NCBI RefSeq assembly: GCF_022045235.1
Contig: NW_027266319.1
Location: forward strand, 40,486,001 to 40,550,000
Direction: 5' to 3'
DNA length: 64,000 nucleotides
Source: Haliotis cracherodii
Lineage: Eukaryota
Shown: positions 1 to 64,000 of the stretch, piece after piece
Position numbering within the stretch: position 1 is the first letter of the stretch
How the letters are laid out: each line of letters starts with the position of its first letter
Notes under the pieces: generated by a model
Told to the model about the DNA's origin: nothing
Database searches by the model: none
What the model saw: the letters and a program-made list of their open reading frames with translations, nothing else
Program-made: the position numbers and the translations under genes

Positions 1-2099
1 AATGCACCAACAGGAAGTGACGTCAGCAGAAGAAACGTATTTATTCTGCTGATAATTATTATTTTGTGGTGTGTACTAACTACTGACTGACATTATGAGA
101 AGTGTACATGTATGCCCCTTGGGTGCGATGACACGCAGTCAGCCAAGCCGTACCACTCCTCACACATTGGTCACCCAAACAACAGAATGCCTGGGCCTTT
201 GCTGGCCTGGGTCTCCACGGGAACTTTTAATGGTGTTTCAACGTGTTGGGCCACCGAAGCGAGCTGTATTTGAGTGTTTATATTAGAATTGATAATTTTT
301 ATCAAAGGTAAAAGGATTTTAACACCTGGAGTGAATTAAAAAGAAAACAAGAAAATCTAAAACGTGTCCCATCTGGAAATCGATATCAAGATTGCTGACT
401 CCGACAGTTGGGTTAAGGCGACAAGCTGTGGAAACTGTACGTTTGTTGTGAGGATGTTATGAACGTTTCAGTAACTTCTGTCACCTGGCAAGCTCAAACA
501 CAAATGTGACTGTATAAATGAAAGTTTACTCGTCCTTGGGTAGTAAACATTTTAATATATATATTGCGGTTCCCAATATATCTCACCCAATCGGTGAGAG
601 TTTTCACATGAGAAGAGTTCTTGGAATGTTTATCAGAGTACTCTGTTATGTACACTATTGGGATAGAGACCTGAAGATTTTTCATGCACAACACTTTTTT
701 TCACTATTGGGGAGATGATACCAGCTGACTAGGATCTAATTTAGAAGTTGCCCAGCTAGGAAATGCAGTAAAGAGGGACGTAACGAGTTAACGACCGTCC
801 GTCCAATTCATCAGAATACGGGCTAAATGTCTCTTGGTATAACAATTCATTTTTGTAAAAGATTCTCGTCGTTAGTTGCAAAAATAAAAAAACCCCACCG
901 TATTACAGAAATGTCCGATATGTTCTTGTTCTTGTTTAACTTGAACACCTACCAGCATTCCGCCATGGTCAATCTGTACTTTGATATTTCCGAGATCTGG
1001 ACCTGGAGATCTGGGACCATTTCATGTCAAGAGTGATGTTTGAGAACATTAGATTCTTATCCATCAAGTAAGGGCTCTTTAATGACATCATAAAACTCAT
1101 GTGACTTCAGTCTTTATGTGAAACGTAAACAAAATTAGATATAAACTTGACTGGTGCATGCCTTTTTCATAATATTTTTAATTTTGAGATTTTGCGTTTC
1201 CAAGACAATAATATATGTAATTTTAAGACATGCAAGATCAATTGGTTCATAGCTTCATATTTTGAAAACTGAGCTAAATGTTAAATGTGACTGGATTCGG
1301 TTTCAAGAATTTATCTCTCTCAAACCTTTATGCGTTGCTCTAAGGTGATTTGCACACACACCAAGACAGTGGACCTTTTGCGTATATGTCTAACCACTAA
1401 GGTGTCTTATACTGTTGGGGTCATTTAACCAATTCAGTTCGCCTTCACTTTCCATCGAGTTAGACGGCCTCTTATATGAAGGTAGAGTGTTATCAACCAA
1501 CAGAAGAGCAGTGGAGCCGAAAAAAGACCGGTTGTAGTCGATTTGTTGTGTAATAATACATACCGAGTTACTCCAGTTTGACAACGATCCATTTTGTCTG
1601 GTTCAACTGGCTTACATTAGCCGATTAGTCTCTTTGTCTGCATTTGCCAGCAAATTGGCAAAAAACCCATTTAAGCTGAATATTTTATTGATCGGTAGCT
1701 GGAACAGTCTGACCTTGTGTAACACCTGTTCGTTGACGAATTGTCCACATCTCCAACGTGTGTGCGCGCCATGATGCATGGCGATGTTTTGCGGGACTAA
1801 CCATTCAGGCAGGCCTCCTTTCCATTGTTTTGATCATTTATCATTCAAATGTTTCGACATAAAAGATATTTTATGCTGTAAACACTCCTTTCAAACGTGG
1901 GCGATTCCTTATATAAAGCAATTTTGTACCATTCATTAAAAGGACAAATCAGAGTCCCTTAATAATCTAATCTAAAAATGCTGTCAGGGTTCATTAACAA
2001 ACGAGGAACCCTAAAGAAAGTTATGTGGGTGGTTAAAAACTTCTATAACGGAACCTTCGCGTATTAATGAACCCTCAAGTGTCATTGTTTCTAAAATTA

Positions 2100-2440
2100 G
2101 AGTGAGTGAGTGAGGATAGTTTGACGCCGCTTTTAGCAATATTCCAGTAATATCACGGCGGGAGACACCACATATGTGCTTCACACATTGTTACCCATTT
2201 GGTTGAGTGTGACTGAGTTTGATTTTACGCCGCTTTTAGCAATATTCCAGCAATATCACGGCGGGGGACACCAGAAATGGGCTTCACATATTGTACCCAT
2301 GTCAGGAAACGAACCCAGGTCTTCGGCGTGACGAGCGAACGCTTTAACCACGAGGCTACCCGACCGCCCCGTTACCCATTTGAGAAATCAAAGCCGGGTC
2401 TTCGGTGTGACGAGCAAGGTGGCCCAGCTGAATACTTTCA
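2100..2440 (-). mobile_element. tRNA(Asp-like)-headed SINE (family 1) nested in an older copy of the same family
   Basis: Inner copy 2202-2370 is flanked by TSD gttacccatttg (2190-2201, 2371-2382). Head cgctcgtcacgccgaagacc.gggttcg resembles the tRNA-Asp anticodon and T arms. (ACTC)n tail. Confidence 0.88.
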
Positions 2441-3483
2441 CGNNNNNNNNNNNNNNNNNNNNNNNNNNNNNNNNNNNNNNNNNNNNNNNNNNNNNNNNNN
2501 NNNNNNNNNNNNNNNNNNNNNNNNNNNNNNNNNNNNNNNNNNNNNNNNNNNNNNNNNNNNNNNNNNNNNNACATCGACAAATTTGCCTTGCTCCAAATGT
2601 GAATCAACTGGTTATTAAATCAATCATGTCCGTATGTGCTCTTACGAACGTGGATTTCTAAGACGAACAGAAAGGGCTTTCAAGTGAGGAAGCGAGGCAT
2701 AAATGAGGCATAATTATCTGACGATGAGTGAGGTGAAGTGAAATGGGGTTGAACATGGCGTCCTTGCTGACTACAAGTATACTGACTCCGAGCCGACCAG
2801 GCCTTGTTTTAGCCCCTTAATGCCGAGCGCCAGACAGGGTAACAGCAAGTATCATCTTTAAACGTCTTTTGGTATGACGCGGGCGGACGCTCTACCACAA
2901 GACCACGGAGGCGGTCTCTACAAAGTATACAAACAGGTTGACATTTCCCCTTGTTTTACATAACGTATAATTATTTTTGTTTGTTTGTTTGGTTGTTGTT
3001 TAACGCCGCACCAAGCACTATTCCAGCTACATGCCACGGTCTGTAAATAATCGTGTATGGACCCGACTAGCCAGTGATTGACATCATGAGCATCGATCTA
3101 CACAATCGGGATACGATGACATGTATCAACCAAGTCAGCGAGCCTGATCACCCGATCCTTTTGTCGCCTCTTACTACAAGCGTTTATGCCTGTTACGGCA
3201 AGCATGGTTGATGAAGACCTATCCTACCCCGACCCTTTACAGGCATAACGTATGATTAGGTATACGATGTAAGTGGCTAAAACACTCGTATCCACAGATT
3301 GTCTATGTTTCCTTCTAACATACAATCTTGTAGAAATTTAGTTAAGAGCTTATTGTCTTGTCAGGCTCTTACCTGTTAATGTTACATTTTTCTCTATCAT
3401 TTAATTTGAATAATCAGACAAAGAAAAAGAGTGGACAAAGAGATTCTATCGCTGTATCAGACTAACGTGTTTCGAGTAAACGA

Positions 3484-3780
3484 TGGGGTTTTACAATGCT
3501 TTTAGCAATGAGAAAGAGAGTTTGGTTTCACGCCGCTTTTAGCAATATTCCAGCAATATCACGGCCGAAACACCAGAAATGGGCTCCACATATTGTACCC
3601 ATGTGGGGAATGGAACCCGGGTCTTCGGCGTGACGACAGAACGCTTTAATCACTAGACTAAACTTTTAGCAACATTCTAGCATTATCTAATGGTCTTACA
3701 CACGGCGCCCATGTGTGCAATCAAGCTCAGGTTTGTCACCCGAGAACGATATAACCACGATGACCTACACCAGCCCTACA
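3484..3780 (-). mobile_element. Family 1 SINE nested in an older related copy
   Basis: Inner copy ~3509-3662 flanked by cttttagcaa (3499-3508, 3663-3672). Confidence 0.75.
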
Positions 3781-3989
3781 CATGGCTGAATTCTAGAGAG
3801 ATGTAATTGACAAAGTGGATGTACGGATGTGCCATTGTCACTTCTCTTTTGAGTTGAAACACCACACTGTTGAATGCACAAAGCGGACCTAAACTGATCC
3901 TAAATGTATCACTACATTCCACTTGTTCGTAAATAGTGTTCACGAAGAGTCAAGGTCTATGTGAGCTACATTCTTACACATGTTTGTTC

Positions 3990-5670
3990 AAGTATGAAGT
4001 TATACCCATATACTGATGCTACATGTATGTACTTATACTCATATGCTGATGGTACATGTATTTACTTATACCCATATGTTGATGGCACATATATGTCCTT
4101 ACACCAGTATGCTGATGGTACATGTATGAATGTATACCCATATGCTGATGGTACATGTATGAATGTATACCTATATGCTGATGGTACATAGATGTCCTTA
4201 CATCAATATGCTGATGGTACATGTATGAATGTATACCCATATGCTGATGGTACATGTATGAATGTATACCTATATGCTGATGGTACATAGATGTCCTTAC
4301 ATCAATATGCTGATGGTACATGTATGAATGTATACCCATATGCTGATGGTACATAAATGTCCTTACACCAGTATGCTGATGGTACATGTATGAATGTATA
4401 CCCATATGCTGATGGTACATAAATGCCCTTACACCAATATGCTGATGGTACATGTATGAATGTATACCCATATGCTGATGGTACGTGTATGAATGTATAC
4501 CCATATGCTGATGGTACATGTATGAATGTATACCTATTTGCTGATGGTACATAGATGTCCTTACACCAATATGCTGATGGTACATGTATGATTGTATACC
4601 CATATGCTGATGGTACATAAATGTCCTTACACCAGTATGCTGATGGTACATGTATGAATGTATACCCATATGCTGATGGAACATGTATGAATGTATACCC
4701 ATATGCTGATGGTACATGTATGAATGTATACCTATTTGCTGATGGTACATAGATGTCCTTACACCAATATGCTGATGGTACATGTATGAATGTATACCCA
4801 TATGCTGATGGTACATAAATGTCCTTACACCAGTATGTTGATGGTACATGTATGAATATATACCCATATGCTGATGGTACATGTATGAATGTATACCCAT
4901 ATGCTGATGGTACATGTATGAATGTATACCTACATGCTGATGGTACATGTATGAATGTATACCCATATGCTGATGGTACATGTATGAATGTATACCTATT
5001 TGCTGATGGTACATAGATGTCCTTACACCAATATGCTGATGGTACATGTATGATTGTATACCCATATGCTGATGGTACATAAATGTCCTTACACCAGTAT
5101 GCTGATGGTACATGTATGAATGTATACCCATATGCTGATGGTACATAAATGTCCTTACACCAGTATGCTGATGGTACATGTATGAATGTATACCCATATG
5201 CTGATGGTACATGTATGAATGTATACCCATATGCTGATGGTACATGTATGAATGTATACCCATATGCTGATGGTACATAGATGTCCTTACACCAGTATGC
5301 TGTGGGTACATGTATGAATGTATACCCATATGCTGATGGTACATAGATGTCCTTACACCAGTATGCTGATGGTACATGTATGAATGTATACCCATATGCT
5401 GATGGTACATAAATGTCCTTACACCAATATGCTGATGGTACATGTATGAATGTATACCTATATGCTGATGGTACATAGATGTCCTTACATCAATATGCTG
5501 ATGGTACATGTATGAATGTATACCCATATGCTGATGGTACATAAATGTCCTTACACCAGTATGCTGACGGTACATGTATGATTGTATACCCATATGCTGA
5601 TGCTACATAGATGTCCTTACACCAATATGCTGATGATACATGTATAAAGTTTTACCCATTGTTGATGGTA
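3990..5670. repeat. 33-bp minisatellite with two interspersed unit types, ~50 units
   Basis: Constant atgctgatggtacat followed by either gtatgaatgtatacccat or aRatgtccttacaccaRt. Confidence 0.95.
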
Positions 5671-6339
5671 TATGAATAAAAATATTCTTATCGGCTTGTT
5701 TGCGTTACGAGTAATTACGTATAGAGCGTCTTTCAATAAAGTTTGTATCTGTTTGAACAATTAACATGTTTCAACAAATGTAGATGGGAATGTCTATTTA
5801 CCACAGGTCACACTTTAAAGTTGATATCTGTGGTCACCAGTAAATGGACAGATATTGAGACCGTCCCGGTGTGGACATAAACGTGACGAAACCCCTCTCA
5901 TAACTATGAGAAATCACTGCCCAGTGGAGTCCATAGTACGTTTCAAACTTTATCATAAGCAAGTGTTTATGAACTACTATCAAATTGTGATGATACCAGG
6001 TTTTCGCGAAAAGGTGAGGGTATCCTGCCCCATTGGTGGTTCCTGTCATAAAAACATGTCAAGGCAAGTCAATTGTTTACCCGTAAAAACACGGGAACAT
6101 AGGGCTGAAGTCAAATCATGGAACTGCATCGGACGTCATTTTTGTCACTGATGCGTCAGATTTGTAAATGTCCTTCACATGTCCACCAGAATAACTTTTG
6201 AAGTTTTGTCAATTCCTTGAATGTTGTGACCCTGATCACACAACATCTGACAGCAAGGTTCGTATGACGCTCTTTGAAATCTTCTTTTAAAAGTTTACCT
6301 ATAAAGTTGTGAAATGTAGACACAAAAGACTGAGTGAGT

Positions 6340-7830
6340 GAGTGAGTGAGTAAGTTAAAATTCAAAGTCACATTAGCAATATTTGAACCATATCGTGACT
6401 ATCAAGAGTTATACATAATAAATACATTTAGATTATATAAAAAATAACAGTAAAATAACTAGACATATCACAGAAAAAGATTTAAAACTAGTATGTAATC
6501 ATAAAAAGGATAGCACTAAACATAACAAAACATGATAAAAACGGGCTATTGATCGCCAGCGACTGAAGGCAGACCAAGGGAACTTACAGTAAGTTTTCAA
6601 CCTGCATGAACCTCAGCAGGATTTAAACCATACCTCAAAGTGCTGGCGATTATCGACAAAGTTAGCCTAACATAAAAACAACACATATTTTACAATTAAT
6701 TTTTTTCGATATTTCTAAATTTATTTTGAAACATGTGGAACTTACGTTGTCTTATGGGGGACATTTTTTTTACAGTACCTTAACCCCTTTCAATGATAAC
6801 GCCACTGACAATCTCAGTTGCTAATTTAATCTACCAATCTTTAATCGACATCTTTTTAACAAAACAAATTAATTACATTTTTCATGTTACTTATTGATAC
6901 CTATTTGGGTGTCCTACTTCTTTAAAATTAGATCTTTGATCTTTAACTTGTAATAAACAGGTTTATAATTAGAGTGTGGCATAAGGAGTGATGAGAGTTT
7001 TGTTGACCATGGTCAGTGTGTTACCAATGAGCATGGCTGAATAGCCAACAAAATACGATGTCGTATTGGCCAGTGGTTCAACAATTTCGAGTAAATGTGG
7101 ACACTTAAATGATAAATTTAAAAAGGGAATCTGAAAAAATATAAATTTTCTATGTTTATATTTGTTATTCAAACATTTTTGGACTGTAAAAATGGTGTTT
7201 GCTCTTGCTGTGAATATGGAGCTGTTATCTGGTAATCCTGAAGTTACTGTTCTGGATCCAGTGACAGTGACACTAGCAACTGCGCCATCATCCTTGGATC
7301 CATCTGTAAATATAGATTTATAAGTGCCATCTGCGTTTTTTAATTGATTACATTCTTGTTGATAAATTAGTGGGTTTGTGTCTTGTTTTTTTAAGTTCAA
7401 TTAATGTGAGGTCTACATTTGTGAGGCCTGCCAATGACGTTATGACAAAAGATGGATGGAAGAAGTTAGATCTTGAAGGTTAATTTTAGCTGCAGAAATA
7501 GCAAATTTCATTCTGATATCGAGCGGTGGAACAAGAGATGTTCTTATTGTAAATATCTTCGTAGAGGATTAAATACGCAATCAAAAGCTTAATTTGACGG
7601 ATTAGAATATAGTTTAGTGATGTATTGTAATGATATTTCAGACGGCGTTGTTTAAGGGAAGGCTCACTCGACTCCACATATAGACTATGAACAGACAAAA
7701 AAGTCGATGGTGGATAGTATTAAGCTTTTTGTAAATTACTTTTACAGGCTCCACCATAGACGATGGATCCGTACTCAAGTTTAGAGCAGATCAGTGACCT
7801 GTACCAGTGTAAGAGGGTTGTCTGATCTCC
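6340..7830 (-). mobile_element. 3' part of a non-LTR retrotransposon with RNase H (I/Nimb-like), decayed
   Basis: SIFTDGSKDDGAVAS...LPDNSSIFTA (RNase H), SLYVESSEPSLKQRR, and SKLEYGSIVYG near 7750-7790. (ACTC)n tail at ~6330-6350. Confidence 0.75.
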
Positions 7831-7899
7831 TCCACAAAAGGCTGGAGCTGTATGGATTTAACTCGAATTAAAAGGTGAAGATCACAAGTGGTAATGGTG

Positions 7900-9050
7900 C
7901 CCATGGCATTGCTATTGACAAATTATCCTGAATCTTTGAAGATGGAACTATATCTATAGTCACCGCGTTTAGTAACAAAAGCCTCATGGGTCAAGGAATG
8001 AAGTTTTCCTCCAAGTTTGTCGTCTGAGATAATGGTGTGCAAAGTTTAAAAAATAAAATGGTTTGACATAACTAAACTTGTTTTTTTTTCTGAGATTGTA
8101 ATAACTAAAGCAAATCATTTGAGTTTTTGAGAATGCCCATCCCCAAGTCCTCACCTGATTGTATTTAGGATTGTGGTTAACCTTTGAGACAGGGATTTGG
8201 TGGAGCAATTGCTGGATCAAGTAATGTATTTCTTTCTTTTTGTACTACTATATTAATTGAACTTTGTACAGGATTTATGGTCAAGCCAAAAGTTGATGGT
8301 ACTAATGCCCGTGTTTTTATTTTTCCTCAGTTAACAAATCGGCCTTATATGTGGCAATATTTTATATGTTGTTGCAATATTTGATAGGTCACTTATACCA
8401 TTTATTTTTATTTTTCAAACAATGATGTCGTGATGCTTACATATAATTGTTATGTTATTTTGTCCATGTCAGTGGGAACAACTACAAAAGATCTTTCCTG
8501 TTGGACAGCCTGGCCTTAAATTTAACCGACAGATACAGAATGGGTTTATTACAAATTCTGTTTTCACTTTTCATCGCATTCTACCAGAGACGACAACACA
8601 CACTGACTTAACCGACCCATTCAAAAATGTATCTTCTCTATTGGCCCTGTTTTTGCAAACGCTTGCACTGCATAACTAATGATGGTGATCCCAATTAGCT
8701 GCAAGTGGTTCACGATATTCTGGTCCAGATTTTCATAAACTGACGAAGGTTGTTATTGTCAGAGAAGTCACTTGTTATTATGTGACCAACAGGTTGGTGG
8801 CAGTATCATGGAGCTGCCAAGTCCACGTTCTGCAACGTTTTCCTAATAGTTTTAGTTAGAAATAGTTTTCGTATAGAAAAATGAACAGTTGGTGGTTCTT
8901 AAAATTTGAAATATTGAGGGACATTTAGGGAAATGAATGTTGTTTGAGAATGTTACTTTAGTTTAAGGTAGTTTAAGTGCAGTCTATTTCTGGTTTGGCC
9001 ATTTATTTTTTGAAAGCAGTATCAAGGACTATACTTAGTAGTCGATACTG
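7900..9050 (-). mobile_element. Decayed LINE 5' region (ORF1-like)
   Basis: A-rich minus strand and a CRLNLRPGCPTGKIFCSCSH Cys/His motif near 8470-8530. Heavily disrupted. Confidence 0.4.
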
Positions 9051-10734
9051 TAGTCTCTGACTCTTTGTAGACCCATTCATCAGCAAATGTGACTGGCGTC
9101 ATTTGATTTCTTTCAACAACACATTCCCAATAAACCAGTGACGATCGTCGTTGTAATTGGTCTTCAGCAACCCATGCTTGTCGTAAGAGGCGACTAACGG
9201 GATCAGTTTGTCAGGCTTGCTGTCTTAGTAGATGCATGTCATCGTATCCCAATAATGTACGCGTAGATCGATGCTCTATGACATGATTAGCCCATCTGGT
9301 CTGACATCTTCTCCTAAGACATCACTGAACCAATCAAGCTTTCAATGAGACATGATAATTAAGAGAATGTTTTGCAAAGTTTATTTTGTGAACTTGAATT
9401 ATCCTATATTTGGACCATACTCCTAAATTCTTTGCAAATGCATTCTCTGAAAAAAATGCCCTTTTCGCGAACACCTGGCATGACCACTGATTTTCGGTGA
9501 TCCATTCCTATAGTTTTCACTGCTATTTGGCCTTTTATGCCCAATAGAATCTGTTTTTGTCAGATAATATTCTCTTGTGGTTTACGTTTTATATTATATT
9601 TTTGCATCATCACCCGAGACAGAAATGATGCAGTGAAGCTGAAATTTTCCAATCTTGATGATGACCCAATTTGTTTAAGAGGTCAAATCTAATTGGGATC
9701 GGGCGGTCAGAGTGCTTGTCATCGTATCCCAGTTGCGTGGATCGATGCTTATGATAATAATGACTGGATTGTCTGGTCCAGAATCGATCATTTGCAGACC
9801 GCTGTCATTTAGCTGGAATATTGCTGAGTGCGGCGTTAAACAAGAAACACGAAATAAAACAAACAAACAAACAAACAAACAGCTCCAATGGTTTCCTACT
9901 GAGGGGCAAGAAATCTTCAAAATCAAGTCTTTAGAATTATATCTCTGGCGATGGTCTGAATAACTTGAACAGGAAACATCTGATGTCCGCAAATTGTCAG
10001 CATATAGATTTATCATAAAACTATCACAAACATCGACAATTCTGCCATCGATAGGCCGCTGTCCCATGTGTACATTAGGATCCTGTCACACATGTTAACT
10101 CTTCCGTGACTCATCCATCACATTACTGGTACTTCATAGTGTGGTTACTGTGTGAATTATATATTTGTTTGCCGTATTTCAATCAGCATTACATGACTAA
10201 TGAATAAAGTTAAATAATAAAAGCGTATCACTTTCTGAATGGCTTATGATTCCTTTGTCAAGGATAGAATAGTGTTCAGAACAATAACCAGTTGTGAACA
10301 CCTGTTCGGCTGTTATAGCTCCCTTTCTTGTAGTTTCAACATTGTGAAATCGTTGCCCTGATATTGTTTTTACACAATGGATCTTCTTACTATTCAAATT
10401 CAGTTTGAGTCAGTTTAGCCAATGGACCATCCATTCATCATGTGTTTACTAATCCTGATCTGAGAGTTTATAGGTGACACGGTATTACATGCTGCATCTC
10501 TGACCACAGACATATTTGTGTAAGTACCACCGTGCGCTGAAGGCGACTAGAAGCACCAAGCAGGACCGGTCATAGTAAAAAGGTAAGTAATTAGAATACG
10601 AGTATAGATTCGAGAAAATGCAAAGGTCGGTTGAGTTTCAGTATGGGAATTGTGCTTTAAAGGAAAAGATTACCTATTGAATATGTAATATAAACGCGAC
10701 AACGTCCCTCCAATGATTCCACAGTGTTTTCAAT

Positions 10735-10890
10735 GATGAAATGCATCACGATGAACTAGACCCTCTACGATTATATGAAATGCATCTCGATAAACTAGAC
10801 CCTCTACGATTTTATGAAATGCATCACGATAAACTAGACCCTCTACGATTATATGAAATGCATCATGATAAACTAGACCCTCTACGAATA
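10735..10890. repeat. 39-bp tandem repeat, 4 units
   Basis: atgaaatgcatcacgataaactagaccctctacgattat. Confidence 0.9.
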
Positions 10891-11279
10891 TATGTACAGT
10901 ATGTTCGGACAACATGGAAGAATAGGGAAATCAAAGAGGAGGAGAGAAATATAGTAAAACAATTCGTAGAATTCCTCCCGTTCTTAGTACATGTATATAC
11001 GTTTGCCCTGCTATAAATTAAACTTTGCATCGACCTTAAACTCTGCATTGCTACTTAAAATCAGGGAATACCAATGCGAAAATTGGTATGGCGTAGACGT
11101 TATGTAATAGAACATTTCTAAGCTTGTCATAAAAAAATAAAAACAAAATGAATTAGATGTCTTTATTTTTTTCTTCTCATATTTGAAACAAGGATAAAAA
11201 TTTAACCTGACACAGAAGTCATCATTCAATGTACCTGGACTATATGAGATCATTTTGATATTGTATTACTTTATGGTTT

Positions 11280-11555
11280 TGTTTGTTCACTTGTTTTTTT
11301 TGTTTAACACCGCACTCAGCAATATTCCAGCTATATGACGGCGGTCTGTAAATAATCGAGTCTGGACCAGGCCACCACCCAGTGATTGATATTATGAGCA
11401 AAGATCCATGCATTTGGGATACGATGACATGCATCAAGCAAGGCAGTGAGTCTGATCACCCGATCCCGTTAGTCGCCTCTCACAACTAGCATAATCGTCT
11501 CTTACAGCAAGCATGGGTTGCCGAAGACCTATTCTACCCCGGATATCCACGGGTT
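11280..11555 (-). mobile_element. Family 2 short retroposon (non-tRNA structured head, (AAAC)n tail), representative copy
   Basis: Shared body gggatcgggtggtcagRctcgctgacttggttgatRcatgtcatcgtatccca...gctggaatattgctgagtgcggcgttaaac. Other copies or fragments at ~2976-3244, 9135-9275, 9695-9880, 13685-13835, 14315-14420, 15133-15378, 15379-15553, 17355-17590, 29238-29450, 30655-30878, 32123-32280 and 39165-39300. Confidence 0.85.
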
Positions 11556-11669
11556 GTTTAATGGATGAAGAGAAATATGTGCGTGAAAAGGATACATTAA
11601 AACCAACAATGCGTGCTTCGTGTTTTTATATAAGAAGACTTACAGTCGTGTTAACTCACTCACTCATTC

Positions 11670-11978
11670 AGGGAGAGCTTCACCCCCGTTAGCGGAAGGT
11701 CCGGGCTTCGAAACCTTGCCGCGTCATACCAAAATACGTTAAAAGATGGTACTTGTTGTTACCCTCTCTTGCTTGGCATTAAGGGGCTAAATCAAGGACT
11801 GGTCGGCTCTTAGTCAGTGTACTGTGTCTGAGTGGGGTATTCATGTTAACCTGCGGCATGGTATCTCAGTGAGCTAGCACTATAAATCGGCATCAGTCCG
11901 GACTTGTACAAGCAGTCACGCAAACACATACACGTACACGTCGTTAAACCCAATTTCAACTCACCTCACTCACTCATT
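11670..11978 (+). mobile_element. Family 3 tRNA-headed SINE (central block resembles the Meta/MESC-type domain)
   Basis: B-box-like gggcttcgaaacc, then cgtcataccaaaa.acgttaaaagatggtacttgttgttaccct...ggcattaagggg. Related copies at ~2725-2915 (-), 23450-24040 (+, interrupted) and 32303-32455 (-). The domain name is from recall and is unverified. Confidence 0.75.
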
Positions 11979-12069
11979 CACTATTTTCTCCAGAGTGAAG
12001 AGTACCGTATTACCACAGTGTTCAGTGGCTTCAACAATTGTTTTGCCCCTTGTCATTCTAGTTGCCATT

Positions 12070-12235
12070 TTGGGAGGTTGGGTGGTTGTGAGGTTAAATC
12101 GTTCACTCGTCTCGCCGAGTTCGATTCTATACAATAGTACAATGTGTGAAGCTCATTTCTGGTGTCCCCTGCCCTGATCTTATTGGAATATTGCTAAAAG
12201 CAGCGTAAAACCATACTCACTCAATCACCAACTCA
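12070..12235 (+). mobile_element. Family 1 SINE
   Basis: Body tgtgaagctcatttctggtgtcccc and tail aatattgctaaaagcagcgtaaaaccatactcactc. Confidence 0.85.
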
Positions 12236-12684
12236 CGCTGCAAAAATGCTGCTAAATGTCTGCAAACTGACATCCAAGGAGGACCTCATGACCCGTCTCG
12301 GCAAAGCAGGCAAAAAGACAGGACACATGTCGATACTAAATTGTCATTCTACATCAAAACCATTAATTTCAAGACTTGTTTTTGTCTTTATGTGTAAAGA
12401 TAAAAGCTTTCCTCGTGACTGTAATAACCAGAATGCGCTCTACAGACACACACCTGACTTGCACCTGAACAATCTTTTTGCACATTACAGAAGGTGAAAC
12501 ATGTCATCAGTATGTTTATGTAATGGCAGCGCATGTCTGCAGCTGCGTCAACAAGATGGGAAACGTTCAGTATATGTTGTGACTTCATTGTAACGACGTA
12601 TCTACTGGATATATAATGCATGACCTGTTCCATGGTGTAGTGTCTGCATCTGTTGAGGTGTTGTGGTAATCCAGTCTATACCTC

Positions 12685-12816
12685 TGTAAAGTGAGTTACA
12701 ATATGGTGTCTTCACCAAGTCGAGGGGAAGTGAGTTAGAACTCTGGTGTCTGCACAAAGGTAAGGTGAAGTGAGTTACCATCTGGTGTCTGCACCAAGGC
12801 AAGGTAAAGTGAGTTA
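12685..12816. repeat. ~40-bp degenerate tandem repeat, 3-4 units
   Basis: aagtgagtta...tggtgtctgcaccaagg.aagg. Confidence 0.7.
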
Positions 12817-13919
12817 ATCCAAGACCCAAATTAAGATTATATATAGACACGGAGCAATCATTGGGTGAAGACTAACGGGGGTTTCAACTCACATCCAGAC
12901 CATTTATAGTAAAACCTGCATACAGCTCCTCTCTTCTATCATTGGAAATGCTGTTTGTAGCAGAAGAGACAGGTGCGTTTCTCTTCCTTTCAATCAAAGT
13001 GAGTATCCACCATTAACGTCTATGTTTCGGCTGAACAATTCCATTACATTGGGAACAATTAGTGTAACTCTTGGGGGGTGGGGGGATGGGGGGTGGGGTG
13101 GGGGAAGGTTCACGTTTGTCACAGCGGTTAATGCGCCATAATTTGATGTGCAGAATTGTGTCCTTTACTAGCCAAGATCCGGTTTGCCTTTGCTTGTCAA
13201 AACTATTCCCACATTCTTGGTTCACCAAAATGATATAACCAGTGGACAGAAGCGGCGTTAACAGGTCGTTTCAATGTTGTCTGTCGCGTGCATATTATTT
13301 ATGTATCTGATAGCAGACTGCAGAGGGTTCGGCGGCGCCAGCCCATTAACTACATTGTGTAGGTCATTGTAGATCTCATCAACCAAGTCAAACGATCGGT
13401 GACTTGCTCTTCCATAACGTGTTTCATTAAAGTAAACTAATACCCGAGGCGAGGTCATTGCTGAAACATAAACTCCAAGTCTGACTACAACTCTAGGTGA
13501 ATATTGATCTTGAATTTTCCCAGACACGGGCCCCCAAACACCCGGTATTTGGTATCAGCAGGCCAGAGGAATGATCGATACACTTGTTGAGTTCGATGGA
13601 CATGCTACGCTGATACACTAGTGTGTCAGAACATAATGCATGTCTGAAGTATCGACCACCTAGTTAACCTGCATACATTTCTGACCTCGTAGGGATTGCG
13701 ATCCCTTTCAACCTAACATTGTTGTAAGAGACTGAAAGGATCGCATGGTCAAGATGAGTGGATTGGCTGATTGCCCGTCACTCAGTGGTTTGTCTGGTCC
13801 AGATTCGATTCTTTAAATGCCATACAGTTGGAATACTGGTATTTCTCTGTGCCATGATTCTGATGTTCTTAGAAGCGTTTTGAAATGAGGATTTGAATGG
13901 GAATACCTCCTCAGAAATT

Positions 13920-14200
13920 AAATCTAAAAGTATTCTTCCTGCAATTCAAACTTCAAACTTCCCAGAGGCCTTGACGTGTTTTCGTATATCAATGATCTTA
14001 TGTCGTTCAATAATGATCAAATAGCAAATTCTCTTCCACTCATTTAACCCCCTGAGCTCAGAATTAAAGGAGATCAGTGATACCGCCTCATATGTCTTCT
14101 ATTTAAATGTATGCATACAATTTCAAACAAAATACTACCCACAAGGCTGTATGATCAAACGATGTCCGATGCAATTCCATATTTTGACTTGTACCATATG
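13920..14200 (+). mobile_element. Possible Penelope-like RT fragment
   Basis: Degenerate PELRIK...AS...YL and RLYD-like segments. Similar weak pieces at ~6200-6310, 22700-23180 and 31150-31400. Confidence 0.35.
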
Positions 14201-15604
14201 TTCCTGTATATTTTCAGGTGAACACGTGACTTGCATTTGCATGTGTTTGTGACAATTCTCAGAGTACGCTATCATGTAATATTCCCGCTATGTGACGCTG
14301 GTCTGTAAATAATGCGCATGATGTCAATCACTGGATTGTCTGGTCCAGACTTGATTATTTACAGACTGCCGTCATATAGCTGGAATATTGCTGAGTGTGG
14401 CGTTAAACGACAAACAAATCCATCAAGCGAGTGAGTGAATGAATGAGTTTAATAGTTTTGATGAGATGGGAATTCTGAAGGGATGCAGATTTTAGACGTT
14501 TGACACGAGCACAGGTATGGTTCTGTCACACCTGGAAAAATAATCAGGGCGAATGTAAGAGTCGAGCCAGCAATCATAGGATTCTGCCACGCCTAAGGGA
14601 CGCAACTCTGTGCAAGAAATTCCGGTGCCTTAGACGACTGGGCCACCTGTGTCCTTTCATATAATGACACCGCCTTTGAAGTATTCATGTCTGCATATGA
14701 AAGGACTCATTAACGAACCAAAGACTGCTTCTCGTTAGCAAATGACAGTACATGATCCCTTATTGTCAAGCCGCCATTGTTTTAAATACCCTTTTCCGGG
14801 GAGGCATCAATATTTACTATCAATCAACCCAAGGGATAGAGCACACGTGCCATTTTATGAATGGTTGCCACAAAACAAGACACTCTGTAAACACCGTGTA
14901 CATGGCTTTAAGTCGGCAGTCCAAGTCCTTCGTTCATGTTTTAAGATCAAAGCTCCAAAACATCACTTAATCGTATTTGAACATGTAATACACGACAGTG
15001 TCACAACGTAATGAATTGTATTCCGTTATTTGTTAAGTTCGAAAAGCTAAACACATTTGAGTAAATGCAACCTGTCCTTTGATTTGCGCCCAATTTTTTT
15101 CTCGCCACGTCTGTGACATTTCCGATAGGAAAACGCCGCACTCGGCAACATTCCACCTATATGATGGCGGTCTGTAAATAATCGAGTCTGGACAAGATAT
15201 TCCAGTGGTTGACACCATGAGCATCGATCTATGCAATTAAGCTACGATGACATGTATCAACCAAGTCAGTGAGACTGACCACACGATCCCGTTAGTCGCC
15301 TCTCACGACAAGCATAGTCGAATTGTACGGCAAGGATGTGTTGCCGAAGACCTATTCTACCCCGGATCTTCACGGGTCTTGTCGAAAGAGGCGAATAACG
15401 GGATAGGATGGTCAGGCTCGCTGACTTGGTTGATGAATTTCATCGTATCCCAATTGCATGGATCGATGCTCATGATGACTCGATTATTAACAGACGGCTG
15501 TCATATAGATGGAATATTGCTAAGTGCGGCGTTAAACAACAAACAAACAAAACGTCTCTGCTATGGTACCTAATTAGCATATGGTCATGACCTCATAACA
15601 GTGA

Positions 15605-15770
15605 TATATATGTATGTATGGTTGTACGCCGTTTCTAGCAGTATTCCAGCAATATCACAGCAGGGGACACCGGAAAAGGACCTTCAAGCATTGTACCCAT
15701 GTGGGAAATGAACCCGGGTCTTCGGCGAGACCAGCCAACGCTTCAACCATAAGGCTACCCCACCGCCCCT
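15605..15770 (-). mobile_element. Family 1 SINE
   Basis: Full tRNA-like head and family 1 body. Confidence 0.85.
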
Positions 15771-15976
15771 AACAGTTATACAATAAGCGAGATGTGCAGT
15801 AGATACTTGATGTATGCTCATGTATACTTGAGTATGTTGAGTTATCGAATTTCTTCATGATTATCTGTACCCAGGCAACTCAACATTGATTGGGTTTAGG
15901 TGTATTTTGTTTGCCTATTTTACGCAAATACGCAGCTTAATTGGATTTTTTGCTAGTTGTAAGACGTTTGTGTTTA

Positions 15977-16441
15977 CAATCTCATTAAAATCAGATCTTA
16001 GTTCTCGCTATCGCTAAAAGAAGATCTGATGACATTCCATTAGGGGTCACGTCAGAACGACCTTTCATCCAACCAATCAGAGCGTCGCTTACCAGATCAT
16101 GAAAGTGAAAGTCGGAATGTGTTTTCTAATCATGCAACCACGATATATTTAACACGGGGTATTCCGAACGACAGTTACATGTTTTATGATTATATCCATA
16201 CAATCAATGCCATCTATAAGCCATTTTTAATCGAGAATACGTCAAAATATGTTTCGAAGCGTAGTCGCCAGTTTGAAACTAGTGTCCTAAAGCTCGAGGT
16301 AGTTGCCTTCTGATTTCTTGTCAGTTATTTCATTGGTCGGTCAAAATTCGCGAAAGGTCGTTCTGACGTGACCCGTAATGGGATGTCCTCAGATCTTTGT
16401 TTAGCGATAGCGAGAACTAAGATCTGATTTTAATTTGATTG
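15977..16441. mobile_element. MITE / non-autonomous DNA transposon with ~90-bp TIRs
   Basis: caatctcattaaaatcagatcttagttctcgctatcgctaaa...cacgtcagaacgacctttc is inverted at 16352-16441. Direct repeat tttgtgttta on both sides (TSD of 8-10 bp, depending on where the end is placed). Confidence 0.9.
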
Positions 16442-19005
16442 TTTGTGTTTACGTACTAAGAATACGAAACCAGTTATTGCATCAAATGGTTTTGGCTTGA
16501 GTAGAGTGTGGTTTGAGAACGACAATGCGGCCCTCTTCACAGTTTCCACCAGAGGCACACAAAAAACCGTTCTTCTTAACAAACACACTGACACCACACA
16601 GGCACACAAACCACACCTACAGACACCAAAAAGTGAAAATACATATATAATTCACAGACATACATGCTCGGNNNNNNNNNNNNNNNNNNNNNNNNNNNNN
16701 NNNNNNNNNNNNNNNNNNNNNNNNNNNNNNNNNNNNNNNNNNNNNNNNNNNNNNNNNNNNNNNNNNNNNNNNNNNNNNNNNNNNNNNNNNNNNNNNNNNN
16801 NNNNNNNNNNNNNNNNNNNNNNNNNNNNNNNNNNNNNNNNNNNNNNNNNNNNNNNNNNNNNNNNNNNNNNNNNNNNNNNNNNNNNNNNNNNNNNNNNNNN
16901 NNNNNNNNNNNNNNNNNNNNNNNNNNNNNNNNNNNNNNNNNNNNNNNNNNNNNNNNNNNNNNNNNNNNNNNNNNNNNNNNNNNNNNNNNNAAAATGTGTA
17001 TGATTTTAAGCTCAAGTGTATCAATTAGCTGCTTCAGCGTTCGTGCACTTTAAGACCACATACAAACGTTAAGTCAATCACAAAGTCACTGAAACGTGGA
17101 AGTTATTTACATATCAAAGACGGCAAAATGAAAGGCATCGCTCTGTCACTCATGCAACCATTGCTGTTGTTTTTAGTCAAGCATTTACCATCCGGGAGAT
17201 AGATAACCGTTGTCTGACAACTTTAGAACTTCTGGTGAAACATGAACATGAATAGTGAGATAGAACAATTGAAGGTAAGAAACAGGATTACATGTACTAT
17301 CGATGCATATAACATAGCTCTAGAGTATACATCCTATTTGCCCCTATGCAATTTTTGTTTCTTTGTTTGTTGTTTAACTCCGCACTTAACTAAAACAGTA
17401 TTCCATTTATATGACGGCGGTTTGAAAATAATCGTGAGCATCGAACCATGCAATTGGAATACGATGACATGCATCACCCGAGTCAGCGAGTCTGACCATA
17501 AAATCCCGTTAGTCGCCTCTTAGGACTAGTTTAGTCGCCTTTTACGACAAGCACGTGTTGCTGAAGACCACTTCAAATCCGGATATTCAAACCTTACAAA
17601 ATATGGAGTGGAGTTTGCTCAGCCATAGTGATGGCACCCCACACCATAACCGATTCAGTAAATCTGTCATGACGTCTCAGGTTGACATTGACTTGACATT
17701 CATTTCGACGTCGCAGCACACGGTCACGCCTATCAGTAAGTGAGATAACATCGGCATTTTTTCAGCCATATAGCGACGAGACCCAGTTGATACATACACA
17801 GTTTGATCATTTATACAGAGTAACATTCAAAAACAATTTATGAAACCTATTTGAGGATACCATATTAAAAAAATTATGAAACATATTTGAGCATAACAAT
17901 ATCATGTGTACAGTTTTTCACGCCTGTCAAGTAAATTGGGACTCATCTGAAAACGAAATACGTGACCAGTGACGATCAACAGTTTCGACGTTGTGTACAC
18001 CATTGACGTTGGATGGCAATGTGACGATTTGTGAAGGGCGTCACAACACGTGGCCGTCGAGCATAGAGATGAGCTGCATGAAGACGATTTCAAATCGTCT
18101 GACCCGTAACTCGTACTCAAGTAGCCCGATGAAAGTTTGCGGCTATTGATTCGCCGTTTGAGCTCGATTTCGTAGGCCTGGTTTCGGATTAATCGACCCT
18201 TTACTGTTAGAGATGCCCTGGGGCGTTCTGAACGGAGTCGTTCGTGTTAGGTTTGTTGGTACCTGTTCCATAGTCTGCTGATCACAGAGAGTGTAAAACA
18301 TTGCGGAATGGCAGTAACAGTAGTATTGTAGTTCGTGGAAGTAAACATACAGTACAAGGATAGTAGATTGATCTAATTCAGCGTTATAAATATTTGAACT
18401 TGGCATTAAAACATGTTTACGATAACAAGATGTTTCTCGGATGACACATAAGTAGGATTGGAATGTTGAGGTTCATTGAAAATAGCTTAGGATCCTTAGT
18501 AACCAGGATCTGTGGTGCCGATTTCTTTGTAGGTTAAGCACCATAAAAAGTGCCTTGAGCGCAAAAACAAGAAACTTGGTCTCTATGAAATTAGATAGGG
18601 TAAGCTGCCCCGAGGAGTCATTACAATATCGATTATGACGCTATGTATTAACTTGGATGCACGGGAGAGGGCTGGGCGGTTCGTGATGGATATAGGACAC
18701 CAAGGCTGTTTTAGACACAAAAGACTGTATTTCTGTTGGTCAAGCACATGGTCAACACTCCTGGCTGGAGGCTGCCATTTTGGTACATATGGAAATAAGA
18801 AAAGGGTAAAGAAAACGAGATCGAGTATAACATAAGTGGAATTGAATAACGAAACGAAATAATAGACATTTGGGCACAAAAGGCTTTCTGACATAGTACT
18901 CATTACTTCATCTGTTATTTCTGTTCAAACAATTGTAGATAACATGTTGTTGGTTCAAATACATACATTTGCTGTTGTCTGACATTTCTATTCTTGTTTT
19001 TGCAG

Positions 19006-19520
19006 ATCAAATGAAGAAGACGACACAATGATAAAGACGACAATACGTTGATGAAAATGGCAACACTATGATGAAGATGACAACACCATGATGAAGATGG
19101 CAACACTATGATGAAGATGGCAACACTATGATGAATTTGGCAACACCATGATGAAGATGACAACACTATGATGAAGATGGCAATACCATGATGAATATGA
19201 CAACACTATGATGAATATTACAACACTATGATGAAGATGACAACACCATGATGAAGATGGCAACACTATGATGAATATTACAACACCATGATGAAGATGA
19301 CAACACCATGATGAAGATGGCAACACTATGATGAATTTGGCAACACCATGATGAAGACGACAACACCATGATGAAGATGGCAATACTATGATGAATATGA
19401 CAACACTATGATGAATATTACAACACTATGATGAAGATGGCAATACTATGATGAATATGACAACACTATGATGAATATTACAAAACTATGATGAAGATGA
19501 CAACAGCGTGATGAAGTTGA
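19006..19520 (+). repeat. 20-bp minisatellite (caacactatgatgaagatgg), ~25 units, in the apparent 5' leader of A1
   Basis: Exact 20-nt period across 19021-19500. Starts right after the splice acceptor and runs into the A1 start codon. Confidence 0.95.
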
Positions 19521-20566
19521 CACCATGCAGCAGACATAGAAGAAAGAAGGTACTTCTGGCAACAGTACTTCTGACCTGCTTCTATGCTTTTCTTCTGTGG
19601 ATCCCCCGGGACAGGAATGAAGCCAGTAACAACAGTAGCCTTGGCACAGTAAAAAAAGAGTCACATGGAAAGAATAAATTCATGGGCCTTTATTTCAAGA
19701 AACTGCTGAATCTGATCATGACTTGGTTCATTATCAAGAACGATAATCAATTGGACAAACTGTTGAACAAACATAGCTTCGTGTTTGGTTTGAATTCGAG
19801 ACAGTGTCTCAATGTTTCTATCGGTGTTTTGATTGTTGTACATTCTGATCCCAGCAATGTTGAGAAACGAAGTGTTATACGCAACACATGGGGATCAGTG
19901 ACCACGTTTAGAAATACGCCAGTTGTGTGTGTGTTCATGATGGGAGAACGAAACAACATTCAACAAGAAATTGTCCAAGAGTCCATATTGTTTGGGGACA
20001 TTGTTCAAGGGAATTTTAAAGACAGTTACAAGAACTTAACGTATAAACATGTAATGGCTCTTCATTGGGTAACTACTCAATGTCATGACGTGAGAACTAT
20101 TGTCAAAGTTGACGATGATGTGTTTGTCAATATTTTCAAATTGGTAAACTTTTCGCTAACTACTGGACACTTGCACAACAGTTTGTACTGCACAGTTTTA
20201 CAAACTGGTCGGCCATTTCGAAAAGAAGGGAAATGGATTACCAGTAGGGAGGAATATCCTTTCGAATTTTTCCCCACTTACTGTGAAGGTATGGCTTATA
20301 TTTTATCAGTGGATGAAGCAAAAAGGTTGACGAAAGCGTCTGAAAATATGCGATTCTATTGGATAGATGATGTTTACGTCACAGGTATTCTTGCACACAA
20401 GGCTGGAATTGGTCACACACAGTTGCTTGAAACACACAAATCTGCCAAAGCAGGTTTTTCAGACAATGACTATGAAAGTTCAGTAAATGATGTCCTCTTT
20501 TTCCATGATTTCAAAACGTCAGCCTCTTTATGGGAAAAGGTCAAGTTTGAGTGCTGTTCAACCTAG
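19511..20566 (+). CDS. GT31 beta-1,3-galactosyltransferase-like protein, copy A1 (~351 aa, type II membrane protein)
   Basis: ATG at 19511 (the ORF track starts at GTG 19508). Basic tail RHRRKK, TM VLLATVLLTCFYAFLLWI, and GT31 motifs VVHS..N..KR..IR.TWG, GDIVQGNFKDSYKNLTYK, KVDDDV (DxD), YP..FFPTYC.G..Y and IDDVYVTG. Branch point CTGAC 18979, pyrimidine tract and AG at 19004-19005 upstream; AATAAA at 20708. Confidence 0.92.
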   Translation: MKLTPCSRHRRKKVLLATVLLTCFYAFLLWIPRDRNEASNNSSLGTVKKESHGKNKFMGLYFKKLLNLIMTWFIIKNDNQLDKLLNKHSFVFGLNSRQCLNVSIGVLIVVHSDPSNVEKRSVIRNTWGSVTTFRNTPVVCVFMMGERNNIQQEIVQESILFGDIVQGNFKDSYKNLTYKHVMALHWVTTQCHDVRTIVKVDDDVFVNIFKLVNFSLTTGHLHNSLYCTVLQTGRPFRKEGKWITSREEYPFEFFPTYCEGMAYILSVDEAKRLTKASENMRFYWIDDVYVTGILAHKAGIGHTQLLETHKSAKAGFSDNDYESSVNDVLFFHDFKTSASLWEKVKFECCST

Positions 20567-20981
20567 ATGTGCTGTGGCTCACTCGTTGGAAAATATTTTA
20601 TGATAAAAAGAGTATTGCGTTTCTTCTCACTGGGAAGGAAATCGACAACCGTGGTTTTCTCAAAAACTCGTAATACCTTAGATTCTTCAAAATTTCATAA
20701 GACAGACAATAAATCCTTAGCATCATCAGGAATCTTGGGGAAACGGTGGACCGATAGTATGTATGCTAATTGTTTTGTGTCATTAAAACCGATCTATAAT
20801 GCAATAGAAAAACAGATATGAATACAGGGTATGATGTCGAAAGAATGTTGCTTCATATAATCATTTTCAAATCGAATCACCACACGAAGGGACAGTATTT
20901 TCCAGATTTATACATACTCGGTAATGGAAGTGTAATCCGAGGTCCAAGTGACCAACGTTGGAAGTGTACCATATGCATATA

Positions 20982-22334
20982 TACTGAACCGCAAAAGAAA
21001 CGTCACCATGGATAGATATATGAGAAACCTTATTTGTCCAAACACTGTAAACATACTTTGAGACATATTAAAAAGATGAAACTTGGCAAAACTGATCATC
21101 TAGGTTGCAATTTAAGTGTCAAATGTTCTTAAAGTGAAACACGACACTAATCACAAGTCAGTATCTCGTGTGTCTGCCATGTGCATCGATACATGGAATG
21201 GATGAGGCGGTTGATGAAGGCCATAGACACTTGAGCCCACACTCTGAAGAACGCCTGACGCAGTTCATCTGCAGTTGTCGGCCTTGATCGGACGTTATTC
21301 TGCCGTCTTTGAATCTCGTCCCACAGGTGCTAAATGGGATATAAATCGGGACTGAGGGCAGGCCACTACATGGTTCTGATGCAATTCTGCTGGAGGAAGA
21401 CTTTTGTTGTGTGTGGGCACGGGCGTTATCATGCTGAAACTCGTGGTTGCGGCGACGTGCCAAAAGTAGGTATGGCGTGTGGTCTACTGACTTGATCAAT
21501 GTATCGAATTGCTGTGACACCATTGCCTCTCCCTGGACCGATGTTCTGGAAGACCTCAGGGCCGACCCTCTGTGCAAGACCAATTCAACCCCACACCATG
21601 ATGCTTAGACCACCCCACGAATCTCTCTCAATAACACAAGCATCCGGATGACGTTCGCCACGGCGTCGCCAGACTCTCTCACTTTGCCATCTGCTGTTGA
21701 GATACAGTGCCGGCTCTCGTCTGAGAAGAAAACTCTTCTGCACTGCTAGTGGCGCCAATGCTGGTACTGTGTTGCCAACTGAAGACGGTCCCGGCGATGA
21801 CGTGGTGTCAGAATGGGTCCTCGGTGTGCCCTATGACAGTGGAGGTATATTCTCGACAATCGTCGATGCACGGTGTACGCACTAATATGTCGCTGGTGTG
21901 TCCCCATGGTCTGTCGAGCTGTTTCCGTTGGTCATCTGTACTGTTGGTGGTCTAGTACCGTGCTGGAGCCTGACTTACCTAACTTACAATGTATTGGCTA
22001 CTTGCCGGGCGGTTTGTCCAGCTTGCAATCGTCCAAGGGCTTGGTGTCGCTGATTTCTTGTCAATCTTGGCATGTGGTAGCAGCAATTCAATAGCGAATG
22101 AATGTTATCAGATCTGGGTGGATTTTTATAGGAACTCATGATCACGTGCATCGGGTTACCATGGCCGTTGCCGTGATGCATTTGGGCGATCGGTTTTTTT
22201 GTCATCTGCTGTGGGTTTTTTTCCGGACAAGGTGATGTTAAATTTGAGAAACTTTGACAAAAATTACCCAGATATATAAATGACAACTTTTCATGCAATG
22301 TTACTTGGGGTGACGTTTTTCTTGCGGTTCAGTA
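20982..22334 (-). mobile_element. Tc1/mariner DNA transposon, family X, decayed
   Basis: TIRs TACTGAACCGCAAAAGAAACGTCACC / GGTGACGTTTTTCTTGCGGTTCAGTA flanked by TA. Minus-strand transposase pieces MPRLTRNQRHQALGRLQAG and FQHDNARAH. Confidence 0.92.
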
Positions 22335-24710
22335 TATTACGCAGGTCATGAAATAAAAGTGAGTATGAACATACATGACAGAGGTTGGCAGATGTGGTCA
22401 TCGTTTTCATGTATTTTCTGATGAGCGCAGTAATCATAAATGCTGATCATATATTACCTTGAAATCCAGATGACAAGGTATTTATTTATCCCATGTTTCA
22501 TTTGTTTCTAAAAGTTCGGTCATAGGTAAATGGAAGATTACCATAATATATTGGTAATATAACTGCATCATAGTGCCAGCACAGGATCCGTAGTGTGCAG
22601 AAACCACGTCAGTGACGTGATTATTGTAATAAGTAACACATTGTAGGAGTTGTACTTGGCAGTTCTGCACTGACCGTTACCACAGATCATTAAAGTTTCC
22701 AGTATAAGCTGAGTATTTATTTGTTAACCCAGTGTGTCCATAACTTAAACGCATTTTGATGCCTAAAGTTGTCTTGAATTGTCCAGAATGAAAACGTTTT
22801 AGATTATCAAAGCAATTTGATACAATATTCAGATAATCAAGTATTTAATGTATACATGTGTTTGGATTTGACGATATTAACAAATAAGAAAATACGATTG
22901 ATCACATGAAGAAGTAAATGGTATCACACAACGATCGACATTTCTTTTAATCCTTTGTTGTCACACCTACCTACGTTATCCCACTCATGTATGTCCTTGT
23001 TGTTACTGTTAATCCTCCACTTGCTATATATATTCTGCACTATGTCCCTCATTCAGTCTTGCTGGACAACGGTATAAGGATCTATACCGAAACGTCGCTT
23101 TTTTACAGTATTAAAGAAGTTGTTATCCATAAAAAGTGTGTCTATCTTGTCATCCGCCAACTTCTAAGTAATGCCTATCAAACAAGTTATTTCTTTTTCT
23201 GACTTAGGCTTGATTCTATTTCCCCACCTGGTTCTGCAGGAGATTGATATAACGATTGTTAGAACAGAAGGTATCGTATTGACTGCAAGGCCACTATCGG
23301 CAAATGATCATGCCTTTGAAAAACAACGCCACTCATTCCAAAGGTTTGTTGTGTCAGGCATATTAACAGCAGAGAGCACTTCGGCAATGACCGTGTCTAG
23401 GTTTAGGTTCCATATGATTTCTTTGGTACAGTGTTTCCACTAAAATGCGACCGTCTCTGTGGTCAAGTGGTGAAGCAGAGAGCGGTGGTTCCGGGGATCC
23501 GCATCATGCAAAAGACGTTAAAAGCTAATACTTGTTGATATCCTGCCTGGAGTTCGGCAGTTAGGGGATAAAACAAGGACTGGTCGGCTCGGAGTCAGTA
23601 AAATTGTGTCTCTCTGGGGTATTCATGTTAAACAGCGGCATGGTATCTCAGTGGGCCAGTACAAGCAGAAACTCGGCATTAGGCCAGGATTTCGAATCCT
23701 GCCAACCTACAAGGTGCAGATTTGCGTCCCTTGGGCACGCCAGAAACCTATGATTGTGGGTTCGAATCCCGGTTCGCCCCGATTGTGTTTCTAGGTTTGT
23801 CAGCACCATACCCGTGCTCCTGGGTTTGACCGAAGTGGTAAACGTCTGAGATCTGCATCAGTTCGGGCTTTCCTCCCACATTAAGCTGACACGCCGCGAT
23901 ATAACTTGCATACTTTTAAAAGTGGCGTTAAACCCAACTCACTCACTCACTACAATTACAACACACACACAAGTGCATCAAACGTTGCTATGTAAGTGAA
24001 ATAATCTTGAACGCGACGTTAAACCTCATTTCACCTCACCTCCAACTACAAAGTCTAATCCTTGACACCAATTAGTGGAGCAGAGTACCCCTTTAACGAA
24101 CATTTTACAGCTGAAACAAAGATCACATTGTGCTAAAATGTATGAAATATCTTTTTTATCCGATAATGCAAAATAAACAAATAAGATGACTGTTTTTATA
24201 TCAGAAACCGGGTTGACTCTATATACTAGTGTCACCGTGAGTCCCTATATATAACATGGGGAAAGACAGTTCTCATTGACCCAGTCTCAATGTGCTCCCC
24301 TGATGAATAGATAATTATATCGTCAACTTGAACGTAGATGTGAAGTGGGCAAACAATAGAATTTTTAAACATTAACCGGAAAAGGACTGTTTTGTTATGA
24401 CAACGATCGTCTCAAGGTTCTTTGGTGTCTGTTACGTTTCAATCGTATACCCATGTCATAATATTGATTTGTAAAAGTGAATGTATAATACCTGCACATC
24501 ATTCTACTGCTTCACTGTCCAGATCGTATTACACTGCAAAATAAATCAATCAACTCCAGTTGTAATGATAATTTACATAAATGACACGATTGTTCAGTTT
24601 TACCATGCTTCTTTCTCTGAATATTGTAGTTAACAGTTGATATAGCGATTTATTCCACCAACTTCAGGACACTGTCGCTATGCTACGTTGGCAGGGCTCG
24701 GAACTACATA

Positions 24711-26140
24711 CACTCTTCAAAAAAGGAAAAGCACAGGTAGTATGCAGTTCATTGAGCCTGACTACACAAAAAATCCGGTATATAAATTGCATATTGTTAT
24801 TGGAAAATGTTGATGGCCTGATATTCGACAAACGGTGCGTCAAAACGCAGCCATTGTCGATTTGCAATGTCTTAAACGGCATTGCTTTCAAACTTGTTCA
24901 CAAATGTTATGGAGGAAAACAGTAAAGCAAAATGCAAGTGCTAGTGATGGCATTCGTCACTCGTGGTAGAAGTTATAAAAAGGCAAGCGGAACCAATAGT
25001 CAACATTTTTCAAGTTCGAAAATGCCAAGACTCAACGCTGCCGATCGGAACATCGCCACAGGACGTTTCCAATGAGAGGAATCGCAGTTTTCTGTTGCAC
25101 GCCACTTCAACGTCCACCACCGCACCATTTGCCGCCTTTGGGACCGATACACACAGTTCAATTCGACTGCAGACCGTCGGAGAACCGGCCGACCAAGAGT
25201 TACCACGCCTGCACAGGATCGCTACATTCAACTGTTCCACCTACGTCATCGCAATGTCACAGCTACGGAGACTGCAGGACGCACCCCTGGTTTGAGGAGG
25301 ATATCGGACCAGACTGTCAGCAACCATCTTCGCGGGCTGGAATCCTACCCAGAAGACCAGTTGTCGTTCCTGTTTTGCAACATATCTATCGACAGCGACG
25401 CTTGCGTTGGTGCCATACCTTACAGCCTTGGAAGACGAGTGTGGTTTAGCGATGAATCACGATTTCTTCTTCACCGCCGAGATGGAAGACAACGTGTTTA
25501 TCGTCGTCACCTCACATTGGGTACGTGAATTCGGCAAATTCGGTGGCGGTAGTGTCATGGTGTGGGGGCCATATCCAACAACAGGAGATCTGACTTGGTT
25601 GTGGTTCAGGGAAATTTGAAAGCAAATCGCAACATGAATCAAATTCTTCAACCTCACCTTCTTCCAATCATTGACTGCTAGAGGGAGCTGTTTCGACAGG
25701 ACAACGCTTCACCGCACACAGCTCGTGGCACGGTACAATACATTCAAAATGCCAACATCAACGACTTGCCCTGGCCGTCGAAATCTCCAGATCTCAACCC
25801 AATCGAACACCTCTGGGATGAAGTCGATCGACGTGTACGTCAACGTGAGAACACGCCGCAGACACTCCCACAACTGGCCAACGCATTAGGAGCAGATAGC
25901 GCAGCATTCCGCAGGACAGAAGTCGTACACTTATCCAGTCAGAGCCGATGAGATGCTGAGCCATGATTGCTGCCTAGGGCGGTCACACGAGGTGCTGAGT
26001 TCAGCGCAACCTTGTGGCCTTATGTGACATGAAAATGAACAGTTGTCAGTGCCTTTGTACAATGACGACATGTGACTATCAAAATTTCGTATTTGTATCT
26101 ATGATATTAAATTAAATATATCGACTTTATTATGTACAAT
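24711..26140 (+). mobile_element. Tc1/mariner family Y, decayed, right TIR missing
   Basis: TA|CACTCTTCAAAAAAG end. Transposase from 25022: MPRLNAADRNIA, VWFSDESRF, FGGGSVMVWG, WPSKSPDLNPIEHLW, in shifting frames. Confidence 0.9.
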
Positions 26141-26683
26141 ACGTTTACATCATAAATAATAGTTTGCATTTTTCAATTTCAAGTTGCACTTGTGCATGTC
26201 TTCTGTGGTTACATCGAGCCCTGGTTGGTGTAGGCTTAGACAATTTTGGAGAACTGTGACATCGGATATAAAGTTGACTTTGTTGGTCTCAAATCCTGAA
26301 ACAGTATGTGTGCAACGTGGGTTATCTAGCAGTAATTAAAACAAACCGACATACCGGCAGGTGCACTATACAATTATATTTCATAGCAAAATTACCTCTA
26401 AGTTCTATTTGTAATAATTTGAGATAGTGTAACACTTTGAGCATCAAGAATTGAAAGTGCGTTGGCAACACCAACCAAAGAAATGTGTCGGTACCGCAAC
26501 ATGTCAACATGTACACAATAATTCTCAATATATTTCTTGGATATACTAGTTTTTGCCAAATTTGCCCCAGTGTTTTCATGAGGTTATACATGTTGCGTGT
26601 GCACTAATTAGGCATATATGAATCGGTGGAATAAAACTTTATCGTGAGCATGTTGTTTTCATGTAGACTGACTCATATAATAG

Positions 26684-26925
26684 TGAGTGAGTGAGTTGGG
26701 TTTAACGCCGCTTTTAACAGTATTCCATTTATATCACGGCGTGGCAGTTTAATGTGGGAGGAAAACCCGAATTGATGCAGGTCTCAGACGTTTACCACTT
26801 CGGTCAAACCCTCGAGCACGGGTATGGTGCTGACAAACCCACAATCATAGGTTTCTGGCGTGCCCAAGGGACGCAACTCTGCACAGCGAATCGCGGCGCC
26901 TTAGACGACTGAGCCACCCGTGCCC
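26684..26925 (-). mobile_element. Family 4 tRNA-headed SINE with a 16-bp TSD
   Basis: TSD ctgactcatataatag (26668-26683, 26926-26941). Head gggcacgggtggctcagtcgtctaaggcgcc and (ACTC)n tail. Relatives at 23705-23951 (+) and ~14555-14655 (-). Confidence 0.88.
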
Positions 26926-29479
26926 CTGACTCATATAATAGGAAGGAAAATTTTCCTTTATATATTGCCTTTATTCGATATTTTTTCATTAATTCTTCTT
27001 GAAATCGCACCCTTTTCTCCATGCTTTTGAGATTTTTGTAGAGTAGTATTTTGGTTCCAGGGGTGAGCAATTGAGACTCAGAGTGAAATATTAGATGGTT
27101 TTCGGCACCCTAAAAATGGAGAAAAGTTCACATCTTCCCTAGGCAAGTGTGTTAACTAACAACGAGAGTCCTTTCAACCCTTGCCGAACTACGCTGGAAT
27201 TTCGTGGCTCGATCGTAGCACCAGCAGTGGCTGTTACGAGTTATGTCCCTTCTATATCCCTTCTATTAACAAATCAGATTCCACCTCTAACATCATTTGC
27301 TTCAAACAAAATGGCGGCGCCCAGTCAAGATGATCTGATCGATAATCAAGATACATATTGTATCATATATAACATAGCTACGCGATAAATCGCGAAGAAC
27401 AATGAAGAACGAAGCGTGGTTAACGTTTATTTGACGATGAAACATTGTTCTAACATGACGCCATTTCTGGAGATTCGAATATGCGCTCGCGACTTGATGA
27501 CGTCATATATTTTTGGGAGGGAAGTGTCAAGTATTAAAGTTGTTCCCTATAGATATTGCAGGGCTACGCAGGTAAGGGCATTCATCGAACGATCGCATCC
27601 AAAAGTGGGAGCGATATAACAATCTGTATCAGGAGAAAAGGTGCAGATAATCGATGTGTGGATTGTGAGAATATCCGGGAAATACCAAACTTAACCCACC
27701 TGTTCGTAAAATGGACTTGTCCAACATTCCCTAAGTCGGATTCTGTTCAGGGAGACATCATTATCAAAATGTGGGTAAATATTTTTAAAGCTTGTACATT
27801 GTACATCAACATCCTGAGGCTGTACATAATGTTGATATCTCATATAAGAAATAAACGACTCATGGTCGTTGTTTTTCGTATAATAAAACGCTGCAGAGAG
27901 AATAAACCACTCGGTACTGTGTCCCTCATGGTTTATTCTCCCTGCAATGTTTTACTGTACAATGAACAACTCCCACTTGTGGTGTAAATATGCACTGAAA
28001 AAAAGCCAGCGATCTGATTGGCTATAAATAAAATATTTTTACCTCTAGGTCGTTTGCAAAATGAATGGCGCGACTTTTCTCAGTGCGGGGTATGTCAAGG
28101 CCATGGTCGTCCATCGCGGACTGGTCACGGCAAAGGACTTATTGAGACGAATAATTGAACGTAAATTCATTATACCATGACGATGGGCGGGCTGGCAGGT
28201 GCCTTCGATTGAACGTGTTTTGGCGCTTGGTATTTGTGTACACGATCCAATAAACAAAAACAATTGGTAAGTTAGCGGTAATATTCTGAGCAGGGATTTG
28301 GGTTCGGAATCACGATATTTTGAGCTTCTGAAGAGGCTAGCTCCAAAAGTACGGCTTCGAATTCTTCATCTATGTCTCACTGTATAGCTAAATGTATAGC
28401 TAAGCTGTATGCCTTTGGAAGCCATTTCCTTCTTTATTCATCTTACATGGGAAATGGGGGCTTCGGAAAAATAGCAACTTTATTAAAGAGAGAATCTAGA
28501 TTTCATAACAAAACATAAGAAAGTTATCTATAATATCACAAAGGATCTACCAGCATTGATTTCATCATATAGTAGGACCATTATTATTCTCTAATTATTG
28601 GACAAATTTTCTTTATTTTTTTACCAAATAGTATCTTTGAAAAAAACAGACTTCCAAACTGCAATTATCTCAGTACGGATGATTGCTGACTCGAAGTCTG
28701 CCTGAACCACTTCTTGGGAAAGTACTGTACCACTTCTTGTTCTGATAATGTTTTTAACATCCTAAAAAACCTTACATCAAGATCAAGATCATTGTTCTAA
28801 AGACCCCGAGCCCATATACAAAACAAGAGTAGAAAATGATCATATCAGTGAGTACAACACAGCTGTAGACACGTGCTGCATTCAATACATCTGTGCAGAT
28901 AATGTTACAAAGTGGGTGTACACAATTATTTTACGAAGTGACGTCACGATACTATAAAATTCTTGAGCAGACAAAGTGCATGATGAACAATTAGTGCTAA
29001 CCTACGACTTGTTTTCCATCATTAGAATTCAACAGAGATTTACATGCATACAAATTTTACAACGCAGGTATTTCTGTGGGATATTTGCTTCCCTTAAATC
29101 AGTATATACAGTACAAACAAGCAGTATATGAAATTTATCCTCTAAATAAGTTTGACAGAAAGGGCACAATCACACTGGCTTCGGTATAGAACGATGTCGT
29201 CCAATTTTAGCTATTATTTCAGACAATCTTCAATATGTTGGTTGGTTTGATTGTTGTTTAACGCTGCACTCGGCAATATTGCAGCTATATGACGCCGGTC
29301 TGTAAATAATCGAGTCTGGCCTAGACAATCCAGTGATTGCCATCATGAGCATCGATCCTCGCAATTGGGATACGATGACATGCATCAACCAAGTCAGCGA
29401 GCCTGACCACCTGATCCCGCTAGTCGTCTCTTACGACAGGCATAGTTGCTTTTTAGGTCAATATGCAATGCGCAGAGAT

Positions 29480-30640
29480 TTGCATGTTATAACATTTAAT
29501 TACAATTCAGGTTCAATTAACGATTTGGAAAAAATGTACATAGCATTTCTAGAACTGTTTTCAAGTGTCGATCTCCAGTTCTGCTCAAACATGATATCTT
29601 TTGACTTTCTACGAAATAATCTTAAACAATCCTGTTTTACCGACACCTGGATACAACAACAAATTACCGAAACCGTGATAAAATAGCATATAACGAATAT
29701 TTGATGCCCATGTTGTGTACCCATGTCCAGATTAAGTTGCATTTTGTATGCCTTTTAAGGCAGGCGGTCTTCATGTATTTCTAAAATTTTAAACCAGTAT
29801 TTAAAACAACGAATATATGCATTAATATTCATCGAATATCTTCCACATTCGCTACAAATTACACAGTGTGGAGCTGATATTCCTGTCTTTAAAAACTGTT
29901 TACATGCATATAAATGTATCTTTAGTATTGAGTCCTTATTTCAAACCTCAAAGCACTGAGCCGTATAAAAGGATCGAATGTATTTGGACATCATATAGCT
30001 TAATATAAACTACACGTGGAACAGGTTCTTATTTGGATCCAGTGGTAAGTAACATGATCATTGCTTTCTTGGCCCTTACAGCTAAATTTTGGACAGTCTT
30101 TCTTAAGTTCAAAGTCTAAGTAAATAGAATACCCAGGTATTTGTTAAATCCATCTGCAAGACAAACTGGGGTGTTTTTTGTAAAACCAGTTTTCGGACAT
30201 AGCGAGTAGATTACCTCTCCTAAACACAACCACATTTGTTTTATCTAGGTTTACTGTAAGTTTGCATTTTGTAAACTTTTAAAACCCCATAACAGTATCT
30301 GATACAACTATACCATCATTAGCAAACAATAGCATGAGTCCAAGAGACGTTCAAATTCTTAAGAGAATAAATTACATAAATTACATCAATAATTAATTTC
30401 ATCAGCACTGATATTGGCATCTGGAATTGATCGATCAATAGTAGTATAATGCTCATGATAACATAAATGTATAGATGTATCTGTATCAGAACTGTTTAAA
30501 TTCAACAGTGTGGAATAAATATCAACAATATGGAAGACATCTTTGAAATGTGTAAACCATTCAGTGAGACGAATTTTGCAATTGGTTTGAGCTAATATTT
30601 TGAATCTCTTTCCAAAATTGTGTTGGGTTACCCAGACATT
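29480..30640 (-). mobile_element. LINE reverse-transcriptase fragment (CR1/L2-like)
   Basis: Minus-strand LMLLFANDGIV (decayed FADD motif) at ~30310-30337 and NKYLGILF at ~30122-30145. Confidence 0.6.
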
Positions 30641-32804
30641 TGCATAATATATCAGCTTGCTTTCCGTGAAAGGCGATCATGCTTGTAAGAGGTGACTAAC
30701 GGGATCGGGTGGTCAGACTTGATGACTTGGTTGATGCATGTAATCGTATCCCAATTGCGTGGATCGATGTTCATGTTGTCAATCACTGAATTGTCTGGTC
30801 CAGACTCGATTATTTACAGACCACATATAGCTGGGATATTGCTGAGTTCGGCGCTAAACAAAAAAACAAACAAACAATAAATCCTTGTTATTGTGAAGGA
30901 ATGCGATGCTGTTGAATGTTGAATGTCTTATGGTCATTCTATCTGATCATTCTCTGATGATGGTCTGGTTTAAGGAAGTTATTCAATGGTTCGTTTGTCA
31001 TTTTAGGGAGGGTCGTGTTTAGGAGCAAAGTGGCCAGTCAGGCAGTTAAACACTCACGCCTAGCCTGACTCTTTCGTCATTTGGATACAGTACTAATAAC
31101 AAAACAGTAATAATGACGAGCTGTCTACGTGGACACTTATCACCTTAACACACGTGCCAACCGTGCATGACCCTTCATAAACATTTAATAAGCACATGCT
31201 CAAACAAGCATCCTCTTCGTCAGTATTCTGGAATCAATCACCATTGAAATATTTAGAGGATGAGTCTTCTAGTGATAACTTCTTTGAGAGGCATTTAGCA
31301 AAGTTGGAATACTAAGTAGGGATAAGATATATGGATGAACGACTTCTTTATTACAATTGGGAGCGACGTTTCGATGTAGGTTCTAGTGAGGCGTAGAAAT
31401 GATAAGCACCAACGGTCACTGAATCCAAAGCAGTAAGATAACACCTGTTCAACTACTGCTGGACCGGAGGGGGGAGATAGATGCTGGGTGGAGTTGACCT
31501 GCAAGGTACGGGCATCTCGGGGGCAATTCACAGTGGACTTCTACTGGAGATGTAGCAAAGGAGTGAATGATATTTTACGCCCCTCCGAATATATCAGCAA
31601 TGTCACGGCGTATGGCGGCGTGGAGGAGAAGTATTTGCACTTAGACTGACATCAGCGTGACTTGGGTGCAGTGTTTATGTAGTCATCACTTTGTCTAACG
31701 ACAAGCCTGCTGGATATCGACCGGCGTCAAATCAGACATACAGGTGACGCTTCACTGACAATATTCAGGGTGTGAGGAAGTGTAAGTTAATTACCCACAC
31801 TTCAAACTACCATGGAGTACTCAAACGATCGATGCGGTGGCCATGTATGTTTTGTTTTGTTTAACAGCGCACATGATAGTCTCTGGCATATTGGACAATT
31901 CAGCAGAGGAGGGACACGGTGGAAGGAACAGGCATGTTAAGTACAAACTTCTCAACTCGTTTCTAAGTATTTCATTTACAAACATTTCAGTCCTCCAAAT
32001 TATGTATTTTAATATCCGAACGATAAACAGTATGGTGTAACTAACAACTGTGTTGTTAGGTATTGGTAGTCAACGACTTTTTTCTATTAGGTAATCGCAA
32101 TATGTTAGTATATTTGGAATATCCAGTTAGGATTTAGCGGCAGAATAGATCCTCATTACCCCGTGCTGTCGTTAACACCGACTGTGTGACTTTGCCAGTT
32201 ATGTGCCACCGTGTCCCAACATCGTTTTGCCTGGCATAGGCTGTTGCTGTAGCTTAAATATGCGCTATAGAACAACATGATATGCTCTCATTTAAATTTG
32301 GGCTTCACTTCACTTCACAATATACTGACTCCGAGCCGACCAGTCCTTCTTTTAACCCCTTCATGCCGAACTCAAGGCAGGGTAACAACTGGTACCTTTA
32401 AAAATCTTTTGGTATGACGCGGCCGGGGATCGAACCCCGGACCTTCCGCTCCCTGTAGCCACGTTGTTAATATTTACAATAAGGTGTTATTTAAGAAGCA
32501 CCTAACTATTTCTGTCTTTGAATATTTAAAGAGAACTGAGGTTTGGTGAGGCTGGAAATGGACCCCAAAGTCTATCTAGAGATTGATATATCGTGAAAAT
32601 AGGAATGTACCCAAATTCAAAACTTCGAATTCCGTCATGCGAGTTTGAAAGGTTACGGTATCTGGTTGCTGTCATTCATTTTACAGATATACAGACGTGT
32701 TCCACAGCTAGAAACTCTTCACTCTGTAACGTCAGTGTCATCGAAATAAATATATATTTTCATTTATTAACAGATGAACATGATCACAGTTGCATTTTCC
32801 ATTT

Positions 32805-33480
32805 GATAAGTACATCCCTATCATGATAAGAACAACCCTATCAATAAGTACATCCCTACCATAATAAGTACATCCCTATCATAATAAGTACATCTCTATC
32901 ATAATAAGTACATCTCTATCATAATTAGAACATCCCTATCAATAAGTACATCCCTATCATAATAAGTACATCCCTATCAATAAGTACATCCCTATCAATA
33001 AGTACATCCCTATCATTATAAGTACATCCCTATCATAATAAGTACATCCCTGTCAATAAGTACGTCCCTATCAATAAGTACATCCCTATCAATAAGTACA
33101 TCCCTATCATAATAAGTACATCCCTATCTTAATAAGTACATCCCTATCAATAAGTACATCCCTATCAATAAGTACATCCCTATCATAATAAGTACATCCC
33201 TATCATAATAAGTACATCGCTATATATAAGTACGTCCCTATCAATATGTACATCCCTATCAATAAGTACACCCCTATCATAATAAGTACACACCTATCAT
33301 AATAAGTACATCCCTATCAATAAGTACATCCCTATCAATAAGTACATCCCTATCATAATAAGTACATCCCTATCATAATATGTACATCCCTATCAATAAG
33401 TACATCCCTATCATAATAAGTACATCTCTATAAAAAAAGTTCATCCCTATCATAATAAGTACATCCCTATCATAATAAGC
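32805..33480. repeat. 18/20-bp minisatellite
   Basis: aataagtacatccctatc with or without an extra at, ~35 units. Confidence 0.95.
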
Positions 33481-33982
33481 TCAAATCTAGAGCAAGGCTA
33501 CCTGTAGATTTAACTGCGCTGAATTGAATTTGGGACCGACCTCGCAGCATGAGGTTTCAAATTCTACAATCTAGCTCACTGTTGTCCGCAAAACTTTAAA
33601 AACACTCTCTCAGTTGATTTTTATGGGTTTCCTTCATTCTCATCGAGTATTCCCTCACACACTTTGACTAATGTAGTATCCGAAACCAATGATTATACAT
33701 ATATTATTACAAAATGCCTACCAGTAATGATTTAGAAACAAGTTATTTTCCATTAATATTAGTTTCTGCTGTACTGCGGCCGTCAAATAAGCTGTTTCAG
33801 TAGGAAGGGGATATTGTGATTTGAAACCTCTAATTGGCAAATCACGATCGAGTATTTTCCAAATACATGTACATTCATTCTTTGTATTTCTAGTTTACAG
33901 GCACACATAGATACTAGTACACAAGGCACGTATCTCAGAACATGCGTCGTTGGACAACAGCCGCACGAAATCAATATCTAAA

Positions 33983-35044
33983 ATGGCAGTCGCCTTCAAG
34001 TACTGGAAATTCAAGAAACGTGTTTTTTGCCTTGGCACGCTGATACTAATGGGTATCTATTACGGAGCGTTGGAGTTTCGTCATTTGCAATACCGTACAC
34101 AGGAGAGGTACCTTGCAGGCAGGCTTCATTTAAGACCTCGGCTGGAAAAGAAAAGATTCGTCAACCTTTATTTCAAGAAACTGCTGAATCTGATCATGAC
34201 TTGGTTCATTATCAAGAACGATAATCAATTGGACAAACTGTTGAACAAACATAGCTTCGTGTTTGGTTTGAATTCGAGACAGTGTCTCAATGTTTCTATC
34301 GGTGTTTTGATTGTTGTACATTCTGATCCCAGCAATGTTGAGAAACGAAGTGTTATACGCAACACATGGGGATCAGTGACCACGTTTAGAAATACGGCAG
34401 TTGTGTGTGTGTTCATGATGGGAGAACGAAACAACATTCAACAAGAAATTGTCCAAGAGTCCATATTGTTTGGGGACATTGTTCAAGGGAATTTTAAAGA
34501 CAGTTACAAGAACTTAACGTATAAACATGTAATGTCTCTTCATTGGGTAACTACTCAATGTCATGACGTGAGAACTATTGTCAAAGTTGACGATGACGTG
34601 TTTGTCAATATTTTCAAATTGGTAAACTTTTCGCTAACTACTGGACACTTGCACAACAGTTTGTACTGCACAGTTTTACAAACTGGTCGGCCATTTCGAA
34701 AAGAAGGGAAATGGATTACCAGTAGGGAGGAATATCCTTTCGAATTTTTCCCCACTTACTGTGAAGGTATGGCTTATATTTTATCAGTGGATGAAGCAAA
34801 AAGGTTGACGAAAGCGTCTGAAAATATGCGATTCTATTGGATAGATGATGTTTACGTCACAGGTATTCTTGCACACAAGGCTGGAATTGGTCACACACAG
34901 TTGCTTGAAACACACAAATCTGCCAAAGCAGGTTTGTCAGACAATGACTATGAAAGTTCAGTAAATGATGTTCTCTTTTTCCATGATTTCAAAACGTCAG
35001 CCTCTTTATGGGAAAAGGTCAAGTTTGAGTGCTGTTCAACCTAG
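33983..35044 (+). CDS. GT31 beta-1,3-galactosyltransferase-like protein, copy A2 (~353 aa)
   Basis: ATG in aaaATGg at 33983. Tail KYWKFKKR, TM VFCLGTLILMGIYYGAL, and the same GT31 motifs as A1. Near-identical to A1 from 34165 onward. Candidate acceptor tttgtatttctagtttacag at 33881-33900. Confidence 0.92.
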   Translation: MAVAFKYWKFKKRVFCLGTLILMGIYYGALEFRHLQYRTQERYLAGRLHLRPRLEKKRFVNLYFKKLLNLIMTWFIIKNDNQLDKLLNKHSFVFGLNSRQCLNVSIGVLIVVHSDPSNVEKRSVIRNTWGSVTTFRNTAVVCVFMMGERNNIQQEIVQESILFGDIVQGNFKDSYKNLTYKHVMSLHWVTTQCHDVRTIVKVDDDVFVNIFKLVNFSLTTGHLHNSLYCTVLQTGRPFRKEGKWITSREEYPFEFFPTYCEGMAYILSVDEAKRLTKASENMRFYWIDDVYVTGILAHKAGIGHTQLLETHKSAKAGLSDNDYESSVNDVLFFHDFKTSASLWEKVKFECCST

Positions 35045-35769
35045 ATGTGCTGTGGCTCACTCGTTGGAAAATATTTTATGATAAAAAGAGTATTGCGTTT
35101 CTTCTCACTGGGAAGGAAATCGACAACCGTGGTTTTCTCAAAAACTTATCAGTGGATGAAGCGAAAATGTTGACAAAAGCGTCTGAAATACGCGATTCTA
35201 TTACAGTGAAGGTTTGAATATGAACGCAATGTTCTATCATGAATTAAATAATTGGACGTCATTATGGCGGATGTGTTTTGACAAAAACGTTAACCTGTAA
35301 CGAGTATATATAGTCATGTGGTATAAGTTCCAACACCCATGCAGCTATTGCATCATGGCTTTTCCTTGAAATGCATAATATTCTCCGAAAAATCCCAGTG
35401 AGAATACTCATGACAGTATTATTCATGACAGTATTATTTCATTATATTACATAATACAGTATTTTTTTCATTTTCAAACGTTTGAAGGAAACGTTAATAC
35501 ACGCATATATTTAGATAATTGCATGTCGCTGTTTATTTGTGTATAATGTGACAGAAATCATAATGATATTACTACACTTTTTACACATTTATTTGTCTGA
35601 TGATCCTCTTGTGAAGCATGTCAAGACTCATGATGAAAACAAGGCATTCCACAGTTTGCTTAAACGAGTCATGGATATGGGTCATTTTCTCAATGTCATT
35701 GTTTATTTTGTTGATGGTTCTGTACTGCTGACGGTAAGGAAATAAATGTCAACCAAGCGAGATGCGATA

Positions 35770-36350
35770 TCAAATCGGCCCAGACTCAGTTTTTCAAAGA
35801 GTGACTATCTGAACGACCACTGCATCGAGTTTATGTGCACTGTGTTGAGAAGATCAGCAACCCATCAGAGTCCTTCGCTTGGATGGCCTTAAAAGTGAAA
35901 CAGAAGGCTTTCTGTTTGCTGCTCAGGACCAGTCACTTCCCGTCAATGTGTTGTTTTGCATCAAAATGCAAACATGAAATTTTGAAAATGCAAAGAATTT
36001 AATGAAACTGTCCAACACAGTATCTGTGAATGCTCAGCTTTGGCACAAACACGGTATCTTAACCGACGGAGTGGCTCGATCCTTTCATTACCGTCTTCGT
36101 CATGCTTGTGGTTTGACTGAGAGGTCCAACCAATGGTACGTCCCAGAATATTAGATGGTGTCATGGAAAATGATAAACAATGCCCCAGATCTATCCAGGC
36201 CAACAAACCTGATCTTGTCCCTTTTGATAAATCCAAGGAAATCATTTATATCATTGTACTTTCTGTCCCTTTTGACACTAATGTGATTGGCAAGATTCAG
36301 GGAAAACATGGCACACATGCGGACCTCGCTTTCGAAATGTTACGCTAACA
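35770..36350 (+). mobile_element. C-terminal fragment of an RLE-type non-LTR retrotransposon (R4/NeSL-like)
   Basis: GLKSETEGFLFAAQDQSL (~35885), a C..C...ETVQH..C.C..LA...Y zinc motif, and a restriction-like endonuclease ANKPDLV..DK...IYII.LSVPFD.N...K. Confidence 0.75.
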
Positions 36351-37329
36351 CCCAACATTTGTACCAAGTTGTCCGACTCCCTGGGCTGCGTGTAAGGCAA
36401 GGGCCCTGAGCTGATGATGAGCCTAACCAGCCTGACTGTGCCAGGATCACCCAAACCCTCTTTGCTGCATTGTTTAGAAGTGACACTTACAGTATTACAT
36501 TGTTTCTATGAGTCGGTGGGGGTGGGGCGAGGTTGTTTGGAACCACGTCACTAGTGATGGACACGGGACAAATAACCACTTTTAAGAACGCCTTTTGATT
36601 ATACACATATATAGCTAAAATGGATAGAATTATCATTAAACCGCCAGCATGTTATCAGCAATGAGCGGGCCACTGGAACTTGATAATGCCCTCATATTGC
36701 TTGACGACGGGCCATTATCACGTCCACATGGGAATAGGGTAAGGTGACGTCATGTTCAATAGAGACCTCATCTGGCTTGTTCTATGACGTTTCCATATTC
36801 ACTAAAGTGGGTCAGTGAAATTCGTGTTGATTACAGTATCTGTTTCAAAACCGATATTGTTGGTTATTTTTATTTGATAACGAATTCTATCCATTTTAGC
36901 TATAATTACGGTAACGCTATTTTTCAGGGCATTATCATTTGCAGAAGCCCTCGATCTTCGTCTGACAGTCAATGGAAGGCCTAGGGCTTCTGCAAATGAC
37001 AATGCCCTGCAACATAGCGTCATCCTTATGTTATTCCACACTCTGTAGTATTGAGCAAAGGATTTTATACCCAGATTACCAAATTCTGCGAATCCAATCA
37101 AGCATGACAAATCCATATTACTTACAGAAATAAATTCCAAGTTTATGGTAAGGAAATCATAACTTCTGAAACATCCACAGTTTGGATGATGATGCCTAAT
37201 TTTGTTTAGAACATAAAAGGAACATGAATGTACCGGCCGCGAAGAGCACGTACAAGTATTCAACTCTGTGACTTGGACGATTTCTCCTTTGTATTTTAGA
37301 ATTGCTTTGCAGATTCTAATCCGATTCCC

Positions 37330-37812
37330 AGAGAACCCTTTAACCATATGGCTAACCCATCATTCTGATTTTCCTCTTTCTTTACACAAAATTACCTAGC
37401 AACATATTTCTTTTTACAAACTGTTGCAGGAATGAGTGATGATTAATAGACATAATCAAATTTAACAACACTTCTTTCAAATTTCTATTACTTAAGAAAT
37501 AAACTCGGTATACTTTCTTTTGACCCTGAGTTTATTATAGACAGGGTTTCGGGGACATTGTGGTTAACCTGCCATTCTTAACTTCTTTTGATGGGAATTA
37601 CACAACAAAAGTGGGCAATTTTAATTGACGTGTTTTTTGTAGGTGATGTGCCCTTTTGTACATTACAAACGTTTACACAAGCTCCACATTAACGCGAATC
37701 TATGATGGGCCGACTTCATTCCGTATTTTGTAGCACTGGTCAGCGGTTTGTACAAGCCCTGATCCATGCATGACTGTCTTTATAACAACGCACATATAAT
37801 GATACTAGTGAA
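37330..37812 (+). repeat. ~480-bp dispersed duplicate (second copy ~41988-42488)
   Basis: gagaaccctttaaccatatgg.taacccatcattct through ...taatga.actagtg is shared, with moderate divergence. Confidence 0.85.
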
Positions 37813-37842
37813 AACAGTCCTTATTCTTAATCTAATGGTAGA

Positions 37843-37974
37843 GGGTAGCCTAGTGGTTAAAGCGTTCGCTCGTCACGCCGAACGGTACAATATGTGAAGC
37901 TCATTTCTGGTGTACCCGTGATATTGCTGGAATATTGCTAAAAGTGGCGTAAAACCATACTCACTCACTTACAC
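37843..37974 (+). mobile_element. Family 1 SINE with TSD
   Basis: TSD tctaatggtaga at 37831-37842 and 37975-37986. Confidence 0.9.
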
Positions 37975-39334
37975 TCTAATGGTAGAAATGGGAATAAAAA
38001 GTGAAGATCCAGAACAAGGACTGCGTCTTTACTGTGTCAGTGTCAGATTTAGGCTTGACAATGTTAAACATGAGTATCATTTTCTTTTGGTAAGTTAAGC
38101 ATATTCATCATTAAGGACTGTCTTCTTTGCACGACATCGCCATTGTAACCCAGCACTTCACAAGTTTGTAAATCTAATGTCTTCAACATGTAAATAAAAG
38201 CGACAAAACCCTTTCCAAGAAATCTCTGGTCAAAACGGAGTCAATGGAAAATTTCCGACTATTTCATAAGCATTAGTTTATGAATCACTATCACAAAGTG
38301 ATGATACCAGGTGTTCGCGAACTATCGGACCATCATTCAACTTTCTTCGAGAATCATTCGATCCATTAAAATATTTTACTCTGGTATTAAAAAATATTGT
38401 TCCTTTGTGCTTATGATATAATGCTATGTTCTAGGGATCTGTGGCTACAATCATTTCACACGTGGAACCCCAACATTTGCGTAACGCATGACAGAACTAA
38501 AACACCCACAGGCCATCGTGTTGGTATTTTACAGACACTTCCCCTATAACTACTACTCTATAAACTATGGATTACGAATGTCCCAGTGCGTTCTCGGTGG
38601 GTGTTTGGACCTCGACATCGCTGTAACAGGGATTAGTTAGCATTAAGTCATTGCACTGGATATATTAGCTATTTTCTGTTTCGATTTGTCAAGTCAAACG
38701 TAATTGTTTGAGTGAGTGAGTGATTGTCTGAGTGAGTGTGTGAGTAGGATGGACTTTGGGTTGGTGGGTATTTGAGAGAGTGAACATCTTTTTACCACTA
38801 TTATGCTTTCAAGGGGCCAGCCAATTGATATTCTGGGGGCTAATGCAACACGAGGATGTAAATGGTCTGCGTGTGGGCATGGTCTATTTATTTTAGGTTT
38901 ATGTAACTATAAACGCAAAATAACATTGCCTGCTCAGACAATCAAATGCCAAGGACTCACACGAAATATATTTCTTTTTTCAGTCGTGCAAGTTGACAGC
39001 GTGATAGCTTTAAATCAGCGGTAAACCCACTTGCTCATTCGTCACCACTCGCCCCTGGCTGTAACTTGCAACGTATCGGCTTGTCCCGGAATAACACGAG
39101 TTGGTCACGATTGCCACGCCCTTACTAAGTTGCTGGTGTGACTGACATCTTATCGCATCGTCGATTTAGCGTTATTTCAGCTATATCACAGCGGACTGTA
39201 AATAACTGAGTCCGCACCAGACAAACCAGCGATTAGAGCTACGATCCACATCGTCAGGGGTTACGATGACACGCAGTAAACCAAGTCACCGAGCCTGACA
39301 ACCAATAAGTCACCCTGAGCAACATGCACCTGGG

Positions 39335-41328
39335 ACGTGATGGGAGCCTCTATTACATGGATCACTACAGAATGACGTGAGATGGGAGCCTCTATTACAC
39401 GGATCACTACAGAGTGACGTGAGATGGGAGCCTCTATTACACGGATCACTACAGAATAACGTGAGATGTAAATAACTGAGTCCGCACCAGACAAACCAGT
39501 GATTGATATTAGAGCTACGATCCACATCGTCAAGGGTTACGATGACACGCAATCAACCAACTCACCGAGCCGGACAACCAATAAGTAACCCTGCGCAACA
39601 AGCACCTGGGACGTGATGGGAGCCTCTATTTCACGGATCACTACAGAATGACGTGAGATGGGAGCCTCTATTTCACGGATCAATACAGAGTGACGTGAGA
39701 TGGGAGGTTCTATACACGGATCACTACAGAGTAACGTGAGATGGGAGCCTCTATTACACGGATCACTACAGAATGACGTGAGATGGGAGCCTCTTTTACA
39801 CGGATCACTACAGAATGACGTGAGATGGGAACCTCTTTTACACGGATCACTAAAGAATGACGTGAGATGGGAGCCTCTATTACACAGATCACTACAGAAT
39901 GACGTGAGATGGGAACCTCTTTTACACGGATCACTACAGAATGCATGAGATCGGAGCCTCTATTACACGGATCACTACAGAGTGACGAGAGATGGGAGCC
40001 TCTATTACACTGATCACTACAGAATAACGTGAGATGGGAGTCTCTTTTACACGGATCACTACAGAATGACGTCAGATGGGAGCCTCTTTTACACGGATCA
40101 CTACAGAATGACGTGAGATGTGAGCCTCTATTACACTGATCACTACAGAATAACGTGAGATGGGAGTCTCTTTTACACGGATCACTACAGAATGACGCTA
40201 GATTGGAGGCTCTATTACACGGATAACTACAGAATGACGTGAGATGGGAGCCTCTATTACACGGATCACTACAGAGTGACGTTAGATTGGAGGCTCTATT
40301 ACACGGATCACTACAGAGTGACGTGAGATGGGAGCCTCTTTTACACGGATCACAACAGAATAACGTGAGATGGGAGCCTCTTTTACACGGATCACTACAG
40401 AGTGACGTGAGATGGGAGGCTCTATTACACGGATCACTACAGAATGAAGTGAGATGGGAGCCTCTATTACACAGATCACTACAGAGTGATGGGAGATGGG
40501 AGGCTTTATACACGGATCACTACAGAATGCATGAGATGGGAGCCTCTATTACACGGATCACTATAGAGTGACGTGAGATGGGAGTCTCTATTACACGGAT
40601 CACAACAGAATGACGAGAGATGGGAGGCTCTATTACACGGAATACTACAGAATGACGTGAGATGGGAGTCTCTATTACACGGATCACTACAGAGTGATGG
40701 AAGATGGGAGGCTCTATACACGGATCACTACAGAGTGCATGAGATGGGAGCCTCTATTACACGGATCACTATAGAGTGACGTGAGATGGGAGCCTCTATT
40801 TCACGGATCACTACAGAATGACGAGAGATGGAAGCCTCTATTACACGGATCACTACAAAATGACGTGACATGGGAGCCTCTATTACACTGATCACTACAG
40901 AATGCATGAGATGGGAGCCTCTATTACACGGATAACTACAGAATGACGTGAGATGGGAGCCTCTATTACACGGATCACTACAGAATGACGAGAGATTGGA
41001 GGCTCTATTACACGGATCACTACAGAGTGACATGAGATGCGAGCCTTTATTACACGGATCACTACAGAATGACATGAGATGGGAGGCTCTATTACACGGA
41101 TCACTACAGAATGACGTCAGATGGGATCCTCTATTACACGGATCACTACAGAGTGATGTGAGATGGGAGGCTCTATACACGGATCACTACAGAATGACGT
41201 GAGATGGGAGCCTCTATTACACGGATCACTACAGAGTGACGTGAGATGGGAGGCTCTATTACACGGATCACTACAGAATGATGTGAGATGGGAGCCTTTA
41301 TTACACGGATCACTACAGAATGACGTGA
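39335..41328. repeat. 42-bp minisatellite, ~45 units
   Basis: gatgggagcctctattacacggatcactacagaatgacgtga. Interrupted once by a duplicated repeat fragment (39467-39612). Confidence 0.95.
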
Positions 41329-43059
41329 ACTTATTCATCCAATCTCACTAGCTTTTGATTGACGTTAGATGTAAAAAAGACGCTAGTAAATGTAATGTGT
41401 TTTCAACAAGTGATGAAATATTTATCATAAAAGGTAAAATGATTCAGAACACACTATGAATAAACTAGTTGGACCTGCAAACAATTATTTAATTCAAAAA
41501 TCGTAGAGTGATTATTGGACGTCGCTGCATATGCCGTACACACACACTATTACATTTCTCAAACGCCACCGCAACGCTCGCTCGTCTGAAGGAAGTACTG
41601 TCAATCGAAAAGCTGATTGAAAAAAGCCATTTGTAGGATCGGCGATAACACCACACGATCTACTCATGAATGAAGCAACTGGTTCATACAGGTGAATAAA
41701 ACCTATGAAATCCTGATGGCACATTGTTGCGTTGTCGCCTTGTCGCCCTTACAAAAACAAACAAAAAGGGTTCAACATTAGCCAATGCGACAACGTGACA
41801 TTTTGGCCATTTGGCTCAATGTCACGCGACAACACGACAATGTTCCTTCAAGGGTTCCATAGAAAACACATTTCTCTATACGCTTTGAGAAACTCTATTT
41901 TTATTAGGCGCAAGATTGTATACACTGACTATGTTCCACTTCAGGGACTATGTCAAAAGCGACAAACTACCCTTAAGAGCGTAACGAGAGAACCCTTTAA
42001 CCATATGGTTAACCCATCATTCTTAATTTCCTTCTTCTTTTCACAAAATTACGTAGCCGCAGATTTCTTTTTACAAACTGTTGCAGGAATGAGTGATGGG
42101 TAGATAGACATAATCAAATTTAACAACATTTTTTTTCAAATTTCAAGTACATAATAAAACTCGGTATACTTTCTTTTTCACTGATTTTATTATTGACAGG
42201 GTTTCGCTGGAAACGGCGTAACAAGCGGACACTTTGGTTAACCCGCCATTTTTAATTTCCTTCTGATGGGAATTACACCAAAAAAGTGGGTAATTTTAAT
42301 TTACTATTTTGTAGGTGATGTGCCCTTTTGTACATTAAAAACTTTTACACACGCCTCACCTTTAACTCGAATGTATGGTGGGCCGACTTCATTCCGTGTG
42401 TTGTAGCACTGGCCTGAGGTTTGTACAAGCCCTGACCGATGCGTGTTTGTCTTTATAAAAGTGCACAAATAATGACACTAGTGCAGACAGTCAGTGACAT
42501 GAGATACGTTTGGTACACGTAGACATCGTGTGAACAGGATAATGATCCCTTTAAATTCCAACACGCCCAGTTTCTATGAAAGACCAATGAAACATCACGA
42601 AACTCAGTTTGAGATAAGGTCAGAACACTGACATCCGTGCGCGTTCACGCGTTGAAAGTCTCTCTTTAAGGGCTATTCATTTGACTACAGCCACTGAAAA
42701 GTCAGACACCAATCTGTCTATGCCCACAATTGTCTGGTAAAACCTATTCATGCGTTTTAAAATTTGTTAGCCGATTCATATGTTCTTCTCCAAGTGAAGA
42801 CGTTTGAAGACGTAGCCATATTGTGGGGACCTGTATGTTAGGTTGTTAGCTATGGCTATGGCTTTCATATGGATTGCGAGCCTATTACCGGATAGCGAGC
42901 AAGTCTTGTTTTCACCTTTTGGTCAGCATGCAGTGGTATCACGATCCGTCAGTTCATGTGGGAGGAATGCCCCCAAAATACAAAGGCTAGCAGATCAACT
43001 GTCATAATCGTGGCAAATCTTAGATTTAAACCAGTGATCAGCGGATCCTGGTAACCGAG

Positions 43060-43460
43060 AGATAACTACGCGCAGCGAACCACATCTCCATGACGTCATA
43101 CTTATAGATGGTCATGATGACATCCCATGAAACAATAGTTACGACGCTCTGAAACAATGACGTCATGACGTGAACTATGACGTGTCGGTGCTCATCTAAT
43201 CGAACTTAACTGACAGAAACATGTCATTCAAGTAGATGAACGAAAGGGCGTTTGTAAGAAGTGTCAACAAGGTAAGTGTATGTCAACAGGAATCCTTCAG
43301 ATGCACAAGTAGCTAACTTCACAGGATAACACACCTACAACCAGTGTTCAAACAATACTGGATTCGCACACAACTGTGCCATTGGGAAATGTGTATTGAG
43401 AACGTGGCTGCAGGAAGGAAGCTCGGCTCCAGAAAGCTCCATTCTGTCACCCGGTAAGTG
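43060..43460 (+). promoter_or_regulatory. Candidate promoter and non-coding first exon(s) of the B genes
   Basis: TGACGTCA at 43091 and 43158, TGACGTG at 43166 and 43178. Strong donors AAG|GTAAGT (43272) and CG|GTAAGT (43454), kept in unit 2 at 55993 and 56403. No transcript evidence. Confidence 0.35.
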
Positions 43461-44199
43461 TATTTTCTACTTACAGATAATTGTACATTGGGGGGATGTG
43501 ATCATTATTAGGCTGATTTGATCTGAAGATATATTTTTTTTCACAAAATTCGAACTGATATGTTTCATTTGAATCGGTGACTGTATTGGTTAAATTGTGA
43601 AATCGTGTTGATAGAGACTTCTACAAGAATTATATTTTGAAAAATTAGGTAAATCTTGACACAATGATTTAATTATTTTTCAGTAACTCAAACAAAATAT
43701 GATACAAATTATACCTTACACTTATATTTTGATTTCCAAATTATGCATCTAGTCACTTTAGCCTGTCATTCGGTAGCGTGTTACTACAACATGTCTCCTA
43801 AAATAAAGTTTAAAATGAAAACCGTTAAACATGATGGAAACATTTTCATATGGAAACTTAACGCGACATGGAACACACCCTTGTAGAACAGACCCAAGTA
43901 TGGGCTTCACACAGTCTGTCCGGGTGTGTCCAACTGGCCAGGTTAACATGCTAAACTATCTAAGCAATGCTATGTGAAACAAACTGTGATGGGCGTGTTT
44001 CAAAACGTCGATGTTTTTCTCAAGCAGAAAAATCATTGATTTTTGTGCAGTCCAAATGCACCGTTTGGTGACAGCTAGTTGTCTATAAATATTCCATGTT
44101 CAGGTCATGTTGTGTGGAAATATTTGTCGAGGGACATCAACAACTGAAATGAAAAATATGGATACTTAGTGTTGCATATGTGTAGTGTAGTGTGTGGGG

Positions 44200-44905
44200 G
44201 GAAGTGTTGAATCTGGGTGGTTAAGTGTTGTATCTGGGTGGTGTACTGTTGTATCTGGGTGGAGTAGTGTTGTATCTGGGTGGTGTAGTGTTGTATCTGG
44301 GTGGTGTAGTGTTGTATCTGGGTAGTATCGTGTTGTATCTGGGTGGTGTAGTGTTGTATCTGGGTAGTATTGTGTTGTATCTGGGTGGTGAAGTGTTGTA
44401 TCTGGGTAGTATTGTATCTGGGTGGAGTAGTGTTGTACCTGGGTGGTGTAGTGTTCTATCTGTGTGGTGTAGTGTTGTATCTAGGTGGTGTGGTGTTGTA
44501 TCTGGGTGGTGCAGTGCTGTATCTGGGTATAGTTGTCTATAAATATTCCATGTTCAATCATGTTGTGTGGAAATATTTGCCGAGGGACATCAACAACTGA
44601 AATAAAAATATGGATACATAGTGTTGCATATGTGTAGTGTAGTGTGTGGGGGGAAGTGTTGTATCTGGGTGGAGTAGTGTTGTATCTGGGTGGTGTAGTG
44701 TTGTATCTGGGTGGTGTAGTGTTGTATCTGGGTGGAGTAGTGTTGTATCTGGGTAGAGTAGTGTTGTATCTGGGTGGTGTAGTGTTGTATCTGGGTGGTG
44801 TAGTGTTGTATCTGTGTGGAGTAGTGTTGTATCTGGGTGGTGTAATGTTGTATCTGGTTGGCGTAGTGTTGTGCCTTGATGGTGTTGTGTTGTATTTGGG
44901 TTGGG
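44200..44905. repeat. 21-bp minisatellite, unit 1 version (two blocks)
   Basis: gtgttgtatctgggtggtgta. The spacer 44077-44200 is repeated at 44530-44655. Confidence 0.92.
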
Positions 44906-45468
44906 GTTGAGTAGTGTTGTGACTGAGTATTGTGGCGTTGTAGCTGGGTAGTATAGTGTCCTACCTGGGTATCCCAATGTTATATCTGCGTAGTGTAGTG
45001 TTGAATATTAGTTGCGTCATGGTGTTTCTGAATACAGGTTCAAATACTTAGAGGGCGACACAGGGTAAATATACATCCAAATACTTAGAAGACGATAAAG
45101 AGTAAATATACATTCATTTTGTATGACGACACAGGGTAAATACACACTCATATACATGAATGACGACACAGGATAAATATAAATTCATATACACAGAGGG
45201 CGACAGTGGGTAAATATTAATTGATGTATATAGAGGATAAATATGCATTCATTGAAGTAGATGACGACTAAGGGTAAATATACATTAATATACATAAGAT
45301 GGATACAGCTTAGGGAATTAAATATCCACATACACAGATGACGACAATGGGTAAATATATATCCATATACCTAGATGCCGACATTGGGTAAATATATATT
45401 CATATACATAGATGACGACAATGGGTAAGTATATATTCATATACATAGTTGACGACAATTGGTAAATA

Positions 45469-46689
45469 TAGTGAACAGCAAAAGAAATGTCACCATGAAC
45501 AGATATATGAGAAACCTTATTGGTCCAAACACTGTAAACATACTTTGAGACATATTAAAAAGATGAAACTTGGCAAAACTGATGATCAAGGATGAAATTA
45601 AAGTGTCAAATGTTCTTTAAGTGAAACACGACACTAGTCTCTGAGAAAATGGCATCACAAGTCAGTATTTCGTGTGTCCGCCATGTGCATTGATGCCTGC
45701 CTTGCAATGTCGATACATGGAATGGATGAGGCGGTTGATGAAGCCCATAGGCACTTAAGCCAACACTCCGTGGAACGCCTGACGCAGTTCAGCTGCAGTT
45801 GTCGGCCTTGGTCGGACGTCATTCAGCCGTCTTTGAATCTCGTCCCACAGGTGCTCAATTAGGAGATAAACATACTGTGTTTTCAATGTAGAGCTAGGTT
45901 ACCTGGTGGTGTTCAGAATGGGTCCTCGGTGTGGCCTGTGACAGTGGAGGTGTCTGTTCATCAATCATCGACGCACGGTGTCCGCACTAATGTGTCGCTG
46001 GTGTGTCCCCATGGTCTGTCGAGCAGTTTCCGCAGCAGTAACAAAGCGATCTTGAAGATGCTGTCGCACAATCTGACGATCCTGACGTCGGGTGGTGACC
46101 CTTGGTCTTCCACTACGTGGTCGGTCATCTATAGTGTCGGTGGTCTGGTACCGCTGCTGGAACCTGTACATGGTCCTTACATGGACTTGAGTTCGATTCC
46201 CGACACGGGTACATTGTGTGAAGCCCATGTCTGGTGTCCCCCGCCGTGATATTGCTGGAATATTGCTAAAAGCGGCGTAAAACCATAATCACTCACTCAC
46301 TTACATGGACTTGAAATTCATTGGCTACTTGCCGGCTGGTTTGTCCAGCTTGCAATCGTCCAAGGGCTTGGTGTCGCTGATTTCTTGTCAATCTTGGCAA
46401 TGTGAGTAGCAATGCAATCACGAATGAATGTCATCCGATCTGGGTGGATTTTTATCGGGCAAGAACGCATGAGCATTTCAATTTGCACGGAACTCACGTG
46501 CATCGGGTTACCATGGCCGTTGCCGTGATGCATTTGGACGATCGGTTTTATTGTCATCTGCTTTGGGTTTTTTATCATCAAATTTCATTTTTCCGGACAA
46601 GGTAATGTTAAATTTGAGAAACTTTGACAAAAATTACCCAGATATTTAAATGACAACTTTTCATACAATGTTTCTTTTGCGGTTCAGTA
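45469..46689 (-). mobile_element. Tc1/mariner family X copy, internally deleted, inserted in the 37-bp minisatellite
   Basis: Same termini as the 20982 element. DRPRSGRPRVTTRRQDR motif in ORF 45965-46228. Carries a SINE insertion. Confidence 0.9.
46191..46299 (+). mobile_element. 5'-truncated family 1 SINE inside the Tc1 element
   Basis: TSD cttacatggacttga at 46176-46190 and 46300-46314. Confidence 0.92.
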
Positions 46690-47311
46690 TAGATATATTC
46701 ATATACATAGATGACGACAATGGGTAAATATGTATTCATATACATAGATGACGACAATGGGTCAGTATATATCCATATACATAGATGACGACGATGGGTA
46801 AGAATATATCCATATACATTGATGACGACAATGGGTAAATATACAATCATATACATAGAGGGTAACACAGGATGAATGTACATTAAGATACATAAAGGAC
46901 GATACAGCTAGGGTAAATATACATTCATATACATAGAGGATAACACAGGATGAATATACATTAAGATGCATAAAGGACGATACAGCTAGGGTAAATATAC
47001 ATTCATATACGTTGAGGATAACACGGGATGAATATACATTAAGATGCATAAAGGACGACACAGCTAGGGTAAATTTACATTCATATACGTCCTCATATAC
47101 GTAGAGGAGGACACAGGGTAAATATATCTTCATTTACAAAGAGGATGACATAGAGCAGTCATAACTTCATTTACATAGAGGACGACACATCGTAAATTAA
47201 GATTCATATACATAGGGGACGGCACACAGTAAATATTCATTTATCAACATAGAGGACGACAATCTTAAATATATGCAAACCCTAATGCATAAATTCATTT
47301 ACAAAAATATA

Positions 47312-48750
47312 CACCCTTCAAAAAAAGAAACGCACAGGTAATATGTAGTTCATTGAACCTGACAACACAAAAATTCCGGTATATAAATTGGATATACACT
47401 CTTTAAAAAAAGGAACGCACAGGTAGACTTTTAGTAATTTTATTGTAATAAATAAAGTCGATATATTGAATTTAATATCATAGATACAAATATTAAATTT
47501 TGGACCTCAATAGTCACATGTTGTCGTTGTACAAAGGCATTGAAAACTGTTCATTGTCATGTGACATGAGGCCACGGCTCTGCATCTCATCGGCACTGAC
47601 TGGATAAGTGTACGACTTCTGTCCTGCGGAATTCTGCGCCATTCTGCTTCTAACGCGATGGCCAGTTGTGGGAGTGTCTGCGGCGTTTTATGACGTTGAC
47701 GCACACGTCGATCTAGTTCATCCCAGAGGCAAGCCGTTGATGTTGGCATTATGCAGGTAGTCTACTGTGACACGAGTTGTGTGCGGTGAAGCGTTGTCCT
47801 GTTGAAACAGCTCCCCCTGGCGGTCAATGATTGGAAGAAGGTGAGGTTGAAGAATTTGATTCATGTAGCGATTTGCTGTCAAATTTCCCTGAACCCCAAC
47901 CAAGTCAGATCTCCTGGTGTTGGATATGGCCCCCCACACCATGACACTACCGCCACCGAAATTGTCGAATTCAGGTACACAATGTGGGGCAAAACACTCA
48001 TTTCGACGACAATAAACATGTTAAAGAAGAAATCGAGATTAATCGCTAAACCACACCCATCTCCATTTTGTCAAATTCCAAGGCTGCAAGCATCGCTGCC
48101 GATAGATCTGCTGCAAAACAGGGACGATAACTGGTCTTCTGGGTCGGATTCCAGCCCGCGAAGATGGTTCCTGACAGCCATGTCCGATATCCTCCTGGAA
48201 CCAGGAATGCGTCCTGCAGTCTGTAGCTGTGGCATTGCGATGACGTTGGTGGAGCAATCGAAAGTAGCGATCCTGTGCAGGCTTGGAAACTCTTGGTCGG
48301 CCAGTTCTCTGACGGTCTGCAGTGGAAATGAACTGTGTGTATCGGTCCCAAATGGTGCTGTGGTGGACTTTGAAGTGGCGTGCAACAGAAAACTGCGATT
48401 CCCTCTTTGGATACGTCCTGTGGCGATGTTCCGATCGGCAGCGCTGAGTCTTGGCATGTTCGAACTTGAAAAATGTTGACACTTGAATGACAAATTATTG
48501 GCTTATGCTTGCCTTTTTATAGTCACTACCACGAGTTACGAATGCCATAACTTGCACGTGCATTTTGCTTTACTGTTTTCCTCCATGACATTTTTGAACA
48601 AGTGTGAAGACAATGCCGTTTAAGAAACTGCAAATCGACAATGGCTGCGTTGTGACGCACCGTTTGTCGAATATCAGGCCATCCACATTTTCCAATAACA
48701 TATATCCAATTTATATACCGGATTTTGTGTGCGGTATGTTTTGAAGAGTG
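47312..48750 (-). mobile_element. Tc1/mariner family Y copy with a compound left end
   Basis: TIR-like ends at 47312, 47397 and 48750. Transposase motifs MPRLSAADRNIATGR, VWFSD, MVWGAIS and FQQDNASPH. Confidence 0.9.
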
Positions 48751-48902
48751 TACATAAACATCCGATCTATATCAGATTGTATCTATAATTGTGTTTCTTC
48801 AGATGGAATCCTTTTTGGATTGAGGTCCGTGAGCACCCCGAAGACTTGAAGACTTAAAGACGTACTCAACTCATAGGACTTGACATGACCAGAAACTGAA
48901 CA

Positions 48903-50233
48903 ATGCCTGTTCTCAAAATTCGTGTCTTGAAGCAATGTGCATTTATACTGGTACTTGTGCTGTTCGTATATATTTGGTATCAATCTCAGACAGACTGGAT
49001 TTATAAATCGGGTAGAGATATTCCTTCTAAAGGTACACGGAGTAAATTGGAAATCAGGGTCCATAAAACTCTCGTTGTTAATAATCATGAAGTATCAAAG
49101 ATCACAACACATCCTACAAAGAAAAGAGGACATGGTCAATACATAGAAGTGCCTAAGTTCAGTGGCCGTCACGTCAGGAAAGGGATTCAGTCTTATCAAC
49201 CCTATATGATGAAAATGAACAAACCTTTCGATGGAAGAAGATCTGAACGGCCCTTGATGAACAATATAAGTGATAGAGAGAGGGCGATAGTCAGGCAAGA
49301 TAATGAAACCCAGAAAACGAAAGCAAAGAATTCATTAAACAAGGTTTCCCCTCAAAAGGTAGAACAAAGACAAATACACCCCAAAGAGGTTAAACAAATT
49401 CTTGCAAATGTCCAAAACTGGTTTCATGTAAGGCATGAATCCGAAAAAGATGCATTACTTAACAGACATGAATTTGTATATCATCTGAACTCAAAGGTTT
49501 GCAATGGTGACATTAACATATTGATATTCGTACACTCAGCTCCTAATAGCATTGAGAAAAGGAATGATATACGTGACACGTGGGGATCTGTACAGAGGCA
49601 CGGAAATGTATCCATTGCTACTGTGTTTATGTGTGGAGAGACACCAGACCGTGCCCTACAAGAACAACTAATCAGAGAATCTGGTACATATGGTGACATA
49701 GTTCAAGGCAACTTACTGGACACGTGATGTCTCTTTGCTGGATCACGTCACAATGCCATGACGTTAGAACTGTTGTCAAGGTTGATGACGATGTTCTCAT
49801 CAATATTTTCAAGCTGGTCAGTTATTCTGTTCAGATTGGTCACTACCATAATAATCTTTACTGTTCCGCCTTTCGGAGAGCAAAACCGATGAGGAATACT
49901 AGCGATAAATGGTACACCCCTGAAGAACAGTACCCATTTGAGTTATACCCTCCTTACTGCGAGGGTCTGGCCTACATAACGTCTGTGGATGAAGTTAAAG
50001 CGTTGTGTAAAGCGTCTGAAGACACGAAATTCTATTGGGTGGATGATACTTTCGTCACTGGTATTCTTGCGCAGAAAGCAGGATTGTCACTCAGTTCCTT
50101 TAAGAGACATCACGAGTATGTGAAAAATGGGCGAGTTCATCATACTTCATTTCAGTCTGTGTTGTTTTTTCTAGAGTATAAGAACTGGACTTCTTTATGG
50201 CAAAAAGTGGTGAAAATAAAGAACATGTTTTAA
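48903..50233 (+). pseudogene. GT31 beta-1,3-galactosyltransferase-like copy B1, frameshifted
   Basis: Colinear with B2 but lacks 25 nt (tcgtacagaaatctgacttacaaac; motif SYRNLTYK) at ~49721. This splits it into ORFs 48903-49727 and 49727-50233. Confidence 0.85.
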
Positions 50234-50689
50234 TTCCCTGTTGATTATTGATCAAGGAGACGTTCTTGAATGAGCAGCTTGAATGAGTCGTCATCAAACA
50301 CAAGCGAAAAGAATGTTTTTAGATTATTTGATAGTATCCTTGCAATCTAACACAGGCCCAGCCTAATGCGCAGCAGTTAATGCATTTTAATGTGCTACAT
50401 CCAATGCATCCAATGCACCCCAATGTGCTACGGTTAATGTGTTTTAATGTGGCAGTCAATGATCTTATACCAGAGGTGGGTCATAGACCGTTCCCTGAGA
50501 ATACCACAGTGTAACGCGGTCATAAGCCCTGTGAAGATACGTCAGTGCACTAGGCTTATATTGACATACCGACAAGTCCTATGCCATGTATTGACATATC
50601 AACAGGGTACATCATGTCCTGTGCTATAGATTGACTTGGCGCCTCGTGTTGTGTGCTTAATCTTCACAGATGCCTCGTGTCCTATGCCA

Positions 50690-50905
50690 TATGTTGACAC
50701 ATCGACATGAGACATGGTTACAAAGTCATATATTGACACATCGACAAAAGACATGGTTTGCTAAGTCATATATTGACACATCGACATGATACATGGTTTG
50801 CTAAGTCATATATTGACACATCGACATGATACATGGTTTGCTAAGTCATATATTGACACATCGACATGATACATGGTTTGCTATGCCACATATTAACACA
50901 TTGAC
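50690..50905. repeat. 40-bp minisatellite downstream of B1
   Basis: ctaagtcatatattgacacatcgacatgatacatggtttg. Confidence 0.9.
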
Positions 50906-50939
50906 AGAGTACCTCGTGTGCTTTGTAATACATTGACAA

Positions 50940-51760
50940 GACACTCCCCCTGTTTTGTATCCAATTATCTGATACAAGGATCAGATTACTCCCCCTGTTC
51001 TGTAACCGATTCTTGAGTATCAGGCTCAAACTACCCCCCCCCCCCCCCCCCCCCCCCATTCTACATCTTATTCTTTAATATCAGGCTCAAACTACTCCCC
51101 CTATTCTATATCCAAATCTTTTATATGAGGCTCAGACTACTCCCCCTGTTCTGTAACCGATTCTTGAGTATCAGGCTCAAACTACCCCCCCCCCCCCCCC
51201 CCCCCCCATTCTACATCTTATTCTTTAATATCAGGCTCAAACTACTCCCCCTATTCTATATCCAAATTTTTGATATCAGGCTCAGACTACTCCCCCTGTT
51301 CTACATAAAATTCTTACGTCTCGGGCTTAATCTACTCGCCCTATTCTACATCCGATTCTTTATATCAGGCTCAAACTAATCCCCCTGTTCTATAACCGAT
51401 CCTTGAGTATCAGGCTCAAACACCCCCCCACCCCCCACCCCCCACCCCCACCCCCCTGTTCTACATCCGATTCTTTAACATCAGGTTCAAACTACTCCCT
51501 CTATTCTATATCCAAATCTTTGATATCAGGTTCAAACTACTCCCCCTATCCTATATCCGATTCTTTAGTATCAGGCTCAAACTATTCCCCCAATTCTGTA
51601 TCCGATTCTTGAGTATTAGGCTCATATTACTTCCCCTATTCTATATCCGATTCTTGAGTATCAGGCTCAAACTACTCCCTCTGTTCTACATCCGAGTCTT
51701 GAGTATCAGGCTCAAACTACTCCCCCTATTCTAGATCCAATTTTTTAACATATGAGGCTC
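50940..51760. repeat. ~45-bp minisatellite with poly(C) expansions
   Basis: tatcaggctcaaactactccccctattctatatccgattcttgag. C runs at ~51034-51057, 51185-51207 and 51423-51456. Confidence 0.9.
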
Positions 51761-53750
51761 ATACTTTATCTGTAAGGTTGTCTATTTTGTGGATGTGTGA
51801 TGATTTTGTGCTTCCTTTTTTGCCTTTGGAGAGCTCCACATGGCCTTTGAATTGTTTTTAGTTGTGTAAGTTAGTTAGTTTAAGATACTGCAGAATTTTC
51901 CCAGTGTTCTTTTCTAGTTTTTTTATAAGCATGTGTGTACTGTTTCGTAGTTGTTTTGCATTTGGGAGTTCATGTGGGTGGGATTTGCGCGTCTAAATGC
52001 TCGCTTACTTTGTCTTCTAGACTCTTTGATTTCAGGGGTCCATCGGGCAACTTTATTTCTTTGGGGTTTGTGGTTAGCATTGGGGATACACTTGGTGGCT
52101 ATAGTGATAATTTCTTTTGTTAAATTTTTGGAAACAATTTCGGGGTCTGAATTTATAATTTGTGGTTGGTTAGTTTGGTCAATTAGGGTTTTCTAATTTT
52201 TCAGTCTGCTTTTTTTTTTGTAGTTAAATTTGGGATCTCAGGAAGTTTGTTCTGGTATATAATTTGGACCAAATTTTATATTTATTGACATTGGGAAGTT
52301 GGGATTGACTTCCCCATGGGTCATGAAATATTTCCAATGTAGATTTACTTGCCAAATTGGGAGTAGTTATTGTCAGGTCTATTGCAGTGAGTTAGTTTTG
52401 GTTTTCCTGTGGGCTGTAGCTGGTAGGGGATTTCTCATTAAAAATTATAAGGTCGTTCTGTTGTGCCCGCACGTATAGTATTATTACCAAATATGTATGT
52501 GTGGTTTTAGTAGTCCAGCTATAGAGGTGTTTGTGTTGTCCCATCATAGAATATGGATTTAACGACGTCGTGTTTAAATTGTACCAACGGGAGAGTGTAT
52601 AGTTAGTTTTGGGGGAGATACTGGTGAATTGTTTCGATTAGGTTGTTGGGAGCGAGGTTTAGTGCAGTGATGAATTCTATGAGATTTTGTTGGATATTTT
52701 GTAGTTGGACGATTGTGTCTTCTGCTGTGTATACTGAGGACGTTGTGTGTGCTGTACGGAGGTTTGAGTTTGATCTAGGGGGTTTGGGGGCTACGTTGGT
52801 AGTGACTGGTGGTGGAGGCCCTGAGTGCGGTTGTTCATGGCTGACTGTGGTAGCTAGAGTGGTGGTTTTGCCTTTGTTTTGGGTTTGCCTACGACCCCAT
52901 GATGACGCTAGACTTGCAGAGCGACCTGACTTGTTTGGGCACCCTGGGTTGGCGGCGGGATGGTGGGTTTGGGTTGGGTGTGGGTTGGGTGAGTTTGGTT
53001 GACGTCGTCGCCATTGAGTGAGGATGAGTTGGATACGGGTTGGGAGTCAAAATTCCTGTCGTATCAGTTATAGCTTTTGGAGTTTGATTTCCTTGCTTGG
53101 GCAGGGAGGTCAGATTCTGTAAGGTGTTAATTTATTGATAGGATTTGTTTTTTGCGGACTGGGGAAGAGTTTGAAAAGGCGGTATGATCATATTGTTCAC
53201 AGTTTTTACAGTAGGGTTGTAGATTGCACTCAGTGCTGTTATGGAACTCGGAGCTGCATTAGGAACATCTGTCTAGGTTTTTACAATTTGATTGTGCGTG
53301 TCCAAAAAGGTGGCAGATGGTACATTGGACTATTTTTGTTATAGTTTTTGGCACTTTGCAATAGATTGATCCAAATGTTATTGTGTCAGGAAATCTGGTG
53401 CCTTTGAAAATCAGGATGATAGTGGAGGTGTTTGATGGGGGACCTTGTTTTTTTTCTGGTGATCCTTAATATATTGGTAATTTGAGGCTGAGTTTGGAGT
53501 TTGTTTGATTCGATTACGTAAGCCTGTAGGTCGTGGTCAGACTCCGCGGGGTCGGTGTAGATGACCCCTTTTGTTTCAGATAGCCAACGAGAAGTTTGTC
53601 ACGATAGATTGATGCCATCTATGGATGTTTGTTTCATTGCCAAATTGAGGTCATATTGTAGGTTAAAGTTTATTTTGTTTATAAATTTAAATTTAAGATT
53701 AGCTTGCTTTACTATAAGTCCAAATCTGTTTTTTTTGTGTACAGTAAGGT
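51760..53750 (-). mobile_element. Decayed LINE (gag-like ORF1 plus ORF2 remnants)
   Basis: Zinc knuckle VQCTICHLFGHAQSNC (CX2CX4HX4C) at ~53283-53330, followed by further Cys/His knuckles. VARWTPEIKE at ~52023-52055. Repeated at 63600-64000. Confidence 0.75.
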
Positions 53751-53789
53751 GAGTGGGTTAGGACCTGTATTAAATGCTAGAAGTATTAG

Positions 53790-55465
53790 ATGTTGATTGT
53801 TGTTGGTCGAGCTGGTTCAGATGCGTCCGTTGGTGACTGTGCATTTCTTGCGTCAACAGGAGCGAGTGTATTAGATTATGTCATTGTGTCAAGTGATTTG
53901 TTTGCAATGTGCTCAGATTTTAATATCGGATCTCGGACACATTTGCCAGTCAGTTGTACATTTCAATCACGTGACTATGAAATCCACACCAGTTCGTCAG
54001 CTGATACTCACCTAGACGGGGAAGGTTTCAATTTTTTATGGGATAATAATTTTGCTGAAAGATTTAGAGACACTATCCTATCATCCGACATATCATCTAT
54101 GCTTAATGACTGTTGCACTCTTACCTTGACCGATATCCATCAAGTGTTTACTGATGCTATTCACCAGGCTGCGGACTTCATGAAGAAAAACAAGAAAACT
54201 TATCCTGTAAAATCAGATCAACTTTTGTTTGACTCAGAATGTGATTTCAATCGATCAGAAATGCTGAGGCTACTGAAATGTCCTAGAAGATAAAAGAACA
54301 GTGAATCACTACATTTATATATTACTCAACGCAATAAATATAATGACCTAATAAGGAGCAAAAAGAGACTATATAATGCATCTGTCAGAGACATTTTACT
54401 AGGTAATATAAATAACTCAAAAGAGTTTTGGACTGTGCTAAAGAAATATACAACCAAGTCGTCAAAAAAGGACAATGTAAATATATCAGAATGGTTTTCG
54501 TATTTCAAGAACTTATTTGAAGAATGTGACGGTAATTTGCCAGAACAGACTGAAAATTCTGATACTGACTATAATACTGATGATACGGCCGCCTTTATAC
54601 TGGATTTTCCAATCACTCAAGAAGAGATACAAGAAGCAATCTATAAACTAAAAAATGCTTAATATCCAGATATATTGTTGCCATACATGGAATTGTTGTT
54701 TAATGTCATTTTTGAATCATCTTATTTCCCTGAATCATGGAGTACAGGTATCATAATTTTTCATTCATATCCCTTTGTATAAGACAGGTGATAAATCTGA
54801 TCCTAATAATTATAGAGGTATTTCCCTTTAAAGCACTTTAGTAAACTTTATACATCAGTTTATAATGCAAGATTAGTATTTTGGGCAAATTCGTACGACA
54901 AAATTAGCGAGTCGTAAGCGGGATTACGAAAAGGATATAGCACAATAGATAATATTTTCATTTTACAAACTATTATTCAATACTACCTTTCAAAAAAGCG
55001 TGGTAATTTATAAGTCTTATGCGCTTCTGTGGACTTCAAAAAAGCTTTCGACTTTGTTAACAGATCTAAATTATGGTTTATATTAAAATACAGGGAAGTT
55101 TCACCCAAGATGTTAAATGCACTTGAATCTATCTATAGTTGTGTGAAGGGATGTTTTTGAGATCAATATCACCTGTCTGTTAAATTTAAATCGTTGTTTT
55201 TAAAAATGGTGGAAATTTAGCAAGAGTCGAAAAGTGGTATTTTAACGAGCACCAGGTTCAATGTGTTTCATGTCACAAATACTTGGGATTATTATTCTCT
55301 AGATCACAACTGTGGTCTGCTCAGGTTAATAGTGCATCAACTCAGGCAAAAATGGTTCTGTGTGGAATCATTATATATGTTAAATCCCTTACCTCATGAT
55401 CTATTTTATAAAATCTTTGATTCCAAAATCAGCCCAGTTCTATTGTATGACTCTGAAGTTTGAGG
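53790..55465 (+). mobile_element. Decayed LINE ORF2 (APE endonuclease end plus RT; CR1/L2-like)
   Basis: GASVLDYVIVS, DFPITQEEIQEAIYKLKN, FPESWSTGII, GDKSDPNNYRGIS, GLRKGYSTIDNIFIL and VDFKKAFDFVNR, with stops and frameshifts. Confidence 0.85.
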
Positions 55466-57614
55466 TGTTCATAATTCATAGGGTGGGGGTGGGGTGGGAT
55501 GGGGGTGTGAGGGGTGTGTGGATAAAAGACTCCTCAATTGTCTGGTAAAACCTATTCAAGTGTTTTAAAATTTGTTACCCGATACATATGTTCTTCTCCA
55601 AGCATAACTTTTGATAGATATTGTAAGTGAAGACGTTTGATCGATCATGAAGGCGTAGCCATAATGTGGGGACCTGTGTGTTAGGTCGTTAGCTATGACT
55701 ATGGCTTTCATATGGATGCGAGCCTATTTCCGGATAGCGAGCAAGTCTTGTTTTCACCTTTTGGTCAGCATGCAGTGGTATCACGCACCGTCAGTTGATG
55801 TGGGAGGAATGTCCCCCAAAAGGCAAAGGCTAGCAGATCAACTCTCATAATCGTGGCAAATCTTGGATTCAAACTAGTGATCAGCGGATCCTGGTACCCC
55901 AGAGACAACTACGCGCAGTGTCGGTGCTCATCTAATCGAACATGTCATTCAAGTAGATGTACGAAAGGGCGTTTGTAAGAAGTGTCAACAAGGTAAGTAT
56001 ATGTCAACAAGAGTCCTTCAGATGCACAGGTAGCTAACTTCACCGGATAATACACCTGCAACCAGTGTTCAAACAGTATTGGACTCGCACACAACTGTAC
56101 CAATTAGAGATGTGTATTGAGAACGTGGGTTAAATAAACCCCGCTGAATAAAACCTGAACTTTGTGTGTAACCGGGCGAGATTATGCAAATTAGTATTGT
56201 GTGTACATTCCGCTGAACTTGTGTTTAATAAACATTGATTGACATCTATGAAATCTACAGCTATCGATTGCTTGTCCATTGCACACAACACATAACCATA
56301 CATCGCCAGCTGTTGAAGGATCGTTAGAAGTGTTAGAAGCATCATAGGGAATGTTGGCTGCAGGAAGGAAGCTCGGCTCCAGAAAGCTCCATTCTGTCAC
56401 CGGTAAGTGTATTTTCTACTTACAGATAATTGTACATTAGGGTGTAATGTGATCATTATTAGACTGATTTGATCTGAAGATAGATTTTTTTCACAAAATT
56501 CGAACTGATAAGTTTCATTTGAATCGGTGACTGTATTGGTTGAATTGTGAAATCGTGTTGATAGAGACTTCTACAAGAATTATATTTTGAAAATTTAGGT
56601 AAATCTTGACACAATAATTTAATTATTTTTAAGTAACTCAAACAAAATATGATACAAATTATACCTTACACTTATATTTTGATTTCCAAATTATGCATCT
56701 AGTCACTTTAGCCTGTCATTCGGTAGCGTGTTACTTCAACATGTCTCCTAAAATAAAGTTTAAAATGAAAACCGTTAAACATGATGGAAACATTTTCACA
56801 TGGAAACTTACCGCGACATGGAACACACCCTTGTAGAACACACCCATATACGTTGGAGACAGATATGTAGAGTATCAAATAGCCTATGTTAAAAGCATTA
56901 AAAAGCCTTATTGACATAAATATTCACAGTATTCTGTAAGTTTCCCCTGGTATGGCCTTCACACAGTGTGTCCGGGTGAACAGGGTTTTTTTTAACCACG
57001 AAATAAAGAGTCCATAGAGTGAGCTTATAGTCCTCTGTGCTGCTTTGGTTATATTACAGATTGCATCTATGGCAGTACGTATACACCCCTGAAACTGGTC
57101 AAAACCTAACACCAGTTCATTTGGATATGATGACAACTAGATCAGGTAACATGCTAAACTATCTAAGTAATGTAATGTTAAACAAACTGTGATGGACGTG
57201 TTTCAAAACGTCGATTATTTCTCAAGCAGGAAAATCATTGATATTTGTGCAGTCCAAATGCACCGTTTGGTGACTCAGGGTAGTCGACAGCTAGTTGTCT
57301 ATAAATATTCCATGTTCAGGTCATGTTGTGTGGAAATATTTGCCGAGGGACATTCTGGGGATGCTGCAATCACACGCAATAGATCTCCCAACACACTGTG
57401 TCTCGTGAATTAATCATGTCATTAGAACATGATGAGCCGCAGCTCCTCATTCTACTTTCTGCTAGGTGGAGTCGGTGCTGCACTGAGAAGGGCAGCGTTG
57501 TTGTATTGAAGTGCAACAACTGATGCAATGTTTGTTTCCTCAATGCGAGGCACGACGTAGGGACTGAAATAGAAAATATGGATACATAGTGTTGAATATG
57601 CGTAGTGTAGTGTG

Positions 57615-59065
57615 TGGGGGAAAGTGTTGTATCTGGGTGGTGTAGTGCTGAATCTGGCTGGAATAGTGTTGTATCTTGGTAGTATTGTGTTGTATCTGGG
57701 TGGTGTAGTGTTGTATCTGGGTGGAGTAGTGTTGTATCTGGGTAGTATTGTGTTGTATCTGGGTGGTGTAGTGCTGTATCTGGCTGGTAAAGTGTTGTAT
57801 CTTGGTAGTATTGTGTTGTATCTAGGTGATGTAGTGTTGTATCTGTGTGGTGTAGTGTTGTATCTGGGTGGTGTAGTGTTGTATCTGGGTGGTTTAGTGT
57901 TGTATCTGGGTTGTATTGTGTTGTATCTAGGTGGTGTATTGTTGTATCTGGGTGGTTTAGTGTTGTATCTGGGTGGTGTAGTGTTGTATCTTTGTGGTGC
58001 AGTGCTGTATCTGGCTGGTGTAGTGCTGTATCTGGCTGGTGTAGTGTTGTATCTTGGTAGTATTGTGCTGTATCTGGGTGGAGTAGTGTTTTATCTGGGT
58101 GGAGTAGTGTTGTATCTGGGTGGTGTAGTGCTGTATCTGGGTGGTGTAGTGTTGTGTCTGGGTGGAGTAGTGTTGTATCTGGTTGGTGTAGTTCTGTATC
58201 TGGGTGTTGTTGTGTTTATCTGGGTGGTGTTGTGCTGTATCTGGGTGGTGCAGCGCTGTATCTAGGTGGTGTAGTGTTGTATCTGGGTGGTGTAGTTCTG
58301 TATCTGGGTGGAGTAGTGTTGTATGTTGGTAGTATTGTGCTTATCTGGGTGGTGTGGTGTTGTATCTGGGTGCTGTAGTGTTGTATCTGGGTGGTGTAGT
58401 GTTGTATCTGGGTGGAGTAGTGTTGTATCTGGGTGTTGTTGTGGTGTATCTGGGTAGTATTGTGCTAATCTGGGGGGTGCAGTGCTGTATCTGGGTGGAG
58501 CAGTGTTGTATCTGGGTTGTGTAGTGTTTGTATCTGTGTGGAGCAGTGTTGTATCTGGGTGGTGTAGTGTTGTATCTGGTTGGTGTAGTTTTGTATCTGG
58601 GTGGAGTAGTGTTGTATCTGGGTAGTATTGTGCTTATCTGGGTGGTGTAGTGTTGTTTCTGGGTGGTGTAGTGTTGTTTCTGGGTGGTGTAGTGTTGTAT
58701 CATGGTGGTGCAGTGCTGTATCTGGGTGGTGTAGTGTTGTATCTAGGTGGTGTAGTGTTGTATCTGGTTTGTGTAGTTTTGTATCTGGGTGGAGTAGTGT
58801 TGTATCTGGGTAGTATTGTGCTTATCTGGGTGGTGTAGTGTTGTTTCTGGGTGGTGTAGTGTTGTATCATGGTGGTGCAGTGCTGTATCTGGGTGGTGTA
58901 GTGTTGTATCTGGGTGGTGTAGTGTTGTATCTGGGTGGTGTAGTGTTGTATCTGGGTGGAGTAGTGTTGTGTCTGGGTAGTATTGTGCTTATCTGGGTGG
59001 TGTAATGTTGTATCTGGTTGGCGTAGCGTTGTGCCTTGGTGGTGTTGTGTTGTATCTGGGTTGGA
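57615..59065. repeat. 21-bp minisatellite, unit 2 version (~68 units)
   Basis: Same unit as the 44200 array, in one long block. Confidence 0.95.
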
Positions 59066-59600
59066 GTGGAGTAGTGTTGTGACTGAGTATTGTGGCCTTG
59101 TAGCTGGCTAGTATAGTGTTCTTTCTGGGTATCCCAATGTTATATCTGCGTAGTGTAGTGTTGAATATCAGTTGCGCCATGGTGTTTCTGAATACAGGTT
59201 CAAATGCTTAGAGGACGACACACCATAAATATACATCCAAATACATAAAAGACGATAAAGAGTAAATATACATTCATTTTGTGTGACAGGTTAAATACGT
59301 TTATATACGTTGAGGATAACACAGGATGAATATACAGGATGCATAAAGGACGACACAGCTAGGGTAAATATACATTCATATACGTCCTCATATACGTAGA
59401 GGAGGACACAGAGTAAATCCATCTTCATTTACAAAGAGGATGATAGAATACAAATATAACTTCATTTACATAGAGGACGACACGTGGTAAATAAAGATTC
59501 ATATAGACAGGGGACGGCACACAGTAAATATTCATTTATCAACATAGAGGACGACAATCTTAAATAGATGCAAACCATTACATTCATTTACAAAAATATA

Positions 59601-61018
59601 CACTCTTCAAAATAAGAAACGCACGGGTAATATGTAGTTCATTGAACCTGGCTACACAAAAAATCCGGTATATAAATTGGAAACGCACAGGTAGACTTTT
59701 AGTAATTGTATTGTATCTAATAAAGTCGTATCATAGATACAAATATTAAATTTTGGACCTCGATAGTCACATGTTGTCGTTGTACAAAGGCATTGAAAAC
59801 TGTTCATTATCATGTCACATGAGGCCACGGCTCTGCGTCTCATCGGCACTGACTGGATAAGTGTACGAATTCTGTCCTACGGAATTCTGCGCCATTCTGC
59901 GCCATTCTGCTTCTAACGCGATGGCCAGTTGTAGGAGTGTCTGTGGCGTTTTATGACGTTGACGTACACGTCGATCGAGTTCATCCCAGAGGTGTTCGAT
60001 TGGGTGTGGATCTGGAGATCTCGACCGGCCAAGGCAAGCCGTTGATGTTGGCATTATGAAGGTAGTCTACCGTGACACGAGTGTGCGGTGAAGCATTGTC
60101 CTGTTGAAACAGCTCCCTCTGGCGGTCAATGATTGGAAGAAGGTGAGGTTGAAGAATTTGATTCATGTAGCGAGTTGCTGTCAAATTTTGCTGAACCACA
60201 ACCAAGTCAGATCTCATGGTGTTGGATATGGCCCCCCACACCATGACACTACCGCCACCGAAATTGTGCCACAATGTGGGGCAAAACGCTCATTTCGACG
60301 ACGATAAACATGTTAAAGAAGAAATCGAGATTAATCGCTAAACCACACGTCTCCAGTTTCTCAAATTCCAAGGCTGCAAGCGTCGCTGTCGATGGATCTG
60401 TTTCAAAACAGGGACAATAACTGGTCTTCTTGGTCGGATTCCAGCCTCGCGAAGATGGTTCCTGACAGTCTGGTCCGATATCCTCCTGGAACCAGGGATG
60501 CTTCAAGCAGTCTCCGTAGCTGTGGCATTGCGATGACGTTGGTGGAACAATCGAATGTAGGGATCAGGTGCAGGGTAACTCTTGGTCGGCCGGTTCTCTG
60601 ACGGTCTGCAGTGGAATTGAACTGTGTGTATCGGCCCCAAATGGTGCTGTGGTGGACGTTGATGTGGCGTGCAACAGAAAACTGCGATTCCCCTCTTTGG
60701 ATACGTCCTGAGGCGATGTTCCGATCGACAGCGCTGAGTCTTGGCATTTTCGAACTTGAAAAATGTTGACACTTGAATGACAAATTATTGGCTTTTTATA
60801 GCCACTACCACGAGTTACGAATGCCATGCATTTTGCTTTACTGTTTTCCTCCATGACATTTTTGAACAAGTGTGAAGACAATGCCGTTTAAGAAACTGCA
60901 AATCGACAATGGCTGCGTTGTGACGCACCGTTTGTCGAATATCAGGCCATCCACATTTTCCAATAACATATATCCAATTTATATACCGGATTTTGTGTGC
61001 GGTATTTTTTGAAGAGTG
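59601..61018 (-). mobile_element. Tc1/mariner family Y copy (duplicate of the 47312 element)
   Basis: Same position in duplication unit 2. Motifs GGGSVMVWGAIS, FQQDNASPH and SPDPHPIEHLW. Confidence 0.9.
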
Positions 61019-61158
61019 TACATAAACATCCGATGTATATCAGATTGTGTTTCTTCAGATGGAATCCTTTTTGGATTTAGGTCCGTGAGGTCCCCGAAGG
61101 CTTGGAGACTTGAAGACGTACTCAACTCATAGGACTTGACATGACCAGAAACTGAACA

Positions 61159-62520
61159 ATGCCTTTTCTCAGAATTCGTGTCTTGAAGCAATGTGCATTT
61201 ATACTGGTACTAGTGCTGTTCGTATATATTTGGTATCAATCTCAGACAGACTGGATTTATAAATCGGGTAGAGATATTCTTTCTAAAGGTACACGGAGTA
61301 AATTGGAAATCAGGGTCCATAAAACTCTCGTTGTTAATAATCATGAAGTATCAAAGATCACAACACATCCTACAAAGAAAAGAGGACATGATCCATACAT
61401 AGCAGTGCCTAAGTTCAGTGACCGTCACGTCAGGAAAGGGATTCAGTCTTATCAACCCTATATGATGAAAATGAACAAACATTTCGATGGAAGAAGATCT
61501 GAACGGCCCTTGATGAACAATATAAGTGATAGAGAGAGGGCGATAGTCAGGCAAGATAATGAAACCCAGAAAACGAAAGCAAAGAATTCATTAAACAAGG
61601 TTTCCCCTCAAATCAGAAAGGTAGAACATAGACAAATGCATCCCAAAGAGGTTAAACAAATTCTTGCAAATGTCCAAAACTGGTTTCATGTAAGGCATGA
61701 ATCCGAAAAAGATGTATTACTTAACAGACATGAATTTGTATATCATCTGAACTCAAAGGTTTGCAATGGTGACATTAACATATTGATATTTGTACACTCA
61801 GCTCCTAATAACATTGAGAAAAGGAATGATATACGTGACACATGGGGATCTGTACAGAGGCACGGAAATGTATCCATTGCTACTGTGTTTATGTGTGGAG
61901 AGACACCAGACCGTGCCCTACAAGAACAACTAATCAGAGAATCTGGTACATATGGTGACATAGTTCAAGGCAACTTTCTGGACTCGTACAGAAATCTGAC
62001 TTACAAACATGTGTTGGCTCTTTGTTGGATCACGTCACAATGCCATGACGTTAGAACTGTTGTCAAGGTTGATGACGATGTTCTCATCAATATTTTCAAG
62101 CTGGTCAGTTATTCTGTTCAGATTGGTCACTACCATAATAATCTTTACTGTTCCGCCTTTCGGAGAGCAAAACCGAAGAGGAATACTAGCGATAAATGGT
62201 ACACCCCTGAAGAACAGTACCCATTTGAGTTATACCCTCCTTACTGCGAGGGTCTGGCCTACATAACGTCTGTGGATGAAGTTAAAGCGTTGTGTAAAGC
62301 GTCTGAAGACACGAAATTCTATTGGGTGGATGATACTTTCGTCACTGGTATTCTTGCGCAGAAAGCAGGATTGTCACTCAGTTCCTTTAAGAGACATCAC
62401 GAGTATGTGAAAAATGGGCGAGTTCATCATACTTCATTTCAGTCTGTGTTGTTTTTTCTAGAGTATAAGAACTGGACTTCTTTATGGCAAAAAGTGGTGA
62501 AAATAAAGAACATGTTTTAA
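61159..62520 (+). CDS. GT31 beta-1,3-galactosyltransferase-like protein, copy B2 (453 aa, long basic stem)
   Basis: Intact ORF. TM CAFILVLVLFVYIWY, ~150-aa stem, and motifs FVHSAP.N..KR..IR.TWG, YGDIVQGNFLDSYRNLTYK, KVDDDV, YPPYCEG..Y and VDDTFVTG. Acceptor tgtgtttcttcag ends at 61058. Confidence 0.93.
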   Translation: MPFLRIRVLKQCAFILVLVLFVYIWYQSQTDWIYKSGRDILSKGTRSKLEIRVHKTLVVNNHEVSKITTHPTKKRGHDPYIAVPKFSDRHVRKGIQSYQPYMMKMNKHFDGRRSERPLMNNISDRERAIVRQDNETQKTKAKNSLNKVSPQIRKVEHRQMHPKEVKQILANVQNWFHVRHESEKDVLLNRHEFVYHLNSKVCNGDINILIFVHSAPNNIEKRNDIRDTWGSVQRHGNVSIATVFMCGETPDRALQEQLIRESGTYGDIVQGNFLDSYRNLTYKHVLALCWITSQCHDVRTVVKVDDDVLINIFKLVSYSVQIGHYHNNLYCSAFRRAKPKRNTSDKWYTPEEQYPFELYPPYCEGLAYITSVDEVKALCKASEDTKFYWVDDTFVTGILAQKAGLSLSSFKRHHEYVKNGRVHHTSFQSVLFFLEYKNWTSLWQKVVKIKNMF

Positions 62521-62984
62521 TTCCCTGTTGATTATTGATCAAAGGAGACGTTCTTGAATGAGCAGCTTGAATGAGTCGTCATCAAACACAAGCGAAAAGA
62601 ATGTTTTTAGATTGTTTGATAGTAGGCTTGTAATCTAAAACAGGCCCAATGCGCAGCAGTTAATGCATTTTAATGTGCTACAGCCAATGCATCCAATGCA
62701 CCTTAATGCGCTACGGTTAATGTGTTTTAATGTGGCAGTCAATGATCTTACACCAGAGGTGGGTCATAGACCGTTCCCTGAGAATACCACAGTGTAACGC
62801 GGTCATAAGCCCTGTGAAGATACGTCAGTGCACTAGGCTTATATTGACATACCGACAAGGCGCCTCGTGTCCTATGCCATGTATTGACATATCAACAGGG
62901 TACATCATGTCCTGTGCTATAGATTGACTTGGCGCCTCGTGTTGTGTGCTTTATCTTCACAGATGCCTCGTGTCATATGCCATA

Positions 62985-63558
62985 TGTTGACACATCGACA
63001 TGAGACATGGTTTGCTGAGTGATTTATTTACACATCGACAAAAGACATGGTTTGCTAAGTAAAATATTGATATGTCGACTAGATACATGGTTTGCTAAGT
63101 CATATATTGATATGTCGACTAGATACATGGTTTGCTATGTCATATATTGATACGTCGACATGATACATGGTTTGCTAAGTCATATATTGACACATCGACA
63201 TGATACATGGTTGCTAAGTCATATATTGATACGTCGTCATGATACATGGTTTGCTAAGTCATATATTGATATGTCGACATGATACATGGTTTGCTAAGTC
63301 ATATATTGATACGTCGACTACCAAAAACCATGTATCATGTCGACATATCAATATATGACTTAGCAAACCATGTATCTAGTCGACTCATCAATATATGACT
63401 TAGCAAACCATGTATCTAGTCGACTCATCAATATATGACTTAGCAAACCATGTATCATGTCGACGTATCAATATATGACTTAGCAAACCATGTATCTAGT
63501 CGACATATCAATATATGACTTAGCAAACCATGTATCTAGTCGACATATCAATATTTTG
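62985..63558. repeat. 40-bp minisatellite downstream of B2, with an orientation switch
   Basis: Forward units to ~63320, reverse-complement units at 63325-63558. Confidence 0.9.
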
Positions 63559-64000
63559 CTCAAACTACTCCCCCTATTCTAGATCCATTTTTTTTTATAT
63601 ATGAGGCTCATGCTACTTTATCTGTAAGGTTGTCTATTTTGTGGATATGTGATGATTTTGTGCTTCCGTTTATTGCCTTTGGAGAGCTCCAAGTGGCCTT
63701 TGAATTGTTTTTAGTTGTGTAAGTTAATCTAAGATACTGCAGAATTTTCCCAGTGTTCTTTTCTAGTTTTTTTTATAAGCATGTGTGTACTGTTTCGTAG
63801 TTGTTTTGCATTTAGGAGTTCATGTGGGTGGGATTTGCGCGTCTAAATGCTCGCTTACTTTGTCTTCTAGACTCTTTGATTTCAGGGGTCCATCGGGCAA
63901 CTTTATTTCTTTGGGGTTTGTGGTTAGCTTTGGGGATACACTTGGTGGCTATAGTGATAATTTCTTTTGTTAAATTTTTGGAAACAATTTCGGGGTCTGA

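Follow-up and report, generated by a model that had tools for sequence, protein, structure and literature searches.

Results

A tandem pair of GT31 genes

The window analysed here, a stretch of 64,000 nucleotides of the abalone Haliotis cracherodii (assembly GCF_022045235.1, contig NW_027266319.1, positions 40,486,001 to 40,550,000, numbered from 1 below), contains two tandem GT31 (beta-1,3-galactosyltransferase-like) genes, A1 and A2, followed by two further members of the family.

19511 to 20566, plus strand: A1 coding sequence, a 351-residue GT31 enzyme whose N- and C-termini are still of the ancestral A1 type; this gene donated the C-terminal tract
33983 to 35044, plus strand: A2 coding sequence, a 353-residue chimera with an A2-type N-terminus, then an A1-type core and C-terminus
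48903 to 50233, plus strand: A3, another type of GT31 paralogue, whose frame is shifted near 49725 by a net loss of 25 bases
61159 to 62520, plus strand: A4, an intact GT31 paralogue of 453 residues, segmental duplicate of A3

The GT31 family is large in abalone, with 93 PF01762 matches in this genome. A1 and A2 each scored 169.5 bits against Pfam PF01762 (Galactosyl_T, curated cut-off 23). Both carry the DxD motif (D203 and D205, invariant in 77 aligned sequences) and the xED catalytic-base motif (D288 and D289, nearly invariant in 77 sequences), and in the alignment both motifs line up with their human equivalents. As human beta3GalT5 and B3GNT2 are outlined in PMC11969544 and PMC7948508 (CAZy GT31), A1 and A2 share with them PF01762, the fold, DxD and xED and a K-W loop motif, a likeness at the level of sequence and model, with only about 24% identity. 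The modelled protein was H. rufescens A2, whose core is 97% identical to the A1/A2 core of this genome. The model (pLDDT 92.1) adopts a GT-A fold that matches 8zwp with Z 31.5 and an rmsd of 2.1 Å over 256 aligned residues, and 8tic with Z 29.6 and an rmsd of 2.8 Å over 274 residues. Both tail types contain a short strand followed by a histidine (H334 in A2 and its equivalent in A1), lying, by sequence and model position, roughly where B3GNT2 His376 would be expected. We assign A1 and A2 to the GT31/Galactosyl_T family, with a putative beta-1,3-glycosyltransferase activity.

Anchors and upstream regions

The two genes begin with different segments.

19511 to 19686, plus strand: A1-specific segment comprising a cytoplasmic tail, a TM segment at about residues 15-31 and the stem
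33983 to 34164, plus strand: A2-specific segment comprising a tail, a TM segment at about residues 14-30 and the stem; single copy in this genome

At the protein level the two N-termini are 14% identical (8 of 59 residues). As DNA they are still homologous, with a global score of 71 against 35.9 ± 9.5 for shuffled sequences, reached by none of 500 shuffles; this homology rules out the acquisition of an unrelated N-terminus by domain shuffling. Both are ordinary type II anchors, in which a single hydrophobic 17-mer (mean KD 2.3 in A1 and 1.9 in A2), placed at an equal position, follows a tail with 5-6 basic residues. The open reading frames run uninterrupted across the N-terminus/core boundary in both genes, and a contig from X14 (a run taken to be RNA by guess) spans 33892-34277, that is 112 bases beyond the A2 boundary. 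Separately spliced or alternative N-terminal exons, a possibility raised in the preliminary description of this DNA, are thus ruled out. Further upstream, three features were delimited.

19011 to 19522, plus strand: minisatellite with a 20-bp unit in 25.6 copies, a putative splice acceptor (AG 19004-19005) on one side of it and the A1 start on the other
32316 to 32451, no strand assigned: high-copy interspersed repeat with 2935 candidates in this genome, tRNA-SINE-like in our reading
32392 to 33893, plus strand: putative A2 5' UTR intron, GT...AG after a pyrimidine tract; one contig, depth 5.2, organism C

Ahead of A1, positions 19007-19510 hold 63 ATGs, each of which starts a frame of 4-7 codons. 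On the A2 side, the repeat likely supplies the end of a non-coding upstream exon (GT at 32392), and one X14 contig matches the repeat at 27 of 30 bases at its loose 5' end.

A near-identical block shared by A1 and A2

19687 to 20668, plus strand: shared block, copy 1, with the core, the A1-type C-terminus and 102 bases of 3' UTR
20708 to 20713, plus strand: A1 AATAAA, 40 bases past the end of the shared block

The preliminary description had reported 19687-20668 and 34165-35146 as nearly identical, and we found exactly 5 substitutions in 982 bases, ungapped at an offset of 14478 (19919 P/A, 20057 A/S, 20119 silent D, 20458 F/L and 20494 silent V). Along the same diagonal, identity falls to 16-40% beyond the block (50-base bins). 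Within this genome, third codon positions are 95-100% identical inside the block (per 20-codon bin) versus 20-40% outside; since these positions are homogenised too, protein constraint is not the cause of the core identity. Past the stop codon the block continues for 102 bases. The A1 AATAAA lies outside and was therefore not copied into A2. The flanks, earlier described as unrelated, are so at a distance, the farther regions of about 1 kb upstream and downstream giving no blastn match, but immediately 3' of A2 two segments (35146-35202 and 35205-35300) are GT31-related. The divergence between A1 and A2 is 0.5%, close to what separates alleles in the flanks (0-3 differences over about 1080 bases).

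An assembly collapse had also been envisaged beforehand. In runs X5 and X6 (organism A), the block was recovered as one contig with the same 982-base limits, both A2 junctions and about double depth (58.2 versus 28.3/28.0 in X5, 40.1 versus 16.7/17.3 in X6), so that the two copies are not a collapse. The junction between the copied tract and the relic described below was present at single depth in these two additional individuals, and the intact joint from 34899 to 35204 was absent from them. This intact joint was present in run X7 (organism B), an organism in which a collapsed contig (34182-34895) covers the conversion zone. Contigs at the junctions share only 30 letters with the block (bridging rule 31), no record covers a whole locus, and the read evidence bears on the A2 locus.

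A displaced C-terminus 3' of A2

34165 to 34899, plus strand: ancestral conversion zone, the core from the stem end to just beyond the catalytic-base helix, homogenised within each species
34900 to 35146, plus strand: lineage-specific tract extension, an A1-type C-terminus and 102 bases of A1 3' UTR placed in A2
35146 to 35202, plus strand: relic 1, old A2 core equivalent to 34781-34838, with a 1-base deletion; meets the tract with 1 base of microhomology
35205 to 35300, plus strand: relic 2, former A2 C-terminus and stop, now non-coding 3' sequence; single copy in this genome

Relic 1 is a 91% copy of the internal core (20303-20360 / 34781-34838) and keeps the ancestral base at all three sites that are derived in both A1 and A2 (equivalents of 34798, 34810 and 34827). 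Relic 2 is preceded by a deletion of about 108 bases, which removed the catalytic-base motif. Of its 31 residues, 29 are those of the A2 tail in H. rufescens. It clusters with A2 tails in the C-terminal tree (100% bootstrap), a grouping unaffected by one stray residue included beyond the relic's stop, and is homologous to the A1 C-terminus, though diverged from it (score 45 versus 21.2 ± 7.1, reached by 1 of 500 shuffles). Its 31 codons contain just 2 changes, one of them still polymorphic. In human B3GNT2, the part that aligns with the lost A2 tail is the acceptor-binding HV3 region. A search of this genome that scored the best candidates only found no second, intact A2-type copy. A2 is a mosaic whose C-terminus was copied from A1, and by these alignments its 3' flank (35146-35300) carries its own displaced C-terminus, which had been missed earlier.

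Cores group by species, ends by paralogue

Quartets and partition trees were computed on protein sequences of three species, the DNA comparison being that of this genome only; the H. rubra A2 annotation lacks the N-terminus. Core quartet sites (by species/by paralogue/other) were 38/0/0 for H. rufescens versus H. rubra, 36/0/0 for this genome versus H. rubra and 4/0/0 for this genome versus H. rufescens, this last count being weak (p about 0.06). The same counts were 0/45/0 for the N-terminus and 0/13/0 for the C-terminus (H. rufescens versus H. rubra). The core tree gave species clades with bootstraps of 77-78, A1 and A2 cores being identical within species at 240/242, 240/242 and 229/232 residues, while the H. 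rubra core is 83-84% identical to the others. H. rufescens and H. rubra A2 possess their own C-terminus of about 50 residues, 20-24% identical to that of A1. These comparisons describe a domain-limited concerted evolution, with a core grouping by species, exempt ends grouping by paralogue, sharp boundaries and homogenised synonymous sites.

Since the core follows the species and both termini follow the paralogue, conversion appears old and recurrent, and the ancestral pair distinct at both ends. The preliminary description was right to see old paralogues here. Gene conversion of the catalytic domain also stands, not as one recent event but as a process recurring in each of the three species. 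Its picture of one enzyme with two addresses fails for the ancestral pair, because A2 of H. rufescens and H. rubra has a distinct C-terminus; a fully shared catalytic domain and C-terminus is, as judged by sequence, the derived state of this lineage.

No A2 was found in H. asinina, an absence that is no proof of loss, and searches for further A2 orthologues returned only the gene's own cluster (N-terminus search) and one distant fragment (short-protein search). Among 15 tandem GT31 pairs profiled in this genome, 3 others showed similar mosaics. In the pair L009/L022, the shared patch has residues common to the H. rufescens pair and not to L009 of H. rubra or H. asinina, the latter two species being represented in this comparison by L009.

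Discussion

We consider it very probable that A1 and A2 are ancient GT31 paralogues whose cores were repeatedly converted while their ends stayed distinct, and that A1 overran into A2, leaving a stranded tail. Repeated gene conversion would keep the cores near-identical within each species; it likely begins in the shared core and would normally halt where similarity collapses, on the left in the stem and on the right just past the catalytic-base helix. One event in this lineage likely copied A1 beyond the right boundary, through the stop and 102 bases of UTR, and the copied tract was probably sealed back into A2 out of register, through end joining at 1 base of microhomology. The outcome would be an A2 with the C-terminus of A1 and an old A2 tail decaying 3' of the stop. 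Microhomology end joining as a termination of long-tract conversion is reported in PMC5104497, where copying likewise passes homology; the system outlined there is mammalian reporter cells with a sister-chromatid donor, whereas for abalone we infer the repair pathway and the timing of the overrun, the evidence being a product fixed in the germ line whose donor was a paralogue. The A1 and A2 proteins would now catalyse the same chemistry, each with its own anchor, promoter and 3' end.

Whether the exempt ends matter is a question about function, and we give about even chances to passive boundaries, a reading compatible with the history above: fast-evolving termini would drop below the similarity required for recombination without any selected difference, A2 being a redundant dosage copy. 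Between H. rufescens and H. rubra, orthologous termini indeed diverge faster than the core (59% identity for the A1 N-terminus and 50% for the A2 C-terminus versus 83%), loss of the A2 tail was tolerated in this lineage, and the pattern repeats in other pairs with boundaries elsewhere. However, both paralogue-specific tails go back beyond the split of H. rufescens and H. rubra and have stayed open and recognisable ever since, 60 of 61 residues of the A2 N-terminus are those of H. rufescens A2, and the right boundary falls where the acceptor-binding HV3 region begins.

An unequal crossover could have produced the same arrangement with an unchanged core history, although we find this rather unlikely. 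It would have generated three copies, A1 followed by an A2/A1 chimera and then an intact A2, and a deletion of about 14 kb would then have joined the chimera 3' UTR to the downstream A2 core. This yields the exact order of A2 N-terminus, core, A1 C-terminus, UTR and relic, the cluster is rich in tandem duplication (A3/A4), and prior decay of a dispensable A2 downstream would fit the 108-base and 1-base deletions of the relic. But it requires two events, and the three-copy haplotype is neither seen in this genome, which has single copies, nor suggested by the X5 and X6 depths. Quite unlikely, in our view, is the revival of a dead gene, in which the old A2 had lost its catalytic-base motif through the 108-base deletion, left the conversion cycle and been restored by an A1 tract upstream of the lesion. 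The ancestral states of the relic at 3/3 sites would fit an A2 outside that cycle before a recent copy, as would an A1-A2 divergence close to the allelic one; an old displacement with continued conversion accounts for these states equally well, and relic 2 shows few changes. An assembly artefact (collapse or haplotype mis-join) or alternative N-terminal exons can be dismissed as extremely improbable, for although the two blocks are nearly identical and no single record spans the locus, the assembly holds five fixed differences between them, X5 and X6 independently give identical limits, depth and A2 junctions, orthologous A1 and A2 proteins occur in two other species, and the frames are continuous, the boundary being crossed by the X14 contig.

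Domain-limited concerted evolution is already known, and the abalone pair adds a clean new example, one in which the overwritten part has left a fossil. In Drosophila Cid1/Cid3 (montium subgroup), as outlined in bioRxiv 10.1101/086942, recurrent conversion homogenises the core domain and breaks off at the N-terminal tail; there too the paralogues are neighbours, and tails form paralogue clades and cores species clades. That system is a histone variant with one boundary, whereas ours is an enzyme with two exempt ends, and in one lineage the copying went past a boundary, leaving a relic behind. Methanogen mtrA-1/mtrA-2, in the account of PMC4632066, similarly combine long-lasting conversion of a soluble domain with distinct membrane anchors, but in an archaeal operon and with an anchor obtained by domain shuffling, while the abalone N-termini are diverged homologues. 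Trypanosomatid UGT tandem arrays (described in PMC5853035) are also glycosyltransferase arrays in concerted evolution, with whole-gene turnover and lost orthology in place of domain-limited conversion and stable paralogue-specific ends. Our literature search found no published work on gene conversion within the GT31 genes of abalone or other molluscs, and the word 'galactosyltransferase' is absent from the main text of two black-abalone population papers.

Because the overwritten C-terminus survives next to the gene, the direction, the boundary and the ancestral state are directly legible; the ancestral arrangement itself persists in sister species. Trees and orthology calls based on PF01762 are misleading in the large abalone GT31 family, in which other tandem pairs are mosaic too. 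Four natural proteins, combining two N-termini and two C-termini with one core, offer a ready test of the anchor and of the HV3 tail in GT31. We tentatively suggest, while regarding it as unlikely, that the pair is modular: conversion would share the donor-binding and catalytic core, selection would protect the Golgi anchor and the HV3 tail, and this species would be a natural domain-swap without the A2 acceptor tail, possibly with a revived dead A2. If this modular reading is true, H. cracherodii should miss a glycan product still formed in H. rufescens and H. rubra.

Structure and authenticity of the shared block

A1 and A2 are tandem GT31 genes, each consisting of a single open reading frame:

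19511-20566, + strand: A1 coding sequence, 351 aa, PF01762 169.5 bits
33983-35044, + strand: A2 coding sequence, 353 aa, PF01762 169.5 bits

Diagonal comparison at offset 14478 recovered 5 mismatches over 982 bases between 19687-20668 and 34165-35146, exactly the five substitutions listed in the preliminary description. Beyond this shared block, identity was only 16-40% per 50 bases. The two N-termini have 8 of 59 residues in common and are homologous in DNA (score reached by 0/500 shuffles). Among named proteins, the nearest are 'beta-1,3-galactosyltransferase-like' proteins of Haliotis, and 93 matches to A2 were found in the assembly searched, at E <= 1e-20. Proteins encoded at other loci of this assembly are exact matches to H. 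cracherodii entries.

Region 33600-35600 was compared with 4 of the 17 sequencing runs listed. Runs X5 and X6 of organism A, from a study not marked as the source, each yielded a single contig of exactly 982 bases, equal to 34165-35146, at a depth of 58.2 vs 28.3/28.0 on the flanking contigs in X5 and 40.1 vs 16.7/17.3 in X6, contig depth not being a strict copy number and the whole locus being spanned by 0 records. Both A2 junctions were carried by the flanking contigs, which overlap the block by only 30 letters. This roughly doubled depth, together with the presence of both junctions, shows that the block is not an assembly collapse. A contig of X14 (organism C, presumably RNA; depth 5.2) crosses the boundary between the A2 N-terminus and the core, the catalytic part that follows it (33892-34277). 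The 5' end of this contig is loose, agrees with 32360-32389 in 27/30 bases just ahead of a GT (32392), and is joined to the rest at the AG in 33892-33893; the sole intron indicated therefore lies in the A2 5' UTR, and the alternative of a separately spliced N-terminal exon is refuted for A2 by this continuity. From this one low-depth contig, a high-copy repeat at 32316-32451, tRNA-SINE-like by reading, appears to be the source of the splice donor of the A2 upstream non-coding exon.

Other repeats were observed nearby. A 20-bp minisatellite (19011-19522), whose unit resembles the A1 start-codon region, abuts and overlaps the A1 start from upstream. There are 63 ATGs upstream of A1, each with a frame of 4-7 codons, and the last stop overlaps the A1 ATG; if the minisatellite is part of the mRNA leader, A1 translation would likely be damped. 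Three decayed copies of an element, about 80% alike and Tc1/mariner-like by reading of their translation, lie at 24765-26141, 47441-48731 and 59729-60999.

Probable recurrent conversion of the catalytic core

Both genes are present in H. rufescens (P0077, P0078) and H. rubra (P0079; P0003, annotated without its N-terminus), and A1 alone was found among the matches obtained for H. asinina. Within species, A1 and A2 cores (columns 63-304) are identical at 240/242 positions in this genome, 240/242 in H. rufescens and 229/232 in H. rubra, and H. rubra cores are 83-84% identical to those of the other two species. Core informative residues supporting species, paralogue or other groupings numbered 38/0/0 for H. 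rufescens vs H. rubra, 36/0/0 for this genome vs H. rubra and 4/0/0 for this genome vs H. rufescens, the last being weak alone (p about 0.06). Corresponding counts were 0/45/0 for the N-terminus and, for H. rufescens vs H. rubra, 0/13/0 for the C-terminus (columns 305-356). Third codon positions of the shared block are 95-100% identical between A1 and A2, and the collapsed contig of organism B is restricted to 34182-34895. These site patterns indicate that gene conversion between A1 and A2 is recurrent and limited to the core, and that their split long predates the separation of the species compared. The proposal that old paralogues had undergone conversion of the catalytic domain thus holds, except that the single recent event envisaged gives way to recurrence in each of three species.

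A displaced A2 tail

A2 of H. rufescens and of H. rubra carries its own tail of ~50 residues, 20-24% identical to the A1 tail; in this genome the two tails are identical at 49/50 residues. The former A2 tail persists in the 3' flank, which the preliminary description overlooked: 35205-35300 encodes 31 residues and a stop, and 29/31 residues agree with the A2 tail of H. rufescens. Immediately 3' of the block, core 34781-34838 recurs at 91% identity in 35146-35202, and about 108 bases are absent between this repeat and 35205-35300. Since the former tail is stranded behind an A1-type tail, the tail was copied from A1 to A2. The A1 AATAAA sits 40 bases past the tract end, so the 3' end of A2 remains its own. 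The intact joint from 34899 to 35204 is present in X7 (organism B) and not in X5 or X6. Both X5 and X6 carry the junction between tract and relic, and at least two relic sites, among the matches listed, differ between them.

At 3/3 sites where A1 and A2 have common derived bases, the relic retains the ancestral one; these three changes, lying within 57 bases, themselves form a cluster (P about 0.02). This suggests either that displacement took place long ago, with conversion continuing since, or that the old A2 left conversion before a recent copy. Most likely, a break in A2 would have been repaired by invasion of A1 inside the shared core, synthesis would have continued beyond homology through the A1 stop and 102 bases of its UTR, and end joining would have linked the new strand with the second A2 end. 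One base is common to both sides of the tract/relic junction, and closure by end joining is described for long-tract conversion in PMC5104497. Unequal crossover followed by deletion would leave an identical end product, and we consider it less likely.

Other GT31 pairs

Fifteen GT31 pairs were profiled in the assembly. L021/L027, about 17 kb apart on one contig (C12), are 88-100% alike over some 140 codons as far as the DxD motif and 36-78% alike in the acceptor-side half and N-termini. In L009/L022 (C78), a patch of 240 bases surrounding the DxD motif is 86% alike, the remainder being 50-60% alike. These two pairs and L023/L028 form mosaics similar to A1/A2. Domain-limited conversion is probably a property of the tandem clusters of this abalone GT31 family. 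In L022 the catalytic-base motif is altered. Two further GT31 genes of the A1/A2 cluster, L004 and L005, lie on the minus strand of contig C56, 20-32 kb upstream of the window; they have orthologues among P0007-P0010, and at 50% nucleotide identity show no homogenisation with each other. GT31 paralogues of another type, A3 and A4, lie on copies of one 4-kb segment:

46919-50936: A3-bearing duplicate, with a frameshift in A3 from a deletion of net 25 bases
59192-63229: A4-bearing duplicate

They differ at 20 of 1331 coding bases, do not have the C-terminal His found in A1/A2, and group by species, at 10 sites against 1, when compared with the pair of copies in H. rufescens.

Among the closest known systems to A1/A2 are Drosophila Cid1/Cid3 (10.1101/086942) and methanogen mtrA-1/mtrA-2 (PMC4632066). 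We found no paper on conversion in abalone or mollusc GT31 genes in the open-access literature, including the accessible text of PMC8699351 and PMC5853035. Domain-limited conversion of A1/A2 is well supported, and the stranded tail and natural domain swap add to the usefulness of the case.

Conversion boundaries and function

It is established for other enzymes that sub-Golgi position and partners are determined by the tail, TM and stem (PMC4282539). The two Golgi addresses proposed in the preliminary description may exist, but the N-termini of A1 and A2 are alike in their basic tails and in the placement of the TM segment. A1/A2 termini evolve fast between orthologues, so the conversion boundaries are equally likely to be passive or selected. 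The H. rufescens A2 model (pLDDT 92.1) superimposes on human beta3GalT5 with Z 31.5 and rmsd 2.1 A over 256 residues, and on B3GNT2 with Z 29.6 and rmsd 2.8 A over 274. According to PMC11969544, beta3GalT5 binds its donor and makes most acceptor contacts through residues that precede or fall at the xED motif, placing the corresponding positions within the shared core. The C-terminal HV3 region of B3GNT2 contributes acceptor residue Phe356 and metal His376 (PMC7948508). Phe356 aligns, at the weak end of the sequence alignment and with numbering taken from chain ranges, with A2 residue 317, inside the paralogue-specific tail that begins near residue 307. Judged from this alignment, ancestral A1 and A2 may have differed not only in anchor but also in their preferred acceptors; if so, that difference was lost in the present lineage.

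What the first reader, a model, noticed from the sequence alone, without database searches (positions are those of the whole stretch)
19006..19513. Minisatellite encodes a chain of ~22 stop/start-coupled 7-codon uORFs feeding into the A1 start codon
Seen: directly after a strong acceptor (CTGAC branch point, pyrimidine tract, CAG at 19003-19005), each 20-bp unit reads ATG ATG AAG ATG GCA ACA CTA TGA (MMKMATL*, with variants such as MMNITTL and MMNLATP). Each TGA overlaps the next unit's ATGs (ATGA/TGATG), shifting frame every unit. The last uORF (19488-19511, MMKMTTA*) stops in TGATG, whose ATG (19511) is the GT31 start, and the first codons (ATG AAG TTG ACA) are themselves a degenerate unit. 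Established: uORFs repress scanning, and AUGA/UGAUG overlaps are used in termination-reinitiation. Inference: a copy-number-variable translational rheostat on a glycosyltransferase, or a start codon recruited from a repeat. The coupling may also be a chance result of a TGA/ATG-rich 20-mer.
Basis: partly seen in the sequence, partly recalled or inferred. Interest (0 to 1): 0.78.

Follow-up and report, generated by a model that had tools for sequence, protein, structure and literature searches.

The report
Repeat-made uORF ladder before abalone glycosyltransferase
A 20-base tandem repeat that probably grew out of the start-codon region of an abalone galactosyltransferase gene puts 25 tiny upstream reading frames in front of it; the pattern is real and probably transcribed, but it looks like an automatic by-product of the repeat, not a proven dosage dial.

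Summary
Window 19011-19530 is an indel-free 20-bp minisatellite of 26 in-register units. It gives 63 upstream ATGs and 25 closed uORFs, 22 of them 7 codons long. The last TGA (19509-19511) overlaps the ATG (19511) of a 351-aa GT31 ORF.

The same 351-aa protein is in NCBI/UniRef. Its N-terminus is kept in three other Haliotis species, so the start codon is old and was not recently recruited from a repeat.

In run X1, which behaves like RNA, one contig bridges array and CDS (19466-19733). Depth covers the array bins and is zero just upstream. This fits the array lying in the 5' leader. It does not prove the exon start at 19006.

X1's CDS differs by 11 synonymous and 5 non-synonymous changes, so the gene is under constraint with the array present.

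The stop/start coupling is not beyond chance. 13.9% of random 20-mers give it, which is 42% of those holding an ATG. The third ATG is lost in 7 of 23 core units. Minisatellites fill 16.5% of the window.

The most likely reading is a neutral or mildly costly repeat that damps translation. A rheostat role is untested.

The parts
18979..19005 (+). Candidate 3' splice site: CTGAC, pyrimidine tract, CAG
   Evidence: Read directly. X1 depth is 0 at 18380-18970 and 16 in bin 18971-19167, which fits a boundary here. No splice joint to 19006 is listed. A DNA-like contig of X17 runs straight through, 18755-19078.
19006..19010 (+). Five bases (ATCAA) between the candidate acceptor and the first unit
   Evidence: Without the array, the ATG would sit 5 nt inside the exon (inference).
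19011..19530 (+). 20-bp minisatellite: 26 in-register units, degenerate at both edges, with higher-order structure
   Evidence: Self-matches at offsets 60, 140 and 200 are 87-90% identical. No array with this unit was found elsewhere in the genome. The other hits have other units and periods.
19011..19511 (+). 25 closed uORFs (63 uATGs), stops every 20 nt, each stop overlapping the next unit's ATGATG
19509..19513 (+). TGATG: the last uORF stop overlapping the main start codon
19511..20566 (+). A1: single-exon GT31 beta-1,3-galactosyltransferase-like ORF, 351 aa, with basic cluster, hydrophobic anchor and DDD motif
   Evidence: PF01762 at E 9.7e-50. The exact protein is in NCBI/UniRef. D201-D203 are invariant. 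X1 and X2 contigs lie on it.
20708..20787 (+). AATAAA (20708) and ATTAAA (20782): likely 3' end region
   Evidence: The X1 contig ends at 20771.
33984..35044 (+). A2 paralogue used as comparator: same catalytic part, other N-terminus, no such array
   Evidence: 98.9% identity over 19669-20668 against 34147-35146, with a sharp 5' edge.

Best explanation
A locus-specific minisatellite arose by tandem duplication of the roughly 17-20 bases that hold the A1 start codon and its first five codons. It sits at the 5' end of the single coding exon and is transcribed as a 505-nt, A-rich, unstructured leader.

The unit holds ATGATG, and therefore TGA, and its period of 20 is not a multiple of 3. So every copy but the last becomes a closed 7-codon uORF whose stop overlaps the next copy's ATGs. 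Only the last copy stays joined to the ORF. The ladder is a by-product of the repeat, not a selected device.

Its expected effect (inferred) is strong damping of A1 translation. All uATGs have A at -3, so leaky scanning cannot get past 63 of them. Ribosomes would reach AUG 19511 only by repeated reinitiation after very short uORFs, ending at the UGAUG overlap, or from transcripts that start further 3'. The gene remains functional and constrained despite the array.
For: - Anatomy.
- The last unit (ATGAAGTTGACACCATGCAG) is a unit lacking 3 bases and continues into the CDS.
- The N-terminus is conserved in three other Haliotis species, and the H. rufescens model starts MMK, that is ATGATGAAG.
- The unit was not found elsewhere in the 1.18-Gb genome.
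- Transcription: an X1 contig runs 19466-19733, depth is 16-20 in the array bins, 0 at 18380-18970 and 22320-22900, and a CDS contig runs 19704-20771. X17 covers the non-genic parts as DNA would.
- Constraint: X1's CDS has 11 synonymous and 5 non-synonymous changes in 863 nt, against 14 changes in 205 nt of 3' UTR.
- By-product reading: the random 20-mer rates; the internal ATG is lost in 7 of 23 core units; minisatellites make up 16.5% of the window; 5 of 12 GT31 paralogue loci have an array ending within 1 kb upstream of their first ATG, 3 of them within 100 nt.
- The leader RNA is less structured than shuffles, z +1.86.
Against: - X1's RNA status is the tool's guess, and contigs cannot show starts, strand or splicing.
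- X2 has the CDS without array contigs, and X3 has an array contig without the CDS.
- No orthologous DNA could be read, so the direction (CDS start to repeat) rests on protein N-termini only.
- ATGATG is nearly invariant in the core units, with 1 change in 23 units. This could reflect selection, though 11 of 20 unit positions are invariant.
- The array coexists with a constrained gene in two lineages that differ by about 5% at silent sites. That is also what a useful element would show.
Confidence: 0.55

Rival explanations
1. One reading: the array is a selected, copy-number-variable translational rheostat. Each unit adds one termination-reinitiation step, so allele length sets the dose of the glycosyltransferase.
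For: - The array is probably in the mRNA.
- It has strong-context uATGs and a perfect 20-nt stop spacing ending in UGAUG at the main start.
- It is kept next to a constrained gene in a second lineage.
- UGAUG overlaps are used in termination-reinitiation (passages of PMC5972666).
- A repeat acting as a uORF on FMR1 is a precedent (passages of PMC10027321).
Against: - The coupling is expected for 42% of ATG-bearing random 20-mers.
- The internal ATGs decay freely.
- There is no TURBS-type UGGGA in the leader: 0 of 505 nt.
- No copy-number data exist, since no contig spans the array.
- With about 25 steps, output would sit at the deeply repressed end, where one unit more or less changes little in absolute terms (inference).
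Confidence: 0.12
2. The array is not part of the functional mRNA. It is promoter-proximal or intronic DNA, the working transcripts begin at or near its 3' end, and the array contigs in X1 and X3 come from pre-mRNA, read-through or DNA carry-over.
For: - X1, X2 and X3 are only guessed to be RNA.
- X2 shows the CDS without the array, and X3 shows the array without the CDS.
- A conserved, selected gene behind 63 uATGs is hard to translate (inference).
- Arrays next to starts are common in this gene family.
Against: - An X1 contig bridges 19466-19733, and the array bins have depth like the CDS (16-20 against 12.5). The 590 nt just upstream have none. That pattern is not expected from DNA carry-over or from a retained upstream intron.
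Confidence: 0.2
3. The start codon and first codons of A1 were recruited from a pre-existing minisatellite that happened to lie upstream.
For: The main ATG is base 1 of the last unit, and the first 17 bases of the CDS resemble a unit.
Against: - The same N-terminus is present in orthologues of three other Haliotis species.
- The unit is found nowhere else in the genome.
- Recruitment would therefore have to be ancient, with the array persisting since.
Confidence: 0.08
4. A1 is a translationally silenced, decaying duplicate.
For: The extreme uATG load. More than 100 GT31 matches in the genome would allow redundancy.
Against: - The ORF is intact and the DDD motif is kept.
- The changes are 11 synonymous to 5 non-synonymous, with a 3' UTR that diverges faster.
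- Orthologues are 73-96% identical over the full length.
- A1-type sequence appears to have overwritten A2.
Confidence: 0.05

Closest known systems
Short-uORF control with reinitiation (GCN4/ATF4 type)
   Same: Several very short AUG uORFs lie in a leader, so access to the main AUG depends on 40S subunits that resume scanning after termination (passages of PMC5972666).
   Different: There are 25 near-identical uORFs made by one repeat, with no spacers for re-acquiring ternary complex. No known reinitiation-promoting flanks are present, and no stress logic is shown.
Termination-reinitiation at overlapping stop/start (calicivirus TURBS type; UGAUG in mouse GAD mRNA)
   Same: UGAUG and AUGA overlaps are present (passages of PMC5972666).
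   Different: Those systems follow long ORFs and need an upstream 18S-complementary motif with core UGGGA. That motif is absent here, and the upstream ORFs are only 7 codons long.
FMR1 CGG repeat acting as a RAN-translated overlapping uORF
   Same: A length-variable tandem repeat in a 5' leader is translated and lowers main-ORF output (passages of PMC10027321).
   Different: That case is a triplet repeat with non-AUG starts, one long overlapping frame and a structured GC-rich RNA. Here the repeat is a 20-mer with AUG starts, many closed frames and an unstructured A-rich RNA.
Non-coding VNTRs in UTRs and promoters
   Same: A minisatellite sits at a gene's 5' end and has the potential to modulate expression by copy number (passages of PMC12776774).
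   Different: The mechanisms seen in that review's passages are transcription-factor sites, methylation and chromatin. No uORF ladder appears in them.

Membership tests
5'-leader uORFs | Upstream AUG with an in-frame stop before or overlapping the main ORF | tested here: met
   63 uATGs and 25 closed uORFs, the last overlapping the main ATG.
5'-leader uORFs | Lies in the mature mRNA upstream of the main start | tested here: inconclusive
   An X1 contig runs 19466-19733, with depth in the array bins and none just upstream. But the run's RNA status is a guess, and contigs cannot show ends.
5'-leader uORFs | uORFs are translated and change main-ORF output | not testable with these tools
   Needs Ribo-seq and reporters.
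TURBS-type termination-reinitiation | Overlapping stop/start (UGAUG or AUGA) | tested here: met
TURBS-type termination-reinitiation | Upstream motif 1 (core UGGGA) complementary to 18S rRNA | tested here: not met
   No TGGGA and no GGG in the 505-nt leader. The motif was taken from passages of PMC5972666.
TURBS-type termination-reinitiation | Follows a long upstream ORF | tested here: not met
   The longest uORF has 7 codons.
Minisatellite / VNTR | Head-to-tail units of 10-60 bp | tested here: met
   Period 20, 25.6 copies. The size class is taken from a passage of PMC10027321.
Minisatellite / VNTR | Copy number varies among individuals | tested here: inconclusive
   No contig spans the array in any of 4 runs. 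One X3 contig fits for 156 of its 172 nt, which only hints at another unit order.
GT31 glycosyltransferase (PF01762) | Galactosyl_T domain above the Pfam cut-off | tested here: met
   169.5 bits against a cut-off of 23, residues 119-304.
GT31 glycosyltransferase (PF01762) | DxD metal-binding motif | tested here: met
   D201, D202 and D203 are invariant in the alignment. That DxD defines the fold class is recalled, not tested.
GT31 glycosyltransferase (PF01762) | Type II signal anchor at the N-terminus | tested here: inconclusive
   RHRRKK followed by VLLATVLLTCFYAFLLWI was read by eye. No predictor was run.

The most novel reading that the evidence does not exclude
The ladder is functional. 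It would be a start-codon-derived minisatellite, kept in at least two abalone lineages in front of a selected GT31 gene, that forces ribosomes through about 25 consecutive stop/start-coupled 7-codon uORFs. Heritable changes in unit number would then tune the dose of a Golgi glycosyltransferase. It would be an AUG-driven, minisatellite counterpart of the FMR1 CGG uORF.
Probability: 0.12. Interest if true: 0.75.

Novelty: new variant of a known kind. Interest (0 to 1): 0.4.

Why it matters
If the array really sits in the working mRNA, this conserved gene is translated behind 63 strong-context upstream AUGs in 505 nt. That is a natural stress test of how far serial reinitiation after very short uORFs can carry ribosomes.

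It also shows how a repeat born from a start codon can create, in one step, a heritable and length-mutable brake on translation.

If it is only a by-product, it is a caution for scans of minisatellite-rich genomes. uORF chains with stop/start overlaps arise in about one in seven random 20-mers.

Tried and rejected
- **Dispersed or TE-borne family.** I looked for the same array elsewhere in the genome. The 43 other matches are 64-75% identical. The seven loci I ran through TRF have other units and periods: 18/36, 21, 23 and a different 20-mer. I rejected this idea.
- **Array upstream of the 98.9%-identical paralogue A2.** None of this kind is there. A different array of about 20 bp lies 504 nt upstream.
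- **Older coding sequence shared with paralogue A3.** The best non-array matches to the unit core in the window are at A3 (61441-61500) and its twin (49171-49260), scoring 23 against 21 for the next windows. BLASTP of the first 81 residues of A1 against A3 finds nothing at E <= 100. I left this as a weak lead.
- **Structured leader that could support shunting.** The RNA fold is less stable than shuffles, z +1.86, so this was rejected.
- **Minus-strand ORFs of 83 and 85 aa through the array.** I took these as a composition effect and did not follow them.
- **Literature.** 'minisatellite' plus 'uORF' gave 10 papers. 'VNTR' plus 'upstream open reading frame' plus 'translation' plus 'tandem repeat' gave 15 papers. 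None of the listed titles or abstract starts is about a minisatellite-encoded uORF chain. I read only passages of PMC12776774, PMC3368165, PMC10027321 and PMC5972666. The Haliotis tandem-repeat search gave nothing useful. No supplements were opened.
- **Orthologous DNA of other Haliotis species.** No tool here holds it, so the age of the array outside the X1 lineage is unknown.
- **Earlier findings by words.** Nothing on this theme.

Full report
**What is there.**
The window comes from a 1.18-Gb genome held as 80 contigs. Its closest proteins are from Haliotis, the abalones.

TRF finds a 20-bp array at 19011-19522 with 25.6 copies and no indels. Cut in register from 19011, it has 26 units. The two at the 5' edge and the two at the 3' edge are degenerate, and the ATG at 19511 is base 1 of the last unit.

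The ORF 19511-20566 encodes 351 aa with a Galactosyl_T (PF01762) domain at E 9.7e-50. It has a basic cluster followed by an 18-residue hydrophobic stretch at the N-terminus (read by eye) and an invariant DDD.

**The uORF ladder.**
Between 19006 and 19510 there are 63 ATGs in 25 closed uORFs. Their stops are exactly 20 nt apart. 22 uORFs have 7 codons and none is longer. The three ATGs of a unit share a frame, and each has A at -3. The last TGA (19509-19511) overlaps the main ATG.

**Is it more than chance?**
The repeat is. The coupling is not. It follows from two facts: the unit holds ATGATG, which contains TGA, and 20 is not a multiple of 3.
- Of 20,000 random 20-mers with the window's composition, repeated 25 times, 33.1% hold an ATG, 26.5% give a closed chain of short uORFs, and 13.9% also have a stop/start overlap about once per unit.
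- Other arrays of this window also make dozens of short ATG-ORFs with overlaps. Examples are 3992-5670 (+), 39615-41328 (+) and 32806-33479 (-).
- Within the 23 core units, 9 of 20 positions vary. The internal ATG is lost in 7 units (TTG twice, ATT four times, ACG once). ATGATG changes once, and 11 positions are invariant in all.
- This array does have the highest ATG density of the 17 arrays tested.

I see no signal of selection on the uORF features.

**How common are arrays at gene starts here?**
Tandem arrays cover 10,586 of 64,000 bases, or 16.5%. Among 12 GT31 paralogue loci of this genome, 5 have an array ending within 1 kb upstream of the first in-frame ATG. Three are within 100 nt: A1, plus a duplicate pair with a 28-bp array 72 and 36 nt upstream. 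Those two hold only 13 and 2 uATGs.

**Where did the array come from?**
No other array with this unit was found in the genome. The other matches to it are 64-75% identical, and the seven loci checked have other units.

The exact 351-aa protein is on record in NCBI/UniRef, so the public annotation uses the same start. Orthologues keep the N-terminus:
- MMKLTPCSRQRRKK in H. rufescens
- MIQMKAPCSRQRRR in H. rubra
- MMKSPCSRHRRR in H. asinina

The last unit is a unit lacking three bases that runs on into these conserved codons. The simplest reading is that the repeat was spawned by tandem duplication of the start-codon segment, not that the start was recruited from a repeat. This is an inference. 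No orthologous DNA could be read here.

A 19-nt resemblance to an internal site of paralogue A3 is the top non-array match in the window. It has no support from protein comparison.

**Is it transcribed?**
All runs offered were Logan contigs, and their RNA label is a guess. I laid X1, X2, X3 and X17 on 17001-22900.
- **X17** behaves like DNA. It has depth on non-genic unique parts (6-26) and a contig running straight through 18755-19078.
- **X1** behaves like RNA. Depth is zero at 18380-18970 and 22320-22900, but 16, 20 and 8 in the three array bins and 12.5 over the CDS. One contig bridges array and CDS (19466-19733, 13 differences). Another covers 19704-20771, ending between AATAAA (20708) and ATTAAA (20782).
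- **X2** has CDS contigs only, at depth about 3.
- **X3** has one array contig only (19288-19443).

This fits a transcript from about 19006 to about 20780 that includes the array. It does not show whether 19006 is an acceptor or a start, and no joint to 19006 is listed.

**Is the gene alive?**
X1's long contig differs from the window at 16 CDS places, 11 synonymous and 5 non-synonymous, in 863 nt. It differs at 14 places in 205 nt of 3' UTR. The five amino-acid changes are the ones seen in protein P0122.

So a second lineage, about 5% apart at silent sites, carries the array-CDS junction in front of a gene under purifying selection.

Paralogue A2 (33984-35044) is 98.9% identical to A1 from 19669 to 20668, with a sharp 5' edge and another N-terminus.

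**How it most likely works.**
Shown:
- the anatomy of the array and uORFs
- the probable presence of the array in the transcript
- an unstructured leader, z +1.86
- no UGGGA motif of the TURBS kind

Inferred from established scanning rules and from passages of PMC5972666:
- With A at -3 on every uATG, leaky scanning cannot pass 63 of them.
- Ribosomes translate a 7-codon uORF, terminate, and some 40S subunits resume scanning.
- They reinitiate once recharged, probably skipping several units each time.
- A small fraction arrives at the UGAUG overlap and starts A1.

The net effect should be a strong brake on translation. That may be tolerable for a low-abundance Golgi enzyme. Alternatively, it may be bypassed by transcripts starting further 3'.

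**Comparison with known systems.**
This works like short-uORF reinitiation control. Its nearest repeat-based precedent is the FMR1 CGG repeat acting as a uORF (passages of PMC10027321). It fails two of the three defining features of TURBS-type termination-reinitiation.

In two literature searches I saw no listed paper about a minisatellite-encoded uORF chain. I read titles, abstract starts and a few passages only.

**Verdict.**
The feature is real, correctly described and probably transcribed. Its striking regularity is arithmetic, and a regulatory role is untested. I rate it a new variant of a known kind, with interest 0.4.

Noticed in passing
window 19669-20668 vs 34147-35146: A1 and A2 are 98.9% identical (11 differences in 1000 nt) with a sharp 5' edge inside the stem region. 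In H. rufescens the A2-type protein (P0123) has another C-terminus, like H. rubra P0003. In this genome the A1-type sequence therefore seems to have overwritten A2 by gene conversion through the 3' end.
   Followed up: partly
L018 755-1303 and L019 (reverse strand) 537-1354: A duplicate pair of GT31 paralogues on another contig carries a related 28-bp minisatellite of 20-29 copies. It ends 72 and 36 nt upstream of the first ATG of the ORF.
   Followed up: partly
window 61461-61480 and 49205-49224: Inside paralogue A3 and its twin, the coding sequence for YMMKMNK is the best non-array match to the repeat unit in the whole window (score 23, next 21). No wider homology to A1's N-terminus was found.
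   Followed up: yes
window 20979-22320 and 45466-46676: A repeated element sits directly 3' of A1, with very high contig depth in all runs. Its minus-strand ORF looks like a Tc1/mariner transposase remnant (by eye, recalled). A second copy, 81-89% identical, lies at 45.5-46.7 kb.
   Followed up: no
window 18552-18754: One DNA-like contig of run X17 skips these 203 bases, with 5 other letters in their place. A separate high-depth contig lies at 18673-18759. This is probably a small repeat insertion that is polymorphic, about 250 nt upstream of the array.
   Followed up: no
L002, L005, L008, L009 (other contigs of G000): Unrelated minisatellites with periods 18/36, 21, 23 and 20 share short cores such as ACAACACT or ATGAAGAT with this array. 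That is why they match it at 64-75%.
   Followed up: partly
window 18915-19383, minus strand: The reverse strand of the array is open for 83 and 85 codons (SSSWCCHLHH... periodic). I took this as an effect of composition, not as a gene.
   Followed up: no
window 17395-17591: A short dispersed repeat has copies at 15218-15551, 11395-11549, 29342-29461, 30658-30773, 3083-3219 and 9177-9253, and very high contig depth. It overlaps the family noted as s1-832107.
   Followed up: no
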